Source: a virus | Taxonomy: Duplodnaviria; Caudoviricetes | IMG/VR virus record: IMGVR_UViG_3300018472_000401 | Coordinates: 1-64,000 of that record | Direction: 5' to 3' (one strand) | DNA: 64,000 nt | Part shown: piece by piece, positions 1-64,000 of the stretch | Layout of the letters: every line of letters starts with the position of its first letter | How positions within the stretch are numbered: position 1 is the first letter of the stretch | Program-made: the position numbers and the translations under genes | Notes under the pieces: model-generated | The model's input: only the letters and a program-made list of their open reading frames with translations | Told to the model about the DNA's origin: nothing | The model's database searches: none

Positions 1-1203
1 ATGGCACGAACAAAATTATACCTCGATACAAGGGCGGTTAAGGACGGAAAGCCAGCACCGCTCAAAGTTGCGATAAACAAGAAGTCGGCAACGGCTCTCA
101 TTTCGCTGAATGTCTTTCTGCTCCCGAACCAGTGGGACAAAAAGGCAGGGAAAGTCGTGAACCACCCCAACAGGCTCTTCCTGAATAACTACATTGCCAA
201 GCGGCATATTGACATTGACACGCTCCTCCTTAAATTGATAGAGAGTGGCGAAATAGCCAATATGAGCGCACTTGACATCAAGAACCATATAGTTTACCAG
301 TTGTCCCCCGAAAGGCAGGAGGACGGCAAGGAAAGGCTGTTTACGCACCGTTTCTTGAAGTTTGCGGAAACCAAAAAGGAAAGCACCCGTATTGTGTATA
401 TGAACACGTACAAGCGGATGCACCAGTTCTGCGCTGACCTCGACAAACTCACATTCGAGGACATCACACGGGAATGGCTGACTGCCTACGACACCTATTT
501 GAGCGAAACATCGCCCTCACGGAACGCCCGGAACGTGCATTTCAGGAATATCCGAGCCGTATTCAATGAGGCAATAGACGATGGCGTGACAAAGGCGTAC
601 CCGTTCAGGCGTTTCAAAATTCGCCCGGTCGCCACGATGAAACGCTCATTCTCCGTTAAACAACTCCGGGAACTCTTCAACGCCCCGACAGACGAACATA
701 CGGAAAAGGCTCTCGACATCTTCAAGTTGATTTTCCTGCTTATCGGAATCAACATCATAGACCTGTGCAAGCTGCGTACTATAAACAATGGCAGGGTTGA
801 GTTTTACCGCTCAAAGACCAACCGCCTATACTCTATAAAGGTTGAGCCGGAGGCAATGGAAATCATCAACAAGTACAAGGGGACGGAACACCTGATAGAC
901 ATCCTCGACCAGCACAAGAACCACCGTTCATATACCGGGATATTGAACAAGACACTTAAAGAGGTCGGCACACTGGCGAATGACGAAAGCAGCAAGCCCG
1001 TCTTTCCCCAACTGACGACTTATTGGGCTAGGCACTCGTGGGCGACCATAGCCGCCTCCCTCGAAATACCTAAAGAAACGATTGCGGCTGCGCTGGGGCA
1101 CGGCGGCAATACCGTGACGGACATTTACATTGATTTCGACCGCAAAAAGGTTGATGAAGCCAACAGGCGAGTGATAGATTGGGTGTTATACGGGAAATTA
1201 TAG
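1..1203 (+). CDS. int: Tyrosine recombinase / phage integrase
   Basis: N-terminal arm-binding-like domain, SAM-like core, catalytic motifs RSKT, RHSWAT, LGH and IY near the C-terminus. Confidence 0.95.
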   Translation: MARTKLYLDTRAVKDGKPAPLKVAINKKSATALISLNVFLLPNQWDKKAGKVVNHPNRLFLNNYIAKRHIDIDTLLLKLIESGEIANMSALDIKNHIVYQLSPERQEDGKERLFTHRFLKFAETKKESTRIVYMNTYKRMHQFCADLDKLTFEDITREWLTAYDTYLSETSPSRNARNVHFRNIRAVFNEAIDDGVTKAYPFRRFKIRPVATMKRSFSVKQLRELFNAPTDEHTEKALDIFKLIFLLIGINIIDLCKLRTINNGRVEFYRSKTNRLYSIKVEPEAMEIINKYKGTEHLIDILDQHKNHRSYTGILNKTLKEVGTLANDESSKPVFPQLTTYWARHSWATIAASLEIPKETIAAALGHGGNTVTDIYIDFDRKKVDEANRRVIDWVLYGKL

Positions 1204-1290
1204 TTATTTTCTCCGAATTTTGAGCGAGAGCAACGAACTTTCCTTATTTGATAAAGTCCTTGCCCGAATAATTTTCGTTGGCGAGAGGCA

Positions 1291-1366
1291 ATAAAAACGC
1301 CCGGCAAGAGTAGCCAAGCCGGGCGAACATGAAGATTGCGTATCACTACGCAAGCTCCACAACAAC
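1291..1366 (-). ncRNA. Candidate trans-acting phage sRNA (~76 nt)
   Basis: TATCTTTG -7 box at 1378-1371; single-stranded 5' end GTTGTTGTGGAGC; perfect 7-bp hairpin TTGCGTA-GTGA-TACGCAA (GNRA loop); GC-rich terminator plus U-tract; no ORF; seed complementary to five phage start-codon regions. Confidence 0.65.
1298..1325 (-). terminator. Intrinsic terminator for the lysis operon/sRNA, possibly bidirectional
   Basis: CGCCCGGC...GCCGGGCG stem followed on the minus strand by TTTTTAT. Confidence 0.8.
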
Positions 1367-1370
1367 GGTG

Positions 1371-1378
1371 CAAAGATA
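1371..1378 (-). promoter_or_regulatory. Bacteroidetes -7 promoter element (TAnnTTTG)
   Basis: Minus strand TATCTTTGCA; ATTG 18 nt upstream as a -33-like box. Confidence 0.6.
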
Positions 1379-1408
1379 GCGAAATTATCCCGTTTTCAAT
1401 ACTAATAC

Positions 1409-1909
1409 CTAAATAAATCTTCGTATAAGGCTGCGCATCGGCTTCCTGAATACATAAACCAACAACAGCAATATGGCTACAACCGAATAGGGAAACCAGT
1501 TGATGCAGGTTTTCTCCCACCGGGTTAGACTGCGCTCTACCGGGACAGGGACTTCAACGTACCTATCTACATACGCAATGCTGTCCCTGCGCTCAATCTC
1601 CTTATTAACTGGCACTGGCTTCTTTTGCGGCTTCGTTTTGAGGTCGTGGAAGAGTGAGCCATCGGGATTGATTTTGGCATCGGAAACGGCAAAGTCATTT
1701 TCGAGGTGGCTTGTGCTGTCCCGTGTAGTCCTTTCGGCTGTTTGTGCAGGTATCTCGATATACGTTGTGTCATGCACAAACACTTTCTCGTACTTGACCT
1801 CGACATTGCTGTTGGTCGTTTCCTGAATTGTCGTTGTAGGCAATTTTCTTTGTGTCCCACAACCGTACAGCAAGCAGGACACGGCTAAAATAAAAATCAG
1901 ATTTTTCAT
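1409..1909 (-). CDS. Lipoprotein with C-terminal TM helix; probable spanin-like lysis protein
   Basis: Lipobox LYGC after a signal peptide, C-terminal hydrophobic helix, directly downstream of the endolysin. Confidence 0.6.
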   Translation of the reverse strand: MKNLIFILAVSCLLYGCGTQRKLPTTTIQETTNSNVEVKYEKVFVHDTTYIEIPAQTAERTTRDSTSHLENDFAVSDAKINPDGSLFHDLKTKPQKKPVPVNKEIERRDSIAYVDRYVEVPVPVERSLTRWEKTCINWFPYSVVAILLLLVYVFRKPMRSLIRRFI

Positions 1910-2496
1910 ACTCCTATGTATTTGATGATACCCTCAACGTGAAGTTTCACGATTGCCTGTCTGCCCTCCTGCGATTGGAGGAAAGCGACATCATCCTTAT
2001 TGTCCTGAAAGAAGTTTTCAGTCAAGACTGCAGGGCATCGTGTCTTTGTCAGTATATAGAAATTCTCTTCCCAGTCGGGGTCTTTGTCCGACCAGTCGCT
2101 GCGTATCTTTGTGCCAGCCGGAAGATGCTCTGCAGCCGCTTCATAGAGGCAGGATGCGAGGGTGTCGGCTTTTGTGTTGCCCTTGCTCGTGTAGGCACTC
2201 CAGCCCCTTGCGTTCATCCAATCCCCGTTCCCGGCTGCATTGCAGTGAACGGAAATGAGGATTACATTGGACGCTCCCAGTTTGCCGCAGAACTCGTTTA
2301 CACGCCTTGCCCGTTCCGCAAGCGGAACATCTACCGTTTCATGCACGATACGTTCAGCATCGTAGCCTTTCAATCTCAATTCACGCTCTATCGCCTCCGC
2401 TATTTCACGGGCGTACAGGTATTCACGGAACTCTCCATCGGGGCTTCTCTTGCCCTTTGTGTTCTCTCCGTGTCCGTTGTCAATTAGAATTTTCAT
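1906..2496 (-). CDS. Endolysin, N-acetylmuramoyl-L-alanine amidase (Amidase_3-like)
   Basis: DNGHG, E, SVHCNA and LTEN zinc-amidase motifs. Confidence 0.92.
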   Translation of the reverse strand: MKILIDNGHGENTKGKRSPDGEFREYLYAREIAEAIERELRLKGYDAERIVHETVDVPLAERARRVNEFCGKLGASNVILISVHCNAAGNGDWMNARGWSAYTSKGNTKADTLASCLYEAAAEHLPAGTKIRSDWSDKDPDWEENFYILTKTRCPAVLTENFFQDNKDDVAFLQSQEGRQAIVKLHVEGIIKYIGV

Positions 2497-2499
2497 ATA

Positions 2500-3105
2500 T
2501 CATTCAGTTAATCTGTGATAAAAATCAAGTTTTATTCTGCTATATACCGCCTCCACGTTGGTAAAGGCACGGGCGTTATTCTGCTCTGAATACACCTCTT
2601 TCTCCACGACCTCCGCAACCCAATCAATCCATTCCGGGGAAGTATAGTGGGTCAGAGTATTGCCACGATACCTGGTGCTGTCAAAACGGCTGTTCCTGTC
2701 TTCGTGGAGATTGCAGAGCAAAGTCCTGATTTTAGCCTTGGTCGCCTCCTTGTCTGCAATATGGTTTTCCTCACGTACCTTTTTGATAATGCGGCAGACT
2801 TTCTCCGTGGATAGGTCGAAGCAGGTATTGGATATGTTCTTTATCTGTAACAAGGTTGATGGACGCAAGCCGTCCGCAATCTCGTTCAGGACATCGTTCT
2901 GTGCATCGGTTTTGGTCAGAAGTGCGCTCATAGTTGCGGAATTGTTCTTAATCACGTTATCCATGATACTTTTGAACCAGCGGAATAAGGCTACCCACAT
3001 TCCAAGAGACAATACTATAAAGGATGCACCAATAATAATCAGTACGCCAAGGTCGCTTATGCCTTTTGCAACCTCTAACGTCCCTTGCACTTCATTCATA
3101 GCCAT
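2500..3105 (-). CDS. Membrane protein of the lysis cassette (holin/antiholin-like)
   Basis: One N-terminal TM helix; lies between the small holin-like gene and the amidase. Confidence 0.45.
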   Translation of the reverse strand: MAMNEVQGTLEVAKGISDLGVLIIIGASFIVLSLGMWVALFRWFKSIMDNVIKNNSATMSALLTKTDAQNDVLNEIADGLRPSTLLQIKNISNTCFDLSTEKVCRIIKKVREENHIADKEATKAKIRTLLCNLHEDRNSRFDSTRYRGNTLTHYTSPEWIDWVAEVVEKEVYSEQNNARAFTNVEAVYSRIKLDFYHRLTE

Positions 3106-3326
3106 CTAACCGCTAAACGTCCGACAATCGCTCCGGCTACGGTCAGTCCGAAGTCTATCCAATCCCATTCGCAGCCGTGCGCCTTGTCTTTGTATTCAAG
3201 GCTTGCCGCTGATAGGACAGAAGCGTAGAGGGCGCAGTAATCAGAGCCTGAAAAAGCCCCGATTGCTGCACCTCCCACGATATGCTTCCACCTATTACTT
3301 GTTTTGAGCCAATTTAATATCTTCAT
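3096..3326 (-). CDS. Small membrane protein, holin candidate
   Basis: 76 aa, 2-3 hydrophobic segments, first gene of the lysis operon. Confidence 0.45.
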   Translation of the reverse strand: MKILNWLKTSNRWKHIVGGAAIGAFSGSDYCALYASVLSAASLEYKDKAHGCEWDWIDFGLTVAGAIVGRLAVRWL

Positions 3327-3347
3327 ACATTTATGTTTTAATCCAGA

Positions 3348-3382
3348 TGCAAAGGTACTAAAATACGCTTACAATATAAGCA
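3348..3382 (-). promoter_or_regulatory. Late promoter of the lysis operon with palindromic box A
   Basis: TACCTTTGCA at 3357-3348; CGCTTACAATATAAGCA at 3366-3382. Confidence 0.6.
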
Positions 3383-3437
3383 CTATGAGGCTTTTACTTT
3401 TCGTAAATGGTGAATTTATACAGGTTTCACAGGTTTA

Positions 3438-3932
3438 TCACAAGAGTTTATTCAGTTTGTATAGTTCCAAATCAAACGCATTTTTCCTCTTCCATCCTGC
3501 TTCCAGCGTCTCTTGTACATATCGAATAGCACTCATATAGAAGTCCGTCAGCTCTTCAAGCGTATCAAACACCCGATACACTGGCTGTTCATCCGTACCG
3601 AACTTGAACGTGACCGGAAGCGTTGCACCGCTGGTCTGCACGGCAAGGTCGTATGTCGCTTTATAATTGAACTGATTCTCTGAGGATAGCCACACCAGGT
3701 TGCCCTCATACTCGAAGCCAGACAGGATTGCTTGGTCTGTCTGTCTGTTGTACCACACGATGACGATTGCTTTTATCTCCTCATCCGTAGGCTTGTGGTC
3801 AAACTCCTCCTCCATGTAGTCAGCAGAGTCATCCTCATGTTCCTGCACGTCCCAGCGTATGCGCCACTTGTCTTTCTTGGGGTTCACGCACTCTATGGGC
3901 AATACCCCTTTGTTTCCTGTTACTCTTCTCAT
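3438..3932 (-). CDS. Conserved Bacteroides phage protein (DUF4376-like); true start MRRVTG at 3932
   Basis: WLSSENQFNYKA...TFKFGTDE motif; starts 1 nt after the RT stop codon. Confidence 0.6.
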   Translation of the reverse strand: MRRVTGNKGVLPIECVNPKKDKWRIRWDVQEHEDDSADYMEEEFDHKPTDEEIKAIVIVWYNRQTDQAILSGFEYEGNLVWLSSENQFNYKATYDLAVQTSGATLPVTFKFGTDEQPVYRVFDTLEELTDFYMSAIRYVQETLEAGWKRKNAFDLELYKLNKLL

Positions 3933-3933
3933 A

Positions 3934-5361
3934 TCAAGTAAAAATATATTTTGTTTCACCTTTCTTCCCGTACATTTCCGCTTTGATTGTGGTTGTGAAC
4001 GGGAACTTATCCATTTCACGGATTTGCTCCAGTATAGACCACATTTCCTTGGATGCCGTGAAAAGCTTCTTTTCCACTCCGTCCACCTTAATGCGCACGA
4101 CATATCTGCCGTGTGGCTTTTCGATGTCCTCCGGGTTGATTACCCCTGCCGGGACTTTGCCGTTGTTCGCTGCGAGGGCGGCATTATAGACCGCTTTTGC
4201 CTCCGCAACTTTCTTCTCGTACTCCTCCCTCTCGAAACGGGGGACGATGCCAGTTTCAAAGTCCACCACCTCGATAGGGATGTTTACCAACTCACGGACG
4301 GACACGCTCATTCCCTTGAAACGCTTTTTGCCGTCCTCAAACTTGGGCTTGATGCCCAAACTCTTAAAATCATTCATCTTGATACCAGTTAAACGATAAA
4401 ACAAATTGTGGCAGTTTGCGTGCTTGCACTGCCCGTATAGGGAGGCAATTATCTCCTGCCGTCTTTTCTTACTCTTCACCTTGTGCAGCTTCCGGGCTGC
4501 ATTTTGCTTGTTGCGCTTTCTCAACCGGGTATGGGTTGGGTAGATAACATATCCGAGGAAGTCGATGCCCTCCGTAACCGGGAACACACGTTCATTCCCT
4601 TTCACTTGCAACATCATCAGCCCGGCTCTTTCGTGTACCATGTCCCGGAACTTCCAGCACTCCTTTTTGGTGCTTGAATGTCCGTCCCCATCATCGCAGT
4701 AACGGTAAAAGTGCTTGTAGCCCATTTGGTCTTTGATGTAGTGGTCAAGGAACATACTCAACAACATATTTCCAAAGCCCTGCGATGAGCGTAGCCCAAT
4801 GGATAAGCCGTTAGGCATCATCCTCACGAAACGCTCCAGCATCGTAAGCAGCACCTTGTCTTTGAACATTCTACGCAGGGCATACATCATAAAGTCTTGG
4901 TTCACGCTCTCGTAGAACTTTTTGATGTCGAACTTGTAGGCATACTTCATTGCCTCCGGGTGTTCCTGCAAGTCCCTACGGATAAAATTCAGTAGGTCGT
5001 GCATCCCTCTGCGCTTAATTGATGCCGCTGTGGTGCGGATATACCGCTTGAAAATTTTGTCCTCCACAACCGCCATGATAGCGTTACAGCCAATCCGCTC
5101 TATCAAAGACACGGACTGAACCCTGCGGACTTTTGGACCATCGGTGACAAGCATTTCACGATAGCCGGACAAGCAGAACGTGCCAGTCCGTATTTGCTCC
5201 TGCAACCTCTTTATCACCTCGTCCTGATGCGCCATAATCCAGCGACCGACATGGTTTTTCTTCCGTTTCCTGCCTCTCATTACGACATGGAGAGAGTTAT
5301 AGATGTTGCTGTATTCGCAAATCTCCTCTATGATGTTACTTGTCTTTCCTAATCTTCTCAT
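3934..5361 (-). CDS. DGR reverse transcriptase with a long C-terminal extension
   Basis: DIKKFYES, GLSIGLRSSQ (DGR-type SQ motif), YRYCDD, GIDFLGY; adjacent TR/VR pair. Confidence 0.95.
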   Translation of the reverse strand: MRRLGKTSNIIEEICEYSNIYNSLHVVMRGRKRKKNHVGRWIMAHQDEVIKRLQEQIRTGTFCLSGYREMLVTDGPKVRRVQSVSLIERIGCNAIMAVVEDKIFKRYIRTTAASIKRRGMHDLLNFIRRDLQEHPEAMKYAYKFDIKKFYESVNQDFMMYALRRMFKDKVLLTMLERFVRMMPNGLSIGLRSSQGFGNMLLSMFLDHYIKDQMGYKHFYRYCDDGDGHSSTKKECWKFRDMVHERAGLMMLQVKGNERVFPVTEGIDFLGYVIYPTHTRLRKRNKQNAARKLHKVKSKKRRQEIIASLYGQCKHANCHNLFYRLTGIKMNDFKSLGIKPKFEDGKKRFKGMSVSVRELVNIPIEVVDFETGIVPRFEREEYEKKVAEAKAVYNAALAANNGKVPAGVINPEDIEKPHGRYVVRIKVDGVEKKLFTASKEMWSILEQIREMDKFPFTTTIKAEMYGKKGETKYIFT

Positions 5362-5572
5362 TTTACTTTTTTGCCTTCAATTTTTCGGGGTCTGACTTCT
5401 TCGGCTGACATAAGTCCCTACCAAACTCCACCCCACGCTTTCTTTTCCAGTTTTCCGTGATTACTCACGCTGTTACTGAGGCTCATTCCCACAGGCTCCA
5501 CGTTGGGGACACGTCCCCGTTGTTGTACGCCTGAATACTTTTGAGGCATAACGCTTCTATTTCTTATTGTTT

Positions 5573-5684
5573 GCAAGCCGAGAACCAATGTTCGTGTTCG
5601 TGTTCGATGAATCGTTGTTCGTGTTCGCATACGCAACACCGCCATTCGCATTCGCATTGTTGTTCGACCGATACACCACACGGT
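5573..5684 (-). repeat. DGR template repeat (TR), 112 nt
   Basis: AAC/AAT-rich (11 Asn codons in the VR frame); differs from VR1 and VR2 only at minus-strand adenines. Confidence 0.97.
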
Positions 5685-5720
5685 GTCTTTGGGAAATCCA
5701 CCTTTGTTTTTCAAATGGAG

Positions 5721-5746
5721 GGAGGTCGAACAACAAGGTCGCCTCC
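5721..5746 (-). other. Imperfect GC-rich hairpin 3' of the VR1 gene
   Basis: GGAGGCGA-N9-TCGACCTCC on the minus strand. Confidence 0.4.
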
Positions 5747-5781
5747 GCTCCCGATTTTACGCTTTTTCGCTCCGCTTTCGC

Positions 5782-8700
5782 TTACGCTATTTCGACAATC
5801 GCTTTGAACGCTGCAACGCTCTTCGCAATGACGATTTTTCCACGGAAGGCAAGCCGAGAACCAATGTGCGTGCTCGTGAACGATGAATCGCTGTACGTGC
5901 TCGCACACGCAACACCGCCATACGCATTCGCAACGCTGTCCGACCGATACACCACACGGTTGATATAGCCTGAAACATAGTTATCATCGAAATAGTAACT
6001 TGATGTAGAGCCTCCAGCCCTTGCAACCCAAACGTCCATGTGCCGACCGTTCACTACATTCATCGGGTATCTATCACCGCCCGTAGTATCACCTTTCAGT
6101 TTGCGGATAGAGCCGTCCGGCATAGTGATGTGCATAGAGTAGTCCACCACGCCCTCGTTGAACGTGTCATTTATCCACTCTGCCTTATTGCCGTACCAGT
6201 TCTCATAACCCAATACATTAGGGGACTGAATGTTTTTCTTCGCTCCGTCCACCATGATGTATGCCGTTTTCTCTTCGTGGTTATCGGGGTTAGCGAAAGT
6301 GTCAGTCATTCCTGCCTCGTTGGTAAGTCCCGTAGCACGACCATTCGTGTTTGAACCATAGCCGCAAGTACCTTGGCTATCAGCCTTGCCGTATTTGGCG
6401 TAGAACAGGTTGCAGACATCCTTGTGCATTTCCCAATCGACAAGCTGAAATCCGTTTCCACGGTTCTTCGCATATTGCTTGAAATCCGGCTGCGTTATGC
6501 TTGCGGAAGATTGTACGTCACTTATAGAGCGCAACATATCATCACGTAACAACGCTTCATATACACCTGTAAGACACTCAACGTGTTCGCACCAATCAGG
6601 CTCAATCGCTTCTATATCCTCCGACTTGGTAAGCAGAACGTAGTCAAACGGGGCGTTGTTTACTACCGAGAATGCAAGTTTTACGGCATTTGCCGGAATC
6701 GCATTGAAAAGGTACATTCCGTTGATTATGCCGCTGTCCGAAGTGGCTTTCATGCGCTCTATGATGTTACCCTCCGAATCAAGGAACAACGCACCGTAAA
6801 CAGCCGAAACAAGTCCGGGGAAACGCACCTGCTTGTAGCCCCTAACATCTACCGTGTAGTAACTATTTTGCGATACTTGTGTTTCCGCTTCTGCCAGCGT
6901 GTTGTAATCAACCTGAATGCGTACCGCATAACCTGGCTTCACCTCCAAATCATCCTGCATCAACTTGATGCTTTCTGCCTTTGTCGGTTCGTTTTCAAGA
7001 GAACTGAAAATGCGGTACTTTGCTTTGTTCAAGAAGTCGTTCACACCCTTGTACCAGTAGTGAGGCTCAAACATCCATACATCGCCCTCCGCACCAGTAA
7101 GAATGGCAGGGGTAGCCAAGTTCACGCTCACGGCATCGTTATAATAACTTGAATGCTTGTCGTGCAGCCTACAGATGGTTTCCTCACCGTTGGCGGTTTT
7201 CTTTCCGAGGCAGCGGTAACGCTTTGACAAGATTTTTGCTACGTGACCGCTGTACTCAAACTCATTATCGTAGTCGTACCCGGTCTTGTTGTCGAGGTTG
7301 CTAAAGCCCGTGCCGTCAGTGATATGTTCAAGGTGCTTAATCACGGTGTACTCCGGCTGGCTAATTTGCAATTCCGGGAAATGCTCCTGCATCTGCGCAA
7401 AGGTCGCATCGTCAATGTAAGTGGTAAGCTGACATTTTCCGACAAGGCGGCAGGTCGGGGTGTTACCTCCGTTCTCGTCCACACCGCCAATCTTCATAAG
7501 CCGATTGAGCAACGTGCCATCGTCTTTCATATCCACGCCAGTAACACGCAGGTACTTCACGTTTTGGCACTTATTGAACAGGGCTATCCAGTCGATAGAG
7601 GCGCAATCATCCACCACGAGGCGGTCGATGTTGTCCGTACCCTCCAGTTGCAGCCCGTCATTGGTCAGGCGGTTAAGGCTGACAAGTTCCAGCGTTTGCA
7701 GCGTGGCAGGAAGTACGACCGACATAAGGGGCGCACCCTTGGCGAATGACACGCTTTTGAGGGCTGTGTTCCCGGCTGAAAGCACCTCCAGTTTTGCATT
7801 GCCCGAAAGGTCTATGTTCGTGAAACTTTCGGAAAGCAAGCCGTTCATCGTGAGGCTCTGCAAACTTTTACAATTCGTAACAATCAGCGCATTGAGCGTT
7901 TTCTGCGTTGAGCCGCAACTTACGTTCAGCGACCTCAATGCCGTGCAGTTGTTCAGGTTAAGGGTCTGCAAGATTGCGTGGGACACATTCGTCAGGTCAA
8001 GGTCTCTGATACGGCTTGCCCCGTAGAAGTTCTGTGGGTCGTTCACAATCAAGTCCGTGCTGATAGTCAGTTCCACTTTTGAACCCTCATTTTCCGCAAG
8101 CACCGCACTTTGCGTAGGTGTACCGTTGGTGTAGCCATAGCCGAAGTAGTACCGCTCGCTGGCAGTGATTTTCACCTTACGGGGCGACTGGCTGAACTTG
8201 TAGCCGAAGTAGCAAGCGAAGCTATCCGCACGGTAAGTACCAGCCACATACTGCGCATCCATGAGCGCAAAGCGGTTTTTAATGGTATAGAGGCGGTGGG
8301 CATAGCGGTTTCCCTGCAAGGCATACAGGTAGTCGTAGTACTTCACGCCCTCCGTTGTGCTTACACCCTCCGTCAGAGGCTGGATGTACTTGAAATAGCC
8401 GTCCTTGTTATAGACACGCTCCGACCAGTTACCCATCTGCGTAACATTGAACATCGTAAGCACCTCCTCCGTACTCATGTTAGAGCGGATAATGCCAGCG
8501 ACCTCAATCAACTTGTCTTTCATTGCGGTGCGCACCAGTTCCCACAAGAGGCTATCGTGTCCGGCAAAAGCGTATGAGCCAGTGGAGTTGTCGAAAGTCT
8601 CGTGCGTGATGATATACGTGTACGCAAGCACGGAATCATTACGGCTACCGAGGATTGTATCAGCATCGTAAGGCAGGAAATACCATGTCAGACCGTCCCA

Positions 8701-11700
8701 AGTGGCAAGCATCATATTCTTTGCCCGTTGGTCAACCGCCATGAAGTAGTCCGTGAACAGATACCAGGCGCAAAGGCTGTTTACATCGAAGTATTGGCTA
8801 ACCTCTGCTTTGAACTTATCGGGATTGTTCCGGCAACTTACTATCCAGTTCCACAAACGGGTAATTGCGCCTTTTTGATAGGCGGTAGCATCGCCCCAAG
8901 TAACATCAGCCGGGAAGCGGAACTCCAGACTATCGTCAAACTCCGTCATGTCGCTTGTGGAGAACAGGCAGAGCAGTTTTGAGTTGTTCAGGAACTCCAA
9001 GCAGATGCACGGGTTTTCCTTTCCGGCAAGTGTTGCCTCGTCATTAAAGCCCTCGATACCCTCGAAGCCATAGACAACATGGCTGTCGCTCTTTTCGTTG
9101 TTGAAATTGAACTTTCCGAGATACTTGTTATTGCCGCTGCTGTCGTTGTCGTAAAATCCATCCATCGGGAAACCGTCAACGCCAATGCGCAAATCGTAGC
9201 TACCCTTATATGCCTGTTGTGGAGGTGTCAGGAAGCCGCATTTCTTCCACACGTCATTGACAAGGCGCACAGCACCCGTGTTGTGGGTAGAGGAACTATC
9301 GGAGAAATCGGCTTTCAAACACCAAATTTTAACAGGTCTTGCACCCGGTTTGAAACTATATTCAAGGCTGGGTACATCCTTTCCGTTCACTTCAAGCGTT
9401 GTGCCGTATTTTTCCATGCGGTCAAAATATATGCGGTAGTTCTTTCGGGGATACGTTGTGGATGATGTCCCCTGTATGCGAAGCCCTGCGCCACGAACGA
9501 TGAAGTCGTACTCCTTGCCGTATGCCGAGTAGAAGTATATGTCAACCGGGACTTCAAATTTCTTGTTGTTGGTCTGATTGACAAGTTCCACATCGCCCAC
9601 GATACGCATCACGGACTTACCCTGTGCTCTCAATTTCTCCATATCTACAGAAACGCCCTCATCGTCCATTACATCGTTGGAATTGTAAAGCGTAACCATT
9701 TCCTCGACCGTTTCCCGGTCAACCATGAAATTGACAAGCATTTCATCATCAGTTAAGGGTTTTTCGTAGATACGGATTGAGCGCATATCTACATCTGCCG
9801 CCTCCGAACTTACGGTGATGTTCACAGGGTTGGGCTGCAAAAGGCTCTCCGTTCCGGCATACTGCTTCGTACCACATCGCACACCGTTCACGTACAACTC
9901 CATAAGCCTTGTGTCCGTTTTCTTTTGGATTACAAAGCTGATATGGAAATTCATGTCAGGCACGAAAGGAGTGTTTACCGATGAGCCGTTGGAGGCTATC
10001 ATCTTCACCTCTTCCGCTGTCATTTGGAAGCCGATGCCGCCCTCCATGCAGGACAGGATAACGCCCTTTTTGTCCGTGATGTTGGAGCAACGTAACTCAA
10101 ATTCGTAGGTCGCCCCGTTGGGGGTGGCATCCGAGGCAAAGGGCTTGTAGCCTATCTCAATGTTTGCCCCGTTCTGCATCCTCAATGTTTCGCCCGTCCA
10201 GCCGCTACCGCTCCAGTCAAAGCCGTTGAAAGCGGTCTTGATACCGTTGTACTCCCATTGTGCCGGGTTTTCCTCCGTGTTGCTACGACCTGCGGCTGAA
10301 AGTTTCAGCACCTGCCCTGCGGTAATCTCCTCGATGTCGATGCTTGAAGCCTTAACATCAATGTAGAACGGGTACAGCGTTGTGCCGCACTCGAAACGCA
10401 TATTGGTCTTGCCTTGCGAGGTGTAGCGGTTGGTGTATATCTGCACCGTTCTTGGCACACTGACCGTCTGTGTCTTCACGTTGTCACGGAACACGGACAT
10501 ATCAGCCGGGGTCTTGTCGGGGTCGTATGCGATGAACTCAAAATCCATCTTCTCATACTGCCCTACCTCGATTGTCGGGGTCAGGTGGTCGCTCGTGAAG
10601 ATACGCCCATCAGCGTGGCGCAACAGCGTACCGATGAAAGGCTTGTAACTTCCGGCTTTCAGGATGTCAAAGTAGATACTTTCGGACTTGATTGTAAGGT
10701 CGTCCGAGGCATCCATTTCCGCAACCATTTGGATTGTATGCCGCCCGGCTGCAAGGGTACTCAACGAGAGGTTAAAGTTGCCGTTGGTGATGCCGGACTT
10801 GGTTACGGTCTGTGCGTTCTGCTGCTTGCCGTCCACATAGAGGGTCACGACCTTTGTTCCTGCACCCGAAACGGTGAACGGTATTGACACGGTTTCAAGC
10901 GTTCCGTAGCCGCCCTGCGCTACCTTGTTGGCAAGGTTGTAGGAAGTGGAGAGAGCCAGCGTAACCACCTTAACGGATGAATATGCCTGCTTGGTCTGCT
11001 TCTTGCCCTCGATGTCCGTAACCTCTGCTTTCACGTAGATGTCAGTCGTACCGAGCAGCAGGTACTTGGATATGTCAAGGCTGTAACTGCCCTTTGCGAC
11101 ATTGGTGTAGGACTGGGTGAAAACCGTCTGCACACCTCGCTTCATCTGTATGGTTATGTTCGCCCTCTGCCCAGTGGATTGCCCGGCTTCATCGCCACCT
11201 GTATATTGGTGGTCGTAGGTATAGGTCAGTATGGAACTGCCGCCCTCTTTGATAATCGGGTTATCAACGGAAGAGGAAAGCACGATTTTGGTTGCCGACC
11301 CGGTTTCACCGCCTCCGGCTGGTATGGTAAATTCCGTAATGGTTGCCGACTTGCTTTTAAGGCTCACCGTTACCGTGTTATCGTCATTCTCCGTTACCTC
11401 GCTGCCGAAAAGCGTACCAGCATCCACCTCGTTCAGTTTTGCCGTTACTGCGGCATTTTGAACAGGGTTAGTGGAATCGAGGTTCAAGGTTTCGTCCACT
11501 TCGGGAACATCCACGTTGAGAACCACGTTTCCGGCATCGTCAGGGGTCTTTTTCTCACCGTTGAATGTTATCTGCTTGACCGCACCTGCGCCCCCGTACT
11601 CTTCCCACGCTCCGGGGGTGAGGAAGCTGCTGACGCTTGTTCCGGCAAAGCGGTAATCAGCCCATTTCCCTGCGCTGACCTCGAAAGTGATAATCATGCC

Positions 11701-12420
11701 CAGTTTCGCCTCGTCTGCTATGTCAGCCCCGGCAAGAGACGCCACAGCCGTTTCCTTTGTGTAGTAGCCGCTGCCCAAAGGCTGCTCAACAGTAACATTG
11801 TAGAACCCCGAACCGCTGCCCGAACCACCCCCAAAGTCCTTCCACTTGGAAGCGTTGTTGAACTCCGTAGCCGTGTTGCCCGAGAACTGCTTGCAAGCCC
11901 AGCCCTTAGCCGTGTTGAAAATGAACACGACCCCGTCCTGCTTTGCCTCCATGATGTTGGCTGCGACAATAGCATTAACCGCTGCCGTGATGTCCGCATA
12001 CTTGGTTGTAGTGTTCAGCACCCGGTTCACGTTCACTATCGTACCCCTCAACTCGCCAGCGACATTTCCGAGGTTGCCGAGGGCGGTGTTTACCTTTCCG
12101 ACTGCTTCGTTAGCCGTTCCTGCTGCCGTTTCTGCAACTCCTGCCTTGTTTGCGGCAAGGGTAGCCGCTGCATCGGCACGGGTCGTAGCTTCGACAGCCT
12201 TATTTGCCGCCTCCGTTGCCTTTGCAGCCGCATCGGTGGCAGGTTTGCCCAACAGCGACACGGGGGCTGCTACAACCTTGTTACCTTTCATAGCCGGGAG
12301 GGTCTTAACCCCGTCAAGGGTTGAAACCTCCTCCAACTCGTTCACGCCCTGCGATGCAGCCTTAACCTGTGCAAGTACATCTTGAACGATTTGTTTTCTT
12401 TCCGCATCTGTAATAGCCAT
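5782..12420 (-). CDS. Large tail fibre / receptor-binding protein, DGR target 1 (CotH-like region, LRR-like region, C-terminal CLec-like VR domain)
   Basis: 2212 aa, last gene of the tail module; ENWYGNKAEW...RVVYRS...GSRLAF C-terminus containing VR1. Confidence 0.88.
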   Translation of the reverse strand: MAITDAERKQIVQDVLAQVKAASQGVNELEEVSTLDGVKTLPAMKGNKVVAAPVSLLGKPATDAAAKATEAANKAVEATTRADAAATLAANKAGVAETAAGTANEAVGKVNTALGNLGNVAGELRGTIVNVNRVLNTTTKYADITAAVNAIVAANIMEAKQDGVVFIFNTAKGWACKQFSGNTATEFNNASKWKDFGGGSGSGSGFYNVTVEQPLGSGYYTKETAVASLAGADIADEAKLGMIITFEVSAGKWADYRFAGTSVSSFLTPGAWEEYGGAGAVKQITFNGEKKTPDDAGNVVLNVDVPEVDETLNLDSTNPVQNAAVTAKLNEVDAGTLFGSEVTENDDNTVTVSLKSKSATITEFTIPAGGGETGSATKIVLSSSVDNPIIKEGGSSILTYTYDHQYTGGDEAGQSTGQRANITIQMKRGVQTVFTQSYTNVAKGSYSLDISKYLLLGTTDIYVKAEVTDIEGKKQTKQAYSSVKVVTLALSTSYNLANKVAQGGYGTLETVSIPFTVSGAGTKVVTLYVDGKQQNAQTVTKSGITNGNFNLSLSTLAAGRHTIQMVAEMDASDDLTIKSESIYFDILKAGSYKPFIGTLLRHADGRIFTSDHLTPTIEVGQYEKMDFEFIAYDPDKTPADMSVFRDNVKTQTVSVPRTVQIYTNRYTSQGKTNMRFECGTTLYPFYIDVKASSIDIEEITAGQVLKLSAAGRSNTEENPAQWEYNGIKTAFNGFDWSGSGWTGETLRMQNGANIEIGYKPFASDATPNGATYEFELRCSNITDKKGVILSCMEGGIGFQMTAEEVKMIASNGSSVNTPFVPDMNFHISFVIQKKTDTRLMELYVNGVRCGTKQYAGTESLLQPNPVNITVSSEAADVDMRSIRIYEKPLTDDEMLVNFMVDRETVEEMVTLYNSNDVMDDEGVSVDMEKLRAQGKSVMRIVGDVELVNQTNNKKFEVPVDIYFYSAYGKEYDFIVRGAGLRIQGTSSTTYPRKNYRIYFDRMEKYGTTLEVNGKDVPSLEYSFKPGARPVKIWCLKADFSDSSSTHNTGAVRLVNDVWKKCGFLTPPQQAYKGSYDLRIGVDGFPMDGFYDNDSSGNNKYLGKFNFNNEKSDSHVVYGFEGIEGFNDEATLAGKENPCICLEFLNNSKLLCLFSTSDMTEFDDSLEFRFPADVTWGDATAYQKGAITRLWNWIVSCRNNPDKFKAEVSQYFDVNSLCAWYLFTDYFMAVDQRAKNMMLATWDGLTWYFLPYDADTILGSRNDSVLAYTYIITHETFDNSTGSYAFAGHDSLLWELVRTAMKDKLIEVAGIIRSNMSTEEVLTMFNVTQMGNWSERVYNKDGYFKYIQPLTEGVSTTEGVKYYDYLYALQGNRYAHRLYTIKNRFALMDAQYVAGTYRADSFACYFGYKFSQSPRKVKITASERYYFGYGYTNGTPTQSAVLAENEGSKVELTISTDLIVNDPQNFYGASRIRDLDLTNVSHAILQTLNLNNCTALRSLNVSCGSTQKTLNALIVTNCKSLQSLTMNGLLSESFTNIDLSGNAKLEVLSAGNTALKSVSFAKGAPLMSVVLPATLQTLELVSLNRLTNDGLQLEGTDNIDRLVVDDCASIDWIALFNKCQNVKYLRVTGVDMKDDGTLLNRLMKIGGVDENGGNTPTCRLVGKCQLTTYIDDATFAQMQEHFPELQISQPEYTVIKHLEHITDGTGFSNLDNKTGYDYDNEFEYSGHVAKILSKRYRCLGKKTANGEETICRLHDKHSSYYNDAVSVNLATPAILTGAEGDVWMFEPHYWYKGVNDFLNKAKYRIFSSLENEPTKAESIKLMQDDLEVKPGYAVRIQVDYNTLAEAETQVSQNSYYTVDVRGYKQVRFPGLVSAVYGALFLDSEGNIIERMKATSDSGIINGMYLFNAIPANAVKLAFSVVNNAPFDYVLLTKSEDIEAIEPDWCEHVECLTGVYEALLRDDMLRSISDVQSSASITQPDFKQYAKNRGNGFQLVDWEMHKDVCNLFYAKYGKADSQGTCGYGSNTNGRATGLTNEAGMTDTFANPDNHEEKTAYIMVDGAKKNIQSPNVLGYENWYGNKAEWINDTFNEGVVDYSMHITMPDGSIRKLKGDTTGGDRYPMNVVNGRHMDVWVARAGGSTSSYYFDDNYVSGYINRVVYRSDSVANAYGGVACASTYSDSSFTSTHIGSRLAFRGKIVIAKSVAAFKAIVEIA
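5849..5960 (-). repeat. DGR variable repeat VR1
   Basis: 112-nt alignment to TR with 13 mismatches, all at TR adenines; 3' end CTTGCCTTC versus TR CTTGCAAAC (IMH/IMH*). Confidence 0.97.
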
Positions 12421-12427
12421 ATTGTTA

Positions 12428-12739
12428 TTATTTTATGGGGTTAATAGACTGCGTATCGCCCTCGTTTTCCCCCGTATTCTCAATTTGTTCAATCAATCCG
12501 TCAATGAAACCCGGAATGCACATTTTTTCGGCTGTACTCCGAATTAGTGCCACCTCTTCATTGCTAAAACTCGTTTCTCCCTCACTCTGAAATATCTTCA
12601 ATGCAAGGGCGTGTGAGCGGATGCCGTTCACCCCTGTGTAGAGCAAGTCGGCAAATATCTCTCGCACATCGACTTCTTTTTTGGTTTTCTTGCTTACGCT
12701 TGTGTAAACACAGAAAGATTTGAAATTTAATTTTGCCAT
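12428..12739 (-). CDS. Hypothetical tail-region protein (start MAKLN at 12739)
   Basis: ORF between the two large tail genes. Confidence 0.6.
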   Translation of the reverse strand: MAKLNFKSFCVYTSVSKKTKKEVDVREIFADLLYTGVNGIRSHALALKIFQSEGETSFSNEEVALIRSTAEKMCIPGFIDGLIEQIENTGENEGDTQSINPIK

Positions 12740-12743
12740 TTTG

Positions 12744-15700
12744 TTATGATGAATAGTTAATAATCTGATACCTAAATCCATCTGCTTTTGTAATTAAAAG
12801 CATAACAGAATCTCCTTGCTCCATAGCATAATCTTGTGTCCCTTCATTTTGATTGTATATTCCTTTTAGTATAATTCTTTTAGAGCCAGTTCTTACTCGA
12901 AAAATTACAGTAGCTGCAAAATCTGTAGGCAAAGAACTTAACCCAAATTGCCTTGCAACTGAACTTTCTGTAGGAAGAGTGACTTCAATGCTACTATAGT
13001 TAGGATTGTTATAATACAGCAAAATAATATTATTTTGAGAAAAATCAATAGAGTAAGTAGACCCACTGAACGTTAACAGCTTAGCTTTAGTATTAATAAA
13101 TGCTGGAGCCATCAATGCTGCGTTTGAGCTTATTCCATAATTTTTTGTCCCACCGCTCACACTGATAAACAATCCATAATTGGCTTGGTCAAAGCCATAG
13201 TTGCCGGATGTATTTGGATGAGTATTGACAATTCTACCTGCTGCTGTAAATGCGCCTCCGGCTGAAGATGGAATCACATCATCTCCAAACATGACATAAC
13301 CGTTGCCAGCACCGACCCGGAAGAAATCGTCATATATGGCTAACCCTCCTCCGTAGTCGTTATCCGAAGTTGTGGCAGAGCCAATGCGCCCCGAAGCAAT
13401 CTCAAAGCCGCCAATCAGCCCTTTCTGCGTTTCAATTTCTCCGATGAATTTTCCGTTTTGGGCAATGATGCTGCCGTCTTCCAATATCTTGAAATTTCCA
13501 TTAGCGGTTACAAGTCCCTCCAACGCAATATTTTTTGCCTTTATCTTGATACTTGATGCAGTCTGTTCAATGAACGAAACCAAATTACCTGCTGAATCGA
13601 AAGCGAACATCTTGTTTGCCTCTGCCGTGGTAACAAGTCCAGCTGTATTCTTGATGCTGCCATCCTCGTTAAATCGGGATGCAACAAGGCTGATTTGTTC
13701 CGCAGTCTGCTCAATAGCCGTGTTCAGTTTATCGGTCATTCCCGTTTCAAGGTCGGTAAGACTTTCAGACACTTCGGAGCGTATCTCACGGGCTGTAATC
13801 GTCATTTCTGTGTGGTACTCTTCCAGTTTCCGTGTGGTTTCCGCACGTTCCTCCGCAGCCAGCGTAAACTTTTTGTCGGTCTGCTCAAAGAAAGTCTTGT
13901 AACGCTGCTCGATGTCTGCGATGCGGTCAAGGGAAAGCCGGACGGCATACAGGTACATTTCACCCGAGAACGACAATCGGAAGTCGCCCGTGCCGTTCCA
14001 TAAGCCCGTTGCCTCAAAGGTCTTATACTCCTCGCCCGTTGCCTCAATCTCTTGGTTCACGGAAAGCATTTCAAACGGGCTGAACCCCTCCTGATTTGCT
14101 CCCTCGAACTCGATTTTGAGCGTGCCGGGTGTGATGCAACGGTAGAAGAAAGACAGGTAGAACTTCTTGGGCAGAAACATTCCGTCAATGTCCTTTTCAT
14201 CGCATACGGGGTGACTCTCGAAGTTCTCGTTGCGCTGCAACAGGTAGCGGTTCTTGATATACAGCACGGTGCGGTTGCGGTCGGTCATTATTCCCGTGTA
14301 GGCGGTCTTATTGGCGTAGGGCTTATCGTTGAGCCATATCCATTTGTTGCCTATGAGGAAGAAAGTTACACCGTTGTCTGTTTCCCAACCGTCCATGTTG
14401 TCGTTGAAGTAGGCGTTACGCAAGTAACTCTCGTATGCCATAAGTTCCTTTTCAACGGACTGAATTTCCGAACTTATGCGCCCCTCCAGTATCTCAAACC
14501 TCGTCTTGACATCCTCGCCAGTAGAGAGGACAAACGTACCTCGCAAATATGCATTGTCGGCATACAGACCATCCCCGTGAGGCTGATTATCGGCAGGGAA
14601 AGCGTTATCACTAATCCCATCAAGATTGCCCAGCCTCGCACGCAAACAGCCCTCGAAATTCTTTGTCTTTACCCCGTTCAGGACATCAATGCGTGGCTGT
14701 CCGTCCTCCGTTGCGGATATGCTGATAAGGTTTTGGCGCAACGGGTTATCGGTGTTACCCATCAGCACGCACTCGTCCCCCTCTTCCGGCTGCACCCCCT
14801 CAAATTCAGAAATAGGCACGGTTATGGTGTCCCCGTCAGAAGAGGAAACACGCACCCAGTAGTATTTGATGCCCGAACCCGTCCACACTTGGCAGTGCAT
14901 CAGGTCGCCCTCCGCAAATGTGTTCGTGTCCTCGAACTTGATAAGGTAGTTTTCTCCGCTCTCGTCAGTTTCCACGGTCTTTATCTTGCCGTTTCCAGCA
15001 GACACGACCAACTGACCGCCTACCGCCCTAATCTTGGCAATAAGCAGCTCGTACACGGTCATAAGTTTGCGCACGGTCAGGCGGTCTATCGTCATGCTCC
15101 AGTCGCCTGTTGCGAGCATCTTCCATATTTGGAAGCCCTCACCGAAAAAGCCGTCAACAAACTTCTCCGAGCCTATCTGCCCGACAATTGCGGTCGCAAT
15201 CTTGGCAAGGGTGCGTACAAGTAGGCTGTGCGCCTCCAAGTTTCCGTCCTTGTCGAACTTGCCGCCCGACACGCCCTCCTCGTAAAAACCAGCCTCTATG
15301 CCGTCAAGGAACTTCTTTAGACCAGTGGCGACATCGGGGTTTACTTTATGCAGGAACTCCGACTTGGCACGAAGTGAGGAATATACGTTGTGGTCGCTGG
15401 GGGTAGTGCCATCGTGCCGCTTGATAACATACACGCCACTGCCTCCACCTGAAAAATACTGCGTATTGTTGTAGGTGATTGAATCGACCTTTTCTTCAAG
15501 TGCCGCCCGGCTTGAATAGGCTGCGCTCTCGCCAACGGTATAGGTACAGCTATATCGGTTATCCAAACGCTTCTCAAAGGAGCGCACACGGCTGATACGG
15601 TAGCCGTTATCGAAGTAGCCCTCATTACGCAACTCCACCGCCTGACCAATATCCAAGTCCACGACATCGGAGGGCAGGTAAACCATTTCCCCGTTGCGCT

Positions 15701-17012
15701 CCTTGTACCCGGCACAACGCACAGGGTCGGTCGGGCAGTTGTATATGGACTTGTCTTGGCTCTTCTTCAAGATAATCTCGTGAGCCTTTGCCAGTAACTC
15801 CTGTTCGGCTTGCGGAATGAGCCTGTCGGAAACAAATTTAGTGTCGTAACCGTAAAGGATGTACGTGTCGCCATTCGAGGGCTTGAAGTTCTCGCTTGGC
15901 AATGCAATCCCGTAGTCCTCATTCCTGACAATCTCCCACAACTGCGCACCGCTTTGGCTCTCTGCAAGCCCGTCCGGGTTGAAAGTAACGGCAAAGTCCA
16001 TTCCGGCAAGCGTTCCCGACTGGAAGATGATGCGAAGTTCCTCACCGGGTATGATGTACTCCTTTGAGAACTTCACGCCCGTATCTTTGAAGCGGTAGGC
16101 GTTCCATTTCACTTCCTCCGTGCTGCCGTCCTCTTGTTCCACCTTATCGGTGTATTCCTTTGTGGTGATATTAGACATCGTGCCGACACGGTGGGGGTAA
16201 ATCTCATCAAGCACGACAATTCCCTCAACCACATCTTCGGGCTGCATATTGTCCCAAGCGTCTATGTGGTCTATCCCGGCAGGAAGTTTCAACCTACGTT
16301 CAACAACGCCCTCTATAACAAGGCTGTCATCTTCGTTCTTGCGGTAATCCTGCGGCACGTTACGGGTAGAGCCGAAAGCATAGAGCCGGGTGATATAGTC
16401 TGTGTCCTGCCCGTCCTCACGCTCCATTCCGTTTACCACATCGCCCTCCTCGAACACGACCGGGCTACCGTACTCGCATTTTGACAGATGTATCACGTTA
16501 TCAGTTATCCACCACTCCGTTTCCCACGTTTGGGCAATCAGTGTCAGGGCATCGAGTAGGTTGGTGCTGTCGAACTCAACCAACTTCATTTCCGTGAGGC
16601 TGGCATCAATCGTGTAACTCCAATCGCCAAACCCGGCTTCACGGAGGTTGTCAACGAGTATCTGCATGAAATACTTGGGCAGTTGGGTCATTTTCCATGC
16701 TTTCTCACTGCCTTTCTGTCGGTTGTAGAACATCTTGCGGTTCACCCATTTTGCCCAAGGTGGGCAGAACTTCTGTTCATACGACCAACCGCCATCGGAA
16801 CTGACATTGCGCTGCGGCTTATCAACGGTAACAATCTCGAAACGCCCAAACTCCGTTTCGATGTAGTCGCCTTTCCGCAGATGCACAAGCCTTTCAGTTT
16901 CAAAGGTCAAAAGCACGTATTCCTCTGCCATAAGTTCCTTATGGTACACGCTCCGCTCCGAAACCTCAACCGAATAGCGTATGTTGCCCTTTTTGTCCCT
17001 TATATCAATCAT
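12744..17012 (-). CDS. Minor tail / baseplate hub-spike protein
   Basis: 1422 aa; ITRLYAFGSTRN motif typical of siphophage Tal-like proteins; position after the TMP and Dit-like genes. Confidence 0.75.
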   Translation of the reverse strand: MIDIRDKKGNIRYSVEVSERSVYHKELMAEEYVLLTFETERLVHLRKGDYIETEFGRFEIVTVDKPQRNVSSDGGWSYEQKFCPPWAKWVNRKMFYNRQKGSEKAWKMTQLPKYFMQILVDNLREAGFGDWSYTIDASLTEMKLVEFDSTNLLDALTLIAQTWETEWWITDNVIHLSKCEYGSPVVFEEGDVVNGMEREDGQDTDYITRLYAFGSTRNVPQDYRKNEDDSLVIEGVVERRLKLPAGIDHIDAWDNMQPEDVVEGIVVLDEIYPHRVGTMSNITTKEYTDKVEQEDGSTEEVKWNAYRFKDTGVKFSKEYIIPGEELRIIFQSGTLAGMDFAVTFNPDGLAESQSGAQLWEIVRNEDYGIALPSENFKPSNGDTYILYGYDTKFVSDRLIPQAEQELLAKAHEIILKKSQDKSIYNCPTDPVRCAGYKERNGEMVYLPSDVVDLDIGQAVELRNEGYFDNGYRISRVRSFEKRLDNRYSCTYTVGESAAYSSRAALEEKVDSITYNNTQYFSGGGSGVYVIKRHDGTTPSDHNVYSSLRAKSEFLHKVNPDVATGLKKFLDGIEAGFYEEGVSGGKFDKDGNLEAHSLLVRTLAKIATAIVGQIGSEKFVDGFFGEGFQIWKMLATGDWSMTIDRLTVRKLMTVYELLIAKIRAVGGQLVVSAGNGKIKTVETDESGENYLIKFEDTNTFAEGDLMHCQVWTGSGIKYYWVRVSSSDGDTITVPISEFEGVQPEEGDECVLMGNTDNPLRQNLISISATEDGQPRIDVLNGVKTKNFEGCLRARLGNLDGISDNAFPADNQPHGDGLYADNAYLRGTFVLSTGEDVKTRFEILEGRISSEIQSVEKELMAYESYLRNAYFNDNMDGWETDNGVTFFLIGNKWIWLNDKPYANKTAYTGIMTDRNRTVLYIKNRYLLQRNENFESHPVCDEKDIDGMFLPKKFYLSFFYRCITPGTLKIEFEGANQEGFSPFEMLSVNQEIEATGEEYKTFEATGLWNGTGDFRLSFSGEMYLYAVRLSLDRIADIEQRYKTFFEQTDKKFTLAAEERAETTRKLEEYHTEMTITAREIRSEVSESLTDLETGMTDKLNTAIEQTAEQISLVASRFNEDGSIKNTAGLVTTAEANKMFAFDSAGNLVSFIEQTASSIKIKAKNIALEGLVTANGNFKILEDGSIIAQNGKFIGEIETQKGLIGGFEIASGRIGSATTSDNDYGGGLAIYDDFFRVGAGNGYVMFGDDVIPSSAGGAFTAAGRIVNTHPNTSGNYGFDQANYGLFISVSGGTKNYGISSNAALMAPAFINTKAKLLTFSGSTYSIDFSQNNIILLYYNNPNYSSIEVTLPTESSVARQFGLSSLPTDFAATVIFRVRTGSKRIILKGIYNQNEGTQDYAMEQGDSVMLLITKADGFRYQIINYSS

Positions 17013-17431
17013 ACTCTGTTCTTTGGGTTAGGTTCGTTCAACTTCAAGATGAATTTCCCAAGCCGTCCATTGAACTGCTTGAACTGCTGGCAGGAAACAT
17101 AAAGGAGGTGGTACACCACGCCCGGCTGGTACTTCGTGCGTATGTTCAGTTTGCCCTTTTCAAGTTCTTTCACGAAATTGCTGTACTTTGTCAGGAACTC
17201 CGTCAGGTTCTTGGCTTTGATAGCAAACACAAGCTGCAAGTCCCTCTCGTCAATCTTCGGGGGATTTTCCTCGCCCGACAAGACCTGCTTGCCGTGTATG
17301 AGCGCACTTTTATTCTCGATGTACCCTTTTACCGGGGCAGGGGTCAGTAAGGCGGTGAGTGATGTTTCACCGAATATCAAGCCCCATTCATCGTGCGCAT
17401 CTTTATTGTTTATGTAACACTCGCCTCTCAT
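17009..17431 (-). CDS. Distal tail protein-like
   Basis: Size and position downstream of the TMP; ends LNEPNPKNR. Confidence 0.5.
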   Translation of the reverse strand: MRGECYINNKDAHDEWGLIFGETSLTALLTPAPVKGYIENKSALIHGKQVLSGEENPPKIDERDLQLVFAIKAKNLTEFLTKYSNFVKELEKGKLNIRTKYQPGVVYHLLYVSCQQFKQFNGRLGKFILKLNEPNPKNRV

Positions 17432-17847
17432 AGTACAATCACCGTTTCGTCCTTGTCAATAGTTACCTCGCAGCCCCCTACGTTTACTATCAGGAGGACA
17501 GCGTAATTGCTTGCCTTTATGTGGGCTTTCGCCCCGTGCATGAGCATGACCTTGTGGACTACCTTATTTTCGTCAAATTTCAATTCTCCGCACGTATCGC
17601 CTATCAAGGCAATATCTTTATCATTTGAGCGAGAAACACGCCCTAAATCAACGAAAACGCCAAATTGCTCCACGTTGTACGGTTTCATGCGCTGGAACAT
17701 GGAGAGGCTGGGGAAATTCTTTTCCTCGCAGAACTCACGCCCCTGTGGGGAGAAAAAGAGCCAAGCAAGGCTTCTCCAGTCGCTCACCTTTCCCGAACCA
17801 CTGCAAGCCCCGTAAAGGGATGCCGACTTCATTATTTCCTTTATCAT
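17428..17847 (-). CDS. Hypothetical protein
   Basis: ORF with ATGA-type coupling to neighbours. Confidence 0.6.
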   Translation of the reverse strand: MIKEIMKSASLYGACSGSGKVSDWRSLAWLFFSPQGREFCEEKNFPSLSMFQRMKPYNVEQFGVFVDLGRVSRSNDKDIALIGDTCGELKFDENKVVHKVMLMHGAKAHIKASNYAVLLIVNVGGCEVTIDKDETVIVL

Positions 17848-20800
17848 AACTTCCGTGTATTTTTTTCAATCTTGCCCAACCGCTCGTTCATCTCAAACAA
17901 CTGCTTCGTGTTCTTGGCTATCGTTTCAAGATGCCCGACTGCGAGCAAGGCTAAATTTCTAATCTCTTCCATGTTTTCCCGGTTGGCTATCACCTGCAAG
18001 CGGATAATCTTTACATCATCGCTAATCGTAATCAGCGTGATTTTATTCGCCTCCGAGTTGAGTTGTATAGCCGTAAACCGTCCGTTCAGTTCGTCTATGC
18101 TGTCTTGGCTGGCGGTGGCAAAACCCCTCTTGGTGCTGTCCTGCGATGCTGATGAACCCTCGTACATAAGGCTGTCAGCCCACCCGAACTGCCTGTCCAA
18201 GTCCTTTTGCAAGTCCTCTGCCATTTGGTACACATAATCCTGTTCCCATTGGGTAAGCACGTTGTCTGCATAGAACTGTTGCAGCTTCGTGCGTATCTCT
18301 TCCATTTTCTTTGAGGACTGGATTGCAGCCTTGATGCTTTCAGTGACCATCTGCTGCATCATCTTCTTGACTACATCCTTTGCGGACTTCGCCTTGTCGC
18401 TGCCGGAAGCCCAAGCCTCCGCATAGGCGTTTGCGAAGTTGTTTATAGCCGACTTCAAGTCCTCACCGAAAATCGCATCCACAGCCTTTTCCTTGTTCTC
18501 CGCAAGCACACGGTCTATTTCCTCAATCTGCGCTTCCCATTCCTTTATGCGCCCCTCATCGGTCTTTTTCTTGTCCCTTTCTTCCGCTATCTGCTGCCGT
18601 ATCAGGACTTTCTGCTGTTCGAGCAGCTGGTTCTGCTGCTCAATCATCTTTGAGGCATCCTTTGAGTAAGCCTTTTCAACGGAGCGACCCAAATCGTCAT
18701 AGGACTTGTCAAGAACCTCTATTTGTTCTTGTAGTTTCTGTATCTTCTTTTCGTGTTTCGCATCGTGCAGCTTTGCCAGTGCAGAACCGAGAGAGGAAAC
18801 AAGCCCTATGGCTGCTCCTGCCGCTGCGCCCCAAGGACCGAATACCGCCCCGGCTTTTGCACCCGACATCGCTCCGCTGATTGAATCCATCGCCACGTTC
18901 AAGCCCTCTGCTATTCCGTTCATGGTGTCGCTTCCGAAAGCGTCCCCAAGGCTTGAGAACGTATCGGAAAGGAAAGAACCGACCTGTAGCACATCGCCCA
19001 TTCCTTCCTCAATCATCGCAAGACCGTCTTTCAGCTTCTTTGCGTCATCCCCGGCATTGAACACCTTTTTCAGACCGTTCGACATCTTGCTGAAAGCCGT
19101 GTCCGACCTGTCAGCCTCGTTGCGTATGCCGTTTATCGCCTTGCGTATCTTTTCAAGTTCGTCAGGGGATTGGCGCAACGTGTCGAATGTTTCCTTGCTC
19201 ATACCGAACTCAATGCCTTTCGCTTCGTCCCATTCTCCGGCAATGAGGAATTGCAGTGCCTGTTCCCCGGCATCGGCTATCTCACGCATATTCTTTACAG
19301 CCTTGTCGGTCATGTCCTCGAACAATCTGCTTACGGCTGCCGTGCTTTTGTTCGCTTCCACATCGAGTTCCGACAGTTCCCTTTCCATTTGGGCGGCAAG
19401 TGAAAGCCTGTCTCCCTCCGTGGTAGCCTTTGCCATCTGTGCGTTATACAGGTCAATGATTGCCTGGCGTTTCTCCATGTAGTCCCCAAACTCTTTCAGG
19501 TACTCGTTCATGGTCGTGCGCTGGCGTTCCAAAAGTTCCTGCCCCTCGTTGGCTTGCTTCTGTTCGGTGAACTTCTTGCGATTGGAGAAACTTGCGTTTT
19601 CCTCCGGGGTTAGGGTTATGTTAGACCCGTCAAAGGTCTTGCCCTTGTTAGCAGGATTAGCCTCAAATAATGCACGGGCGTTGTCAATCTTCCTTTGCAG
19701 ATAGTCGGCTTTCTCCCGGTCAAGCATTTCAAGTTCTCGCTTGTGGTCGATAGCCATTTGTGCCAGTATCTTTTCTGACCCGTCCTGCATTGCATCAATT
19801 CGGGCTTGTTCTACGGCATACTGCGCATCCTTTTCAGCCCTCGCCTGTTCAACGGCTTGGGAGGCGGTCAAACGCTTGAAATTCGCCATTTTCTTTGCGT
19901 ATTCCTCACGGTCACGCTTGGCTTTGTCGGCTGCGCTCTTGTCCTGTTTTGTGGTGGTGATTTCACCGCCCAGGTTCTTGTAGGCTTTACGGGCTTTTTC
20001 TTCTGCATCGGCAGCATCCTTATACTGCTTTTGGGTGTACTTCGCCTTATCCTTTTTAATGGCATCAAGTTTCTTCTTGGCTTCTTTCCAAGCCTTTGCC
20101 GCTGCATCGTAATCCTGCTTGTAGGTAGTCTGTGCGGCTTTTTCAGCTTCGAGGGAGGCGACCTTGCCCTGTGCCTTTTTCAGATTATCCTGTGCTATAT
20201 CAAATTTGATTTGATACCAAAAGGTCATAACCTGTTTCCCAAACTGATTTTTTATCTTTGCCTGTTCCTCTTCAAGTTTTTTTCGTGCCTTGTTGTACTC
20301 TTCCTCGATTTGAGCAAGGTCGGCTTTAGCCTCCACGATTTTTGTTTCAATAGGTTTGGCTTTCTCTTCGGCTTCTTTCTTTATGCGGTCAATCTCATTA
20401 ACCTGTTCTTGATAGTCATTTACGAAGTCTTTTAACTGCTCAATCTTGTTTTTCAGAAGTCCCGTACCAAGTTTTTTCCTGATGGCATCCTGCGCCTCCT
20501 TTGACATCTTCATCCAATTACCCTCCGCTTGGGATGCTTCCGAGAGTAACCACGTGTAACGCTGCAAATTTTTCTGTGCGTTCTCGTAGGTCTTGCGCTC
20601 CATTTCCTCGTTGAGAGCCTTGCGGACTTCGGTCAGTTCAAGGGCGGCAAGTTTCTCTTGGGTGTACGCATCGGTAATGGCAGGGCAGACCTTTTTCAGT
20701 TCCTCGTATGCTTTCAACTGGGCATAGTCGGTTTCCGTCTTGTCCTGAATGATAGATATAAGTTCATTGACCTTTTGCGCCTCCTCGTCCAGTTTCTTTT

Positions 20801-21941
20801 GGAACTCGTCTTTCTGCTCGTTGAGTTTTTCCTGCGCCTTTTCAGCGTTTGATGCTGTATCAGCGTAGAGGTAGAGAGCCGTAGCAACGCCCACAATTGC
20901 TGCGGCGAGCAGCACGTAAGGATTTGCCCAAGCGGTGATATTGAACGCCTGTTGCGCTGCCGTAAGCAGTCCCAGTTCCTTGCGGAACATCATAACAAGG
21001 CGAATGTTATCTGCGAGGGCTTGCGCTTTCTGAATGACAACGACTGCGGCAAGTATGGCTTTATACGTTCCGTATGCTGCGGCAATAGCAAGGAGGGCAT
21101 TGGCGAACAACTCGTAATGCTTGATTGCTTCCGTGGCAAGGCTGATGCCGTCCACGAACACGCCCTGCTGTTTAGAGCCTATATCGTTGAGCATATCATC
21201 CCAAGCCCCTTGCAGGTTGGAAATTGCGCCTTGCAGACCTTTCGACTGCTTTTCAAGCATACCATTGAACGTGCCGCCCTCCCCGGCTGCGTGGGCGAAA
21301 GCCTCTGCGACCATGTCTGCCGAGATAGCCCCTGCCGACATATCGTCTTTAAGTTCCGAAATGCTCTTGCCCGTGATTTTCGACATTTCCACAAGGGGGT
21401 TGAAACCTGCGTTAATCATCTGCAACAGGTCTTGTCCCATCAGTTTGCCCGTGGAGGACATCTGCGAGAAAGCAAGTACAAGTGAGTTGAATTTCTCGCT
21501 GCTACCCATTGAAATATCGCCTATCTGCCGGAGTATGGGCATGACCTTTTCTGCCTCGACATTGAAGCCGAGGAGCGTTTGCGCACCTTTGGCGAGGTCG
21601 CCCAGTTGCATAGGTGTATTGACGGCAAAATCCTTAATCTCACCGAAAAACTCCTTTGCCTTATCCTTGTTGCCCAACAGGGTTTCAAAGGATATTTCAA
21701 GGGCTTCAATCTCGCCACGGGTCTTGATTACCGAACTGGCGAAAGAGTAAAGTTGCTGTGCCGAGAAATAGGCGACCACCGCTTGCCCGGCTCTGCGGAA
21801 AGCGGTATCAATACGTGCGCCCTCTGCTTCGGCTGTGCTTCCGATGCCGTCAAATATGTCAATAGCCTGTTGCGCTTCTCTGCGCAGTTGGGAATTGTCT
21901 ATCCCAAAGCCGTAGTATTCTCTTCCGTCACTCGTATTCAT
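17844..21941 (-). CDS. Tape measure protein
   Basis: 1365 aa, Ala/Lys/Glu-rich helical; N-terminal tape-measure motif (TPMQLGDLAKGA...GKLMGQDLLQM). Confidence 0.9.
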   Translation of the reverse strand: MNTSDGREYYGFGIDNSQLRREAQQAIDIFDGIGSTAEAEGARIDTAFRRAGQAVVAYFSAQQLYSFASSVIKTRGEIEALEISFETLLGNKDKAKEFFGEIKDFAVNTPMQLGDLAKGAQTLLGFNVEAEKVMPILRQIGDISMGSSEKFNSLVLAFSQMSSTGKLMGQDLLQMINAGFNPLVEMSKITGKSISELKDDMSAGAISADMVAEAFAHAAGEGGTFNGMLEKQSKGLQGAISNLQGAWDDMLNDIGSKQQGVFVDGISLATEAIKHYELFANALLAIAAAYGTYKAILAAVVVIQKAQALADNIRLVMMFRKELGLLTAAQQAFNITAWANPYVLLAAAIVGVATALYLYADTASNAEKAQEKLNEQKDEFQKKLDEEAQKVNELISIIQDKTETDYAQLKAYEELKKVCPAITDAYTQEKLAALELTEVRKALNEEMERKTYENAQKNLQRYTWLLSEASQAEGNWMKMSKEAQDAIRKKLGTGLLKNKIEQLKDFVNDYQEQVNEIDRIKKEAEEKAKPIETKIVEAKADLAQIEEEYNKARKKLEEEQAKIKNQFGKQVMTFWYQIKFDIAQDNLKKAQGKVASLEAEKAAQTTYKQDYDAAAKAWKEAKKKLDAIKKDKAKYTQKQYKDAADAEEKARKAYKNLGGEITTTKQDKSAADKAKRDREEYAKKMANFKRLTASQAVEQARAEKDAQYAVEQARIDAMQDGSEKILAQMAIDHKRELEMLDREKADYLQRKIDNARALFEANPANKGKTFDGSNITLTPEENASFSNRKKFTEQKQANEGQELLERQRTTMNEYLKEFGDYMEKRQAIIDLYNAQMAKATTEGDRLSLAAQMERELSELDVEANKSTAAVSRLFEDMTDKAVKNMREIADAGEQALQFLIAGEWDEAKGIEFGMSKETFDTLRQSPDELEKIRKAINGIRNEADRSDTAFSKMSNGLKKVFNAGDDAKKLKDGLAMIEEGMGDVLQVGSFLSDTFSSLGDAFGSDTMNGIAEGLNVAMDSISGAMSGAKAGAVFGPWGAAAGAAIGLVSSLGSALAKLHDAKHEKKIQKLQEQIEVLDKSYDDLGRSVEKAYSKDASKMIEQQNQLLEQQKVLIRQQIAEERDKKKTDEGRIKEWEAQIEEIDRVLAENKEKAVDAIFGEDLKSAINNFANAYAEAWASGSDKAKSAKDVVKKMMQQMVTESIKAAIQSSKKMEEIRTKLQQFYADNVLTQWEQDYVYQMAEDLQKDLDRQFGWADSLMYEGSSASQDSTKRGFATASQDSIDELNGRFTAIQLNSEANKITLITISDDVKIIRLQVIANRENMEEIRNLALLAVGHLETIAKNTKQLFEMNERLGKIEKNTRKL

Positions 21942-22138
21942 ATAAATTCCTCTTCCTCGTCTGCGTTATCGTTGAAATTATCGGGGTTGTTGGCATCCAG
22001 CCTATCGTCCCATTCCTCTGCCTCCTCATCATCGTAGGAGGGGGCTGCGTAACCGTACATGAGCAGGTTTTCGTAACTCATTTCGTAAAGGACATAATCG
22101 GGGGTGGTGTTGAGCATCTTTGCCCAACTATAAATCAT
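21938..22138 (-). CDS. Tail assembly chaperone second ORF (probable -1 frameshift extension)
   Basis: Lies in the -1 frame of the upstream gene; that frame is open back to a T-TTT-TTC heptamer at 22216-22210. Confidence 0.55.
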   Translation of the reverse strand: MIYSWAKMLNTTPDYVLYEMSYENLLMYGYAAPSYDDEEAEEWDDRLDANNPDNFNDNADEEEEFI

Positions 22139-22680
22139 TCCCCAGATGCTGTCGCCACTTCCTTTGTCCTTTTTAGCAGATTTGCTTCGCTGAGGGAAGT
22201 GGTAAGCCCGAAAAAATCGCTAATCTCCAAGTTGTTGAGCCGTTTGGTAACAAGTTCCCGGAGCGTTTTAGGCGAGCAGCCCTCCAACACCAGCGTTGAG
22301 AGGTGTTCCAACTCGTCCACCTCCACCTGCTCCTTGCGGTAATAGACCGTTTCCAAGCGCAATCTCTTCCACGAGAACACACGCTTGGGGACAACCTTAT
22401 CTACAAGCACTTTTCTATGCTCGTTCACCCTCTTTGCACCGAGAATGAGGGTCGCCACAATCTTGCCCAGCACCTTGCAGTTTTTAGCCTTGTTCAAGAC
22501 CTCAAACAAGATGTTGTCGGCATCAATCCTGACCTCCGGCATCCCGGCAATCAGTTCCGAAATGAGTATGATTGTTGCGGTGGACGGGGGCGCAATGGGG
22601 TACACGTTCCCGTCTATCTCCAAGCTGTCGCTTGAACGCTGCAAGATGGTGTCTGCTACTTTCTTTTCTATCGTTTCCAT
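22135..22680 (-). CDS. Tail assembly chaperone
   Basis: Position between the major tail gene and the TMP; slippery heptamer near the 3' end. Confidence 0.6.
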   Translation of the reverse strand: METIEKKVADTILQRSSDSLEIDGNVYPIAPPSTATIILISELIAGMPEVRIDADNILFEVLNKAKNCKVLGKIVATLILGAKRVNEHRKVLVDKVVPKRVFSWKRLRLETVYYRKEQVEVDELEHLSTLVLEGCSPKTLRELVTKRLNNLEISDFFGLTTSLSEANLLKRTKEVATASGE

Positions 22681-22700
22681 GTCGATATGTTTTTAATTAG

Positions 22701-22766
22701 AGAGGCTTCCGGGGGTCGAACCCGGTTTCACCCGTGGGTGCGTCTTACCTAATAGACGAAAGCCCC
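22701..22766 (-). ncRNA. tRNA-like cloverleaf lacking an anticodon loop
   Basis: Acceptor GGGGCTT/AAGCCTC; D arm GTCT-ATTAGGTA-AGAC; stub arm CACCC-AC-GGGTG; T arm CCGGG-TTCGACC-CCCGG. Confidence 0.6.
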
Positions 22767-22772
22767 TGCCGT

Positions 22773-23303
22773 TTACGCTCCTGCTTGAGCAGCTTTCTTA
22801 AAGCGGCTGTACCAGTAATCCTGCGCACCCTTCAAAATCTCAAATTCAAGGTCTGCGTAGTTACCGTCCTCTTCGGAGTAACCCGGCTTGAAAGCAATAG
22901 AGGAAAGAGGTACTTTGATACCTCGTGCGCCTACGTTCTTTGGCGTTACCTTAACAGACCAGTCGCCATCGACAAGGTGGGTTTTCACCTTGAAATCGCC
23001 CTTGTCCTCGCCCTCTGCGGTAACTTCCTCACCCAATCCGAGGGTGCTGTAAAGTTCATCAGGCTCAATGACACGGGTTTTCAGAGTGAAGCCGCCCTCC
23101 TGAACTTCCTTGGCGACCGTTTCGCCCCCGGTGGCTTTCATTTCGAGAGCATCACCGTCAGACGGTTCAAGTGTGGTGGACTTGTCTTTGATAACACCAA
23201 TAGACTTCAATTCCGTGCCGTTAAAGGCATCGTCAGCCCCGGTCGGTGCAATCTCAATGGTACACTTCGACCAAGCCATAATGATTTTCTGTCTTTTTGT
23301 CAT
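22773..23303 (-). CDS. Major tail tube protein
   Basis: 176 aa; position between the neck genes and the chaperone/TMP; beta-rich. Confidence 0.7.
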   Translation of the reverse strand: MTKRQKIIMAWSKCTIEIAPTGADDAFNGTELKSIGVIKDKSTTLEPSDGDALEMKATGGETVAKEVQEGGFTLKTRVIEPDELYSTLGLGEEVTAEGEDKGDFKVKTHLVDGDWSVKVTPKNVGARGIKVPLSSIAFKPGYSEEDGNYADLEFEILKGAQDYWYSRFKKAAQAGA

Positions 23304-23304
23304 A

Positions 23305-23721
23305 TCAGTTAAATGTTATGTACTTAAATTCAATAGTTATGTTCACAAAATGCTGCTTTATAGTCTCAGCATTTATCGTTTCAGTGCCTTTTGAAAGGTC
23401 AAATTCATAGTCGGTGTCAGCCTCGTTAAGCACGTCAATTATCTGCTCGTCAAGTTCGGAGAGAGCGGTGAGCCTATCCTTGTCGGGGACGGGTCGCCCA
23501 CTTCCGTTATCGAGGTCAGGAACGTAGATGTTTATCCTTGCTATGCCGTCCTGTATCTGCTCTGCCGTAGCGTTAGACACGGTAAGCACCGCATCCTCCA
23601 CTTTGGAATCAGCCGGACGGCAGTCGCTGGGGTAAAACTTACCCGAAATTTTCCCCTCAAAAAAATGTTCGAGCGCATCGTACATTTCCTGCTCAATTCT
23701 TGATGTAGCCTTTCTTGCCAT
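23305..23721 (-). CDS. Tail terminator-like protein
   Basis: Synteny and size. Confidence 0.5.
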   Translation of the reverse strand: MARKATSRIEQEMYDALEHFFEGKISGKFYPSDCRPADSKVEDAVLTVSNATAEQIQDGIARINIYVPDLDNGSGRPVPDKDRLTALSELDEQIIDVLNEADTDYEFDLSKGTETINAETIKQHFVNITIEFKYITFN

Positions 23722-23723
23722 TG

Positions 23724-24161
23724 CTATAACTTTAACGCCTTACACAACTTGGGGAGCATCTTCTTGGAAAGCATTTCTGCGGACTCCAGCACATCGAGGC
23801 TCATTGCCTCCACGTAGCCAGCGTAACTCATTCCTGCAACCATGATGAACACCAGCCCCTTTGAATTTTCACTTATCAGCTTACGGAGGAACTTGCGCCC
23901 CTCTTCCGCACCTTTCTTTCCGTTGCCTACAACCTCGAACTTGCTCATCGAAAGCACCTTGCCGTTATCCAATATGCAGTAGCCTATGGAACTGGTAAGG
24001 TTTCCCGTTTGGCGGTGGTACTTGTGTTGTGTCCGGGCTACCTCCAAAGCTGCTTCACCAACGTATATGTAGTTGTTGATGATAACCTGCCTTTTCATCG
24101 CCATTTGGTTTTCCACAAATTCCTTTGCGTGTCCTTTGGGTGTAAGCCTCTTTACGCTCAT
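23724..24161 (-). CDS. HK97 gp10-like neck/tail completion protein
   Basis: QTGNLTSSIGY and AGMSYAGYVE motifs. Confidence 0.65.
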   Translation of the reverse strand: MSVKRLTPKGHAKEFVENQMAMKRQVIINNYIYVGEAALEVARTQHKYHRQTGNLTSSIGYCILDNGKVLSMSKFEVVGNGKKGAEEGRKFLRKLISENSKGLVFIMVAGMSYAGYVEAMSLDVLESAEMLSKKMLPKLCKALKL

Positions 24162-24481
24162 ACGGTAACTTTTACAGCCTCTACATAGTCGAGGTGTTGA
24201 ACATCCTGTACTTGGAACTTGCCAATCACCGTCCCCCGGTTGTCGGTCAGAATGACCGTTTCATCCGTGAAGTGGGGGCAGTCGAGAGGGTCAATCAAAA
24301 CCTCAAATGAAGCCTGTGTAAACACATTGTCTATGATTTTGCCCCTCTTATTGTCTTGCAGGGTCTTGATGTTACAGACTATCGGGTCGCCCGGTGTTTC
24401 CACAACCGGAACAGGTTTGCCGTGAGCCATGCCGCCACCAGTCTTTTTGACAATCTGCAATGTTCCGTTTTCGATAATCAT
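24158..24481 (-). CDS. Head closure-like protein
   Basis: Synteny and size. Confidence 0.45.
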   Translation of the reverse strand: MIIENGTLQIVKKTGGGMAHGKPVPVVETPGDPIVCNIKTLQDNKRGKIIDNVFTQASFEVLIDPLDCPHFTDETVILTDNRGTVIGKFQVQDVQHLDYVEAVKVTV

Positions 24482-24804
24482 AAGTCCTCACCTTTATATC
24501 CGTAAGTAACCCCTAATCCATCGGCATTGTCGCCTATTTCGTCAAGGATGCTCTCTGCCTCCTGCCTGAACCGTCTGCGGTCTTCGTCCGAAAAGCTGTA
24601 GGTGATGCCGCCCTGCGACACGTTGGGGGCTTTAGAGAGGTAGATGTACACACGGGCTTTCGCACGTTTGAACTCTTTGCTCCCCCGAAGTTCCTTTGTC
24701 GCTTCGGCATCAACGCTAATCCCTACCTCATCGGCTACATCTTGAATGGTAGCCAATGGGATAGGGTAGCCGGACAGACTTTTCAAAGATTGCAGTACGT
24801 TCAT
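24478..24804 (-). CDS. Head-tail connector-like protein
   Basis: Follows the capsid gene; NVSQGGITYS motif. Confidence 0.55.
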   Translation of the reverse strand: MNVLQSLKSLSGYPIPLATIQDVADEVGISVDAEATKELRGSKEFKRAKARVYIYLSKAPNVSQGGITYSFSDEDRRRFRQEAESILDEIGDNADGLGVTYGYKGEDL

Positions 24805-24806
24805 GC

Positions 24807-25916
24807 TTACTCAGTTTCTCCGTTGTTCCAATTCGTGTTCGTGGTGTTGATGAACACCAGTGAAGCACGGTTAATCAAGCCGGGCTGAACGTAGGCTTCT
24901 GCCATAGTAACCTCCAACATAGGGTTGAGGTCGGAGTAACGGGTCATCTTGTAGTACGATGCTTGCTGCTGCAACGCCTCCGTGTTAGGCACGTTAGGCA
25001 CGGGCTTATAATAAGTCCAGCCAAGCTGCGGCACGGGAGCCAGCGCAACCGTATTGACATTCCACGGCTTGATAGTTTCCTGCGAGCCGTCCTTGTGTTC
25101 GATGGTTGCGTAGGTGTCAAGCACGAGGAACTGGGGATAACCCTTACCGTTCATGTAGCTGTTCACGCTGGAGAGGTTAATCATGTCAGCGGTGACAAGG
25201 TTTTGGTCGTAGCGAGGGAACAATCTGCGAGCAACGGACTTCTGCTGGATAAGTTCCTCAAACTTGGCTTTTTCCAAAATCGCATACTTGGGTTTTTTCA
25301 AGCCCTTTTTGCCGACTTTCTCCGCTGCATCCGCAACATCTTTCAAGCCGTCAGCCTTTTCCGCATCGCTCCAAGCGACCTTAACACCGATGAAGTTCTC
25401 CTTGGGTACGTTGAAATTAATAACGTCCTCCGTAGCCATGTCGCCCTCAATGCTCTTCGGGAAAGTCTGAATACCGTTTGAGCCGATGCGCATTGCATCA
25501 ATCTCAACCTTGTAGTCCATGGCATTGTTGCAGAAGTCCAAATCGTCATAGACAATATCAACCAGGTAACGGGCGGTTGCAGCATCCTCCGTGTTAGCGG
25601 CTGCGATAGTCTGCAAGTCGTTGTACTCGTTGATTTCAATCTCGTCTTTCTCACGGCTCACCGCAATCTTAGACAACTTTCCGCTCCATGAGCCGACCGT
25701 CTTACGTGTCTTTTTGGGGGCTTTCGTGTTGAATGCGACACGGTCTGCCGACACGGGGATGCCCTCGTTGCCCTCCAGTCCTTTCAGGTCGAACTTGGGG
25801 GTGTACTTTAACGGGAACAGGGTGCGCCAAGCAAGCCCGTTACCCGGTTTGTATGAATTGACAGCAACCTGCATTCCGGGCTGGTCGATGTCAAAAAGGG
25901 GTTTGTTCATTGCCAT
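24807..25916 (-). CDS. Major capsid protein (lambda gpE-like family)
   Basis: 369 aa; position after the scaffold and decoration genes. Confidence 0.8.
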   Translation of the reverse strand: MAMNKPLFDIDQPGMQVAVNSYKPGNGLAWRTLFPLKYTPKFDLKGLEGNEGIPVSADRVAFNTKAPKKTRKTVGSWSGKLSKIAVSREKDEIEINEYNDLQTIAAANTEDAATARYLVDIVYDDLDFCNNAMDYKVEIDAMRIGSNGIQTFPKSIEGDMATEDVINFNVPKENFIGVKVAWSDAEKADGLKDVADAAEKVGKKGLKKPKYAILEKAKFEELIQQKSVARRLFPRYDQNLVTADMINLSSVNSYMNGKGYPQFLVLDTYATIEHKDGSQETIKPWNVNTVALAPVPQLGWTYYKPVPNVPNTEALQQQASYYKMTRYSDLNPMLEVTMAEAYVQPGLINRASLVFINTTNTNWNNGETE

Positions 25917-25931
25917 ATATCAATCCTCCTT

Positions 25932-26483
25932 TTACACAAGTGCAATCATCGGCAGCAATGCGGCTACCTCGCTGGCTACATTAGCCGTTTCCTTTCTCAA
26001 ATTCGCACCGTTGATAAGGCGCACGGACTGGTCTCCCTCTTTTGCTTCGAGGCGGTTGCCTGTAACGTACACGGGAGTGTAGATAGGCTCTGCCGCATCT
26101 GCGCTTGCCGCCTTTGCCTGATAGAGGACAGTCCCGGCATCAATATCGACACCGAGCGTTACCGTTACGACATCCTTGTCCGTGGCAGAGGTATCGACAG
26201 CGGTACAAGCCACAGCCTTTTTGCCGATGCCGATAACATCACCAACAGAGATGCCGCTGCCCTTTGCGATGTTGATAGTGTCGTCCGCTTCAGCGACTGC
26301 ACCAACAAGGCGGTAGCCCTTAATCAGCACGAACTTTCCGTTTTTCTCCCCGACAGCTGTTGTGGGGGGAGCATCGAAAGATGGATTTTCTACCAATCCA
26401 CCTCCGGGCTTTTCAGCGAATACCTGCTCAATGTAGATAGGCTCAACCTTGGCAGGGTCTTGGTGTTTGAAATTTACTTCCAT
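25932..26483 (-). CDS. Head decoration / head fibre protein
   Basis: Position between scaffold and capsid genes. Confidence 0.5.
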   Translation of the reverse strand: MEVNFKHQDPAKVEPIYIEQVFAEKPGGGLVENPSFDAPPTTAVGEKNGKFVLIKGYRLVGAVAEADDTINIAKGSGISVGDVIGIGKKAVACTAVDTSATDKDVVTVTLGVDIDAGTVLYQAKAASADAAEPIYTPVYVTGNRLEAKEGDQSVRLINGANLRKETANVASEVAALLPMIALV

Positions 26484-26485
26484 TG

Positions 26486-27199
26486 TTATTTGGTAGTTTC
26501 TGTTGCCAACCCTTGAATGGCGGGGGTTGCCGTTGCCGCCTCACGTTCTTTGATGCGAGCCTCCAAGTACGGGTTTTTCTCCTCGCCCTTGCCACCAGCT
26601 GCACCTGCTTTCGGTCTTGTTACGACACCGCCCTTTGCTTGGTACTCATTCGTGATGGCTTCGACATCAGGAGTGATTTCCCCAATCCAGTTGTTGAAAT
26701 CTTCATCATCCTTGAATGTCATACGTGCAAAGTCCTTTTCGTAACGCTGACGGATTTTTTCGGGAGCGTCTTTCAGGATTGCGTCAAGCGATGATTTACG
26801 GCTTGTGGCAATCTTTTCGCCTTTCATGGCAGCGACCTCGCAAAGAAGTTGCTCGTTGGACTTAACCAACGCTTTAGCCCAAGCAGGCATTTCCTCCTCA
26901 CCGGGCTTCGTTTCCTCGTTAGGCTTTGGCTGCTCCGTAGGTTTCGGCTCTTCGACCTTTTTTCCGTCTTTCAGACCATGTTTTTTCTCGTAGTTGGTGA
27001 CTGCGGTCTGCTGCGCTTCCGTAGCACGGCTGTCCCCGTAACTTTCGAGAACTTGCTGGAATGTTACCCCCTCGACAGCGGTTGCAACATCTTCCTGCTT
27101 TGTTACAGTCTTGGCGAGTTTGTCGGCAATCCTGTTCAAAATTGCTTCACTGACCCCCTCAAATTTGGCTTTCAGTGCCTCTAAAATTTCCTTTTTCAT
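26486..27199 (-). CDS. Capsid scaffolding protein
   Basis: Charged, low-complexity, first gene of the head operon. Confidence 0.6.
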   Translation of the reverse strand: MKKEILEALKAKFEGVSEAILNRIADKLAKTVTKQEDVATAVEGVTFQQVLESYGDSRATEAQQTAVTNYEKKHGLKDGKKVEEPKPTEQPKPNEETKPGEEEMPAWAKALVKSNEQLLCEVAAMKGEKIATSRKSSLDAILKDAPEKIRQRYEKDFARMTFKDDEDFNNWIGEITPDVEAITNEYQAKGGVVTRPKAGAAGGKGEEKNPYLEARIKEREAATATPAIQGLATETTK

Positions 27200-27220
27200 G
27201 CTTATAAACTAATTAGTTTA

Positions 27221-27264
27221 TGCAAAGGTAACACAAAATTTGCGAAACGCTTATATTACAAGCG
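27221..27264 (-). promoter_or_regulatory. Late promoter of the head-tail operon with palindromic box B
   Basis: TACCTTTGCA at 27230-27221; CGCTTATATTACAAGCG at 27248-27264. Confidence 0.6.
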
Positions 27265-27338
27265 GAAAATTTGTTTATTTCGGGGATTTTTATAATAGCC
27301 AAGAAACTTGGAAGTTATACAAAATCAATAAAAAAGTT

Positions 27339-27354
27339 TATAAAAAAGTTCCGA
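27339..27354 (+). promoter_or_regulatory. Repressor-operator-like site
   Basis: TATAAAAAAGTTCCGA, 15/16 identical to the switch-region site at 53415-53430 (reverse complement TAGAAAAAAGTTCCGA). Confidence 0.55.
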
Positions 27355-27396
27355 AAAAGTTTGGTTATTTCAAAATAAAGCACGAACTTCGCGGTG

Positions 27397-27413
27397 TGCT
27401 TACAAAATAAGCA
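27397..27413 (+). promoter_or_regulatory. Palindromic box D at the start of the + strand operon
   Basis: TGCTTACAAAATAAGCA (GTGCTTA/TAAGCAC perfect arms), just after TTTG-N20-GAACTTCG. Confidence 0.55.
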
Positions 27414-27440
27414 CCTCCACAACAACAAAAAATTGAAGAA

Positions 27441-27683
27441 ATGAAAAAGAGTAGCGTTTTGAAGTACACTAAGAGTTTCATAAATAGAAACTACCGTTTG
27501 AAAGTTTATGGTATGGATGCCAACGGCAACCGCATCAACAAGTTGGTCGGTGTTGCAGGGCTTATCGCCCTTATCGGAATTGAGTTCGTGAACAAATTTA
27601 TCGAAAGGGCAGAAAAGGCTATGGCTGACAAGTGCGTGTGCAAACTTCGCAGAGGATTACAGGTATCACTTTACAGCAAATAA
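27441..27683 (+). CDS. Hypothetical basic protein; sRNA-seed site upstream
   Basis: ORF; CTCCACAACAAC at 27415-27426. Confidence 0.65.
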   Translation: MKKSSVLKYTKSFINRNYRLKVYGMDANGNRINKLVGVAGLIALIGIEFVNKFIERAEKAMADKCVCKLRRGLQVSLYSK

Positions 27684-27687
27684 TCTT

Positions 27688-27897
27688 ATGGCAATCAATT
27701 ACAGAAAATTAAAGGCTCAAATTAAGCCTTTTAAGCCGGAAGCAAAGCACTCCGGCTACATCTTCCTCGCAACTGACGAGCAAAAACGTAACGGCATTGA
27801 TACCATTGCAAAGCCGGGTAGCAAACGTAGTTTCGTCAAGGTTATGACGTGGTTTGTAAACAACTATAAAGAATATCGGGAGGAGTTCAGCCTATGA
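27688..27897 (+). CDS. Hypothetical protein
   Basis: ORF in a tightly packed operon. Confidence 0.6.
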   Translation: MAINYRKLKAQIKPFKPEAKHSGYIFLATDEQKRNGIDTIAKPGSKRSFVKVMTWFVNNYKEYREEFSL

Positions 27898-28196
27898 AAA
27901 CCTACACCGTATATTTCAGCGAACCCGTCTGCCATAAGTATATCGGGGACAGGTTCAACAAGGAATTGAAGAGGTGGGAGTATGATGTTGAGTGCGAAGA
28001 GTGGAACGACACGTTCACTTTCCACTCGCTTACCCCAGCAAAGAAACTTATCAAAGCCAATCTTGATAAGTATAAAGGCTCTTGCATCACAAAGACTTGG
28101 GCTAACGGAGATTGGGAAAACCTTGGGGAAATAAACCTCAACGGCTCTAACAAAACATTCATTGCAAACACCAAGCAAAAGAAAGCAAATTATTGA
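27894..28196 (+). CDS. Hypothetical protein
   Basis: ATGA overlap with the upstream ORF. Confidence 0.65.
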   Translation: MKTYTVYFSEPVCHKYIGDRFNKELKRWEYDVECEEWNDTFTFHSLTPAKKLIKANLDKYKGSCITKTWANGDWENLGEINLNGSNKTFIANTKQKKANY

Positions 28197-28242
28197 TAGG
28201 TCACGCCCGGTCTAACCAGCCGGGCATAACTCCGCAACAACA

Positions 28243-28638
28243 ATGACGGAAAATCAAGCAATGCTCGTGGTAGCCGAACAGACAGCAAAGAAACTGGGCT
28301 ACATCGAAGTAAGCAAGAACTCCCATAACGCCCTCCGGGACAGATTTTGGGGCAACAGGGCGGTGGCTGCAATGGCTGGCAAGCCCGTAGTGATAACAAC
28401 CTGCAAGTACATCCTCCCGATGTTCGAGGAGGACAAGGACGATAGCAAGCGCAGACCCAAAATTGAGATTGATATGTTTTGGGGCAGACCCCGGCTGGGG
28501 ATTGACCTGCCCGATGGAACATTCTGCTGCCTCACTTACCGGGACGGCATCTGTAGTGAGGCGCAAGCATTCGGGGACAAGGGGATTGCCTTTGCAGCCT
28601 CAATCAAAGAGAAAATCGACTATTACATCAACCAATAA
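28243..28638 (+). CDS. Hypothetical protein; sRNA-seed site upstream
   Basis: ORF; CTCCGCAACAAC at 28230-28241. Confidence 0.65.
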   Translation: MTENQAMLVVAEQTAKKLGYIEVSKNSHNALRDRFWGNRAVAAMAGKPVVITTCKYILPMFEEDKDDSKRRPKIEIDMFWGRPRLGIDLPDGTFCCLTYRDGICSEAQAFGDKGIAFAASIKEKIDYYINQ

Positions 28639-28651
28639 ACTCCACAACAAC

Positions 28652-29386
28652 ATGGAAAATAAAGACATCAAAACAATTCAGACAACAAAGGGCGAACTGC
28701 GTTACTACCGTGATTGGGATAGATACGAGGGAGGCATCTGCATGATGAACCCCGTAACGATTAAACGCTACCGGGAAATACAGGATATGCAGCCCGATGC
28801 CGACAAGTGCGGTGTGTTCTTCGCTTTCAGCAACAGCCAGTTTCACGAGGGGTACGACCACCTCGTAGAATTGGGGCATATCAAAAAGGGCGACAAGGTC
28901 GTTCAGACGGGCATAGGCGGTATGTTTGGAACGAAAGAGGGCATCGACAAGTTCCTTGACTTCTATAAGGACAGGAACAAGGAGGTTGCTGCCGAGTGCG
29001 ACCCCCAAGAGGTTTATTTCTACGAGTACAACAACCACGAGAGCATGATTGCTTGGGACGGGGACTTGGAGGCTATCAAACTCATCATCGACCTGTTTGG
29101 CGTTGATGAAGCCCGTAAAATCAAGCGTTACAACGCCTCCGAGAGCATCGAGAACTTGGTGCGCAAACCTATCAAGGTGAGCGGTCTGTACTTCCTGAAT
29201 GACGGGGTAAAGGAAACGCCAAGCAGCGTTTGGTTCAACGACCAATCAGGATTGTGCTACACGATGTATGCCTCTACGTTGTACCCCGTATGCGATGCAG
29301 ACGGCAAGCAATACGTTATGCCGGAACTGGCTGGCGTTTCCGCTTACTATGACGGCAAGGAACTCTACAAATTCTATAACGAATAG
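28652..29386 (+). CDS. Hypothetical protein (true start MENKD at 28652); sRNA-seed site abuts the ATG
   Basis: CTCCACAACAAC at 28640-28651; VFFAFSNSQF..G motif typical of gut phage/ICE proteins. Confidence 0.7.
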   Translation: MENKDIKTIQTTKGELRYYRDWDRYEGGICMMNPVTIKRYREIQDMQPDADKCGVFFAFSNSQFHEGYDHLVELGHIKKGDKVVQTGIGGMFGTKEGIDKFLDFYKDRNKEVAAECDPQEVYFYEYNNHESMIAWDGDLEAIKLIIDLFGVDEARKIKRYNASESIENLVRKPIKVSGLYFLNDGVKETPSSVWFNDQSGLCYTMYASTLYPVCDADGKQYVMPELAGVSAYYDGKELYKFYNE

Positions 29387-29395
29387 GAGGGCATC

Positions 29396-29701
29396 ATGGT
29401 AACAGACGAAAGAATAGAACTTGAAAAGAATGCGCCTTTTGAAGAGATTGGCAAAGACTGGTACGTTCACCTCCTCGAATGTGTACCGCCCGAAAGGTGG
29501 TGCAACCCGTACCGGGAGGGCGGTTGGTTCTTCACGGGCGAACCCCACAGCCACGACTGGGACACTGGGGAAGCATATCACTACCTCTGCTTTGAGTATG
29601 CAGGTAAGTATTATGCAGGATGCAGGAGCATCGGAATGAGAAACGGTGATATTGAGCGTGAAATATCTAAATTCTGCTGCGAGTTAGATTTGGGGGCTTG
29701 A
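29396..29701 (+). CDS. Hypothetical protein
   Basis: LLECVPPERW...FFTGEPHSH motif. Confidence 0.6.
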   Translation: MVTDERIELEKNAPFEEIGKDWYVHLLECVPPERWCNPYREGGWFFTGEPHSHDWDTGEAYHYLCFEYAGKYYAGCRSIGMRNGDIEREISKFCCELDLGA

Positions 29702-29796
29702 TTTAGCCCCTCTCGCACAATATCTACCTTTGAGGCAATAAGTTTATCAACCGCAGGGCAATCGTTGCTTTCGCACAAAATTCAAAGAAAATAACT

Positions 29797-30036
29797 ATGA
29801 GCAATTCAGAATTAAAGAAACAAGCAGAGGAATGGGTAAAGAGTGGCAAACCTTGTATCTACCGCTACGGCTGGGCATACAAAGGAGCAGGAGCAAGAGA
29901 GATAACAACCGAAAAGGCACAGGCATTGCTTCCTCAATACTCTTTCGGTGTGGGCTTCTACGAACTTTCATTCACCAAGCACAACGGACAGGAGGTGCTT
30001 CAATTTAACGAACTTTCCGAAAACGATTTGTACTAA
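29797..30036 (+). CDS. Hypothetical protein
   Basis: ORF preceded by TACCTTTG at 29725-29732. Confidence 0.6.
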   Translation: MSNSELKKQAEEWVKSGKPCIYRYGWAYKGAGAREITTEKAQALLPQYSFGVGFYELSFTKHNGQEVLQFNELSENDLY

Positions 30037-30037
30037 T

Positions 30038-30271
30038 ATGGCAGAGAATGAAACTATCATCAAAGTGAATTTTCACGCCCCGGTAAACGGGAGCAGTGAG
30101 CATTACTTCGGGTCGCTTGCCGCAATATACGATGTATTCACCCCCGAACAGATAGGGTGTCAGTTGGGTACTCTTTGGGACTTCGGGATTTCCGTAGGCA
30201 AACCGAAATTGACCAAGTTCTGCGTGATTTCCAAGCATCGGGTGCATCGTAAACCGCAGAAAAATAAGTAA
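30038..30271 (+). CDS. Small basic hypothetical protein (start MAENE at 30038)
   Basis: HYFGSLAAIY motif, basic C-terminus. Confidence 0.55.
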   Translation: MAENETIIKVNFHAPVNGSSEHYFGSLAAIYDVFTPEQIGCQLGTLWDFGISVGKPKLTKFCVISKHRVHRKPQKNK

Positions 30272-30280
30272 CTTTGCATC

Positions 30281-30502
30281 ATGGAAACTGTATTTGACTA
30301 CAACATCACCCCCGAAGAGTGCCAGTATATCGGCTTGCCCGACAAAGGTTTTTACTTGGAAAACTGCACCAAGGACGATGCCAATATGGATTTGGCTTAC
30401 CTCTTCCATTTACGGAACGAGAGGGAGAAAGCCAGCAGTTACGCTGACAAACTCCCTCTCGAAATGAGAAACGAATTTTGGCGGACGGTCACGCACCCGT
30501 GA
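30281..30502 (+). CDS. Small acidic hypothetical protein, possibly leaderless
   Basis: TAACTTTG at 30269-30276, 4 nt before the ATG; overlaps the 3' end of the MuF gene convergently. Confidence 0.6.
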   Translation: METVFDYNITPEECQYIGLPDKGFYLENCTKDDANMDLAYLFHLRNEREKASSYADKLPLEMRNEFWRTVTHP

Positions 30503-32432
30503 GTATCTTGCCAAACATATCATCAGAATGCCGGAGTGCTTTAATTAGCATTTCGGCTTTTTGTTTCTTTACCCCTTTTCCCACAAGGAACTTCACGATG
30601 CCCTCTGATACGTTCTCGTATGGCTCAACCATTATCAGTTTACTGAAATGTGCGTAAGCCTCCGAACTGGATATGTTCATAGATGCAAGCATTTCATCAA
30701 AATGCCGTACAGACCTGCTATAGCCGTAACCGCTTTTGATGATTTCCTTTTTGTGAGATACGCTGCCGCCAATAGCCCGGAGGAACTTCCCATAGGAGCG
30801 GCGTGCGCAGAACTGGTTTATACACTCCATTGCTGCTGTCAATTCAGGGGTACTCTTGCTCACATCTTTCCAGCCGACAGCCCCTGCGTGGCGTATCTCG
30901 TGCCACAGGCTTTCAATGGCATATTCCTGATTAAATGTCAGAGGCGTTTTCCCGGCAATAGCCCTCATCGCTCCCTTGACCTCGTGGAGAGGGTTAAAAA
31001 CAACCGATTTCCCTTGTGGGTCAATAACATGGTGGTCAGTATTGTATATCTTGATAGTGTTCCCATTCTCTTTGGCATAAGTACCTGTTTTCCTGCTATA
31101 AAAACGCTCGCAACACATCATTGCCCCGTCTTTGGCTTTTGACATCTTCACGGCTTTCAGCCCTCCGTAAAAGTCGCCCGGCTCTGCATCTGCATATTTC
31201 TCAATCATGGTGCGAACCTCTTTTTCAGTGATGAATGTCGGGTCTTTAATCTTGATTATCGCCTCCCTGACATCGGTAATAAGCCCCTTGTTTCCTCCTT
31301 TCGCCATAGAGCCGATGCCGTCCACCCAATCTTTCGGGATATATTTGCCGTTGTCCCTGATGAAGTACGGGACGGAGGTAGTAGTTTTTACACGCTCCCG
31401 GTTGCGTTCAAGCCACGCATTGAAATTCTCCGGCACATCCTTTACCGCCCCCGAAAACTTGTAATTGCTTACATCTTCTCCGGCAAGTATCTTCTGCTGG
31501 TAGTCCAAGAACTCCTCTTCCTTTGCCCGGATAGCGACTGCGGCACACTTGCAAAACGGATGCCAGCCCAGCCAAACAAAGTCTTTCGGATAATCGCCTT
31601 GCAGTTCATCGCAAATGTCATATATCGGGTGGCTGTTGTGGGATATGGAGATACGGATGCCGACAACAAAGGGTATCTGCTTCCACCGCTCGCTGTCTGC
31701 CATACGGTACGCCATGTTGTTTTCCGTAGCGGTAAGCCGGAGGGCGTTCTTGTAACTGGAGCGGTACACGCCCTGTCCAGGGTGGTAGGCTTTCGCTGCC
31801 TTTGACAGACGGAGGACACCGTGCTTGTCCTTGACCCTGCGGAACAACTTGTTTGGCTCATTGAGATACTTGCGGACATCCCTTGAAAGGTCTGCGGCAC
31901 TCTTACCCTCGCCAAGCCCCAAGTCAAGAGCAAGTTCCAGTTCCTCCTTGAACTGCTCCGTGATGTTCCACACCCGGTTGGATAGCATCATCCCGGCTTC
32001 CTTGCGGAGTTGAAAGGCTGATAAAGCCTCCAAATTTGGCTGTTTCCATTGTGAAATTACGTCTTTCGGTAGCCCGGTTGAGGAAGTTATTGCATCAACC
32101 ATAGCATTGTTTTTCTCGCAAGATAAAAGCCATTCCTCACGGTCGCCCGTTTCTATCACTCCTTGCAGCCCACGCCCAACGGAGCGCATGAGGTCGTTTA
32201 TACGCTCCTGCACTGCCGGGTAGTCCGAAAGGTAAAAGGGCTTGTCGGGGTCTTTGAAGCCGGAAGCCTCGCCAATCCGTGCGCCCTCCGTTATGGCAGC
32301 ATCGAACAAGGCATCAATCGCTTTCAGGCGTTTCTTGATGCTGGCGATGTGCTTCTTGTCGAACACCCCGTAACTGAATTTGGTTGCATCTTTCTTTGCC
32401 ATGATTACAGCCTCCTTTTGAATTGTCCGCAT
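30489..32432 (-). CDS. MuF / SPP1 gp7-like minor head protein with C-terminal HExxH extension
   Basis: GWHPFCKC MuF motif; C-terminal WHEIRH...E motif. Confidence 0.8.
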   Translation of the reverse strand: MRTIQKEAVIMAKKDATKFSYGVFDKKHIASIKKRLKAIDALFDAAITEGARIGEASGFKDPDKPFYLSDYPAVQERINDLMRSVGRGLQGVIETGDREEWLLSCEKNNAMVDAITSSTGLPKDVISQWKQPNLEALSAFQLRKEAGMMLSNRVWNITEQFKEELELALDLGLGEGKSAADLSRDVRKYLNEPNKLFRRVKDKHGVLRLSKAAKAYHPGQGVYRSSYKNALRLTATENNMAYRMADSERWKQIPFVVGIRISISHNSHPIYDICDELQGDYPKDFVWLGWHPFCKCAAVAIRAKEEEFLDYQQKILAGEDVSNYKFSGAVKDVPENFNAWLERNRERVKTTTSVPYFIRDNGKYIPKDWVDGIGSMAKGGNKGLITDVREAIIKIKDPTFITEKEVRTMIEKYADAEPGDFYGGLKAVKMSKAKDGAMMCCERFYSRKTGTYAKENGNTIKIYNTDHHVIDPQGKSVVFNPLHEVKGAMRAIAGKTPLTFNQEYAIESLWHEIRHAGAVGWKDVSKSTPELTAAMECINQFCARRSYGKFLRAIGGSVSHKKEIIKSGYGYSRSVRHFDEMLASMNISSSEAYAHFSKLIMVEPYENVSEGIVKFLVGKGVKKQKAEMLIKALRHSDDMFGKILTGA

Positions 32433-32593
32433 CCGTCACGGGTGAGGAAACGGCTGCGCTCCTTATGCAGTTTGCACCGACACAGGAACGGCTTGCCGTT
32501 TGCCCCAATCTCGTGCGGCTCGTAGGAATAGATACATTCCTTGCAGTGAATATCAAGTTTCTTCTTTGCCATGTCCTTATACGGTTGGTTCAT
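32405..32593 (-). CDS. Small Cys-rich protein
   Basis: CxxC...CxC...C pattern, between portal and MuF genes. Confidence 0.5.
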   Translation of the reverse strand: MNQPYKDMAKKKLDIHCKECIYSYEPHEIGANGKPFLCRCKLHKERSRFLTRDGCGQFKRRL

Positions 32594-33956
32594 CGAACAG
32601 GCTCACGGAACTTTCCTGCGCTATCAGTTCCATTTCCTTGTCAATGTCATCTACATAGCCGAGGTTCTGAACTGCGGTGCGCTGGCTCATAATAGGCTTG
32701 CCGCCCGTGGCGTTGGAAAGGTTGCTGATACGCTCTGCCTCGTCCCGTATCTGATACGGGGTAATAACGACCTCAACCTGTAGGCTGTCAATGGCAGCGG
32801 AAAGTGAGGGGTACATCTTCTTCATGAACGCCCGGATAACATTGATTTCACGGTCGAACAACTCCAGCCAAATGCCGCTCTCGTCAGTAACTTTCAACTG
32901 GGCATCAATGAACATCATTTTACGGGCTTCTCCTGACATCGGGGTTGCTTTCATGTTCTCCATAGACATATCCGGGAGTTGAAGCTGCATGAAGAAGTCC
33001 TTTTTGATTTCTCCGACATGGAATTTGATGCTATCAATAGCCTGTTGCCACGTCTTGTACTCTGCCTTGTCGTTCTGCCCGTATTGCAGTACGTTACGCC
33101 CTGCGTTGTCATTGGTTGGCTCTTGCCCAAATTTCACCTTGCCGTCCGAGAACACCACCCAGTTAGGTCTTGCGTTCTTGCGGATGTAGTTGCCGTTGCG
33201 TGAAAGCGTCCATTCGGCTTCATAGACATTGCCTGACTGGTCTTCCCAAATAGGCTCGTCACGGTGGATATATACACCCGTAATCTTGCCCACCTCGATT
33301 TTCTCCCGAAGTTCCTCTACGGTTTCCCCTACGCCCGTGCGCCAACGTATATGCTCGTCAGCGGTGTACGTGTCGAAGTAGGTAATTGTGTTTACCCCCT
33401 CTTTCCTCGTGTACTCAATGGAAAGGGCAATCATATCATCGTACTCGTCAAACAACGGGTACAACTTATCGCCTTTCATCGGTGAGTAGTTCTTGCAGCG
33501 CAACTTCAAAAGGCTCTTCTGTCCGGCATACACGGTTTCCTGTTCCTGCGAGTACCACAGCGTGATTGTTTCGCAGGAGGCAAACAGGCTCTTTCCACGG
33601 TCAATGTTCAGGCTGTCGATGCGGTTCTTTTGGAAGATAGCCTCCATAATCTCCGCAACCTGCTTTTCTTGGTCGTTTTCCGGCTTATAGATGCGCTGCA
33701 CGGGAATGGCGAACATTAGTTCCGTCATGCGCTTTACTGCCAGTTTCTGCAAGCCCAGCGTGTAACGTGTGACCTTTTCAATGCCCCTCTTGGTAACTTT
33801 GTCCTTGTAGGTCTTATCGGTCATTACCGGGTGTTCTTTCGGCTCGTACTCCTTACGGAGCAATGCCCACGGCTTCACCGATACCGTCTTGTACTTCAAA
33901 TCTGAAATGATGCTCTGTGCATTTCTTTCAGGCGATGTAATCTCCTTGATATTCAT
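32577..33956 (-). CDS. Portal protein (SPP1 gp6-like)
   Basis: 459 aa after TerL; MSGEARK and MSQRTA motifs. Confidence 0.85.
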   Translation of the reverse strand: MNIKEITSPERNAQSIISDLKYKTVSVKPWALLRKEYEPKEHPVMTDKTYKDKVTKRGIEKVTRYTLGLQKLAVKRMTELMFAIPVQRIYKPENDQEKQVAEIMEAIFQKNRIDSLNIDRGKSLFASCETITLWYSQEQETVYAGQKSLLKLRCKNYSPMKGDKLYPLFDEYDDMIALSIEYTRKEGVNTITYFDTYTADEHIRWRTGVGETVEELREKIEVGKITGVYIHRDEPIWEDQSGNVYEAEWTLSRNGNYIRKNARPNWVVFSDGKVKFGQEPTNDNAGRNVLQYGQNDKAEYKTWQQAIDSIKFHVGEIKKDFFMQLQLPDMSMENMKATPMSGEARKMMFIDAQLKVTDESGIWLELFDREINVIRAFMKKMYPSLSAAIDSLQVEVVITPYQIRDEAERISNLSNATGGKPIMSQRTAVQNLGYVDDIDKEMELIAQESSVSLFDEPTV

Positions 33957-33968
33957 ATATTTACGTTT

Positions 33969-35579
33969 TTAATAGAGTATATCGTCAATATCTTCATCCC
34001 CGTAATTCGGGAGTGCGTTTACACCAGTCATTTCAACCGCTTTCGGGTGGAACGTGTTAGCCAGTGCATCAAACTCGTCTATGGAGTGTCCCAGCCGCTC
34101 CTTGATGTCTTCTTTCGGCTCGATGATTATCTTGCCATTGGAAAGGAACGACCACTTGATTTCCGTTGCCTCCTCCATGAAGCTGCCGCCCGGTGGGAGC
34201 ATCGCCCCGGTGTTGTTGTCGGGGTTGAGCCAATCCCGGACTGCCCAAAACAGGTACGCCCTCATGTTGGCAAAGGTGTACTGCCCGGTGATGTCCGTTA
34301 GGTCTTTTCCGCTGCTGGTCTTTGCGCCCTCGCTATACTTACAACTGATGATTGTTTCCTCGTCCAGTTTTCCGTTGCTCTCTTGGCATATCTCGACCGC
34401 ACGTGAGTAAACCCCTGCACCCTCTCCAATCGTATCAATAGACACGCTGTAACCGCTGTGTATGGTGATTTCATTCTTGATGCGCCCGGCTACTTTCATG
34501 TGGTCTGCCTTGCCGCCTGAATTGTGCTTGTCGAAACTCTCAACGTAGTTGTCGAAACGCTTACAATACACGGTGCAGTCCCGACCCATACCTGCCACAT
34601 CGACACCGAGAATAGCGTTATTGTGGCTCGTCAGTTTGTAGTGCTTCCAGCGTTCCTGCGCAATCTCTACCCACTTCTGCGGTATCAAGATGTCCTCGTC
34701 CACTTTCGGGAACTCACCGAGAACTTTCTTGCGGAAGAGGTCGGAGGGGCGATACCACTTGCCCTCAAAGCAAAAGTCGTTCTCACTCTCTTTCACTTCC
34801 TCCTCCGTTATCGGCTCGCACCAGTTCTCCACCTTGTCAACGACCCAGTCGTAGTCCACCTGTCCGGGGATGCTGATTTTCTTCTCAACGACATTGGGGG
34901 CTGTCAGGCTGTTCAGGCAGAAACGCTCCCAGCGTGGGGACTTTTGGGAACGGGCGGCATAGCCTACGGTGGTGTTCGGGTTGAATACAAGCAGAAGCCT
35001 CGAATTGCCCTGCAAGTTACCCTCAATAGCCGTGTAGGTATCATCGAGAATACCCGTAGCCTCCGTAACGACAAACATCGTGTTCACGGCATGGAAGCCC
35101 GACCACGCCTCGTGATTGTTCTCGTCAGCCTTAAAGCCCGTCAAGAACCATTCCTCATTGTCTGTGCGGATGTCGTAGGCGTTGAGCCTACCGGGGAGCG
35201 TGAAACCACGCCTCTTTGCACGGTTGAATAGTCTTGAAATTTCAGGCATCATGATGTTTTTTACTTGTCGGTCGGTCGGAGCGGTGAGAGCAACTTTCGT
35301 GTTCTCGACAAGTTCCATTTTGCCGTTGGGATTCTTTTTCCACTTCGGGGTGAGATACAGGAAGCACACAGCGATACAAGCAGCGACAAAATCCTTGCCC
35401 CGTGCCGTACCGCTGCGGACTGATACCAACTTCTTGTGCTGGACGGCTGTAACGATGGCTTGCTGTTCCTCATCCAACGTGACCCCAAGAGCCTCGCTGA
35501 TAAACTTGTTCCAGTCGTTACGCCATTCAGCGAATAGTTTGGCAGCGTTCTTGCGTATCTGTACCTCATTCCTCGCCAT
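33969..35579 (-). CDS. terL: Terminase large subunit
   Basis: SGTARGKDF Walker A, VVTEATG Walker B, GVDVAGMGRD and DEFDAL nuclease motifs. Confidence 0.9.
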   Translation of the reverse strand: MARNEVQIRKNAAKLFAEWRNDWNKFISEALGVTLDEEQQAIVTAVQHKKLVSVRSGTARGKDFVAACIAVCFLYLTPKWKKNPNGKMELVENTKVALTAPTDRQVKNIMMPEISRLFNRAKRRGFTLPGRLNAYDIRTDNEEWFLTGFKADENNHEAWSGFHAVNTMFVVTEATGILDDTYTAIEGNLQGNSRLLLVFNPNTTVGYAARSQKSPRWERFCLNSLTAPNVVEKKISIPGQVDYDWVVDKVENWCEPITEEEVKESENDFCFEGKWYRPSDLFRKKVLGEFPKVDEDILIPQKWVEIAQERWKHYKLTSHNNAILGVDVAGMGRDCTVYCKRFDNYVESFDKHNSGGKADHMKVAGRIKNEITIHSGYSVSIDTIGEGAGVYSRAVEICQESNGKLDEETIISCKYSEGAKTSSGKDLTDITGQYTFANMRAYLFWAVRDWLNPDNNTGAMLPPGGSFMEEATEIKWSFLSNGKIIIEPKEDIKERLGHSIDEFDALANTFHPKAVEMTGVNALPNYGDEDIDDILY

Positions 35580-36132
35580 TTATTGCACTCGTTTCCATAA
35601 GGAGGCTGGCAAATGACAGGTCGCCCGTGACCTCTTTCTTTTCGGGGCTGTAAAGCCCAAGCAACTTGCGCCTCTCCACCAAATTTTTGTGAATGACCTC
35701 CAAATAACGGGGGTCGCCATAGCAAATAACCTCCTCCTTTTGCTGTTCCATTTTCACGGTAACAACACCGCCCTCGCCACTTTCGGCATCACCGCCCGGA
35801 ATACCCTGCTGCTTGGCTTTCTTGCGCTCATAGTCGGTCTTGGATTTCTCCCAAGCCGCCCAAGCCTCCTTAATCACCTCGTCAATGCGTTCCAGTTCCA
35901 GTTGCACGGCAAGGTCGGTGTTGTCAATGCGTGTTTCCCTCCATTCAGCCAGCAAGCGGTTCACGTCCTTGTGAACCGTTTGGAGGCTGTAGGCTTGCAG
36001 GTCTAAACGTGCCATTACTTCCTCCCTGATTTCCCGGTAGGAGTAGCCACGCTTATACAACTGCGCTATGATGTCAAGCCGCACGATTTGCGCCTGACGG
36101 TAATCTTTCATTTTCTTTCCCGGTGCGCCCAT
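35566..36132 (-). CDS. terS: Terminase small subunit
   Basis: N-terminal HTH-like region; overlaps the terL start. Confidence 0.7.
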   Translation of the reverse strand: MGAPGKKMKDYRQAQIVRLDIIAQLYKRGYSYREIREEVMARLDLQAYSLQTVHKDVNRLLAEWRETRIDNTDLAVQLELERIDEVIKEAWAAWEKSKTDYERKKAKQQGIPGGDAESGEGGVVTVKMEQQKEEVICYGDPRYLEVIHKNLVERRKLLGLYSPEKKEVTGDLSFASLLMETSAINGEE

Positions 36133-36135
36133 TGA

Positions 36136-37389
36136 TTAGAATTTTGCTCCGTTGTACTTGTAAACGAGGTTGTCATTCTCGTCCTTGCCGATAGGTGCAA
36201 GTGCGCCCTCGAACAACTTGTAGGGCGACTGCCCTGCTTGTGGGTTGTTCCACAGCCAACGCATATAGTCAGCCATTGTCATACCCTCGAACTTGGCACG
36301 TTTCTCCGATGAATTGCAGTTGTACCCGGTCGCCCTTATCCACTGGAACTGCGACACAAGCCCGTTGATGTCCTTGCAGACATCGTCCCAGCGCACGATG
36401 TGTTCGGGTGAGTTCTTGGCAATCTGCAGAGCCTCGCACCACTGCCCACGTGAGTAGTTCCAGTTGGCAGGAAGCCCACAGCAAGAGCCGTTACAGCACA
36501 ACTCCTTGAAGTGCGCATCGGAAACGTAGAAACGCATACCCAGTTCCTCGCAAAGTTGCTTCATGTTCCGCATAAAAGGCTCTTTGACTTTGCGGTTCAA
36601 TCGGAGATACCCAGTGCTTACGCTGAACTTCTTGTAGAAGTCCATGAAGTCAAAGCCGCACAACTCGTTGAAAGTCGGCATCCATTGTTTCAGGGTCGGG
36701 CTGCGCTGCTCCACGCACATAAATTCCGTACTCATGGCGGTTGCACCACGGTTGGAAGCCTCTCTAATCAAGTCGAGGTATGACGGGGTAGAAATGCCGA
36801 TGATGAACGGACGTAGCCGGAGCGTTGCGCCCCCGGCATCTGCCTCCGCAATCTTGCGGATTGCTTCAAGCCTCTGCATAGGGGTTGGCACACCTCGCTC
36901 AATCACGTGCGCCTTGTGTTCGTCCAGCGTGATGATTGAGAACTTGAAGTTCCAGTTTTTCTGTCCCCGTATGAGTTCCATGTAACGCTCATCCTCCGTG
37001 AACCAGGTAGCCTTGGTTGAGAAGCAGAGAGGGTAGTCAATCTCCTTGAAGAAACGGAGAAGTTCAAGCGTGATGCCGTACTTGCGCTCGAAGCCGTCGA
37101 ACTGGTCGGACAAGCCGCCCCACTGCATAACCTTACGCTGCTTGATGTACTCCTTGAACTGCCCTCCGTACTTGTCGGGGTCGGTGAACATACGCTTGAT
37201 TTTGTCAACCGACACGTGCTTCACGTCTTTGTGCAGATAGTTTTCTTTCGCCCCACCAATCCCTCGCTGGAACTGGGAGAAACAATACATACAGCCAAAT
37301 GAGCAATTCGAGTAGGTGTCGAATGTCATTGGCATAGAGCAATCGGCAATCTCGTTGCTCCATCTTGGACTTTGGTAATAATCAGCCAT
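36136..37389 (-). CDS. Radical SAM enzyme (SplB/spore-photoproduct-lyase-like)
   Basis: CSFGCMYC (CxxxCxxC) motif; extra CCNGSCC cluster near the C-terminus. Confidence 0.85.
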   Translation of the reverse strand: MADYYQSPRWSNEIADCSMPMTFDTYSNCSFGCMYCFSQFQRGIGGAKENYLHKDVKHVSVDKIKRMFTDPDKYGGQFKEYIKQRKVMQWGGLSDQFDGFERKYGITLELLRFFKEIDYPLCFSTKATWFTEDERYMELIRGQKNWNFKFSIITLDEHKAHVIERGVPTPMQRLEAIRKIAEADAGGATLRLRPFIIGISTPSYLDLIREASNRGATAMSTEFMCVEQRSPTLKQWMPTFNELCGFDFMDFYKKFSVSTGYLRLNRKVKEPFMRNMKQLCEELGMRFYVSDAHFKELCCNGSCCGLPANWNYSRGQWCEALQIAKNSPEHIVRWDDVCKDINGLVSQFQWIRATGYNCNSSEKRAKFEGMTMADYMRWLWNNPQAGQSPYKLFEGALAPIGKDENDNLVYKYNGAKF

Positions 37390-37391
37390 AA

Positions 37392-37964
37392 CTATTTGTT
37401 GATAAATTCTAATACTTGTGAAACTAATTCATTCAGAGGCGTTGTCGCTGTGTTCACCTGTAACACCCTTACGCCTATCTCCTGCCACTTCTTTGCGGCT
37501 CTCATACAACGCAACTGCTTATCGAATACCTTTCTCACGCTTTGAGCTGTTCTCTTCCCATTCTTTCCGTTGCTCCTGTTCCCCAGTCGGTTGAAAATGG
37601 TAAGGTTGTCGGCATAAAGCGATATTACATACTGCTGTTCTGCCTTGAATAAAGCGTTCATGAGGTTCATCCCGAAAGTGTCTAAAAAACTACCCTCGCA
37701 GATGATTATATCACGATGCTTCAACCCCTCTTCTACGACTTCCGCAAGGCGTGAAGTACAGGAAGAGCCTTTATCGTTAGTTATTCGGTCAACACCTCCG
37801 TATCTCGTTTCTCCGTATCTTCCTGCAAAGCAGATGATGCCCTCCTTGCAGTATGAAACATCGTTAGTTATTCGGTCAACACCTCCGTATCTCGTTATGA
37901 TAGCCCACGCCAAAGAGGATTTGCCGGAACAATTTGTACCCGTTATGAACACGCACTTTTTCAT
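37392..37964 (-). CDS. P-loop kinase, 5-hmU DNA kinase-like (true start MKKCVF at 37964)
   Basis: GTNCSGKSS P-loop, AGRY...GGVDRI, IICEGS; ATGA-coupled to the upstream gene. Confidence 0.65.
   Translation of the reverse strand: MKKCVFITGTNCSGKSSLAWAIITRYGGVDRITNDVSYCKEGIICFAGRYGETRYGGVDRITNDKGSSCTSRLAEVVEEGLKHRDIIICEGSFLDTFGMNLMNALFKAEQQYVISLYADNLTIFNRLGNRSNGKNGKRTAQSVRKVFDKQLRCMRAAKKWQEIGVRVLQVNTATTPLNELVSQVLEFINK
37773..37896. repeat. Exact 37-nt direct repeat in the kinase gene
   Basis: 37773-37809 is identical to 37860-37896; encodes TRYGGVDRITND twice. Confidence 0.9.
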
Positions 37965-38635
37965 AGCAAACTGACAATGAGGTTTTCCCACTCGCAGCCC
38001 TTGATGTCTTCCAACAGCCTTTCGGTGTAAAAGCCGTTCCAACGTGTCCCCTTGCGAATTTTCTCAACGGCACACAGGCTTGTTTCGAGGGCAAACACGT
38101 TGTCCCCAGTATCACGTTTGGCATCCTCTATGAACTGCGTTAATTTTCCCCGATTTTGCGTTCTCGCAACTATCTCAGCACCCCTTGTATAGTTTTCCTT
38201 TCGCTCGAATTTAAGTGCGAGGTCGTCAATTATTTGCTTTCCGCTGACCTTTGCCCACACTTCGAGAAAGAGGAAAGCAGCGTACCGCCCGAAGAAGTAC
38301 CACGATGTAACGATGTTGTATTGCTCCGTTGTGGTCTGCGCCCGGTCAAGTTGCTCCAGCATACCGGGGTTCAAGTTCTGCATAATACGGTCAAAAGTGT
38401 CACCAATGCGGACATACCTGCGGTCGGTTCTAAACTTTAATTCGCCTTTCGGTGTATTGTGGTTGCGCAGGAGCATCAATGCGCTGGGGATATGGTACGT
38501 TGTAGCGTAGTAATATACAAGCCGGAAGCTGTTCCAGCGTGACAAATGGAAGTGTGCCGAAAGTGAGGCAATCATTTTCTCCTCAACTCCGGCATCGCCT
38601 CCCATGTGGTATTGTATGTACTCTGCGTAATCCAT
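37961..38635 (-). CDS. Amino acid:DNA transferase-like (aGPT-Pplase2/ADDT, HhH-related)
   Basis: FRTDRRY, FFGRYAAFLFLE and ETSLC motifs. Confidence 0.6.
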   Translation of the reverse strand: MDYAEYIQYHMGGDAGVEEKMIASLSAHFHLSRWNSFRLVYYYATTYHIPSALMLLRNHNTPKGELKFRTDRRYVRIGDTFDRIMQNLNPGMLEQLDRAQTTTEQYNIVTSWYFFGRYAAFLFLEVWAKVSGKQIIDDLALKFERKENYTRGAEIVARTQNRGKLTQFIEDAKRDTGDNVFALETSLCAVEKIRKGTRWNGFYTERLLEDIKGCEWENLIVSLL

Positions 38636-38647
38636 AGGGCAAGTACG

Positions 38648-39442
38648 TTATTCTGCACCCTCTATTGAGGGGATAATCTCTTCAAGACGGTACACGACCT
38701 TGTCAATGGACGGCATACCGAGAAGTTGTGCCAACTCCGGCAGACGCTCTTTGGGGTACACGATGATAACACGCTCCATAGCCGTTTCATCCGTTCCCTC
38801 AATCTTAGGCAGGGTGTCCGGGTTAATGTCAACGCCCTGCAATTCCGGGGGCAGCGCATCCTGAAAGGCATCCGCTGGGTTGTCCTCCTCGCTTGCATCA
38901 GGCATAGCCGGGGTAGGTTGTGCCGGGGACGGGGTTGCGCCCATAGGGGTAAAGGCGGTGGGGTTAGCGTTCCACACATCAAGTCCCCAGTCGCCAAGTT
39001 TGGCTTCATCCCACTTGTTGGCAAGGGCATCGAAGTCCCACTGACCGAAACTTGCGTTGTCCTTAATCATGAACTGCTTGCGCTCCGATGCGGATAACTC
39101 ACTGGCGTTGATAACAAGGGCTGTCGGCTTCTCCAGCCATTTTTCCCAGTAATCGACAAGCACCTTGCGCTCGCCATCTGACTTCTCCACAAAGTCGGCT
39201 ATAGTCAAGAGCCTGTTGGAAATATCCCCTGCGCTCATCTTTGCGATTGCTCGCAATGCCTCCGTGCGCATATTACCGCCAAGGGCACACATCTTGTTGT
39301 CCACAACGATTGGGCGCAACTCCAGCATCTTTGGCAGCACAAGGATTGAGTTGATTAGCTTGCCGAATTTCTCTTTGGTGATGGTACGGGGGTTGTCCCC
39401 GTTGAGTTTCACTTGTGAGAGTTTTACCTGTTCTACTTTCAT
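38648..39442 (-). CDS. ParB/Srx N-terminal domain protein
   Basis: NPRTI...RPIVVD...GGNMR motif. Confidence 0.8.
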   Translation of the reverse strand: MKVEQVKLSQVKLNGDNPRTITKEKFGKLINSILVLPKMLELRPIVVDNKMCALGGNMRTEALRAIAKMSAGDISNRLLTIADFVEKSDGERKVLVDYWEKWLEKPTALVINASELSASERKQFMIKDNASFGQWDFDALANKWDEAKLGDWGLDVWNANPTAFTPMGATPSPAQPTPAMPDASEEDNPADAFQDALPPELQGVDINPDTLPKIEGTDETAMERVIIVYPKERLPELAQLLGMPSIDKVVYRLEEIIPSIEGAE

Positions 39443-39473
39443 TATTTATAAATCTTTTAGTTTACTCTTTTGG

Positions 39474-39508
39474 CGCAAAGTTACACAAATATGTTTGTAT
39501 TATAAGCG
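39474..39508 (-). promoter_or_regulatory. Late promoter of the modification-packaging operon with palindromic box C
   Basis: TAACTTTGCG at 39483-39474; CGCTTATAATACAAACA (reverse complement of 39492-39508). Confidence 0.6.
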
Positions 39509-39525
39509 TTTGAATGGAAAAACAT

Positions 39526-40080
39526 CTATTTTTTAGTTGATTTTCTCACAACTTTCACAGGTAAGCCGCTCCATTCCCATGCGATTAGAGCCGCATCACG
39601 CCCCTCTTGGTTCGTTCTGCCCATTATCCCGGTAAAGGCTGAAAGTTCCTCCTGCGTTATCTTTCCGTCCTTTCCCTGCCACAGATTTACACCCCCGACT
39701 TTCAGGGCAAGGGGCTTTATCAATTCGTAGGGTATCTGCCAGTGTTCGCACATTTCGGCTATCTTTCTGCCAACCTCATGATTGCGCCCGGCTGCGTTCC
39801 CCTTTGCTGCTGCACTCTGTTTCGTGTCCTTGGGAAGCAGATGCCAGTGAGCCTTATTCAGCCATCCAGCTTCAATGATTACACGGACATTCTTTTGGGT
39901 TACTTCGGACTGCCTTTTGATATAACGCAGGAAGTCTAACAGGTCAGGAAAGGTGAGCGTGGAAATTTCCAGCTTACGTGTAGCCACTTCGAGGTAGGCG
40001 CACCCTGACTTTTCTACATCGGGGTCAATCCCGACCACACAATCAACCTTTATAGGCTTTTTTGATGGTATTCTAATCAT
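39526..40080 (-). CDS. RuvC-like Holliday junction resolvase/nuclease
   Basis: VVGIDPD...IIEAGW...RDAAL RNase H-fold motifs. Confidence 0.7.
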   Translation of the reverse strand: MIRIPSKKPIKVDCVVGIDPDVEKSGCAYLEVATRKLEISTLTFPDLLDFLRYIKRQSEVTQKNVRVIIEAGWLNKAHWHLLPKDTKQSAAAKGNAAGRNHEVGRKIAEMCEHWQIPYELIKPLALKVGGVNLWQGKDGKITQEELSAFTGIMGRTNQEGRDAALIAWEWSGLPVKVVRKSTKK

Positions 40081-40174
40081 ATTTTGTTGATATTCAATTA
40101 TTTATGCGTTATTATTGCACATTTGTGATTATTTTTTATGTTCGGACGGCAAGACAAGAGAGGGCATTTTTTCG

Positions 40175-40203
40175 CCCCCTCCCCCCTATAGTCCCCCCTC
40201 CCC
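40175..40203 (-). other. Intergenic potential G-quadruplex
   Basis: Minus strand GGGG-A-GGGGGG-ACTATA-GGGGGG-A-GGGGG. Confidence 0.6.
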
Positions 40204-40218
40204 ATTGCGAACGGGGTA

Positions 40219-41307
40219 TCAGAACACGGAAAATTCGATGCTGTCAATGCGGTTTTTTATCACTTTCATTGCCGTTACGACATTCTGTTCCCGATAGTCA
40301 AATTTACCCTCAACCCCGGCAAAGGCGACCATGCCCGTGTGGAGGTGCTGGGTGAGCGGTGGTACGATGCTTGGAGCAAGGTTGCGGTCGTTCAGTTTCT
40401 CCGCAAGAAGTTTATCCATATCCCGGTTGTGCTGCTTCAACAGGTCGATAAACAGCGTGGAAATAATAGCGTATGTCCGCTGCTCGTCAAAGCCGTACTG
40501 CGGCACTTTCCGCTTCAACTCCTGATTTACGGAGAAATAGAGTATTGTCAAGTCCCGGCTTATCTCGTCCATGCACATTTCGGTCTGCTTGACTACGTTC
40601 TGCAGGTGGTTGTAGTCAAGTTCCCTGCGCAACTCCTCGTTGTACTTCTGATGCACCATTTTCAGTGTCCGGCTCAACTTCTTTAGCAGAGTGACCTTGT
40701 CACGGGCAGCACACGCCATAGCCTTGTCAGCGTACACCCAAGCAAGGTGAGTGATGATGAGCGGAACGAAAGAAACACGCATCTGTTCGTCCAGCGTGAG
40801 CCGTTCCATCATCTTGCGAGTTCTTTCCGAAACATCGTCCCGGAACTTCTTTTCCTGCAACTCTTTAATGTCGGGCATCTTCGGTTGCTGCCGGGGCTTC
40901 TCCGTCTTCGGCTGTGGCAATTCCCCGTCATAGTCCCAAAAGGACAATTTGCCTTTCACGCCCGTAATCGGTTCGGGAAACATGACCGGGTTAACCAGTA
41001 CCCAGTTCCATACTCCTTTTTCTGCCCATAGTGATGGGTGGTTCTGAACACAATCGACAATCTCAACGCTGCCGATGATTGCGCCCTTTGGCAAGTCCTC
41101 GTTGCTTCCGTAGAGTTTATCCTTGTGTCCTGACACCTTATCCAACTGCTCCTTGTTTAGCGCACTCCAGCCCTCCTTCACCGGGGTCTTTGCAGCATGA
41201 ATAAGCACACGTCCCCGGAAGTTGGTTTTCCATGTCCTGTTTTCTATGTTTTTCAGCCCGGACACAATCAGGCTCGCCCACGGCTGTTTAATCGTTATTA
41301 CTTTCAT
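40219..41307 (-). CDS. ASCH-domain protein fused to an uncharacterised C-terminal domain
   Basis: TIKQPWASLI..G.K.IENR, RGRVLIHA and GKLSFW motifs in the first ~135 aa. Confidence 0.8.
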   Translation of the reverse strand: MKVITIKQPWASLIVSGLKNIENRTWKTNFRGRVLIHAAKTPVKEGWSALNKEQLDKVSGHKDKLYGSNEDLPKGAIIGSVEIVDCVQNHPSLWAEKGVWNWVLVNPVMFPEPITGVKGKLSFWDYDGELPQPKTEKPRQQPKMPDIKELQEKKFRDDVSERTRKMMERLTLDEQMRVSFVPLIITHLAWVYADKAMACAARDKVTLLKKLSRTLKMVHQKYNEELRRELDYNHLQNVVKQTEMCMDEISRDLTILYFSVNQELKRKVPQYGFDEQRTYAIISTLFIDLLKQHNRDMDKLLAEKLNDRNLAPSIVPPLTQHLHTGMVAFAGVEGKFDYREQNVVTAMKVIKNRIDSIEFSVF

Positions 41308-41506
41308 GCTTTTCATATTCTTCGATGTCATTGATTTTATCCTTAATCAGTTGATAGAAGTTATCAGCTTCTTTTGCTTTATGCGAAATGTTCCACCTGA
41401 AATAATCAGCAGTCATATATTCGGGGTCTTCCGGCACATGTTCATAAGTAAAAACAGCCCATTTGTCGGCAAATAGTATTCGCCATATAGCGCATAATTT
41501 TCTCAT
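41288..41506 (-). CDS. Hypothetical protein
   Basis: ORF in the early operon. Confidence 0.5.
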   Translation of the reverse strand: MRKLCAIWRILFADKWAVFTYEHVPEDPEYMTADYFRWNISHKAKEADNFYQLIKDKINDIEEYEKHESNND

Positions 41507-41814
41507 TCCATACCTCCTTTCTTCAACTCCGCAATAAGAGCATTAGCACCGCTTACGCTCCATTCTGCCAATGTTCCAATCTTTGCATCCACAAGCATAT
41601 TATGCGGATTAGTAGCGAAGCCTCTCATAAGTTCTTTTGCAATCTCGTACCTGCGCTGCTCCCAGTCAATCTCTGTTTCAAATTCAAGAGCAAACATAGG
41701 AAACTTACGACCGTTCTCTGTTTCGTAGAATGCAAGGCGTACATTGAGGGGTTCACTGCAAGGTCTAACATCTACGACCTCGCCTGTATCTTTAACTCTT
41801 GCTTTCATAATCAC
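41503..41814 (-). CDS. Hypothetical protein
   Basis: IDWEQRRYEIAKE motif typical of Bacteroides phage proteins. Confidence 0.6.
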   Translation of the reverse strand: MIMKARVKDTGEVVDVRPCSEPLNVRLAFYETENGRKFPMFALEFETEIDWEQRRYEIAKELMRGFATNPHNMLVDAKIGTLAEWSVSGANALIAELKKGGME

Positions 41815-42524
41815 TTGTTTTTATGTTCAACACCATACCCAAACAGGGCAAAATCACCTCTTGCCGGGTCATTAGGGAATATCTCACGCATTGCGTTAGT
41901 AATCTCAACAGCCGTTTTCATGTCCGCTTGCTTCCGGCTCGTCAAGCCAAGTTCCAGTGCCATTCTATGCACGTGCGTATCAAGCGGAATTATAAGGCTA
42001 TCAGGGCTGACCTTTCGCCAAATGCCCATATCCACCGGGCTACCCGTCCGAACTATCCACCGCAGGAACATACAGAGCCGCTTGCAGGCAGAGCCCTTGT
42101 CGTAGTCGGGAATACCGTTGATGCCGTTGAAGTAGGCAGAGAGGGCTTGCACGGGCGTTTTATCAGACCAAGCCACTACCATATCCTCCATACGCTCAAA
42201 ATCCTCATACAGCCTGTATAGGCGGTCGCCCAGCCTGTATAAATCATCGTAGGACAGGAAACGGTAAAACTTCCTGTGGTCGTTGTAGTAGAGGTTGTAC
42301 TGCTTCGTCATTAGCCAGCAATAGGGGTCATCGCAAAAGTCCTTATCCAGCCAGTCAGCCGCCTTGATGATTGCCTTGCGGTTTCCAAAGGAGAGCCAAG
42401 AGGTAATGAAACCGCTGATTTCGGCTCGTTTCCCTATGTGCTTCCGGGGGAACTGCACGGGGTCATTGGCTATAAAGCCCTCGACCTCGTATTTGTCAGC
42501 CCATTCTATCAATTTGCGCTTCAT
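41811..42524 (-). CDS. TIGR02757/DUF2400-like (HhH-GPD-related) protein
   Basis: FIANDPVQFP, ACKRLCMFLRW.VR, PLDTHV and DPARGDFALFG motifs. Confidence 0.8.
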   Translation of the reverse strand: MKRKLIEWADKYEVEGFIANDPVQFPRKHIGKRAEISGFITSWLSFGNRKAIIKAADWLDKDFCDDPYCWLMTKQYNLYYNDHRKFYRFLSYDDLYRLGDRLYRLYEDFERMEDMVVAWSDKTPVQALSAYFNGINGIPDYDKGSACKRLCMFLRWIVRTGSPVDMGIWRKVSPDSLIIPLDTHVHRMALELGLTSRKQADMKTAVEITNAMREIFPNDPARGDFALFGYGVEHKNK

Positions 42525-42528
42525 AACT

Positions 42529-42810
42529 TTACCCTTTAACCCGTCCTAAAAATGCCAGCCTCAATACATCGTACTGCTGACCGACTACCGCAACTTCAAT
42601 CATCGCCTCTTCATCGGCAACATCATTTACCCGTAAGAGGGGATATTCAGCCCCGTTGGAGGTTTTCAAAAACTCCTGCATTGCATCGTCCGTTATCTGC
42701 TCATCACTTTGGGTGAAATACTTATCGAGGCTCGCAATGATGTGTTTGTTCAAGTAGTCCTCACTGTAAGCTGCTGCAATCTTCTGCTTGTTTCGGAGTG
42801 AGTATCTCAT
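42529..42810 (-). CDS. Hypothetical protein
   Basis: ORF in the early operon. Confidence 0.6.
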   Translation of the reverse strand: MRYSLRNKQKIAAAYSEDYLNKHIIASLDKYFTQSDEQITDDAMQEFLKTSNGAEYPLLRVNDVADEEAMIEVAVVGQQYDVLRLAFLGRVKG

Positions 42811-42863
42811 TTTGTGCCTCCTTTCAGTAGTTCGGGGTTATCTCTGAATTTAATCTGTCTCAT
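42807..42863 (-). pseudogene. Internally deleted yopX-like remnant (18-aa minigene)
   Basis: MRQIKFR fused directly to DNPELLKGGTK, the characteristic YopX N- and C-termini. Confidence 0.6.
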
Positions 42864-43005
42864 CGTCAGCCTCCCTTCCTGTTTCGTGGTGAATTATATC
42901 GGAGAAGTCGCAAGCATCAGCCGGGACATTCCCGAATTTTCCTTTTACACACTCTTCGTAATACTTGCAGTCAGCGCAACTACGTTTTTCTTTTGAATTT
43001 TCCAT
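42850..43005 (-). CDS. 51-aa Cys-containing hypothetical protein (not in the ORF track)
   Basis: MENSKEKRSCADCKYYEEC...; its start overlaps the methylase stop. Confidence 0.5.
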   Translation of the reverse strand: MENSKEKRSCADCKYYEECVKGKFGNVPADACDFSDIIHHETGREADDETD

Positions 43006-44609
43006 TATATTGCCTTTTTAAGTTCGTTCTTGGATAATGTCTTGCAAAGAGCCTCGCAGAGAACTCGTGCCATGTTTACCTCAACCGCATTGCCGATAAA
43101 CTTCTTTTGGTCTGCCTGTGAGCCTACCAGCACGTAATCTTCGGGAAAGCCCATAATCTTTTTCAGTTCGGGTATTTTCAGCATACGCATCTTGATGTCG
43201 ATAATTCCGTAGAGAGCCATAAACTCCTTGATTTTAGCCGTCATCGGGCTATCAGTTGAATAGACTTCAATAAACACCTCGCCCGTTTCCGCTGTAACAA
43301 GATAAGGTGGCATTTTATCCATTCTTGCAATCAGGGTGAAACATGGCTTTTCGACTGAGCCTCCGACATTCTTGTATTGAGGGTTCATCAAGTAGTGGCG
43401 TTTGACCGTTACAAGGTTGAATTTCGGGTTGGTCGTTACAGTATTAGCCGGGACATCCACGGAAGCTGCCGTACCATTCCCGTACTGCATATCAATGAAT
43501 TGTTCTGAACGAATAAGGGCTAACCTGTCTTTCGTTGTAACGGTGGGAGAGGGCATTTCAACGGAATGGTTATTCCCGTTTCCGTAGTATGCCGATATAA
43601 ACGCATGGTGGTCTATGGTCGTGATAGTCCCAGCTGGCTCGTTTACGGAGGTGTTCTTGCTGTCAGGATGTCCGCTGTACTGCTTTGAGAGGAAAGCGAC
43701 CTGTGCGACCCCAAGCCTATTTTGCGTTGCCACCGTAGGACAAGGTTCATCAATACCTGGTGCATTATATTTCCCGGTTCTGCTCATGGAATTGTATTTA
43801 ACAAGAAACGCCTCCTTGCCTCCTGCAATGAATTTTACCAGCCCAGCATATATACGCTCCAGTGTCTTTTCCGACAACGGTTTATCCCTGAATATCGTTT
43901 TGCCCTCGTCTGCGAAGTCAAGAACATCCTTGACGGGCTTCCACTTCGCCAAAGAGCCGAACAGCGTATTTGTCCCGTTCTTGTCGTGGGTCTGACGTGG
44001 GAAGACAATAGGCAAGCCACCCTTTGCGAAGATGCCAAAAAAGCGTTTCCGGCTTGTGTATGCACCATAATCAGCAGCGTTGAGTATGCGGTGGTCAAAC
44101 CTGTAACCGTATGATTTTACTTTGCGCACCCAACGGGTATAACTCTTGCCCTTATCCATAGACACGGGCTTGCCGTTCTCGTCCACCTCACCCCAACTCA
44201 TAAATTCCTCCACGTTCTCAATCTGAATATAGTCCGGGGCTATGGCTTCGATGTATCGGAACAAATGTTCGGCAAGTGTCCGGCTGTCGGCATCCCTTGG
44301 CTGACCTCCCTTTGCTTTCGAGAAGTTGGTACATTCAAGTGAAGCCCACAAGACTACCAGCGCACCGGGATTGTCCTCACGGCACTTTTTCAGATGCTCT
44401 ACAAGTGGGGACAATTCAAGCGTCCTGATGTCCTCCGTGAAGTGCAGCGCATCGGGGTGGTTTGAAGCGTGGGAGGCTATCGCATTTGCATCGTGGTTTA
44501 CGCAAGCAATCACATCAGCGCATTGCTCACCGTTCAATCGTGCGGAATTTACGCCCGTGGAAGTTCCACCAGCACCGCAAAAGAGGTCTATGTATAATAA
44601 CTTTTTCAT
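43005..44609 (-). CDS. C5-cytosine DNA methyltransferase
   Basis: DLFCGAGG (motif I), SLEC (motif IV variant), ENVEEF (VI), RKRFF (VIII), IGNAV (X). Confidence 0.9.
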   Translation of the reverse strand: MKKLLYIDLFCGAGGTSTGVNSARLNGEQCADVIACVNHDANAIASHASNHPDALHFTEDIRTLELSPLVEHLKKCREDNPGALVVLWASLECTNFSKAKGGQPRDADSRTLAEHLFRYIEAIAPDYIQIENVEEFMSWGEVDENGKPVSMDKGKSYTRWVRKVKSYGYRFDHRILNAADYGAYTSRKRFFGIFAKGGLPIVFPRQTHDKNGTNTLFGSLAKWKPVKDVLDFADEGKTIFRDKPLSEKTLERIYAGLVKFIAGGKEAFLVKYNSMSRTGKYNAPGIDEPCPTVATQNRLGVAQVAFLSKQYSGHPDSKNTSVNEPAGTITTIDHHAFISAYYGNGNNHSVEMPSPTVTTKDRLALIRSEQFIDMQYGNGTAASVDVPANTVTTNPKFNLVTVKRHYLMNPQYKNVGGSVEKPCFTLIARMDKMPPYLVTAETGEVFIEVYSTDSPMTAKIKEFMALYGIIDIKMRMLKIPELKKIMGFPEDYVLVGSQADQKKFIGNAVEVNMARVLCEALCKTLSKNELKKAI

Positions 44610-44956
44610 TTTACAATCTTGTTAGGTGTCATATCAATATCCCAGTCGAGGATGTTAGGTGCGCTCGCATGGATTTCACCGCAGCGCATCCCGAAACTAT
44701 CTTTCACGATTTGCTTTGCCTCCTCCTTTGAGGTTGCGTACACTTTCGCCTCACCCTCGAACACAAAGCGGATTTTCACCATATAGTCCTGCCGCTGCTC
44801 CACCGGGAGGTTGAGCCGGAACAACTTGTTTTCAACGTACCTCCTCTTCCGGGCAATCTTCTTTCGTTCTTGTTCAGAACTGGCTGCACTCTCTTCCTGC
44901 TCCAACTCCTTAATGCGTTTTACATACGCTTCTCTTTTGATTTTAATCTCTTCCAT
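44606..44956 (-). CDS. Hypothetical protein; sRNA-seed site upstream
   Basis: TCCACAACAAC ends 1 nt before the ATG (44968-44958). Confidence 0.65.
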   Translation of the reverse strand: MEEIKIKREAYVKRIKELEQEESAASSEQERKKIARKRRYVENKLFRLNLPVEQRQDYMVKIRFVFEGEAKVYATSKEEAKQIVKDSFGMRCGEIHASAPNILDWDIDMTPNKIVK

Positions 44957-45034
44957 TGTTGTTGTGGATTGTTATTTTCTTCAAATCTCAAGCGAGCGCA
45001 ACTAAATACGCTCGCTTGGAACATTCGTTGCTTT

Positions 45035-45838
45035 TTACTTTTTCGTTGCATTAGGCGCAAGATTTCGCCACTTCCTGCGGTCTTCTCCCCGTATCTCGAA
45101 ATAGTTGCACATTTCGCTTAATCGGCTTGCTACACGGTCGCCATAGCGGTTAAGCAGCTTGTCGCCTCCCAGTTTTAGGTTGGTGGTAATCAGCGTGAGG
45201 CAGTCCGACCTGTCGCCCCGGTACTCAATCAGGGAGCGCATCACCTCCAACCTGTTGCCCATATAAAGCGACTCCAGCGGCTCGCTGCCGAAGTCCTGCA
45301 CGGAAAGGATATTGCGTTGCTTGAACCTCCGTATGTCCCCGGTTTCGGTATAGGTGTCGCAGAGGGCATCGGCACGGACGGAGTTCCACGACAATGGGCA
45401 GGTGTCCCGTTCCTCGACATATTTCACCTTGAAACCCATTACCCGGCAATACGCTTGCATAATATCCAAGCACCAAGACTTTCCCGTGCCAGTCGCCCCG
45501 GCTATGTAGATGCCGTGCCTGAGATTTCCCGGTATCACCTGCGATGTTTCGGGGTGTAGGCACTGCATCTTCGTGTCGCAGCGGCACCAGCGTATGAAGT
45601 TCTCATACGTGAAGCGGTTTTCATCGTCAATCACGAAATACGGGGTGCGGCTCTTGCCGATTGCCTCAATTATCTGCATTTCCTCCTCCATGTCGTAGTC
45701 GAGGTACTGATAACGGGTTATCTGCGCAAACAAGCCCCTTTCCCGGATTGCATTCAGAATGAGGTCAATTTTCGGGGTCTGCACTTTCACGGTTTTCTCG
45801 TTACCGTTCTTGTCCTTGATGTTTTTCGTTACTTCCAT
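45035..45838 (-). CDS. DnaC/IstB-like ATPase (helicase loader)
   Basis: GATGTGKS, QDFGSE and RYGDRVASRL motifs; follows the initiator gene. Confidence 0.8.
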   Translation of the reverse strand: MEVTKNIKDKNGNEKTVKVQTPKIDLILNAIRERGLFAQITRYQYLDYDMEEEMQIIEAIGKSRTPYFVIDDENRFTYENFIRWCRCDTKMQCLHPETSQVIPGNLRHGIYIAGATGTGKSWCLDIMQAYCRVMGFKVKYVEERDTCPLSWNSVRADALCDTYTETGDIRRFKQRNILSVQDFGSEPLESLYMGNRLEVMRSLIEYRGDRSDCLTLITTNLKLGGDKLLNRYGDRVASRLSEMCNYFEIRGEDRRKWRNLAPNATKK

Positions 45839-46710
45839 TCGTCATTGCAATTTCTGTTGTTAGCATTATATCTCTTGGCAGCAGCCTGTTCGGGCTTGTT
45901 GTCGTAATTTCCCTCATAGACCTTGACCCAGTTCTTGTCGTTCTCGAAAAGCCAGTCGAAAGATGCTTTCCAGCCTCGCTTGTTGTCGCCTTTCAGGAAC
46001 TTGCTCTGCTGCATCTTCTCGAAAATCTGCTTAATCAACGGGAGAGCCTTTTCCAAGCCGCCCATTTCCGCAATGCGGATGCGCATCTTGTTTTTACGTG
46101 GTTCGGAGAGCGTGTACAATTTCGGGAAGCCCGTGCAGGTTTCATTCCACATAGCCTTTATGTCCTTAAATGGCAATTTCTCTGCTTTGGGCTTTTCCGG
46201 CTCAACGGCTTGTGCCTCGTCAGAGGCAGAAGAAAGTTGGTCGTTAGACCCACTCTCTTGCTTAATATCTTTGATATTATATTCTTTACTTCTTATATTC
46301 TTTACTTCTGTACTTGTGGTCGTTTGGCTGGTCGTTTTGTCGGTCGTTTGCAGGTCGTTTGTTAGTCGCTCTGCTGGTCTTTCTGCTGGTCGATTGATAA
46401 CATCATCACTTTGGTATTCATCATATTTACAAATAGTTATGACCGAATATTTGTTGGTCGCTTTGATGGATATTTCGCCAGTCGTTTTCAGTCGTGAAAG
46501 GCACGTCCTTATCTTACGGTCTGTCAGTCGTAAATCCTTGCACATTTTATCACGGCTGGTTATCAACTGACCACGCTTTATGGTAACGCCCCTCCAAACA
46601 ACATCCTTGTAGTTTGCGTTCAGCAATAGATACAGGAACAACTGCACCATTTCTGCAATATCGAACCATTCCCATTGCAGAAACTTATTGTATATTTTAA
46701 TCCATGCCAT
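45829..46710 (-). CDS. Phage replication initiator
   Basis: N-terminal winged-helix-like region (WIKIY...KRGQLITS); C-terminal GWKASFDWL...EGNYD; internal iterons. Confidence 0.8.
   Translation of the reverse strand: MAWIKIYNKFLQWEWFDIAEMVQLFLYLLLNANYKDVVWRGVTIKRGQLITSRDKMCKDLRLTDRKIRTCLSRLKTTGEISIKATNKYSVITICKYDEYQSDDVINRPAERPAERLTNDLQTTDKTTSQTTTSTEVKNIRSKEYNIKDIKQESGSNDQLSSASDEAQAVEPEKPKAEKLPFKDIKAMWNETCTGFPKLYTLSEPRKNKMRIRIAEMGGLEKALPLIKQIFEKMQQSKFLKGDNKRGWKASFDWLFENDKNWVKVYEGNYDNKPEQAAAKRYNANNRNCNDEWK
46261..46395. repeat. Probable replication origin: iterons plus AT-rich element inside the initiator gene
   Basis: GGTCGTTT at 46318, 46330, 46342 and 46353, with degenerate copies at ~46364, 46376 and 46388 (11-12 nt period); adjacent AT-rich tract with ATTCTTTACTTCT twice. 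Confidence 0.7.
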
Positions 46711-46719
46711 ATCGCTAAC

Positions 46720-47874
46720 TTATTTTCTAAAGTAAACATTCGTCAGTTGCCTATACCCGGAGAATACAGCCCATATACCCGGCTTTGTCTGCCGCATCAT
46801 CAACTCGTCAACCCTGCCGAAACGCTTGTAGTTTCCGCATAAATCAACCACCCAACTGACCTTATCCTTGTACGGACGGATAGCCCTGCCGCACATCTGA
46901 TAATACAGAGCCAGCGACATAGTCGGTCGGGCAAGTACCACGGTGGAAAGTTCCGGGAAGTCGAAACCCGTTGTCAGGACACCCACATTTGCCACTACGC
47001 TGATTTTTTTCTGCTTGAACAACCGAAGTATTGCCTCACGGTCTGCCTTGCTCGTATCGCTGCTTACGACTGCCGCAGAAGCACCGCAGTTCCTCGCCAC
47101 ATACTCCGCTTCCTCGATGAACCGGGTAAACACCAGTATCGAAGTCCTCCCGGCTACCAAGAGCCGCTGGATGATGTTCTCCAACGTGTCGTTGAACTTG
47201 ATTTCCCGATAGTATCGCCTTACGCTGGCATCGGTATAATCAGCCCCGGTGCTGTTTACTTTCAGTCGGCTGGTATCTACCACGTTCAACTGGTAATAGT
47301 TCATGTTGGCGAGGTAGCCCCGGTTCAGGAGCGTTTTCACGTCCACGTGGTAAAGCACATCATTGAAAATTCTTGGGTTCGTCCTCGTGATGAAACGGAG
47401 CATTGAACCGTAGAACCTGTTTGAGTAAAGGCGGTACGGGGTTGCCGTCAGTCCTAAAACCTTGCACTGGATTGTTTCGATGAAGTCCTTGTACATTCCT
47501 GCCTCTGCATTGACATAGTGGCACTCGTCAATGATAACGTAGCGGAAACGCCTGAAATAGTCCTTGCAGTTCTTTACGCTCCCTATGGTCGCAAAGGTGA
47601 TTTTCTGAACCTCCTTGCGGTTGAATGAAGCCGAGAATATCCCGACATGGAAAACACCGTAGGAGCAAAGTTTCTCGTAGTTCTGCTCCAATATCTCCTT
47701 TGAGGGCTGGAATATCAGCACCGGGGCATCAAGCCGGGCGGCAATATCTGCAATGACAAGGCTTTTCCCTGCGCCCGTTGGAAGCACAATGATACCGTTT
47801 TTCTTGTCGTTCCGCTGAAAGAACGACACTGCGGCATCGGAAGCCTGTTGTTGATAATCTCTTAACTGATACAT
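46720..47874 (-). CDS. SF2 DEAD/DEAH-box helicase
   Basis: PTGAGKS, DECH, TAT, LTTGFD and QMCGRAIR motifs. Confidence 0.9.
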   Translation of the reverse strand: MYQLRDYQQQASDAAVSFFQRNDKKNGIIVLPTGAGKSLVIADIAARLDAPVLIFQPSKEILEQNYEKLCSYGVFHVGIFSASFNRKEVQKITFATIGSVKNCKDYFRRFRYVIIDECHYVNAEAGMYKDFIETIQCKVLGLTATPYRLYSNRFYGSMLRFITRTNPRIFNDVLYHVDVKTLLNRGYLANMNYYQLNVVDTSRLKVNSTGADYTDASVRRYYREIKFNDTLENIIQRLLVAGRTSILVFTRFIEEAEYVARNCGASAAVVSSDTSKADREAILRLFKQKKISVVANVGVLTTGFDFPELSTVVLARPTMSLALYYQMCGRAIRPYKDKVSWVVDLCGNYKRFGRVDELMMRQTKPGIWAVFSGYRQLTNVYFRK

Positions 47875-47893
47875 ATATTGTTGTCTAAATTAG

Positions 47894-47946
47894 TGCCGTA
47901 GGCAGGGGTCAAACCTGCAATCGCTGTCAAAGTCCAGCCCTACGGC
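47894..47946 (-). ncRNA. Minimal three-way tRNA-like element
   Basis: GCCGTAG/CTACGGC stem, GCTG-N8-CAGC arm, GCAGG-TTTGACC-CCTGC T-like arm. Confidence 0.45.
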
Positions 47947-47968
47947 TACCGTTTAGTTCACGGCTCGT

Positions 47969-48712
47969 TTACTGCTCGATAATCACGATGTCCGGACAGC
48001 GTTCCTTGATGCGCTCCAGCACGGCATCAATCTCACGGTCACGCATTTCTTCCACGAGGTCGTTTGCCTCCGGGGAAACGAGTGTGCAGGAGAAGTCGGA
48101 CGGGTTCACGTACACCTCCACAGCGATTGTCTGCTTGGCAGTTCCCTTGAAGATGGGCAGAATGAGGGTGAACGCCTCCGGCAGATTGTGTTCCACAGCC
48201 TGGTTAATCAGGATGCGTCTGTCGCCACGGTTGTTGTTGCTCTGCTCAATCTCCTTATCGACCTTTGCCTTGAAGTTCTGCAAGTCCGTTACCAGCTTCA
48301 TGGCGACTGACTTGTTCTCGAAGAATGAGCGGTTCATCTTGATGAGTTCAGCCATTTCAAAATTGGTGATGTACTCTCCCTCATTGATGCCGAAACGCTT
48401 GTACTCCGGGGAGAGGGTCAGAGAGCCAACAACGAGAGTGCCGTAGTGGTTATTCTCGTTGCACTGCAGGGCGATTGTCAACTGCTCACGGTTCACAATC
48501 ACGTGGCAGGTCTTTTCCTTGATGCAGTCGAAACGTGTTTCCAGCCAACGGGCAGCGGCATCAATCGTACCCTGTATCTTAACCTTGACAGGCTCTTTCA
48601 GTTCCACTGCCTTACCCTCACGGATAACGATTTCACCCACGCCAGCAGGAAGTCCGTTGGCTACCATTTCAGCAATCTGCTTCTTTACTTCTTCTTTGAT
48701 TTTCTGTTCCAT
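47969..48712 (-). CDS. Hypothetical protein (DUF2303-like)
   Basis: ORF; LPEAFTLILPIFKG motif. Confidence 0.6.
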   Translation of the reverse strand: MEQKIKEEVKKQIAEMVANGLPAGVGEIVIREGKAVELKEPVKVKIQGTIDAAARWLETRFDCIKEKTCHVIVNREQLTIALQCNENNHYGTLVVGSLTLSPEYKRFGINEGEYITNFEMAELIKMNRSFFENKSVAMKLVTDLQNFKAKVDKEIEQSNNNRGDRRILINQAVEHNLPEAFTLILPIFKGTAKQTIAVEVYVNPSDFSCTLVSPEANDLVEEMRDREIDAVLERIKERCPDIVIIEQ

Positions 48713-48747
48713 TTTGATGTAATTTTGAATGTTTATAAATTGGTTGA

Positions 48748-49176
48748 TTAGCCCTCAGTGCCAGTTCTCAAAACCGGGGAAAACATGCTCTTCTGCATTT
48801 CCTCCGGGCGACCGGGGCGGCAGTAAACAAGCAAGCCCTCACGGTTGTAGTAGCCCACTTCACGGGTTTCCGTGTCAACGAACTTGAAGCAAGCCTCCGT
48901 GACAAACTCACTCTTGGCTTTCAGTTTCCCGGTTACTTCATCGTTGCTCTCCTCCAACTGCTTGATTTGGTCGTTGAACTCCTTGTTGGCGGCTTTCTTG
49001 TCGGCACGGACATCACGCAGTTGGATGTTGTTCTCAACAAGGCGGTCTTTCAGTGCCTCGATTTCCTCATTCGGAAGCTGCTTCGTGTAGCCCAAATCCT
49101 CGACCGCATCGCAGTTGTCACGCAGAAAGTCAATTCTTGCCTTTCCCTCGTACTCTTGTCCTAAAACTTTATCCAT
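48748..49176 (-). CDS. Hypothetical protein
   Basis: Coiled-coil ORF in the early operon. Confidence 0.65.
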   Translation of the reverse strand: MDKVLGQEYEGKARIDFLRDNCDAVEDLGYTKQLPNEEIEALKDRLVENNIQLRDVRADKKAANKEFNDQIKQLEESNDEVTGKLKAKSEFVTEACFKFVDTETREVGYYNREGLLVYCRPGRPEEMQKSMFSPVLRTGTEG

Positions 49177-49192
49177 ATTGAATTGAATTTAT

Positions 49193-49214
49193 GGGGCAGC
49201 GGAATTGCCGCCCC
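49193..49214 (-). other. GC-rich hairpin 3' of the VR2 gene
   Basis: GGGGCGGC-AATTCC-GCTGCCCC. Confidence 0.5.
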
Positions 49215-49225
49215 GGTTAGTAATC

Positions 49226-49774
49226 TTATTTCTCTTCCTCCGGCTTGAAAACATAATCAGCCCAAATCTCAACGAACTGGCGACCTGCGTATTCCGAAAG
49301 TTCACTTGTCTTGAAGGCAAGCCGAGAACCAATGCCCGTGCTCGTGTCCGATGAATCGTTGTACGTGAGCGCATACGCAACACCGCCATACGCATTCGCA
49401 TAGCCGTCCGACCGATACACCACACGGCTTTTCTCTTCCTCACTCATTTCGTCAATCTCCGACTGGGTATAGAGGTAGAACCACGGGAAATAGCGGTATT
49501 CATCCGTAGTGAACTGGGGCTTCCAGCCCTCGTTGAGAGCCGCTGCGATGATGCGCAGTTTCAGGTAGGCGATTACATCGGCTTCAAGTCCGAGGTCTTT
49601 CTTGTCCTGCACCCACTTGTCATGCTCAATGCCTAATTCATTACAGGCATCCTTGAATGTCTTGACACGCTCCATTACGTTTTGGGGCTTCTCGTCCACG
49701 AGTGTTAGCACTCCGTTTACCCATTCGGGCTTCTTGCCGTTAGGCACTTCGATTTCAATCTTTTTTGAGTTCAT
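49226..49774 (-). CDS. Small early protein, remote DGR target 2
   Basis: C-terminal RVVYRS...GSRLAF region encoded by VR2. Confidence 0.85.
   Translation of the reverse strand: MNSKKIEIEVPNGKKPEWVNGVLTLVDEKPQNVMERVKTFKDACNELGIEHDKWVQDKKDLGLEADVIAYLKLRIIAAALNEGWKPQFTTDEYRYFPWFYLYTQSEIDEMSEEEKSRVVYRSDGYANAYGGVAYALTYNDSSDTSTGIGSRLAFKTSELSEYAGRQFVEIWADYVFKPEEEK
49317..49427 (-). repeat. DGR variable repeat VR2
   Basis: 111-nt alignment to TR 5573-5683 with 12 mismatches, all at TR adenines; same CTTGCCTTC 3' end as VR1. Confidence 0.95.
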
Positions 49775-49955
49775 CTTTTAATCGTTTTACAAGTTGATAA
49801 TCAATTTCTTTGTTGTCTTTTAACTTCCTGACAAGCAATCCAGCACGGCGTTTGAGGTTATACACCCGATTGCTGCCCTTATCGGCTGTCAACTCGATAA
49901 ATGAGGTCAGGAAGTCAATAACATCTTGCCGCTGCTGGTTGCTTATCATGTGCAT
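49755..49955 (-). CDS. Hypothetical protein
   Basis: ORF. Confidence 0.5.
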   Translation of the reverse strand: MHMISNQQRQDVIDFLTSFIELTADKGSNRVYNLKRRAGLLVRKLKDNKEIDYQLVKRLKDELKKD

Positions 49956-49966
49956 ATCTTCGGACT

Positions 49967-50257
49967 TTAGAATGGCAAATCATCCTCATTGCCGGAAGCG
50001 GTGGAAGCACCTTGCGCTCCCGTAGCGTTATTGTTCTGATAACTGCTTGGCTTCAATTCCCCAATGTAGTAGTTCACGCCCTCACGCTGCTGCTCCTTTT
50101 TGCAGTGAGCCTTGACATAGTGGGTCATTCCGAACTGCGATACCTCTCTGCGCTTGTTTACCACGATATTGAGGTACTTCTTGCCGTTCTTGCCGACCGT
50201 GATAAGTTCTTTTGGAATGTCCGTCAGGCATAGGCTTCCGTACAGGTTCTCTTCCAT
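49967..50257 (-). CDS. Hypothetical protein, possibly SSB-like
   Basis: Acidic DDLPF C-terminal tail; next to the recombination genes. Confidence 0.5.
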   Translation of the reverse strand: MEENLYGSLCLTDIPKELITVGKNGKKYLNIVVNKRREVSQFGMTHYVKAHCKKEQQREGVNYYIGELKPSSYQNNNATGAQGASTASGNEDDLPF

Positions 50258-51216
50258 TATTTGAGCAAAAATCTACGTGAACCGGGAACTTGATACTGGT
50301 AGTTTGCGTAGAGTTCCGGTTTGTCTGCTGCAAACTGCTTTTCGTTAAACTTCGTGCTGTCCTTTGCCGCTTTCCATGTGGCGAGGATGGTTGGCTTTGC
50401 TTTGTTCACTCCGGGAGCAACAAGAGCCTCCGCATCACCGATAGCCATCTTGATGGTATTTTCAAGTTCTTTCTTGCGGCTGTCAAGCCCTCCAAGTTCC
50501 TCCTTGATGGTCTTTAGTTCTGAACACATGGCAATCAGTTCATCGTCTGCCTCCACGCTCTTGCCGACAACGTGTCTTGGGTTCTTCAGGAGGACATCTT
50601 CAACACTGGAAAGGAGCGGTTCTTGCTTGCCCACGATGTTGTCAGTCCAAAACTTATCAACCTCCTCAATCATGTAGTCGTAAAATTCCTTGTCGAACAT
50701 CATATCACGGTAGCCGAACTCACGCCCCATAGTGAGCCATGCAAGCGCACCCTGTTCCAGTTCTGCAACGCCCAACTGATACTGGAGTTGGCAGAACCAG
50801 TGCTGCGGCAGGCTGTCCGCATCGACCTCCATCTGTGTTGTCTTGCACTCCAAGATACCCTTGTTGCGGTCTGACTTGGGTCTGCCCGGTATCCAAAACG
50901 TGCGGTCAGGGGACACACGCAGGTACTGCTTTTCGTTATTTACTATAAGCCAGTCCCCAGCGGAAGCCTTGATAATCTCCTTGCCTGTCTCATCACGGTA
51001 GAAAAGGCTTACGGCATCTTCGAGGTAATGCCCGGCTTTCATTGCGAAGTTCTCTTGCTTCGGAGCGTCCAGCCCCATTTTCCTGCGCCATAACTGATAC
51101 GGGGTTTCAAACGGGTTCAAGCCGAGGATTGTTCCTACTTCCGATGAACCGATACCGCTCTCACGGTGTTTCAACCACTCTTGGCGGTCTTTTGGTCTGA
51201 TGATTGTGTAGCTCAT
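50257..51216 (-). CDS. YqaJ/lambda-exonuclease-like nuclease (start MSYT at 51216)
   Basis: EWLKHR..GIGSSEV, SPDR and LECKT motifs. Confidence 0.85.
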   Translation of the reverse strand: MSYTIIRPKDRQEWLKHRESGIGSSEVGTILGLNPFETPYQLWRRKMGLDAPKQENFAMKAGHYLEDAVSLFYRDETGKEIIKASAGDWLIVNNEKQYLRVSPDRTFWIPGRPKSDRNKGILECKTTQMEVDADSLPQHWFCQLQYQLGVAELEQGALAWLTMGREFGYRDMMFDKEFYDYMIEEVDKFWTDNIVGKQEPLLSSVEDVLLKNPRHVVGKSVEADDELIAMCSELKTIKEELGGLDSRKKELENTIKMAIGDAEALVAPGVNKAKPTILATWKAAKDSTKFNEKQFAADKPELYANYQYQVPGSRRFLLK

Positions 51217-51217
51217 A

Positions 51218-51472
51218 TTATCTGCAAAGTTTTTCAAGTAACATACTCATATCAGCATCACGGAAGATTTTAGCGGCTACACCGCCATCCATCTTTGTTC
51301 GCTTCACGGCTTCAACAAGGAGTTTTCCACTACCCATTACGGCAACAGAAGTTTTGCACTTTGTTTCCTCCTCATTGCGTTCTTTTTCTTCGATTGCAAT
51401 TACCAAGATTTCACGTTTTTTACCCTCTTCATTCTGCCAAGTCTCAATGGCTGATTTCAAATTTTCTGTCAT
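51218..51472 (-). CDS. Hypothetical protein; 18-nt sRNA-complementary site upstream
   Basis: CGCAAGCTCCACAACAAC (51499-51482), 9 nt before the ATG. Confidence 0.65.
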   Translation of the reverse strand: MTENLKSAIETWQNEEGKKREILVIAIEEKERNEEETKCKTSVAVMGSGKLLVEAVKRTKMDGGVAAKIFRDADMSMLLEKLCR

Positions 51473-51511
51473 AATTTTGATGTTGTTGTGGAGCTTGCGC
51501 CCCGGTTGATA

Positions 51512-52393
51512 TTATTGTTTAATTTCTCCTGTTTCCTTATCGACATTTTCCGGCACATCGTCACTCTTCGTCTTGCCCTGTCGCTTTTGAGCCGCCAAAG
51601 CCTTTTCCTTGGCTTCCTCCGACTTCTTCTTTGCTTCGGCAGCTTGTCGCTTCTCCTGAATAGGCTTCATGAAACTTTCCTCAACGGTGGTCGTTCCCTC
51701 CTTGATAGCGTTGGCGGTAGCACGGAGTTCAAACACTGCCTCCTTGTCGATTTCCTCACGCTTCTTCAATCCGAGATATTCAAGCAGAAGTTCCTCTGAC
51801 ACTCCGAGTTTAGCGAAGTATTGTATCATGTTCTGACGGCTTGTTTCGAGGTCGAGGGACTGACCGAGCGCAACTTGCTTGACATCGGCAATTACTCGCT
51901 TGGTAACAGCTTTAGGCACGATTTTCAAGACGGCATTACGGAAAGCAATCGCACTGGCAGCATTACCCGTAACCACCTGCATATCCTCCGAAAAAGTTTT
52001 GCCGTACTTGTCGGTAATTCTGCGCTTGACCTCAACGCTCACGGCTACGTTGGTTTCGAGGTCGTGGCAGATGCCCTGCGCTGTTACCGTCTTGCCGTCA
52101 TTGCCGATGATGCGTGTCTGAACACGGAGGTTTCCCCACGCCCCAGCAATGATTTCAGCCATACGGACGGACAACCCCTCAATGGTATTGCTTCCGTTCT
52201 GACCGCCTCTGCGAAGCACATAGAAACAGTCAGAGGCTGTTTCAGTGTCCATAGTTGCGTAGGTCGCAATCTTGTTAAGAACTTCCGGCAGGTTGCGAGG
52301 GTACTGCTTTGCCGTTGATACCTGCATATCAATCTCGCTGCGATTGATAGCCTGCAAGACTTCCGCTTGCTTGATTTCGATAATTTCGCTCAT
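51512..52393 (-). CDS. Putative single-strand annealing recombinase
   Basis: EIDMQVSTAKQYPR...GLSVRMAE..WGN motif; adjacent to the exonuclease. Confidence 0.55.
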   Translation of the reverse strand: MSEIIEIKQAEVLQAINRSEIDMQVSTAKQYPRNLPEVLNKIATYATMDTETASDCFYVLRRGGQNGSNTIEGLSVRMAEIIAGAWGNLRVQTRIIGNDGKTVTAQGICHDLETNVAVSVEVKRRITDKYGKTFSEDMQVVTGNAASAIAFRNAVLKIVPKAVTKRVIADVKQVALGQSLDLETSRQNMIQYFAKLGVSEELLLEYLGLKKREEIDKEAVFELRATANAIKEGTTTVEESFMKPIQEKRQAAEAKKKSEEAKEKALAAQKRQGKTKSDDVPENVDKETGEIKQ

Positions 52394-52432
52394 ATCTCTA
52401 AAATTTTATGCCTTGCGGCTGTTTGTTGTTTC

Positions 52433-52633
52433 TTATAGTTGCGACCTCCAAAATTTAAGTATCTCACGACCTGCGTAGAACTTCCGTGCCGTCAGTTTTC
52501 GGAAGCCGCATTTGATTAGTCCCTGCTCAGTGTACTTGCGGAGGGAGTTGCGGTGGATGCCCAGCACGTTACAGGTTTCAGTTACGGAGTACCTGCCCGT
52601 GTCGCTTACTTGTGGCTCAATGGATGTAATCAT
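52433..52633 (-). CDS. Excisionase-like HTH protein
   Basis: YSVTETCNVLGIHRNSL winged-HTH pattern. Confidence 0.7.
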   Translation of the reverse strand: MITSIEPQVSDTGRYSVTETCNVLGIHRNSLRKYTEQGLIKCGFRKLTARKFYAGREILKFWRSQL

Positions 52634-52839
52634 TTCTTGCCTCCTTTCAGTTCTTTCAGTTCTGCGACCGAGAGGTGCAGCAATCCGTAGGAGAGGAACA
52701 GCATAGCCGCAAAGCAGACAATGTAGAATACTTCCGAGCGCATAAACAATGCTCTAACGATTTGAAATAGCGAGAACAGCACAAAGAATACTGATGCCAC
52801 TACCTGAAACCAACTTCCGATTTTCTCAAACATATCCAT
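52630..52839 (-). CDS. Small membrane protein
   Basis: Two hydrophobic helices. Confidence 0.55.
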   Translation of the reverse strand: MDMFEKIGSWFQVVASVFFVLFSLFQIVRALFMRSEVFYIVCFAAMLFLSYGLLHLSVAELKELKGGKK

Positions 52840-52856
52840 AGCGTAATCTAATTGGT

Positions 52857-53066
52857 TTACTTGTTGCTCTTACATTGATACAGACCGTTATCAATGATAA
52901 TCTTTTTCACTCCGGGAATGGTCATTCCCACACTTTCCGCTATCAGCCCGAAGATGCGATGCGGTCTGCAATCCGGCATTTCGTTAGATAGCTTCAAGAA
53001 ACTATTGCAGATACGTTTGTTCCGCTCGTCCCTTGCCTTTTCAATGGGTGTTCTTACATCAATCAT
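52857..53066 (-). CDS. Cro-like/HTH hypothetical protein
   Basis: Helical, IAESVGMT motif; near the switch. Confidence 0.4.
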   Translation of the reverse strand: MIDVRTPIEKARDERNKRICNSFLKLSNEMPDCRPHRIFGLIAESVGMTIPGVKKIIIDNGLYQCKSNK

Positions 53067-53084
53067 ATCTATCTACTTTTTAAG

Positions 53085-53294
53085 TTATTTATTCAGAGAG
53101 GGGTCGCCATAGTTGGCAACGTGTTCCATTATCCACTCGTAACTATCTTCACCAGGCAAGCAAGCCTGAATGAAATTTGTCTTATCCTTGAACCAGCATC
53201 CAATGCCTTTTACAGCGTATTGTTTTAGGATTTCCCGAAGCTGTCCGAGGTTGTCCCCAGTGAAGTCCGATTTCCAAAATGTTGCTATAATCAT
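53085..53294 (-). CDS. Hypothetical protein, first gene of the early leftward operon
   Basis: ORF after the TAATTTTG promoter. Confidence 0.45.
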   Translation of the reverse strand: MIIATFWKSDFTGDNLGQLREILKQYAVKGIGCWFKDKTNFIQACLPGEDSYEWIMEHVANYGDPSLNK

Positions 53295-53375
53295 ATTTTC
53301 TGCTCAACTTTTTAGTTTACTTTAAATTTTATTTGTATTTTTGAAACCGTTTTATAAACCAGTTTAGAAACACGA

Positions 53376-53430
53376 TGCAAAATTAGAGAATTGTTCCGAC
53401 ATTACAAAATAATTTCGGAACTTTTTTCTA
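53376..53430. promoter_or_regulatory. Genetic switch: leftward -7 box and two inverted 16-bp operators
   Basis: TAATTTTGCA (53385-53376); TAGAGAATTGTTCCGA (53384-53399) and TCGGAACTTTTTTCTA (53415-53430). Confidence 0.65.
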
Positions 53431-53466
53431 AAATAATTTAGAACAACGTGCTAATAGATTGAAAAT

Positions 53467-53844
53467 ATGACGATTAAAGAAAGAACATACTCATTTATAG
53501 AGTACAAGGGCATTACGGTGAAGAAATTTGAGGAACTTTGCGGTCTCTCAAACGGCTATATTTCGTCCATGCGGAAAGGTTTTGGAACTGATAAATTGAA
53601 CAATGTTCTAACAATGTTCCCCGAACTTAATAGAGAATGGTTGCTGTATGGAGAGGGCGAAATGTTGAATCCCAAAGTCATTCAGAACAATCAGAATGGA
53701 GATAACATACAGGGACATTCCGTAACCGTAAACAAAACCGAGAAAGACTATTTGGAAATTATCAAGAGGCAGTCGGAGCAGTTGAGCAAGAGCCAAGAGC
53801 AAATCGACCGCCTCCTATCAATTATTGAGAATTTCGGGAAATGA
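53467..53844 (+). CDS. CI-like HTH repressor
   Basis: XRE HTH (FEELCGLSNGYI), LNREWLLYGEGEM; divergent from the early operon. Confidence 0.8.
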   Translation: MTIKERTYSFIEYKGITVKKFEELCGLSNGYISSMRKGFGTDKLNNVLTMFPELNREWLLYGEGEMLNPKVIQNNQNGDNIQGHSVTVNKTEKDYLEIIKRQSEQLSKSQEQIDRLLSIIENFGK

Positions 53845-54359
53845 TATATGTCCTATTATTTTTAGCGTTTGTCTTTGCTGTTGCATTTTTTCAAGCAAGC
53901 CACAAGAAAAAGCATCAGCCGGATATTGCAGCGTTCAGCGTGGAAGCCCCTAACCGAATACGCATATACAATGAAAGTATGCACCTGCTTGAAACGACAA
54001 ATGTAGCTAAGACTTTCATCGGGCGTGTCCGTGATGTATGCGAGTTTCAGGACTGGGCAGCGGTTCAGGTGCGAATGGGGATGCCGCTAAAGATAGATGG
54101 CAACATATTATCTGCCCGTAGAGATTGCTACGAGTTCATCAACCGCAACGCCCTCCGGGTCGCCCTTGCCGAGGTCGCCCTGTTCAGCAAAGTAGAAAGG
54201 GTAAGCGGTACGAGAATAGACAAGGCTGCGGCACGGGCTTTCGAGGCTATAGACGGGCTTTCTGCTTGCCTTAAGCCAGCAGACAATCAAGGTGAGATTA
54301 AATCGGAATTAGAGAACATGAGAAACTTAGTTGAAGACATCTATTCAAATATACAATGA
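53841..54359 (+). CDS. Membrane-anchored hypothetical protein
   Basis: N-terminal hydrophobic segment. Confidence 0.55.
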   Translation: MIYVLLFLAFVFAVAFFQASHKKKHQPDIAAFSVEAPNRIRIYNESMHLLETTNVAKTFIGRVRDVCEFQDWAAVQVRMGMPLKIDGNILSARRDCYEFINRNALRVALAEVALFSKVERVSGTRIDKAAARAFEAIDGLSACLKPADNQGEIKSELENMRNLVEDIYSNIQ

Positions 54360-54808
54360 TACACGAGCGGTTACTTGACATCATACAATACAAGACCTCC
54401 GGCAAGCAAGCGGACTTTGCCGAGATTATGGGCTGGTCGCCCCAGTACCTCAACAGGCTGACAAAAGGGGAGAGCGGCATCGGCATACGCCCGATAGTTT
54501 CCCTGCTTGAAAAGTTCCCAGAACTTAATGCCCGGTGGCTGTTGCTTGGGGAGGGAGCAATGATAACCTCTGCTGCTGATGAAGTGCGGAAACGCCTTGC
54601 CCGGCTGCTGGAGATTGAGAAGTATATGCCTGTTATGACCCCCGATGAACTCCGGGAGGTCACGGAGGGAAACTGCCAGTTTGATTTGCAGAGCATAAAC
54701 AAGTGGAATGCGCTGCTTGAAAAGAGAAACAAGGAAATCAACGACCGCTTTGCAGCGGCATATAAAAAGCAGGAGGAACTATGCAGACAGGACAAAGCCA
54801 AGTCATAA
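54356..54808 (+). CDS. XRE-family HTH regulator
   Basis: QADFAEIMGWSPQYL; LNARWLLLGEGAM. Confidence 0.75.
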   Translation: MIHERLLDIIQYKTSGKQADFAEIMGWSPQYLNRLTKGESGIGIRPIVSLLEKFPELNARWLLLGEGAMITSAADEVRKRLARLLEIEKYMPVMTPDELREVTEGNCQFDLQSINKWNALLEKRNKEINDRFAAAYKKQEELCRQDKAKS

Positions 54809-55128
54809 TAAAACGCTTCTTTGATGCGTTGCAGATTTTGATTGAGAACAAGGTTATCCGGGGCAAACAAACTTTCGCCACACGGTACGGGATAAACCGC
54901 AGAAATATGTACTCACTGGAGAAAGAGCCGGGACGGGACATATTTCAGGTGGCGTGGCTGGAATATCTTGCCAACGACTACATGGTGTCCCCGGTGTGGC
55001 TGCTTACCGGGAAAGGCTCATTTTTCGCTGACGGCTGGGATGCCGACCGGGTCAAGTCAAAGGTGAAGAGCGAGCAGGAAAATAGCGAAAAACTGCAAGA
55101 AAACTGCAAATGCGAAAACGATATATAA
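54781..55128 (+). CDS. HTH-like regulator
   Basis: QTFATRYGINRRN; WLLTGKG. Confidence 0.6.
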   Translation: MQTGQSQVIIKRFFDALQILIENKVIRGKQTFATRYGINRRNMYSLEKEPGRDIFQVAWLEYLANDYMVSPVWLLTGKGSFFADGWDADRVKSKVKSEQENSEKLQENCKCENDI

Positions 55129-55170
55129 TAATATAATAATAATCAGTGAGTTGCGAGTTGATTTGCAACT
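55089..55170. other. Candidate attR: arm-type direct repeats and inverted core-type repeats
   Basis: AAAACTGCAA at 55089 and 55100; AGTTGCGA-GTTGAT-TTGCAACT at 55149-55170; inferred only, since attL is outside the window. Confidence 0.35.
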
Positions 55171-55200
55171 CCTTTGCAATATGACAAATGAGTGAATCTA

Positions 55201-55497
55201 ATGAGAATATTTACAGAACAAGCTATAAAGGAATATGCAGAGACGCATCCTGATGCAAAGGTAGCTTTACAAGAATGGACTACCATAGTCAAGAAAAGCG
55301 AATGGACTTGCTTTGCAGACGTAAAAAAGACCTTCAATAGTGTTGATAATGTGGGTAACCAACATTATGTATTCAATATTAAAGGAAATAATTACAGGCT
55401 GATTGTTGTGATAAGATTCACTATAAAGTTTGTTTATATTCGTTTCATTGGCACTCATACTGAATATGATAGAATAGCTGATTGTTCAGTTTTATAA
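55201..55497 (+). CDS. higB: HigB-family mRNA interferase toxin
   Basis: YVFNIKGNNYRLIV...FIGTH.EYD motif. Confidence 0.9.
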   Translation: MRIFTEQAIKEYAETHPDAKVALQEWTTIVKKSEWTCFADVKKTFNSVDNVGNQHYVFNIKGNNYRLIVVIRFTIKFVYIRFIGTHTEYDRIADCSVL

Positions 55498-55534
55498 TTA
55501 AACCGAATCGGCGGTTACCGATTACCAAAGAACT

Positions 55535-55900
55535 ATGACAAAGATAGAAACAAAAGCTCAATACGACTGGGCTGTAAAAAGGGTTGAGAAATTACTTCCG
55601 CTGGTTACAGATGAAACCCCTCTCGATGACCCAAATAGCATAGAGTTGGAATTACTTTCTAACCTTGTTGCTGACTATTCAGAAGAACATTTTGCACTGG
55701 GAGAACCAACCCTTGTTGATGTTCTCAAACTCCGTATGTATGAAATGGGGCTTAACCAAAAAGCGCTGGCTGAATTAATTGGTGTTAGCCCTTCCCGATT
55801 GAGCGATTATATATCCGGTAAATGTGAACCTACTTTGAAGGTTGCTCGTGAAATAAGCCAAAAATTAAATATTGATGCTAATATAGTGCTAGGTGTTTGA
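55535..55900 (+). CDS. higA: HigA-family HTH antitoxin
   Basis: Downstream of the toxin; C-terminal XRE HTH LNQKALAELIGVSPSRLS. Confidence 0.9.
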   Translation: MTKIETKAQYDWAVKRVEKLLPLVTDETPLDDPNSIELELLSNLVADYSEEHFALGEPTLVDVLKLRMYEMGLNQKALAELIGVSPSRLSDYISGKCEPTLKVAREISQKLNIDANIVLGV

Positions 55901-56288
55901 TTGAATATGAGAGCTGTTGAAGCAATAGTTGAGAATACGTTGATCTAGGGGCATCAGAACGAATTGTGTAAGATAGAACGGCGGCAAAAATGTTGTTACA
56001 GTTTGTTTATCAGCAAGTTAAACGAATACGGGCTTTCATGCGAACGCAAAACGAAATGTGACATTACTTTACATCGGCTTTACATCTAAACGGCCTAAAC
56101 GCGGGCTTTAAATACGTTTTTGTTACATCACCCTATAAATATCACCTAAACGGGGCTGGAATAGGCTGTAAAGGCTTATTTCGGCCTTTTTCATATCTGT
56201 TTAGGCGTTTAGAAATCTGTTTAAGTGCCCATTTAGACAGGAAAAACAAGCGGTTTCAAAATCCCTCTCTTAAATGTTAAAAAAGGGG

Positions 56289-56367
56289 TTGGGCATACCT
56301 TTGGGCATACTAGTTGGGCATACCCTTTTTTATTCATTTTATGCAAAAAATAAAAAGTTGGGCATAC
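56289..56367. repeat. Four direct copies of TTGGGCATAC
   Basis: Copies at 56289, 56301, 56314 and 56358. Confidence 0.85.
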
Positions 56368-56580
56368 CTTTTTAACAGTTTCCCGACCATGTATTAGATA
56401 AGAGATTACTTTCTGTGTATGTGATTAAGCTGTTTTAGTCGTTATTTTGGTATGGATAGTATTATATATTTTCGGATTGATTACGCTGCAAAATTAACGT
56501 AAAGTACTGATTTATAGTGTCGGTTTGGGTGATAATGCGTATTTTTACGGTGAAAACGTGTGTGTGCGTGTAGAAATGAT

Positions 56581-56660
56581 GCAGAATAGCTCAGAAGGTA
56601 GAGCAAACAGTACTGGACGCCTGCTGTTTTGTCCCTGGTTCGAGTCCGGGTTCTGCCCCA
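56581..56660 (+). tRNA. tRNA-like gene with abnormal anticodon arm (pseudo- or non-canonical tRNA)
   Basis: GCAGAA/TTCTGC-C-CCA; D arm GCTC-AGAAGGTA-GAGC; AACAG-N13-CTGTT; T arm CCTGG-TTCGAGT-CCGGG. Confidence 0.6.
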
Positions 56661-56708
56661 ATACTTTTGTGAATTTGCGTTTTTATAGGTATTTGGTTTA
56701 AGGTGAAC

Positions 56709-56739
56709 GCTCCCGGTGAAAGTCCGGGAGCTTATTTTT
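56709..56739 (+). terminator. Intrinsic terminator after the tRNA-like gene
   Basis: GCTCCCGG-TGAAAGT-CCGGGAGC-TTATTTTT. Confidence 0.7.
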
Positions 56740-56988
56740 AAGGATATGGGAAAGAATCTGATTCGTACAATACTGGATGATCATCGTGATGCGGCTTTGT
56801 ATAAGGCAGCAGCCAATCAGTTTCTGGCCATGCTTACTCTTGATAATATTTCCCCTTATTATAACACAGACGACCATCTGTTAGACAGCATTGGGCTTAA
56901 AATTTTACGCCTCAAAATGGAGAATCAAAAATTGAAAGAGGAAATTTCATTACTTAAAAAGACCAATCAGACTAATGAGGGTTCCTAA
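56716..56988 (+). CDS. Hypothetical protein (start probably ATG 56746)
   Basis: ORF with C-terminal coiled coil. Confidence 0.45.
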   Translation: MKVRELIFKDMGKNLIRTILDDHRDAALYKAAANQFLAMLTLDNISPYYNTDDHLLDSIGLKILRLKMENQKLKEEISLLKKTNQTNEGS

Positions 56989-57414
56989 ATAAGCCCAATA
57001 AGAATTATAATCCTTGGTAATTAAAAGGTATAAAACTGAGGCTATCAGTAAGATACATGATGCGGATTTGTAGAACTTTTTCTTTTTTCTATCTTCTTCA
57101 AGCCGCCTTAACACTTCTGCTTCTCTTTGTTTGCGATTTTCTTCTTCACGTTTCATTTCAGCTTCTATAACGGCTGAATATCCTCCGTTATCTACAAATA
57201 ATCTCCCTTTTGGAGTGAGCATTATAGGCATTTCAAATTGACTTCCTAATATTCTAATATAGCCGTCGTTCTGTAAGATGCCAAGCAAACTATAGACAGT
57301 ATTAAATTCAGATTCGTCATGTGTCTTAATAACTGTTGTATAGTTGTCTGATGGGAATAATTTCAGAATATCGTCCAGTTGTTTAGCCAAATTTTTATTC
57401 ATCTTAATCAGCAT
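56950..57414 (-). CDS. AT-rich hypothetical membrane protein
   Basis: C-terminal hydrophobic helices; downstream of the repressor. Confidence 0.5.
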   Translation of the reverse strand: MLIKMNKNLAKQLDDILKLFPSDNYTTVIKTHDESEFNTVYSLLGILQNDGYIRILGSQFEMPIMLTPKGRLFVDNGGYSAVIEAEMKREEENRKQREAEVLRRLEEDRKKKKFYKSASCILLIASVLYLLITKDYNSYWAYLGTLISLIGLFK

Positions 57415-57454
57415 TTAAATATTGGTTATTTCACTACATCTATAATATTACAGC

Positions 57455-58120
57455 TTACTCCAGCCGTATAACCCCGATAACCAGGGCCACATGATAAATC
57501 CTGTCCAAAGGTAATTCGAATGGCTCGTAACGTTCATTGTCCGATACGATGAGGACGTGTTCTTTGTCGGATCCGGGCTTTACCCGTTTGATAAGGGGGC
57601 CCTGATCTGTATCCAATACATATACTTTATTCCATTGGAAGAAAAGCTCATCCATCGGCAAACGCTTGCAGGCTACAATATCTCCGCTGTTATATTTAGG
57701 ATACATGCTGCTTCCTTTCACGCTGATCAGGAACTCGGCTCCCTTGAATGTGGGAACAACAAAGCGTTCGCATTCGTATTCCAGTACGGTCTGTTCACCG
57801 GTGAATGTTCCTGCCATTGCGCTGATGGGAATCAAGGGGATGCCCTCCATGGGCGAATCGGATGGATGGGCTACCGGTATGTTTTCTTCCTTTCCAGACT
57901 CCGTACGGAGCATGTTGCCTTCGCCTGTAAGGAGCCAATTTATATTTATATCGAAACTTCTTGCGATTTTCTCCAAAAAGTCAGCTTTAGGCATTACTCC
58001 GTTTTTGTAATTCCTTACATTAGCTTCGCTAACTCCTATTAATGAGGCGAATACTGTGTTTTTTCCATTTCCAAATTTTTCTACGATAGTAGAGATTCTG
58101 TCGAAAATAGTTTCGTTCAT
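57455..58120 (-). CDS. CI/LexA-like repressor (HTH + S24 peptidase)
   Basis: FASLIGVSEANV HTH; VKGSSMYP and LIKRV S24 motifs. Confidence 0.9.
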   Translation of the reverse strand: MNETIFDRISTIVEKFGNGKNTVFASLIGVSEANVRNYKNGVMPKADFLEKIARSFDININWLLTGEGNMLRTESGKEENIPVAHPSDSPMEGIPLIPISAMAGTFTGEQTVLEYECERFVVPTFKGAEFLISVKGSSMYPKYNSGDIVACKRLPMDELFFQWNKVYVLDTDQGPLIKRVKPGSDKEHVLIVSDNERYEPFELPLDRIYHVALVIGVIRLE

Positions 58121-58189
58121 ACCTATTGTTTTTAGATTAAATCGAAAAATAATTCGAGTATTTCTTGTTTAATTCGAAATATGTTTCGA
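58101..58189. promoter_or_regulatory. Three 16-bp operators of the Mu-like switch
   Basis: TCGAAAATAGTTTCGT (58101), TCGAAAAATAATTCGA (58142), TCGAAATATGTTTCGA (58174). Confidence 0.65.
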
Positions 58190-58255
58190 TATTTGCAGAG
58201 TCTTCAATACCGAAGACGCCCTAAAGGTAGAAAATAATATTTAAAAACGCAAATT

Positions 58256-58534
58256 ATGGATAAAATCAATGAAAACGTATCGGAAAACATCGCCGTTAGA
58301 GCACTTGTGGTGGAGGTGACTTATAAGGTAAGCTTAAGTAATGCAAAAATACCAAAAGAGGTATATGAAGAATTAACGAGAATGATTAAAAACACTGAGA
58401 CACTTCCTGAACCGGAAGAATTGGCATTTGATGAGGAAGAAAGTCGGAAAATGACATCTCGTTGGTTATCGGAACACATTCATGAAGATGGATCTTTCCA
58501 GAGAGAATACATGGTAGATTTCATAACTAAATAA
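58256..58534 (+). CDS. Hypothetical protein
   Basis: First ORF of the Mu-like early operon. Confidence 0.5.
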   Translation: MDKINENVSENIAVRALVVEVTYKVSLSNAKIPKEVYEELTRMIKNTETLPEPEELAFDEEESRKMTSRWLSEHIHEDGSFQREYMVDFITK

Positions 58535-58546
58535 ATCAATAACGAA

Positions 58547-58765
58547 ATGGCAGAAACAAGAAAACTCATCAAAGCAAGCCGAGAGCTGAAAGAAGAAATC
58601 GCCCGGAAACTAAATGTTACAACCCGTACAGTGGATGCCGCACTGGCATACGACACTAAAAGTCCTACAGCAAGACTTATCCGCTCGTATGCCTTGAATC
58701 ACGGAGCGGAACTCTACGAGCTGAAGAAATTGGAAAACCCGTATGAGGAAGTTATTAACCTTTAA
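58547..58765 (+). CDS. Ner/Cro-like HTH protein
   Basis: EIARKLNVTTRTVDAAL. Confidence 0.65.
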   Translation: MAETRKLIKASRELKEEIARKLNVTTRTVDAALAYDTKSPTARLIRSYALNHGAELYELKKLENPYEEVINL

Positions 58766-58775
58766 AATAATCTGT

Positions 58776-58970
58776 ATGAATTTTACAAAATACTCCTTTA
58801 AGAACATTGAATCCCAGCTTGAACATGTATGCGGACTGATAGACTTGGTAAAAGGCGACAGAGGATTTCGCGAAGCTATTCAAGATGAAGAGTTTTGCAT
58901 GCTGATAAAGATGCAGGCACAACTGTTTGAGGAAATTAAGAAAAGAGAAAGACATCAACCAACTGCATAA
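58776..58970 (+). CDS. Hypothetical protein
   Basis: ORF, start MNFTK. Confidence 0.45.
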   Translation: MNFTKYSFKNIESQLEHVCGLIDLVKGDRGFREAIQDEEFCMLIKMQAQLFEEIKKRERHQPTA

Positions 58971-59036
58971 ATGATTGCTCATTGCTATTCCGGTTCGCGA
59001 GAATAGGGATGGCACCAAACTCAAAACCATTGAATC

Positions 59037-59252
59037 ATGAAACGAATCAATACAACCACACGCTATCTGCTGCTGATACTGGCAGCAGCCATACTGAACC
59101 GGCTGACAGACGGTACAATGAACCTGATTATAACAACCTGCCTCTGCCTTGCACTCATACCTGCTGCAATACGGATGGACAAGGAGGATAAAGAATACCA
59201 GGAATGGATGGATGAAGAAATAAAGAAGCGGGAAGCACAGAAAAAGGAATAA
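59037..59252 (+). CDS. Small membrane protein
   Basis: Two hydrophobic segments. Confidence 0.5.
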   Translation: MKRINTTTRYLLLILAAAILNRLTDGTMNLIITTCLCLALIPAAIRMDKEDKEYQEWMDEEIKKREAQKKE

Positions 59253-59416
59253 ATCACACACGGCTTGCAGAACTTCACACATTCAGGATAACGACTGTAA
59301 TTTGACATATTGGGCTGTTTTCAATAGGAATTGGGAATATGGTAAAAAGAAGGAGTGAAGCGGCTGCCGTCCGGGTTCAAGTCCCGGAGCCGGACTACAA
59401 TCTTAACGAATTAATC

Positions 59417-61510
59417 ATGGAAATGTACGGAAACACATTATGCGTCAGCTTTACGGAACTTGTGGGGAGCGGACTTATCAGTAAGCCCACTTACGACAAG
59501 TATGTACGTAAAGGCAAGCTTACCCTCCTCCAGCGGGGAGGTAACGGACGCGAGGCCCTGATTGCCTACCGCTCCATGCCGGAACGGCTCCGTGCAGCAT
59601 ACGATGACACATTCAAGAATGCATACGAAGAAATGAAACAGCGTGAGCAGGAAAAGTACATCAACACACAGATTCGGTTCGATGCCGAAGCGGTACGGTT
59701 CTTCAAGGAATTTGAGCCGCGTATCGAGCCATCCAGACAGCTGGAATACATCTTGAACGCCCAGGTGATGAACGAGATGGTGCGTACGGAGAAGGCACGC
59801 AGTGTGGAACACGCCAAAGGAGGCTTTGCCCGCCGTGCGGAAACATGGAGCAGTGTGCAGATCTGCTGTGAGCGTCTTCGCGAAATTACAGGTCACACAC
59901 TGCCGAAGAATCCGGCACGATTGCGTGAGAAGTTCAATGCTTACAAGCGTGAGGGATACGTGGTGCTGGTTAGCGGTAACTTGGGCAACAGTGCCGCACG
60001 CCGCATCGGAAAGGCCGAAGGTGCTCTTCTGCTGAAGCTTCGCCGAAGCAAGTTCCCTGTCTACACCGATATGCAGCTCTTTGAGGAATACAACCGTCAG
60101 GCGGTGCTTCGCGGACTGAAAACCATCAAGAGTCCTACTACGATGCACAGTTACTTGAACGATCCGGCGGTAATGGTTTGGTGGTTTTCTGCTGTTCACG
60201 GAGAAAGGGAATTCAAGAACAAGTATATGCCAACCTTCGATACGGTAATGCCGTCCATGCCTAACTCGCTGTGGTATTCAGACGGTACGAAGATAAACCT
60301 TTACTACCGTGCGTACGATGACAGGCAGAAGCGATGGGTGGCACGAACCACGGATGTGTACGAGGTGATGGATGCCTGCACGGAACTGTTCCTCGGCTAC
60401 TTTATCGGTGACGGTGAAAATTTCTTCAACCAGTACATGGCGTACCGGATGGCACTCCAGACATGGAAGGTGAAGCCTTACGAGATAGTTACCGATAACC
60501 AGGGAGGGCATAAGAAACTGGCTTCGCAGGGATTCTTCAAGAAACTCTGCCATCTTCACAAAACCACGATGCCGCACAACGGCCAGTCCAAATCCATCGA
60601 GTCCGCTTTCGGACGATTCCAGCAGCAGGTTCTTCACAAGATGTACAACTTCACCGGTCAGAACATCACGGCCAGGAAGCTTTCAAGCCGCGCGAATATC
60701 GACCTGGTAATGGCAAACATCGACCTTCTTCCCACGCTGGAGGAACTGAAACAGCAGTATGCCGACTGCCGCGAAGAATGGAACTTGATGCAGCATCCTA
60801 CCAGCCTTACCGGCATGACCCGACTGGAAATGTACACCGCCATCGAGAATCCGAAAGCTCAACCGCTGGATGATTACGAAGCACACGAAATCTTCATGCT
60901 GTTCTCTCAGGCTCCGGTGCAATACACCAGGGAAGGTTTCAATTTCCGCATGAACAAGCAGGAATACAGCTACATGGTGTATGGCGACGACGGGCTGATA
61001 GATATGAACTTCCACCTGCAGAACGTAGGCCGTCAGTTCCTCTACCGCTACGATCCGGAAGACATGACCCGCATCGAGCTATGGGCGGTGACTGACACGG
61101 GAGCCAAGTATGCGGCCATCGCTACACCGAAAGTCACGATCCATCGTGCCACTCAGGAACGCACCGAAGAGGAAAACGCTTATCTGTTTGCCCAGCTGGA
61201 TGCCAACCGTCGCACTCGTGCAGCCATGCACATCGCCCAGGAAGACCTTTTCATGGAGGAAGCCATGGGCGAAGCATACACAAAGCTTCGTTTGCCGCGT
61301 CCGGTGGCTGTGAGCGAAAAGCAGCTTGACGGATACCGCGAAGAAATGAAGCGTGGCACACTGGAAGCTCCGGTACCGATGCCCGAAACGGATATTCCGG
61401 AAGAGCCTGTACTGGCAGATGAACCGCTGACCTTCGCATCATCAGGAGACTGGACAAAGAAAGTATCGAACCTGACGTTTGATGAACTGGACAGCTTGGG
61501 AAAATTCTAA
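59417..61510 (+). CDS. MuA-like DDE transposase (likely start MEMYG at 59417)
   Basis: WYSDGT, VMDA, VTDNQGGH and KSIESAF DDE-core motifs. Confidence 0.88.
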   Translation: MEMYGNTLCVSFTELVGSGLISKPTYDKYVRKGKLTLLQRGGNGREALIAYRSMPERLRAAYDDTFKNAYEEMKQREQEKYINTQIRFDAEAVRFFKEFEPRIEPSRQLEYILNAQVMNEMVRTEKARSVEHAKGGFARRAETWSSVQICCERLREITGHTLPKNPARLREKFNAYKREGYVVLVSGNLGNSAARRIGKAEGALLLKLRRSKFPVYTDMQLFEEYNRQAVLRGLKTIKSPTTMHSYLNDPAVMVWWFSAVHGEREFKNKYMPTFDTVMPSMPNSLWYSDGTKINLYYRAYDDRQKRWVARTTDVYEVMDACTELFLGYFIGDGENFFNQYMAYRMALQTWKVKPYEIVTDNQGGHKKLASQGFFKKLCHLHKTTMPHNGQSKSIESAFGRFQQQVLHKMYNFTGQNITARKLSSRANIDLVMANIDLLPTLEELKQQYADCREEWNLMQHPTSLTGMTRLEMYTAIENPKAQPLDDYEAHEIFMLFSQAPVQYTREGFNFRMNKQEYSYMVYGDDGLIDMNFHLQNVGRQFLYRYDPEDMTRIELWAVTDTGAKYAAIATPKVTIHRATQERTEEENAYLFAQLDANRRTRAAMHIAQEDLFMEEAMGEAYTKLRLPRPVAVSEKQLDGYREEMKRGTLEAPVPMPETDIPEEPVLADEPLTFASSGDWTKKVSNLTFDELDSLGKF

Positions 61511-61548
61511 CGATTTGATTAAACAATACTTAAATACCTATTAAAACA

Positions 61549-62442
61549 ATGAAAGGATTAACAACAGAAATGAAAGAACAGGTACGCAGCGCACTGATTG
61601 CCTACCGTTCCAATTACCCTACGTTGAACCGTGCCGCAGAAAGTTTGCAGGGTGTAAGTTCGGCCACCGTGAGCCAGCTTTGCAACGGAAAGTATGAACT
61701 GATCAGTGATGAAATGTTTATCCGTATCGCTTCGCAGATAGGCTTTGCCTTCGACTCATGGAACCTTCACGAAGGAAAGACTTTCAAGGAAATCACTTTT
61801 GCACTGAGTGACGCACAGGCATACAAGAACGTGACATGGATTGTGGGTGATGCCGGATGCGGAAAAACCACAGCAGCCATTGAATACCGCCGTACGCACC
61901 GCAACGTGTTCTACATCCTCTGTTCGGAAGATATGCGACGCTCAGACTTTGTGCGTGAGATAGCCAAACAGGTAGGCGCACCTACCGACACGACCAACCT
62001 CCGCGATATGCTGGAGAATGCCATCAGCATGATTTCTTTCCTGGGAAATCCGTTGCTGGTATTCGATGAAGGCGACAAGCTTACTGACAGCGTGTTCAAC
62101 TACTTCATCAGCATTTACAACCGTCTGGAAGGTCACTCCGGCATCATATTTCTCAGCACAGACTACATCAAACGCCGTATGGAAGCCGGACTTCGCTACA
62201 ACAAAAAAGGTTACAAGGAAATAAACAGCCGCATCGGACGTCGTTTCTTCGATGTATCTCCCACAGAACAGAATGACATCTACGCCATCTGTCAGGCTAA
62301 TAACCTGACCGACCGCGCCGATATAGAAGAGGTGCTGAAGGATGCCAGGCGAAGCGACAACGACCTTCGCCGCGTGAAACGATGCATCCACCGTCAGAAA
62401 CGTATTATCGAAGCAAGAAGGAAAGGAGGAAGCAATGAATAA
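61549..62442 (+). CDS. MuB-like AAA ATPase with N-terminal HTH
   Basis: GDAGCGKT, LLVFDEGD and DLRRV motifs. Confidence 0.88.
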   Translation: MKGLTTEMKEQVRSALIAYRSNYPTLNRAAESLQGVSSATVSQLCNGKYELISDEMFIRIASQIGFAFDSWNLHEGKTFKEITFALSDAQAYKNVTWIVGDAGCGKTTAAIEYRRTHRNVFYILCSEDMRRSDFVREIAKQVGAPTDTTNLRDMLENAISMISFLGNPLLVFDEGDKLTDSVFNYFISIYNRLEGHSGIIFLSTDYIKRRMEAGLRYNKKGYKEINSRIGRRFFDVSPTEQNDIYAICQANNLTDRADIEEVLKDARRSDNDLRRVKRCIHRQKRIIEARRKGGSNE

Positions 62443-63103
62443 AGAGGATACTACACCGCCCCCACAGAAAAAGAAGTTCACTTTCGACCGCAATGCGAAA
62501 GGGGTTCGTGAGCTTCTTTCCATGAAGTTTGACGTGATGCAGTTTGACGGTTCCTGGTATGATGCATTCGGCACTCCGGAACGCCGGGGAGTCTGGATCA
62601 TCTGGGGAAACTCCGGTAGCGGAAAGACCAGTTTTGCCCTCCAGCTCTGCAAGTATTTGTGCCGTTTTGGCCGTGTGGCATACGACAGCATGGAGGAAGG
62701 TGCCTGCCGCACCATGCAGGATGCCATCCGCCGAACCGGGATGATGGAAGTAAACAAGAAGTTCCTGCTGATCGACAACGAGAATATGGATGAACTCAGC
62801 ATACGACTCCGCCGGCAGAAAAGCCCGGACATCGTGGTTATCGATTCCTTCCAGTACACACGAATGACGTACCGTCAGTACATTGACTTTAAGGAACAAC
62901 ATAAGCGGAAGCTGCTCATCTTCATCAGCCACGCCGAAGGCCAGTTACCCAACGGACGTGCCGCCAAAGGAGTGATGTACGATGCCTCGCTGAAGATCTA
63001 CGTGGAAGGCTTCAGGGCCTTTTCAAAAGGACGCTTTATCGGTCCCGTAGGACATTACGATATCGTGCCGGAGAAAGCCCGGCAATATTACGGAGAAGAA
63101 TAA
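62435..63103 (+). CDS. Second P-loop ATPase (RecA-like)
   Basis: WGNSGSGKT and VVIDSFQY motifs. Confidence 0.8.
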   Translation: MNKEDTTPPPQKKKFTFDRNAKGVRELLSMKFDVMQFDGSWYDAFGTPERRGVWIIWGNSGSGKTSFALQLCKYLCRFGRVAYDSMEEGACRTMQDAIRRTGMMEVNKKFLLIDNENMDELSIRLRRQKSPDIVVIDSFQYTRMTYRQYIDFKEQHKRKLLIFISHAEGQLPNGRAAKGVMYDASLKIYVEGFRAFSKGRFIGPVGHYDIVPEKARQYYGEE

Positions 63104-63135
63104 TCTTTTCAATTTACAATTCATAATCAGAATAC

Positions 63136-63579
63136 ATGAGAACAATGATGAAAGACCGTCCAATCACACCGCAGCAGGTGAAGGCGCTGCACGCTCAGTT
63201 CCGGAAAATGGGATTTGATGATGATGACCGCCATGGTTTTATCAGCCAGTTCACGGAAGGAAGAACCGACAGCACCGCCGGACTGACCAAAGAAGAAGCC
63301 GGACTGTTGCTAACACGGTTCAACCGTGAGGAAGCTGACCGCATCCATCGTGAGGCACGCAAAGTAGTGAAACAGATTTTTTCCCTTTCGTTTCATATCT
63401 CCTGTCTGAACAAGAATTACACGAACGAAACGGAAGCGGATTTTGAAATGAACAAAGCGAAGATAAACCAGTTCTGCCGTACACGCAGCAAGTTCCGCAA
63501 GCCTCTTACGGAAATGTCGCTGGAGGAACTGAAGGAAGTGAAACGACAATTTGAGGCAATGGCAAGAAAGGAGGAATGA
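63136..63579 (+). CDS. GemA/DUF1018-like regulatory protein
   Basis: QVKALH...GRTDSTAGLT..EA motif; Mu-like synteny. Confidence 0.55.
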   Translation: MRTMMKDRPITPQQVKALHAQFRKMGFDDDDRHGFISQFTEGRTDSTAGLTKEEAGLLLTRFNREEADRIHREARKVVKQIFSLSFHISCLNKNYTNETEADFEMNKAKINQFCRTRSKFRKPLTEMSLEELKEVKRQFEAMARKEE

Positions 63580-63580
63580 T

Positions 63581-64000
63581 ATGAGAAAGCAATCAGAAAT
63601 AAATCGTGCAATAGCGTATCTGGAAGAACGTAATTACGATCCGATATGTCGCATACAGAGGGAAGTTTTAGAAGAAAAACGCAGCGAATCATGGGTATTC
63701 AATCGGTATGTGCGCGACGTTCCGGAAGACGAGCGCAACGAAACTCTTTTCTATGCCGCACGCGATGCAGCCCAGTTCCTTGCCGGAAAGATTGGTATCA
63801 GTTCCATCTGTCCGGATCTGGAAGACGAACCGGAAGAAGAGGAAGAGCAGGAAGAAACAATTACTCTGAGCCTTTCGGAGTACAAAAAGCTGCTTCTTCG
63901 CCTGGATAGAGTGGAACGCAGGTTAGGACTGAGAGTGGGCGATGTGGCTCCTGCACCGCGTAAAGACATATCGGAAGCCCCCGATGAACTGATAGGTCAG
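63581..64000 (+). CDS. Hypothetical protein, truncated by the window end
   Basis: Frame open from ATG 63581 (MRKQSEINRA...) to position 64000. Confidence 0.6.
   Translation, partial: MRKQSEINRAIAYLEERNYDPICRIQREVLEEKRSESWVFNRYVRDVPEDERNETLFYAARDAAQFLAGKIGISSICPDLEDEPEEEEEQEETITLSLSEYKKLLLRLDRVERRLGLRVGDVAPAPRKDISEAPDELIGQ

Follow-up and report, generated by a model that had tools for sequence, protein, structure and literature searches.

Does the short gap between the integrase gene and the lysis cassette of this temperate gut Bacteroidales phage encode an RNA that addresses the translation starts of dispersed genes on the same genome? The viral contig in question (90,562 bp) starts at the ATG of a tyrosine integrase gene (1..1203, plus strand), and the window, i.e., the whole stretch of 64,000 nucleotides that was analysed, is its first 64 kb. 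A gap of 205 bp separates the integrase gene from the lysis cassette, which is read from the minus strand and includes an Amidase_3 endolysin gene (1906-2496) and, as its last gene, a spanin-like ORF (1409..1909). An earlier note on this DNA had placed in the gap a trans-acting small RNA (sRNA) with a 5′ seed complementary to the start regions of five phage genes.

Anatomy of the unit between lysis cassette and integrase gene

The gap houses the putative sRNA unit on the minus strand (1378-1293, from promoter to terminator), convergent with the integrase gene, and the promoter box, seed, hairpin and terminator previously read from it were all recovered. A –7 box of the Bacteroidetes TAnnTTTG type (TATCTTTG, 1371..1378, minus strand), as read from the sequence, is preceded at a distance of 18 nt by a TTG (1399-1397) and followed by a 4-nt spacer (CACC) leading to the predicted transcriptional start site at 1366, where GTTGTTGTGGAGC begins on the minus strand. 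The seed GUUGUUGUGGAG (1355..1366, minus strand) forms the predicted 5′ end of the RNA and is followed by stem-loop 1, a perfect GNRA-capped hairpin (TTGCGTA-GTGA-TACGCAA, 1336..1353, minus strand) that is lengthened by pairing of GUGGAG with CUUCAU (1335-1330). An intrinsic terminator closes the unit (CGCCCGGC...GCCGGGCG followed by TTTTT, 1293..1325, minus strand, with an 8-bp GC-rich stem), so that the predicted sRNA measures ~74 nt and has its predicted 3′ end at ~1293.

The predicted fold of this RNA has a free energy of –34.1 kcal/mol (z = –4.6 vs. shuffled sequences). Nucleotides 1-6 are unpaired with a probability of 0.7-1.0, and GGAG closes stem-loop 1, as judged from the fold of three bodies. 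Since the predicted fold of the free RNA engages the 3′ half of the seed in base pairs, pairing with a target would need strand displacement.

The earlier note had seen no ORF in the unit, which is not strictly so: a 53-codon frame starting at TTG (1204-1365) and a 28-codon frame starting at ATG overlap it. In the 92%-related phage G001 neither frame is intact, owing to frameshifts or a missing ATG, so that a small protein gene was rejected and the unit is read as non-coding. It thus carries, at the sequence level, the hallmarks of a trans-encoded sRNA gene, i.e., its own promoter, an intrinsic terminator and no conserved ORF. No Rfam family matched the sRNA, even at an E-value ≤10, and a search of the phage GenBank collection gave no match to the sRNA region or the early region. 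RNA-library contigs (from two RNA runs, each with a small share of the query) covered positions 1-9000 in fragments at a depth of 1-5, for the integrase, sRNA, lysis and tail genes alike, and stemmed from relatives with 90-95% identity; depth over the sRNA was thus no different from that over silent structural genes.

A separate feature nearby is a complete diversity-generating retroelement (DGR; window 3934-5960 and 49317-49427). It consists of a reverse transcriptase gene (Pfam RVT_1, 3934-5361, minus strand), an Rfam RT-3 RNA (130.9 bits, 5387-5535, minus strand), a template repeat (5573-5684) and two variable repeats that are 88-89% identical to the template. One variable repeat (5849-5960) lies at the 3′ end of a gene for a 2212-aa protein (5782-12420), the other (49317-49427) in a 182-aa early gene (49226-49774), 44 kb away.

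Tags before five early-gene starts

The complement of the seed, (C)TCC[A/G]CAACAAC (tag A), occurs five times in the 90.5-kb contig besides the sRNA gene, in each case on the coding strand and 0-14 nt upstream of the ATG of a conserved ORF; all five sites listed by the earlier note were found at their positions. Three of them belong to a plus-strand operon at 27.4-29.7 kb. Its first gene, encoding an 80-aa protein (phrog_32997), carries CTCCACAACAAC (12/12 match, 27415..27426, plus strand) 14 nt before its ATG at 27441. The gene of a 131-aa protein without a family has CTCCGCAACAAC (12/12 with one G-U pair, 28230..28241, plus strand) 1 nt before its ATG at 28243, and in the gene of a 244-aa DUF7659 protein CTCCACAACAAC (12/12, 28640..28651, plus strand) abuts the ATG at 28652. 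The remaining two sites are on the minus strand. The 11-nt tag TCCACAACAAC (44958..44968) lies 1 nt before the ATG at 44956 of a 116-aa ORF (44606-44956), the stop codon of which overlaps (ATGA) the start of a C5 DNA methylase gene (43005-44609). The longest match, CGCAAGCTCCACAACAAC (18/18, 51482..51499), stands 9 nt before the ATG at 51472 of an 84-aa ORF (51218-51472) and would form a duplex of –37.5 kcal/mol with the sRNA; the ATG of a RecE/YqaJ-type exonuclease follows 1 nt past the stop codon of this ORF (TAAtATG).

The sites lie 26-50 kb from the sRNA gene and on both strands, in line with the earlier description of targets up to 50 kb away. The description of these targets as uncharacterised needs amending for two of them, which lead directly into the exonuclease and methylase genes. 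No PHROGs or Pfam family was found for the proteins of 131, 116 and 84 aa, and a protein-atlas query likewise yielded nothing usable.

Two of the leaders show a further feature, in that a palindrome or hairpin lies directly 5′ of the tag (GTGCTTAcaaaaTAAGCAC and GCCCGGtctaaccaGCCGGGC, at 27397-27413 and 28205-28225). These palindromes may represent a processing signal, a terminator or a protein site.

The complementarity is not random. A search with the 12-mer at ≤1 mismatch gave no further site in the whole 90,562-bp contig, which bears out the earlier impression, gained by eye, that there was no other match of at least 11 nt, and about 0.2 copies of the 10-mer core would be expected in the contig by chance. 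In a duplex-energy scan of both strands, the five sites, together with the antisense of the sRNA gene itself, scored –18.3 kcal/mol or lower, and everything else –17.3 kcal/mol or higher. The location of all five sites at starts has a p-value of ~6e-5 under a permissive null, in which any ATG opening at least 40 codons within –4 to +20 nt counts as a start (this holds for 14% of positions). The sequences flanking the tags are unrelated between sites, so that the tags are not copies of a longer duplicated segment. Finally, in an unbiased count of 8-mers before candidate starts, tag words were the most enriched in G001, G004 and G007, three of the related phages described below. The same kind of count over the whole contig here showed the Shine-Dalgarno-like word AAAGGAGG among the commonest 8-mers (7 of 320 candidate starts; e.g., before 29396), a frequency that is unusual since Shine-Dalgarno use is rare in Bacteroidota.

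The earlier note had also allowed for the tag being a generic start-codon enhancer common in host genes. Two host genomes, both carrying related prophages (the Duncaniella MAG G005 and G006; 2.9 and 4.0 Mb), contain the tag 11-mer 5 and 7 times, compared with 3 and 6 times for the reversed control, and only the prophage copies are at start codons. Likewise, CACAACAAC with an ATG at most 14 nt downstream was no commoner than its control (4 and 6 vs. 7 and 15 occurrences). With counts at chance level in these two genomes, a generic host enhancer was rejected. Mimicry of rRNA was rejected as well, since the host genomes hold no such sequence outside coding regions.

A role of the motif in DNA, be it as an operator, as an arm site for the integrase or as a linker for recombination where modules meet, might be read from the copy near the integrase gene and from the position of the motifs at gene boundaries. 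We regard this as extremely improbable, as all sites are on the coding strand and 0-14 nt from an ATG, some of them inside tight operons that leave no room for a promoter (e.g., 28638 to 28652), and their unrelated surroundings speak against duplicated modules. Integrase arm sites in particular were rejected because the motifs are not clustered at att. Moreover, the putative operator of the phage is a different sequence. This switch-type 16-mer, TATAAAAAAGTTCCGA, occurs with a 16/16 match at 27339-27354, before the plus-strand operon, and with a 15/16 match on the other strand at 53415-53430, where it adjoins a CI-like gene (53467-53844), and is a candidate operator linking that operon with the switch region. 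Because the 16-mer is common to the plus-strand operon and the CI-like switch, the tagged genes would be early and probably repressor-controlled. The 16-mer is absent from the sRNA promoter, which looks unregulated. With tagged operons that carry or adjoin a putative switch-type operator, the suggestion that the sRNA might form a layer on top of CI fits the arrangement.

Seed and tag in related phages

The arrangement of box, four nucleotides and GTTGTTGTGGAG recurs in G001 (a 56-kb phage with a spanin protein 92% identical to that of the present phage, G000), G004 (a 49.5-kb provirus) and G005 (the Duncaniella prophage). These four phages, referred to as type A, have an identical seed on three unrelated RNA bodies: stem-loop 1 and the terminator are unrelated in sequence between G000/G001, G004 and G005, while G000 and G001 are too close to count as independent conservation. 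In each type A body, nucleotides 1-6 are predicted to stay unpaired, and stem-loop 1 is closed by GGAG, the partner of which is a CUCC or CUUC further downstream. The loci of all three relatives lie between lysis genes and integrase, and the lysis-sRNA-integrase order is the same in G004 and G005. The seed is thus kept better than the body, and together with target complementarity above chance this is what a trans-encoded sRNA would be expected to show.

Tag A stands at five start regions in G001, four in G004 and one in G005. In G004 it directly precedes the genes of a RecE-like exonuclease, a helicase and a DUF7659 protein, and an 86-aa ORF. G001 carries a perfect tag at the site orthologous to 28230-28241, and at the site orthologous to 27415-27426 a C-to-T change opposite G, giving a wobble pair. 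In all, six substitutions fall inside tags, and all six (A/G opposite U or C/T opposite G) keep the pairing; since all are transitions, they are by themselves only suggestive. With seed and tags kept while the bodies differ, the sequence comparison supports the earlier reading of a trans-acting sRNA whose 5′ seed would address the starts of dispersed phage genes. None of 400 other Bacteroidales genomes sampled contained the promoter-plus-seed pattern, which makes type A rare within the searched set. A pattern scan of genome contigs gave two genuine loci among the at least 120 listed, and a viral scan with the seed plus a T-run returned chance matches only.

A second lineage (type B: G007, G009, G016, G017 and G019), found via the spanin and DUF7659 proteins, has a different ~75-nt RNA in the same slot. 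A –7 box of its own precedes this RNA, which comprises a 5′ hairpin, a single-stranded internal seed (UUGCGUUGAAUA) and a terminator; its tag, (A)TTCAACGCAA (or AUUCAACGCAA), stands at four to six starts per phage. The complete 62-kb provirus G007 contains seven copies of the complement TCAACGCAA, one being the RNA gene and the other six lying 0-5 nt before ATGs. Four starts are tagged in G016, four in G017 and six in G009, including the integrase leader, and the tagged genes of type B encode an SbcC-like ATPase, a DUF3873 protein, DUF7659 and small ORFs. An exact 17-mer of the type B RNA was found in 32 viral contigs, ~26 of them genuine, on three different bodies.

In two type B phages the order along a single strand is sRNA, repeat-rich att-like spacer, integrase gene (G009/L335 ~29340-29800; G007/L328 ~4640-4720), and in the integrase leader of G009 the B tag is 6 nt before the ATG.

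The co-variation of seed and sites for which the earlier note had looked to related prophages is present, the sister lineage having exchanged seed and tags alike. Among DUF7659 orthologues, tag A is present in all three contigs with an A sRNA (including G001 and G004) and tag B in seven of the eight with a B sRNA (including G007, G009 and G019), and never the wrong tag. One type B phage, G017, has lost the tag on DUF7659, so that membership of the regulon appears fluid; the sequence of the DUF7659 leader in G016/G017 does not recur as a tag. The same holds for the family of the 116-aa ORF of the window: its 74-aa orthologue bears tag B in G007, G009, G016 and G017. These comparisons are strong evidence, at the level of sequence and within an A/B association that comprises few independent lineages, that orthologous genes carry whichever tag fits the resident sRNA.

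The two lineages also bear on the reading of the tag as a cis-acting RNA element recognised by a protein (a translational repressor or enhancer factor, or a processing enzyme), with the antisense copy at 1355-1366 as a by-product or decoy. Tags that are strictly strand-specific and adjacent to start codons could be read by a protein too, and CA-rich unstructured leaders favour initiation in Bacteroidota. For each of the two unrelated tags, however, a genome holds a single antisense copy, which invariably falls within the exposed portion of a promoter-terminator unit at the same genomic position. This, together with substitutions of the kind tolerated by RNA pairing, makes a protein-read element very improbable.

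In every type A and type B locus, precisely 4 nt separate the TAnnTTTG box from the first base of the RNA, a spacing kept across six different RNA bodies. This matters for the question of where the anti-tag is made. Between the stop codon of the spanin-like gene (1409) and the sRNA there is no terminator. Late lysis transcripts would therefore be expected to have the anti-tag at their end as well, and the slot right after the lysis cassette is kept in G004, G005 and the type B phages. The anti-tag could then work chiefly while still part of the late lysis transcript, at its 3′ end, or after being cut from that transcript as an sRNA, and serve a late shut-off of early translation rather than silencing in the lysogen; RegA of phage T4 offers a likeness for such a late shut-off of early-gene translation, there not by RNA. 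However, a canonical –7 box at fixed spacing in every variant argues for independent transcription, and a seed within a long 3′ UTR would no longer be a free 5′ end, which renders this reading rather unlikely.

Other RNAs were noted in comparable positions. A structured RNA of ~190 nt fills the slot after the spanin gene in L009 (4490-4690), L013, L016 and ~25 further loci, with its own TAnnTTTG box, a terminator and visible compensatory changes between variants; it gave no Rfam match and showed no multi-start complementarity. Neither the L015 (G003) unit nor the ~190-nt RNA of G012/G014 had multi-site complementarity, and a seed guessed for L027 (G002) had only one plausible start-region site.

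Proposed mechanism and known systems

Taken together, the unit is probably the gene of a trans-acting antisense sRNA that mutes tagged early genes via seed/tag pairing. From the features above we infer that the unit is transcribed and when its product would act, and from the position of the tags that the effect would be repressive. A ~74-nt RNA, running on the minus strand from 1366 to ~1293 and beginning with GUUGUUGUGGAG, would expose nucleotides 1-6 as a toehold while GGAG is held in the base of stem-loop 1. Its seed would pair with the 11-12-nt tag (C)UCCACAACAAC, 0-14 nt before the five early-gene starts, and a duplex inside the ribosome landing window should block initiation. Through tight coupling, expression of the RecE-like exonuclease and C5 methylase genes that follow two of the tagged ORFs would also be lowered. 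The sRNA might be made constitutively in the lysogen, and an extra supply could come as the 3′ end of the late lysis transcript. Weighing against this reading, 12 bp is a short match, and Bacteroidota, to our knowledge, have no Hfq; they also have no ProQ and rarely use Shine-Dalgarno sequences.

The opposite sign of regulation, with pairing that remodels the leader hairpins (27397-27413, 28205-28225) or protects the mRNAs from decay, might be suggested by the hairpin or palindrome directly before three of the five tags. We consider activation quite improbable, since the tags are 0-1 nt from the start codon at three sites and overlap the ATG in G004 and G007, where a duplex should exclude the 30S subunit, and since known Bacteroides sRNAs that pair at the start codon repress (PMC11697453).

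Under the preferred reading of a muting sRNA, seed and tags would form a specificity pair, for which the sister phages use UUGCGUUGAAUA/AUUCAACGCAA on partly orthologous genes, and the unit would in its logic resemble an RNA immunity or regulatory determinant. The matched A/B specificities recall the heteroimmunity of P1/P7 c4 and make an immunity-type role plausible. We tentatively propose, as a possibility that is open to considerable doubt, that seed/tag pairs are RNA immunity types, in which a constitutive prophage sRNA mutes its own leaky early genes and those of superinfecting phages with the same tag. The muted genes would be those of recombination, replication, the methylase and the DUF7659 operon, and selection for escape would lead to a coordinated switch of the seed and all tags, as between A and B. 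If true, this would be a programmable, Hfq-independent 'tag-and-mute' immunity layer, widespread in gut Bacteroidales phages.

Little is known of post-transcriptional control in Bacteroidota, and the system is compact, with a single 74-nt RNA, five leaders that bear a 12-nt tag and, in type B, a naturally occurring second specificity. If confirmed, it would mean that a phage can place an entire early regulon under the control of one RNA, give an RNA explanation for heteroimmunity among gut phages, and provide a portable knock-down tag for Bacteroides genetics. The earlier note knew of no multi-target sRNA in Bacteroidales phages, and a look-up within the searchable literature agreed, finding no description of a regulatory RNA for temperate Bacteroidota phages.

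Among phage-encoded trans-acting sRNAs that alter phage development, VpdS, PreS, 24B_1 and DicF are comparable in kind, but are Hfq-dependent and act largely on host transcripts or host sRNAs, and we know of none described with a dedicated tag on a set of its own phage's starts. VpdS of vibriophage VP882 acts on phage and host mRNAs (PMC12197685).

A closer likeness is to the c4 RNA (P1/P7 immI; Rfam C4, RF01695) and the CI RNA of satellite P4, which are likewise phage RNAs of ~75 nt that pair with short complementary stretches in the ribosome-binding region of phage mRNAs. The target blocked by c4 is icd, and translation of ant is coupled to that of icd; in the present phage, the exonuclease and methylase genes are linked in a comparable way to the small tagged ORFs before them. 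As in the A/B pairs on orthologous genes, seed and target differ in matched fashion, and in P1 and P7 such a matched difference between related phages underlies heteroimmunity (PMC12197685). The differences are equally clear. The C4 model gave no match at the gathering threshold in the window, none at an E-value ≤10 in 1200-1450 and none in six related loci. c4 is cut from the transcript of its adjacent targets and has its recognition sequences in loops, whereas the present unit has its own –7 box and a free 5′ seed, and its targets are 26-50 kb off on both strands. Furthermore, c4 has two sites in one leader, compared with four to six targets here, scattered over 26-50 kb and at least two operons, in a host phylum without Hfq and most Shine-Dalgarno use.

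With respect to mechanism, FopS-10 of B. thetaiotaomicron binds several mRNAs beside the start codon and thereby represses their translation, as demonstrated by compensatory mutations (PMC11697453), and the pairing predicted here in silico would likewise be adjacent to the start codon in several mRNAs. The FopS family and GibS are trans-encoded Bacteroides sRNAs of similar size; they are, however, chromosomal and multicopy and target susC/PUL mRNAs, whereas here the RNA and all of its perfect targets are phage-borne, and a lax Rfam scan returned weak unrelated models (best 16 bits vs. a gathering threshold of 49.5), none of them FopS or GibS. By analogy, then, the closest counterparts of this unit would be the P1/P7 c4 RNA in logic and FopS/GibS in mechanism.

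Follow-up and report, generated by a model that had tools for sequence, protein, structure and literature searches.

To our knowledge, 5-hydroxymethyl pyrimidines enter DNA by two routes, either through a ThyA homologue together with a dedicated polymerase and pool control or through the O2-dependent TET/JBP enzymes. Neither route would account for thymidine hypermodification in temperate phages of strict gut and rumen anaerobes, and those phages nonetheless carry downstream kinase, transferase and glycosyltransferase genes. Spore photoproduct lyase (SPL; SplB) has thymine in DNA as its target, and its reaction proceeds by way of an allylic radical at the C5-methylene of thymine. In the lytic phages M6, PaMx11 and ViI, 5hmdUTP is made by a dUMP hydroxymethylase that is a ThyA homologue, and the phages have their own polymerase (Lee et al. 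2018, 2021; PMC5889632, PMC8989533). M6 also has an SPL-like radical SAM (rSAM) enzyme, gp53, in the same cluster (gp51-gp54). This enzyme co-occurs with the ThyA homologue and a PLP decarboxylase, and its step, a tailoring isomerisation, follows that of the amino acid:DNA transferase (AADT, or ADDT) (PMC8989533). In the 5mYOX (TET/JBP clade C1) islands, the initiating enzyme adjoins a small ParB-like activator in which no DNA-binding domain is recognisable, glutamine amidotransferase, P-loop kinase and AADT genes are linked to them, and modification is post-replicative (O'Toole et al., PNAS 2026, PMC13229309). Neither radical SAM enzymes nor anaerobes are mentioned in that paper, and we found no paper describing an rSAM enzyme as the thymine-activating enzyme in such clusters.

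The locus described here, taken with its relatives, resembles the 5mYOX islands in all of these features, post-replicative modification being the predicted one, and it shares with M6 a 5-hmdU DNA kinase (5-HMUDK) homologue, an AADT with the PUGT fold and the SPL-like rSAM gene. Unlike the M6-type phages it belongs to a temperate phage and has neither the hydroxymethylase nor the polymerase, and unlike the 5mYOX islands it has no Fe(II)/2-oxoglutarate dioxygenase, an SPL-like rSAM enzyme being found in that position and apparently in that role. We propose, with a probability of about 0.5, that this operon serves a temperate phage of Bacteroidaceae type as a module for hypermodifying thymidine after replication, and that it is transcribed with the packaging genes.

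Layout of the operon

The window is the whole stretch analysed, 64,000 nucleotides, and comprises positions 1 to 64,000 of the provirus record IMGVR_UViG_3300018472_000401, which is 90.5 kb in full. The genes stand on the minus strand in the order ParB-like, AADT, kinase and rSAM followed by terS, terL and portal, and the first four are intact ORFs at the coordinates that an earlier sequence-only reading of this DNA had given.

39476..39483, minus strand: Bacteroides-type -7 promoter box TAACTTTG (consensus match, read from the sequence)
38648..39442, minus strand: ParB-like protein, 264 aa (PHROG matches, family alignment)
37961..38635, minus strand: amino acid:DNA transferase (AADT/ADDT, aGPT-Pplase2-type), 224 aa (PF18724, predicted fold, motif)
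37392..37964, minus strand: 5-hmdU DNA kinase (5-HMUDK) homologue, P-loop kinase, 190 aa (hhalign, phrog_800, Walker A)
36136..37389, minus strand: SPL-like radical SAM enzyme, 417 aa, proposed initiating enzyme (PF04055, NF033668, PDB folds)
35566..36132, minus strand: putative small terminase subunit (terS), 188 aa (position only)
33969..35579, minus strand: large terminase subunit (terL), 536 aa (tblastn best match)
33956-32577, minus strand: portal (phrog_64, 9e-48)

The likely true start of the kinase is the ATG at 37964, in an ATGA overlap with the ADDT stop, and the TTG at 38042 is only the start of the longest ORF. With this inferred start, the successive spacings from ParB to terS computed from the ORF coordinates are 12 nt, a 4-nt overlap, 2 nt and 3 nt, which agrees with the sequence-only reading that the four genes are tightly coupled directly before terS-terL. 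terS and terL overlap by 14 nt. The best tblastn match of terL is annotated as terminase large subunit (4e-42, 91% coverage), terS, which directly precedes it, has only weak MerR-type HTH matches, and a terS homologue lies within 400 nt after the rSAM gene in 68 of 98 related loci. The box TAACTTTG at 39483-39476, 33 nt 5' of the ParB ATG, is a putative promoter by consensus match only; of the single late promoter that had been predicted, the promoter thus gains a Bacteroides-type -7 match, and the word late is presumptive. Contigs from RNA libraries of two studies span the entire operon and bridge its gene junctions, but as assembled contigs they may include DNA carry-over, and we do not take them to prove transcription. 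The temperate lifestyle claimed in the sequence-only reading is supported by a CI/S24 repressor (58120-57455) and a tyrosine integrase (1-1203). A C5-methyltransferase with a large insert (44609-43005; PF00145, 3.6e-30) lies 3.6 kb upstream of the operon, with ASCH and DUF2400 genes in between. The DUF2400 gene (42524-41811) was considered as a distant AADT relative and ruled out (probability 0.7%), and an ESM Atlas search with the C-terminus of the ASCH fusion gave no usable match.

The four proteins

The ParB-like protein matches phrog_620 (1e-13) and, with 4.5e-17, the ParB part that phrog_498 has at its N-terminus. Its N-terminus is a domain of the ParB/Srx nucleotide-binding type with NPR and GGNMR motifs, which in the family alignment is followed by a linker of low complexity and then by a C-terminal segment that is conserved (LPPELQG...LPKI.G.DET...ER.II.Y); the protein shows no recognisable HTH DNA-binding domain. 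The ParBs of TET/JBP islands share 30-42% identity with this N-domain, the alignment being limited to the N-terminal ~160 residues, and the C-terminal segment of the rSAM islands differs from theirs. The model of the ParB-rSAM complex scored 0.67 and the best of three controls 0.00; 58 of 80 solved complexes attain the former mark, as do 2 of 110 mismatched pairs, counts that are only rough for ParB-rSAM since our own alignments served as input. At least 44% of the contacts agreed between runs, the pLDDT of the partners was at least 69, and the interface was placed at ParB residues 189-252, so that the conserved C-terminus of ParB is predicted to dock on the rSAM enzyme.

The window AADT, a short form of its family, reaches 24.7 bits with PF18724, just below the cut-off of 26.2, and 22 of the 34 family members match this model (best 1.4e-20). 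Its AF2 model (pLDDT 97.4) gave in Foldseek three top matches that were all PUGT, an all-helical fold (8z2n/8z2m; TMq 0.75, probability 1.00), the best being PaMx11 gp46, the 5-PmdU glycinyltransferase (8z2n), and the next matches were HhH glycosylases with E > 0.1. In the family E184 is nearly invariant and C188 and K192 are invariant, and the E184/C188 motif ETSLC aligns with ETVLC of M6 gp51. In PUGT, E243 and C247 contact DNA (PMC11472151), and from the matching E-x3-C spacing, rather than from an alignment to PUGT, we infer that E184/C188 are their equivalents. The ADDT profile, which is narrow, was found by hhalign to match the single M6 gp51 sequence with a probability of 13% and only over the ETxLC motif. 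The kinase aligned over its full length (169 columns) with the 5-HMUDKs M6 gp54, ZC01 gp12 and P26218 gp15 (hhalign, 99.6%, E 2e-24), has the Walker A motif GTNCSGKS and matches phrog_800 at 1e-11, a family misnamed 'terminase small subunit'.

In the rSAM enzyme the motif CSFGCMYC supplies the CX3CX2C cysteines C29, C33 and C36. It matches PF04055 and NF033668 (1e-15), with scores far below the curated family cut-offs (57.4 against 360 bits for NF033668 and 39.1 against 430 for NF038135). The six best PDB folds, E 2e-7, were all SPL (SplB; PDB 4fhc-4fhg), with which it shares the CX3CX2C radical SAM core. It is only 17-18% identical to SplB and differs from it further in an additional segment at the N-terminus, which is conserved, in a ~190-aa C-terminal domain, and in being phage-encoded, with non-sporulating hosts and a ParB partner. 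PDB sequence searches with the single proteins and with the ADDT and rSAM family profiles returned nothing useful, and only the fold comparison was informative. The names that the sequence-only reading had given to three of the genes therefore hold: the relatives' PF18724 matches and the PUGT fold bear out an ADDT/aGPT-Pplase2-like enzyme, the full-length homology with a P-loop an hmU-DNA-kinase-like one, and the cysteine motif and SPL folds an SplB-like radical SAM enzyme.

The sole characterised relative of this rSAM enzyme is M6 gp53 (a weak match, BLASTP 7e-4, 20% identity over 182 aa of the rSAM core), which its narrow profile matched in hhalign with a probability of 12%. Across 143 family members C17, C225, C303 and C304 are also invariant and could bind a second cluster. 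We do not use them to argue for an auxiliary cluster of the kind that would mark a hydroxylase, since comparable cysteines occur in M6 gp53 and in the second, small gp53-like rSAM enzymes that some islands also carry; they therefore do not discriminate between an initiating and a tailoring enzyme. Across 80 viral loci the rSAM protein is 68-100% identical and the adjoining genes diverge far more. In one Victivallis locus it is fused to a kinase domain; a tailoring rSAM enzyme, too, is found or would be expected next to a kinase or joined to one, as in the M6 gene order. The operon had no blastn match among 50,697 phage records and the rSAM enzyme only three weak tblastn matches, all in uncultured faecal phages; no cultured phage with this family was found. 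All 38 genome matches were MAGs from gut, rumen or other anoxic habitats, and in this the hosts of the rSAM family differ from those of the 5mYOX islands.

Source of the hydroxymethyl handle

Six-frame HMM searches of the whole 90.5-kb record found no PF00303, PF12851, PF02511, PF00476 or PF00136, and ThyA, ThyX, TET/JBP, PolA, PolB and U32 hydroxylase were all not found in it. This confirms for the entire record the earlier statement that there is no thymidylate-synthase-like, TET or polymerase gene, and leaves the window kinase without any of the known 5hmU sources (PF00303, PF02511, PF12851) beside it; the 50 records with close rSAM relatives likewise gave no match to these three models. 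The same PF12851 search matched 14 of 50 other AADT records, but some phage 5mYOXs escape the TET/JBP Pfam model (PMC13229309), viral records may be incomplete, and it is possible that a maker is host-encoded or unrecognised.

When 50 AADT-bearing viral records were collected independently, with AADT patterns only, this rSAM enzyme was present in 19, a ThyA homologue in 16 and TET/JBP in 14. No two of these were found together (0/50), and the one record with none was a 25%-complete fragment; each of the 22 near-complete records had exactly one of the three. Among 143 AADT loci there was likewise no overlap between rSAM, ThyA and TET. Along the AADT tree there are 5 changes of source label, and well-supported branches force at least 3 of them; rSAM-linked and TET-linked genes interleave, with one rSAM clade nested among TET-linked AADTs. 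Since the three source classes follow AADT clades, these counts amount to few independent events (3-5).

What has to be weighed against an initiating role is that the rSAM enzyme may be a tailoring enzyme, either an isomerase like gp53 or a radical enzyme of some other late step in which the attached group is remodelled, the handle being supplied by an unrecognised phage gene or by the host. The sequence-only reading, which compared this locus with the M6 pathway, did not take into account that this pathway already includes an SPL-like rSAM enzyme. The window enzyme does align with gp53 over the radical SAM core, the M6 rSAM gene likewise adjoins the kinase, and the 2021 NAR survey interpreted rSAM genes in such clusters as tailoring. 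However, whereas gp53 co-occurs with a ThyA homologue, the family described here was found with ThyA or TET in none of the 30 AADT records that have either, and in the 50 records with close relatives of this rSAM enzyme TET/JBP was found in 0/50 and ThyA in 0/50. Nineteen of these 50 are at least 90% complete, and 11 of the 19 have no AADT at all, from which it follows that this family cannot simply be equated with the isomerase gp53 of M6. Some of its islands are minimal, with ParB, one enzyme and rSAM, 78 loci yielded no PLP partner resembling gp52, some islands have a small gp53-like rSAM enzyme in addition, and there is no other conserved candidate for the maker. We therefore regard a tailoring role as rather unlikely.

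An initiating role is also favoured by the 98 related loci from gut and rumen anaerobes whose gene neighbourhoods were reconstructed from the related-loci search. ParB and rSAM are fixed, with ParB upstream, and the genes between them vary among AADT, kinase, GNAT, glutamine amidotransferase (GATase) and TET-associated glycosyltransferase (TAGT).

ADDT, kinase and GNAT: 40 of 98 loci
ADDT and kinase: 15 of 98 loci
TAGT, cytidylyltransferase and a 355-aa protein: 10 of 98 loci
GNAT only: 7 of 98 loci
TAGT only: 7 of 98 loci
kinase only: 7 of 98 loci
cassettes with GATase: 5 of 98 loci
other cassettes: 7 of 98 loci (ADDT and GNAT 4, ADDT, kinase and TAGT 1, nothing recognised 2)

The enzymes of these cassettes accompany TET/JBP in ParB-dependent T-dioxygenase islands (PMC13229309; PMC8989533). 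Between rSAM and TET islands the identity is 33-47% for AADT and for GATase, which relatives have and this window lacks.

Proposed pathway and remaining alternatives

The exclusivity with ThyA and TET/JBP, the ParB-rSAM core around variable cassettes that use the handle, the independence from AADT and the predicted ParB-rSAM interface together make post-replicative activation of the thymine methyl by the rSAM enzyme the reading that comparative genomics now supports best, and we put the chance that this enzyme is the initiating one at about even. A probable scheme is as follows. The ParB-like protein would keep the rSAM enzyme on phage DNA through its conserved C-terminal segment, in parallel to the ParB activation of the 5mYOX thymine dioxygenases. 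The 5'-deoxyadenosyl radical would then take a hydrogen from the C5-methyl of a flipped-out thymine to give the same allylic thymine radical that SPL handles, and one-electron oxidation and capture of water would yield 5-hydroxymethyl-dU, or an equivalent activated handle, without O2. Hydroxylation with water requires an electron acceptor. More tentatively, at somewhat less than even odds, the ParB-tethered rSAM enzyme is an O2-independent hydroxylase of the thymine C5-methyl on finished dsDNA that takes its oxygen from water and supplies 5hmU. The 5-HMUDK homologue would phosphorylate the handle and AADT would swap the phosphate for an amino acid; the resulting base, N-alpha-aminoacyl-thymidine (GlyT-type) or O-seryl-type, may shield the packaged DNA from host nucleases. 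Of what enters this scheme, we observed the gene identities, the structure of the operon, the lack of known hmU makers and the comparative pattern, and we infer the chemistry of the rSAM step, the identity of the amino acid and the timing. The possibly new base that had been suggested is not borne out, as AADT and kinase alone predict, and we expect, an amino-acid-thymidine conjugate of known type. If the scheme is true, this would be the first case of a radical SAM enzyme functionalising a DNA base that carries no modification, and as a counterpart of TET/JBP that works without O2 the enzyme would be interesting for use as an epigenetic tool. In strict anaerobes it would supply the 5hmU on which an entire modular family of phage DNA hypermodifications draws, and gut viromes would be expected to hold a large class of modified genomes that has stayed hidden, which would bear on how phages evade restriction and CRISPR and on bias in sequencing.

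The sequence-only reading had left thymine and 5mC open as substrates, and comparative genomics favours the former. If 5mC were the starting point, the prophage C5-methyltransferase would make it, the rSAM enzyme would activate it, and kinase and transferase would decorate the cytosine derivative. The proximity of that gene to the operon and the oxidation of T as well as 5mC by phage 5mYOX176 (PMC13229309) fit such a start, but a C5-methyltransferase is found in only 7 of the 50 rSAM-bearing records and in 1 of the 19 near-complete ones, AADT and 5-HMUDK have been characterised only on 5hmU, and GATase, P-loop kinase and AADT are the partners of the T-specific, ParB-dependent dioxygenase class, all of which makes it highly improbable. 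Thymidine modification is likewise preferred over the highly improbable case of no base modification, in which ParB would serve packaging or partition, the kinase nucleotide salvage and an SPL-like lyase DNA repair at a pre-terminase site that merely tolerates insertions, since against the resemblance of the rSAM fold to a repair enzyme and the sub-threshold ADDT Pfam score stand the specific match of AADT to PUGT, the full-length kinase homology, the interchangeable TAGT, GATase, GNAT and AADT that are all DNA-hypermodification enzymes, hosts that are non-sporulating gut anaerobes in which spore photoproduct is not expected, and the translational coupling of the genes.

Layout of the operon

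The four genes directly upstream of terS, terL and portal would constitute a thymidine hypermodification module with a ParB partner; the general kind of module is known, and the proposed initiating enzyme is new. We put at about one in two the probability that this initiating enzyme is the spore photoproduct lyase-like (SPL-like) radical SAM enzyme (rSAM), and it is a more tentative proposal that rSAM makes 5hmU with oxygen taken from water. The window covers the opening 64 kb of a 90.5-kb IMG/VR provirus record, and a second, apparently Mu-like element starts near 59.3 kb.

Features of the first prophage and of the operon (window coordinates, strand, gene)
1-1203, plus, tyrosine integrase, one end of prophage 1
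58120-57455, minus, CI/S24 repressor, other end of prophage 1
40080-39526, minus, RusA-like resolvase
39442-38648, minus, ParB-like
38635-37961, minus, amino acid:DNA transferase-like (AADT)
37964-37392, minus, P-loop kinase
37389-36136, minus, rSAM
36132-35566, minus, putative terS
35579-33969, minus, terL
33956-32577, minus, portal

The sequence-only reading had described ParB-like, AADT, kinase and SplB-like rSAM genes tightly coupled ahead of terS-terL, and this is confirmed, as the four genes follow in that order on the minus strand, separated by 12 nt, then a 4-nt ATGA overlap, then 2 nt, with a gap of 3 nt from rSAM to terS. A putative Bacteroides-type -7 box, TAACTTTG, read from the sequence as a consensus match, lies 33 nt upstream of the ParB ATG, and the closest homologues carry Bacteroidaceae names. 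The operon stretch is contained in animal-gut metagenomes from many studies, and contigs of two RNA libraries, in which DNA carry-over is possible, cover the operon and bridge its gene junctions.

Gene identities and the missing source of 5hmU

The window AADT scored 24.7 bits against PF18724, slightly below the cut-off of 26.2; of 34 relatives aligned after an exhaustive representative search, 22 matched this family, the best at 1.4e-20. The only PDB entries that its AF2 model (pLDDT 97) matched significantly were those of PaMx11 gp46, the 5-PmdU glycinyltransferase (PUGT; TMq 0.75). A motif of the nearly invariant E184 and the invariant C188 aligns with ETVLC of the M6 AADT, gp51, and judging by the E-x3-C spacing it probably corresponds to E243/C247 of PUGT, which contact DNA (PMC11472151). 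Over its full length the kinase is homologous to M6 gp54, a characterised 5-hmdU DNA kinase, and to the relatives of gp54 (hhalign 99.6%, E 2e-24); the database label of such kinases, 'terminase small subunit', is a mis-naming. The earlier assignments of the two middle genes as AADT-like and hmU-DNA-kinase-like were borne out by the PUGT fold and the gp54 match, and so was that of rSAM as SplB-like, which has CX3CX2C at C29/C33/C36 and spore photoproduct lyase as all six of its best structural matches; its scores are far under the curated SplB-like family scores.

In the known pathways 5hmU arises either from a dUMP hydroxymethylase together with a phage polymerase (PMC8989533) or from a TET/JBP dioxygenase acting on DNA; one subclass of these dioxygenases depends on a ParB-like protein as activator, and GATases, P-loop kinases and AADTs are 'consistently linked' to that subclass (PMC13229309). 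Six-frame HMM searches of the whole 90.5-kb record found no thymidylate-synthase homologue, ThyX, TET/JBP, family A or B polymerase or U32 hydroxylase, and therefore the earlier observation that there is no hmU-synthesis or polymerase gene stands. The account of the ParB-dependent dioxygenases (PMC13229309, PNAS 2026) makes no mention of rSAM or anaerobes, and in the literature searched we found no paper combining radical SAM with the 5mYOX (TET/JBP-type) thymine dioxygenases or with ParB-linked thymine modification.

The rSAM as candidate initiating enzyme

AADT-bearing viral contigs were gathered by AADT patterns alone, and 50 whole records were then searched for three candidate sources. The rSAM was found in 19, a ThyA homologue in 16, TET/JBP (the positive control for the TET search) in 14 and none in one, a 25%-complete fragment; no record had more than one source, and all 22 near-complete records had exactly one. 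Likewise, the 143 AADT loci comprised 95 with rSAM, 22 with TET, 17 with ThyA and 9 short loci with none, again with zero overlap. In a maximum-likelihood AADT tree of 77 rows the source label changes five times, at least three of these being forced by well-supported branches, and one clade of rSAM-linked AADTs sits among those linked to TET. The TET islands, ordered ParB-TET-GATase-AADT, have ParB N-domains, GATases and AADTs that share 30-47% identity with their counterparts in rSAM islands. The simplest reading of these comparisons is that modules may have been swapped, an initiating enzyme that needs O2 being exchanged with one that does not.

When loci were retrieved with rSAM, 80 viral and 38 genome loci were obtained. 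All 38 genome loci were in MAGs of anoxic habitats, gut and rumen among them (Bacteroidales, Clostridia, Victivallales, Verrucomicrobia, Spirochaetaceae and Thermotogota). Over the viral loci rSAM identity was 68-100%, while portal and terS fell to 28-67%. TET/JBP or ThyA occurred in none of 50 rSAM-bearing records, 19 of which have a completeness of at least 90%, and a C5-methyltransferase in only 7 of the 50. ParB lies upstream of rSAM in 98 loci and the genes between them vary, so that the core of ParB and rSAM appears to be fixed and the set of 'handle-using' enzymes to be interchangeable.

Cassettes between ParB and rSAM (loci of 98)
AADT, kinase and GNAT: 40
AADT and kinase (window type): 15
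TET-associated glycosyltransferase (TAGT), cytidylyltransferase and 355-aa protein: 10
GNAT alone: 7
TAGT alone (PF20691, up to 78 bits): 7
kinase alone: 7
with glutamine amidotransferase: 5
other combinations or nothing recognised: 7

The cassette in which the 355-aa protein, of unknown family, accompanies a cytidylyltransferase-like protein (PF01467) and a TAGT-like glycosyltransferase, as at L039:5735-8008 and L030:5023-7983, suggests that its enzymes produce a nucleotide-activated sugar or alcohol and couple it to the same handle.

In the window ParB-like protein, a ParB/Srx domain at the N-terminus is followed by a disordered linker and by a C-terminal segment that is strongly conserved, and no HTH was recognised in the family alignment. 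The rSAM-ParB complex prediction passed with a score of 0.67, the best of three controls being 0.00; among solved complexes 58 of 80 scored this high, and among mismatched pairs 2 of 110, counts that hold only roughly, own alignments having been used. Contact agreement between runs was at least 44% and partner pLDDT at least 69. The predicted interface, in which ParB residues 189-252 face rSAM residues 197-275 and 361-408, supports binding of rSAM through the conserved C-terminal segment of ParB. The ParBs of TET islands have only the N-terminal domain in common with those of rSAM islands, which fits a partner-specific C-terminus.

An alternative explanation is that rSAM isomerises the AADT product, as does the SPL-like M6 gp53 (PMC8989533), which it weakly resembles. 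Against this stand the 11 of 19 near-complete rSAM phages that have an AADT nowhere, and gp53 co-occurs with a ThyA homologue in M6 whereas the window rSAM family never does so with ThyA or TET. Moreover, a gp52-like PLP enzyme was not found alongside the rSAM family in 78 loci, and some islands encode, besides the main one, a second and small rSAM that is gp53-like. The isomerase precedent holds, and because gp53 is the only relative studied and hydroxylation by water requires an electron sink, this explanation, though the less likely one, keeps an appreciable share of the probability. As for rSAM as a hydroxylase, its family has four invariant cysteines outside the triad (C17, C225, C303 and C304; 143 sequences, 43-100% identity), which are compatible with that proposal but non-diagnostic since gp53 and the small rSAMs have additional cysteines too.

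In two islands with a member of the main rSAM family, these small (~280 aa) SPL-like rSAMs (L129:2037-2876 and L134:5969-6820) are encoded upstream of the ParB, kinase and AADT genes. They are 22-24% identical to M6 gp53 and likewise to the window rSAM, and may be the true tailoring enzymes. In a Victivallis vadensis MAG (L120:1781-3691) a fusion protein of 636 aa joins rSAM to a P-loop kinase domain at the C-terminus, residues 450-600 resembling the window kinase (7.5e-4). An 817-aa homologue in an uncultured Clostridium sp. MAG (L119:4726-7179) has ~340 extra residues exactly at CX3CX2C, flanked by query residues 5-37 and 36-412, and this insert looks like an intein, as in NF038136.

Other genes of the window

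Upstream of the operon, and kept only in the nearest relatives, are genes for a 370-aa ASCH-domain fusion protein (40219-41331, minus) whose C-terminal ~210 aa have no match, a DUF2400 protein (41811-42524, minus; 1e-61) and a C5-cytosine methyltransferase (43005-44609, minus) with a ~270-aa insert separating its conserved blocks. ASCH domains are proposed readers of modified bases. The 647-aa MuF-like head protein (30489-32432, minus) also matched a PHROG annotated 'Bxa ADP-ribosyl transferase' (1.6e-81, residues 212-366) and has ~270 additional residues at its C-terminus. A reverse transcriptase (PF00078; 3934-5361, minus) adjoins a 2212-aa tail-region protein (5782-12420, minus), which suggests a diversity-generating retroelement in the prophage. 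Beside the CI repressor, a 723-aa protein without a family match is followed by a MuB-like AAA+ protein (PF13401, PF09077; together 59339-62442, plus), which suggests that this second element is a Mu-like transposable prophage.

What the first reader, a model, noticed from the sequence alone, without database searches (positions are those of the whole stretch)
49226..49774. Second DGR target 43.6 kb from the TR, in a small non-structural early gene
Seen: VR2 (49317-49427) matches TR at 99 of 111 nt, with all 12 differences at TR adenines. It has the same IMH-type 3' end as VR1 and a downstream GC hairpin. The host gene (182 aa) lies among the recombination and helicase genes and has no signal peptide or TM segment. 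Known: phage DGRs typically diversify tail receptor-binding proteins next to the cassette. Inference: one TR also hypermutates an intracellular CLec-like binding module, e.g. an anti-defence or host-takeover adaptor evolving in parallel with host range.
Basis: partly seen in the sequence, partly recalled or inferred. Interest (0 to 1): 0.85.

Follow-up and report, generated by a model that had tools for sequence, protein, structure and literature searches.

The report
Remote second DGR target, early gene
A gut Bacteroidales prophage uses one mutagenic retroelement to rewrite both its giant tail protein and a small soluble protein encoded among its recombination and replication genes; the site is real and active in nature, but the same arrangement in the same protein family is already published and the protein's function is still unknown.

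Summary
The DGR lies on the minus strand: RT 5361-3934, TR 5683-5573, VR1 5959-5849 in a 2212-aa CotH/LamG tail protein. VR2 (49427-49317) sits in a 182-aa gene and differs from TR at 12 sites, all TR adenines (P about 2e-8).

VR2 is diversified in nature. 115 near-identical homologues carry 115 different VR peptides. 99.7% of residues at A-containing codons are reachable by A-to-N changes. The rest of the protein is almost invariant.

The gene lies in the early operon between RecE/RecT-like genes and helicase/replication-initiator genes. The protein is acidic, with no signal peptide or TM segment.

It is not new. The protein (phrog_11581) is 43% identical to the distal DGR target of LoVEphage/Quimbyvirus (Benler 2021). 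Distal second VRs are reported in four gut prophages (Nature 2025) and shown active in Roseburia phage Shimadzu. This scan has already noted the same thing in at least 24 other genomes.

The "CLec-like" label is unconfirmed: a confident AF2 model matches no solved fold, and likeness to the VR1 protein stops at the 40-aa VR. The downstream hairpin is lineage-specific, not a DGR signal. The anti-defence role remains speculation.

Verdict: new member of a known kind.

The parts
49317..49427 (-). VR2, the second variable repeat (111 nt)
   Evidence: 89% identical to TR. All 12 mismatches are at TR adenines. Hypervariable at these codons in 115 relatives.
49226..49774 (-). 182-aa target gene: small acidic soluble protein, phrog_11581 family
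   Evidence: ORF. phrog_11581 E 1.3e-53. 5581 homologues at the 90% cluster level and 1899 clusters at 50%. AF2 pLDDT 84 with a low-confidence VR loop at 120-153. No TM segment or signal peptide.
49317..49334 (-). IMH-like 3' end of VR2, identical in TR, VR1 and VR2
   Evidence: The alignments. The next 4 nt are CTTC in both VRs and AAAC in the TR.
49193..49214 (-). GC hairpin (8-bp stem, 6-nt loop) in the 49-nt gap after the stop codon
   Evidence: Fold. Present only in some lineages and missing in many DGR-positive homologues. Probably a terminator or intergenic element, not a DGR cruciform.
5573..5683 (-). Template repeat (TR), 30 adenines
   Evidence: Carries A at every variable column. 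99% conserved in relative L103 while the VRs differ.
5849..5959 (-). VR1, at the C-terminus of the giant tail protein
   Evidence: 13 mismatches to TR, all at adenines. The alleles differ among relatives.
5782..12420 (-). 2212-aa VR1 target with CotH and Laminin_G_3 domains
   Evidence: Pfam. Matches 'domain group 3' of Bacteroides DGR variable proteins (bioRxiv 10.1101/2024.11.15.621889).
3934..5361 (-). DGR reverse transcriptase (475 aa)
   Evidence: Pfam RVT_1 and phrog_1423 at E 1e-83.
3438..4103 (-). DUF4376-like gene directly after the RT. Conserved with phage BT-TP2. Role in the DGR unknown.
   Evidence: Pfam DUF4376 E 1e-4, below the curated cutoff. BT-TP2 gp46 has the same position.

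Best explanation
Shown: this is a functional two-target DGR of a roughly 56-kb temperate Bacteroidales siphovirus. The RT copies TR RNA into cDNA with random bases opposite adenines. That cDNA replaces any VR that shares the TR's 3' homology block, both VR1 in the tail protein and VR2 in the 182-aa gene. Distance and orientation do not matter: in LoVEphage the homologous VR2 is on the opposite strand. This randomises up to 18 residues (11 AAY codons plus 7 single-A codons) of a loop in a small acidic soluble protein.

Inferred: the protein is made from the early operon, together with the recombination and replication genes, and is not a virion part. It acts inside the infected cell as a stand-alone variable binder for a polymorphic host or rival-phage factor (counter-defence, host takeover or exclusion). 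Each burst would then carry a library of variants of it alongside a library of tail variants.
For: A-only mismatches for both VRs. The RT is present.

Population data. 115 of 115 relatives that are 90-96% identical have distinct VR peptides. 2178 of 2185 residues at A-codons are reachable by A-to-N changes. Only 15 of 1955 residues at non-A VR codons and 44 of 16790 outside the VR differ. At nucleotide level six relatives differ from the TR at 13-20 VR sites, 0-2 of them non-A, against 0-8 differences in the other 438 nt. The TR is conserved while VR1 alleles differ.

The same family is a second target with A-only mismatches in 10 genomes of several lineages, including LoVEphage. BT-TP2, G002 and G004 also hold the homologue plus two repeat partners, though their mismatches were not scored.

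Early-module position recurs in four lineages. Here it lies between RecE/RecT-like and helicase/O-like/DnaC-like genes. In BT-TP2 it lies directly after the cro-like HTH gene. In LoVEphage it sits among methyltransferase, DUF2400 and RtcB genes. In Versailles it lies between NinB and the replisome organizer.

No signal peptide or TM segment. Activity of a second VR was shown experimentally in Roseburia phage Shimadzu (bioRxiv 10.1101/575076).
Against: There are no expression, localisation or partner data for any member, so timing is inferred from gene order only. The binding loop is the same TR-coded 40 aa used by the tail protein, so a receptor-binding role on the virion is not excluded. In Shimadzu the VR2 alleles looked weakly selected, which also fits a dispensable or bystander target. 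No Avd accessory gene was found. The fold gave no functional clue.
Confidence: 0.55

Rival explanations
1. The small protein is a virion-associated accessory adhesin, such as a fibre-tip or decoration protein. It is encoded outside the structural module and diversified to widen host or mucus binding in step with the tail protein.
For: It carries the same TR-coded loop as the tail protein. Known phage DGR targets are mostly receptor binders. The first 28 or so residues are lineage-specific while residues 29-176 are conserved, as expected for a phage-specific attachment end. At positions mutated in both VRs of one genome, the two VRs carry the same base in 25 of 46 cases against about one third expected (binomial P 0.003). 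That hints at shared constraints.
Against: It sits in the early recombination/replication operon in four unrelated lineages and never in the tail module. No tail or fibre domain was found. The 'tail protein' label in phage Versailles came from an HHpred search against PHROGs v3 (record note); it was not checked here which part of the protein gave that match. The base coincidence can also come from RT misincorporation bias or structural selection.
Confidence: 0.22
2. VR2 is a bystander target. The gene acquired a VR-like segment by recombination and is mutagenised because it carries the homing signal, with little or no selective value in the diversity.
For: In Shimadzu every isolate had a different VR2 allele and no allele dominated, read by the authors as weaker selection. 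Complete relatives G001 and G005 keep the gene but have lost the RT and TR.
Against: The gene and its role as a DGR target are kept across divergent lineages with different TRs and different VR1 proteins. The scaffold residues within the VR are invariant and the ORF is never disrupted among 115 variants. That argues for purifying selection on a working protein.
Confidence: 0.15
3. The protein is exported or surface-exposed in the lysogen and acts in superinfection exclusion or host adhesion, as a lysogenic-conversion factor.
For: Bacteroides cellular DGRs diversify surface pilins. The gene lies near the immunity region in BT-TP2.
Against: It has no signal peptide, lipobox or TM segment. It sits inside the lytic early operon downstream of the switch, not in a moron position.
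Confidence: 0.05

Closest known systems
Distal second DGR target of Quimbyvirus / LoVEphage (Benler et al. 2021, PMC8008677; LoVEphage MW660583 CDS 33613-34197)
   Same: Homologous protein, 43% identical over residues 35-176. The VR is at the same position and matches a TR beside a tail-fibre VR1 and RT. It lies in the non-structural region with methyltransferases and other DNA-metabolism genes.
   Different: A different phage: about 56 kb against 71 kb. The RT here is a single ORF, not three frameshifted ORFs. VR1 sits in a 2212-aa CotH protein rather than a tail collar fibre. VR2 is on the same strand as the TR here and on the opposite strand there. The immediate neighbours here are recombination/helicase genes.
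[quoted passage not shown] 3c)
   Same: Bacteroidota temperate phages found by the same TR-BLAST logic. [quoted passage not shown] The speculated arms-race role is the same.
   Different: I could not establish whether this prophage is one of those four species. That paper does not define the target protein family or its fold.
Bacteroides phage BT-TP2 (PQ571279), unannotated homologue
   Same: Closest GenBank relative of the protein, 63% identical. Same cassette layout: giant VR1 protein, TR, RT, DUF4376 gene, integrase.
   Different: The gene is the second gene of the early operon, right after the cro-like HTH gene and only about 4.6 kb from the TR across int. It is split over the ends of the linear record and not annotated.
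Roseburia phage Shimadzu VR2 (named orf43 in the text and orf44 in a legend; bioRxiv 10.1101/575076)
   Same: A temperate gut phage in which one TR serves a tail-gene VR1 and a second VR in a gene of unknown function. Both were shown to be mutagenised in virion DNA.
   Different: A Firmicutes phage. Homology of its target to this family was not tested here.
Bordetella phage BPP-1 DGR (mtd-avd-TR-brt)
   Same: Adenine-specific mutagenic retrohoming from TR to VR, with a shared 3' homing block.
   Different: BPP-1 has a single target, a structural one next to the cassette, with a C-type lectin fold, an Avd gene and a cruciform directly after the VR. None of these last three could be shown for VR2 here.
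Tentaclins (PMC10743442)
   Same: Two-target phage DGRs from gut viromes.
   Different: [quoted passage not shown] It is a different protein family.

Membership tests
Diversity-generating retroelement (DGR) | Reverse transcriptase of the DGR type close to the TR | tested here: met
   475-aa ORF 5361-3934, 212 nt downstream of the TR. Pfam RVT_1 at 32 bits (cutoff 29.6) and phrog_1423 at E 1e-83. Clade assignment within RTs was not done.
Diversity-generating retroelement (DGR) | TR/VR pair whose mismatches fall on TR adenines | tested here: met
   VR2 12 of 12 and VR1 13 of 13 at adenines. P 2e-8 and 4e-9.
Diversity-generating retroelement (DGR) | VR at the 3' end of a protein-coding target, in frame, with AAY codons in the TR | tested here: met
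   VR2 covers codons 116-153 of 182. 11 AAC/AAT codons and 8 single-A codons.
Diversity-generating retroelement (DGR) | Shared 3' homing block (IMH) with a TR-specific variant (IMH*) | tested here: met
   An 18-nt identical end in all three copies, then CTTC in both VRs against AAAC in the TR. The function of the block was not tested.
Diversity-generating retroelement (DGR) | Ongoing diversification in populations | tested here: met
   115 distinct VR2 peptides in 115 near-identical homologues. 99.7% of A-codon residues fit A-to-N changes. The TR is conserved and VR1 varies.
Diversity-generating retroelement (DGR) | Accessory protein Avd | tested here: inconclusive
   No Pfam or PHROG hit for the 98-aa ORF that overlaps the TR or for neighbouring small ORFs. 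Absence of a hit does not exclude a divergent Avd.
Diversity-generating retroelement (DGR) | Hairpin/cruciform just downstream of the VR (BPP-1 type) | tested here: inconclusive
   Hairpins exist about 100 nt after both VRs, beyond the stop codons. They are missing in many DGR-positive homologues.
phrog_11581 / distal DGR target family of Quimbyvirus-LoVEphage | Sequence homology over the whole scaffold, not only the VR | tested here: met
   phrog_11581 E 1.3e-53 over residues 28-177. 43% identical to LoVEphage over residues 35-176. Conserved motifs lie outside the VR.
phrog_11581 / distal DGR target family of Quimbyvirus-LoVEphage | VR at the equivalent position, matched by that phage's own TR | tested here: met
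   LoVEphage and eight IMG/VR loci, with A-only mismatches scored. G002 and G004 hold two repeat partners of their own VR. BT-TP2 holds three matches to this window's TR, one of them in the small gene. Complete genomes G001 and G005 have the gene but no TR or RT.
phrog_11581 / distal DGR target family of Quimbyvirus-LoVEphage | Location in the early, non-structural region | tested here: met
C-type lectin fold DGR variable proteins (Mtd, TvpA, TaqVP type) | Structural similarity of the scaffold to a solved CLec variable protein | tested here: inconclusive
   AF2 model with pLDDT 84, mostly helical, VR loop at low confidence. Foldseek against PDB gave no hit with E below 2. VIA-align against 48161 chains gave a best Z of 4.1 with no lectin among the 50 entries listed (lowest listed Z 3.0). 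The model of the VR1 domain failed at pLDDT 35, so the two scaffolds could not be compared.
C-type lectin fold DGR variable proteins (Mtd, TvpA, TaqVP type) | Sequence or profile match to CLec-type families (FGE-sulfatase, DUF1566, Mtd) | tested here: not met
   No such Pfam hit in any of 83 family members at E up to 1. No PDB sequence hit. hhalign to the VR1 C-terminal family aligns only the 44 VR columns. Benler et al. report a C-type lectin domain by HHpred for the Quimbyvirus homologue, which I could not reproduce with these tools.

The most novel reading that the evidence does not exclude
The phrog_11581 proteins are not lectin-fold receptor binders. They would be a distinct, mostly helical, phage-only scaffold onto which the DGR loop is grafted, acting in the cytoplasm as an antibody-like variable binder against polymorphic host defence or rival-phage proteins. 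DGRs in gut phages would then routinely diversify an intracellular counter-defence arm in parallel with host range.
Probability: 0.2. Interest if true: 0.75.

Novelty: new member of a known kind. Interest (0 to 1): 0.3.

Why it matters
If the small protein acts inside the cell, phage DGRs would diversify more than adsorption. They would also diversify an intracellular recognition function, and this family would offer a compact natural scaffold for programmable binders. The family is large (1899 clusters at 50% identity), is confined to phages and prophages of gut Bacteroidales and relatives, is repeatedly DGR-targeted, and has no solved or annotated relative. One structure plus one partner screen would therefore explain thousands of hypervariable genes. 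For this particular locus the value is confirmatory. It adds a further lineage and clean population-level evidence, not a new principle.

Tried and rejected
- Fold of the small protein: Foldseek against PDB gave nothing. VIA-align wide gave a best Z of 4.1. BFVD returned only uncharacterised phage proteins. The ESM Atlas returned only unnamed viral clusters and no named hit.
- Sequence searches: PDB with the single protein and with the profile gave nothing meaningful. Pfam on the protein, on 83 relatives and on 10 longer N-terminally extended relatives gave nothing.
- Comparison with the VR1 scaffold: BLASTP and hhalign align only the VR. The AF2 model of the VR1 C-terminal 299 aa failed at pLDDT 35, so no fold comparison was possible.
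- Hairpin as a DGR recognition element: rejected as unsupported.
- Exact A-masked TR pattern: 0 hits in genome contigs and only 4 in viral contigs, so it was too strict to survey.
- Whole-record searches of the Logan/ENA contigs that carry close relatives were not possible because the records are not held.
- Idea that DGR-less members are diversified in trans by another element: dropped. G001 is a close relative of the DGR-positive G002, so loss of the cassette explains it.
A tyrosine integrase sits at 1-1203 and ARAGORN finds no tRNA at 55-58 kb.
- The sigma-70 promoter and terminator scan of the early operon was uninformative.
- Complex prediction was not used because no specific partner is claimed.

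Full report
OBSERVATION

One repeat family has exactly three copies in the window and in the whole 90.5-kb provirus record: 5569-5683, 5845-5959 and 49313-49427. Every variable column carries T on the plus strand in the 5569-5683 copy. The element therefore reads on the minus strand, and that copy is the template repeat (TR 5683-5573, 30 adenines in 111 nt).

VR1 (5959-5849) differs from the TR at 13 positions and VR2 (49427-49317) at 12. All of these are TR adenines. The hypergeometric probabilities are 4e-9 and 2e-8.

The last 18 nt are identical in all three copies. The following 4 nt are CTTC in both VRs and AAAC in the TR, which is an IMH/IMH*-like asymmetry.

The reverse transcriptase is the 475-aa ORF 5361-3934 (RVT_1; phrog_1423 at E 1e-83). 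VR1 ends a 2212-aa ORF with CotH and Laminin_G_3 domains. This matches the 'domain group 3' type of Bacteroides DGR variable protein (10.1101/2024.11.15.621889).

VR2 covers codons 116-153 of the 182-aa ORF 49774-49226. The protein is 21 kDa with pI 4.75, a hydrophilic N-terminus and no 19-residue window above KD 1.3. It therefore has no signal peptide or TM segment.

IS VR2 ACTIVE?

- The protein has 5581 homologues at the 90% cluster level. The best 120 are 90-96% identical and 115 of them are exactly 182 aa.
- Column entropy among these 115 is 2.4-3.0 bits at the eleven AAC/AAT TR codons and about 1 bit at single-A codons. It is essentially zero elsewhere.
- The residues seen are those that A-to-N changes allow: Y/F/C/S at TAT, T/A/S/P at ACG, D/G/V/A at GAT.
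- In total 2178 of 2185 A-codon cells (99.7%) are reachable by A-to-N changes. Only 15 of 1955 non-A VR cells and 44 of 16790 cells outside the VR differ. All 115 VR peptides are distinct, against 23 distinct backbones.
- At nucleotide level six relatives differ from the TR at 13-20 VR2 positions (0-2 of them non-A), but from the window at only 0-8 of the other 438 nt.
- In relatives the TR is 99% conserved while VR1 alleles differ.

VR2 is therefore a live DGR target in nature.

CONTEXT

The prophage runs from a tyrosine integrase (1-1203) through these modules:
- lysis (amidase 1906-2496);
- the DGR and tail genes;
- major head protein (24807-25916) and portal (32577-33956);
- a long minus-strand block with Holliday-junction resolvase, DNA methyltransferase, DnaC-like loader, O/DnaD-like initiator, helicase, a DUF2303-like protein and a 142-aa protein;
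- the target gene itself;
- two small ORFs, a RecE-like exonuclease and a phrog_3657 protein in the RecT position;
- three small ORFs facing a divergent HTH repressor.

The 'early, non-structural' position is thus confirmed by gene order. Expression timing is an inference.

Metagenome contigs that carry close relatives of the gene are 56.0-56.6 kb long. In the circular genome VR2 would therefore lie about 12-13 kb from the TR across the int/att junction (inferred).

The GC hairpin at 49214-49193 is real. It lies 103 nt past the VR and 11 nt past the stop codon. A downstream hairpin is present in only some lineages and absent in many DGR-positive homologues. I read it as an intergenic or terminator element.

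THE PROTEIN FAMILY

The protein is a full-length member of phrog_11581 (E 1.3e-53). An exhaustive profile-free search finds 1899 clusters at 50% identity, mostly stand-alone proteins of 160-210 aa.

The family consensus keeps motifs outside the VR (ERIKTFEDAC, AYLKLRIIxAALNEGW, RYYPWF, GSRLAFK..ELA.YAGKQF). It is degenerate at exactly the VR positions.

GenBank homologues sit in non-structural regions in three other lineages:
- LoVEphage, among DUF2400, methyltransferase and RtcB genes;
- phage Versailles, between NinB and the replisome organizer, despite a 'tail protein' label;
- BT-TP2, directly after the cro-like HTH gene and split across the record ends.

In LoVEphage the homologue carries a VR that matches a TR and a tail-collar-fibre VR1 next to a fragmented RT. 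In BT-TP2 the cassette layout matches this window: giant protein with VR1, TR, RT, DUF4376 gene, integrase.

Of the best 80 IMG/VR loci, 16 have TR/VR partners within 10 kb. In nine further genomes of several lineages (LoVEphage and eight IMG/VR loci), as in this window, both VRs differ from their own TR at adenines only, with 0-1 exceptions.

Among the five complete or near-complete genomes tested, G002 and G004 hold an RT and two repeat partners 12-13 kb away, and G003 holds an RT. G001 (with direct terminal repeats) and G005 keep the gene but have no TR and no RT. G001 belongs to a clade whose members differ in NNC-type fashion, so it most likely lost the cassette.

FOLD

An AF2 model built on 83 diverse relatives is confident (pLDDT 84, pTM 0.75). 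It shows an N-terminal beta-hairpin followed by helices. The VR (residues 120-153) forms a low-confidence loop between helices, and two helices follow it.

It matches nothing solved. Foldseek gave no E below 2. VIA-align against 48161 chains gave a best Z of 4.1. In BFVD it matches only uncharacterised phage proteins. Pfam and PDB sequence searches are empty.

Likeness to the VR1 protein is limited to the 40-44 VR-coded residues, both by BLASTP and by profile-profile comparison. A model of the VR1 domain failed.

The 'C-type-lectin-like' label is therefore not confirmed here. Benler et al. reported a lectin domain by HHpred for the Quimbyvirus homologue. Because the VR itself is poorly modelled, I rate the question open.

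WHAT IS KNOWN

- Benler et al. 2021 described the Quimbyvirus DGR with one structural target and one distal, apparently non-structural target near methyltransferases and a tRNA ligase, and proposed a role in phage-host conflict (PMC8008677). LoVEphage has that layout, and its target is this family.
- In Roseburia phage Shimadzu both VRs were shown to be mutagenised in virion DNA, with VR2 alleles less strongly selected than VR1 alleles (10.1101/575076).
- Two-target cassettes of another kind, the tentaclins, are also described (PMC10743442).
- This scan has noted the same phenomenon in at least 24 other genomes, with follow-ups reaching the same conclusion.

MECHANISM AND ODDS

Shown:
- a complete RT/TR/VR system with two targets;
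- adenine-specific diversification of both targets in populations;
- a soluble small target in the early module.

Inferred:
- trans-acting cDNA homing through the shared 3' block;
- early expression;
- function as an intracellular variable binder.

My odds:
- about 0.97 that VR2 is a genuine, active DGR target;
- about 0.55 that the protein is a non-virion intracellular binder;
- 0.22 that it is a virion-associated accessory adhesin;
- 0.15 that it is a largely neutral bystander target;
- 0.05 that it is exported.

One marginal observation favours shared constraints on the two loops. At adenines mutated in both VRs of one genome, the two VRs carry the same base in 25 of 46 cases (binomial P 0.003 against one third). 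RT bias or structural selection could explain this.

VERDICT

The finding is real and well supported, and it is a further member of a published kind. Interest is modest.

Noticed in passing
window 1-1203 (+) and 55000-58000: The prophage has a tyrosine integrase with Arm-DNA-bind_5, SAM-like and catalytic domains at its left end. ARAGORN finds no tRNA or tmRNA at 55-58 kb.
   Followed up: partly
window 5418-5714 (-), 3438-4103 (-): No Avd accessory gene was detected. A 98-aa TTG-start ORF overlaps the TR and has no family hit. A DUF4376-like gene follows the RT, overlapping its 3' end by 170 nt, as in phage BT-TP2 (gp46).
   Followed up: partly
window VR1 5849-5959 vs VR2 49317-49427; loci L018, L019, L030, L035, L041, L046, L051, LoVEphage: At TR adenines mutated in both VRs of the same genome, the two VRs carry the same base in 25 of 46 cases (5 of 9 in this window). 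This is more than the one third expected. The cause could be shared ligand or structural constraints, RT bias, or co-homing from one cDNA pool.
   Followed up: partly
L026 (record G001, 62 kb with terminal repeats) and L033 (G005): These complete phage genomes keep a phrog_11581 homologue with an S/Y/H-rich 'fossil' VR segment but have neither an RT nor a TR. Close relatives (G002, G003) have the RT (G002 also shows the TR and VR1). This suggests recent loss of the DGR with the target retained.
   Followed up: yes
L011 (PQ571279.1, Bacteroides phage BT-TP2) 44859-45224 and 1-340: The BT-TP2 homologue of the small target is unannotated and split across the ends of the linear record. Part of its coding sequence (about 50 codons) is present at both ends of the record. 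It is the second gene after the cro-like HTH and about 4.6 kb from the TR.
   Followed up: partly
family members P0127, P0129, P0182, P0198, P0201, P0216: The first 28 or so residues of the family are lineage-specific. Some relatives carry N-terminal extensions up to a total length of 362 aa, with no Pfam domain. This may be a phage-specific docking end.
   Followed up: partly
L102, L104, L110, L111, L123, L126, L128-L130, L132-L136: Many IMG/VR contigs of related phages end inside or at VR1. This is the assembly break expected at a hypervariable DGR site.
   Followed up: no
window 5717-5751 (-): A second GC-rich hairpin lies about 98 nt after VR1, a similar distance to the one after VR2 (103 nt). 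Both are just past their stop codons. This may be coincidence or a shared element.
   Followed up: partly
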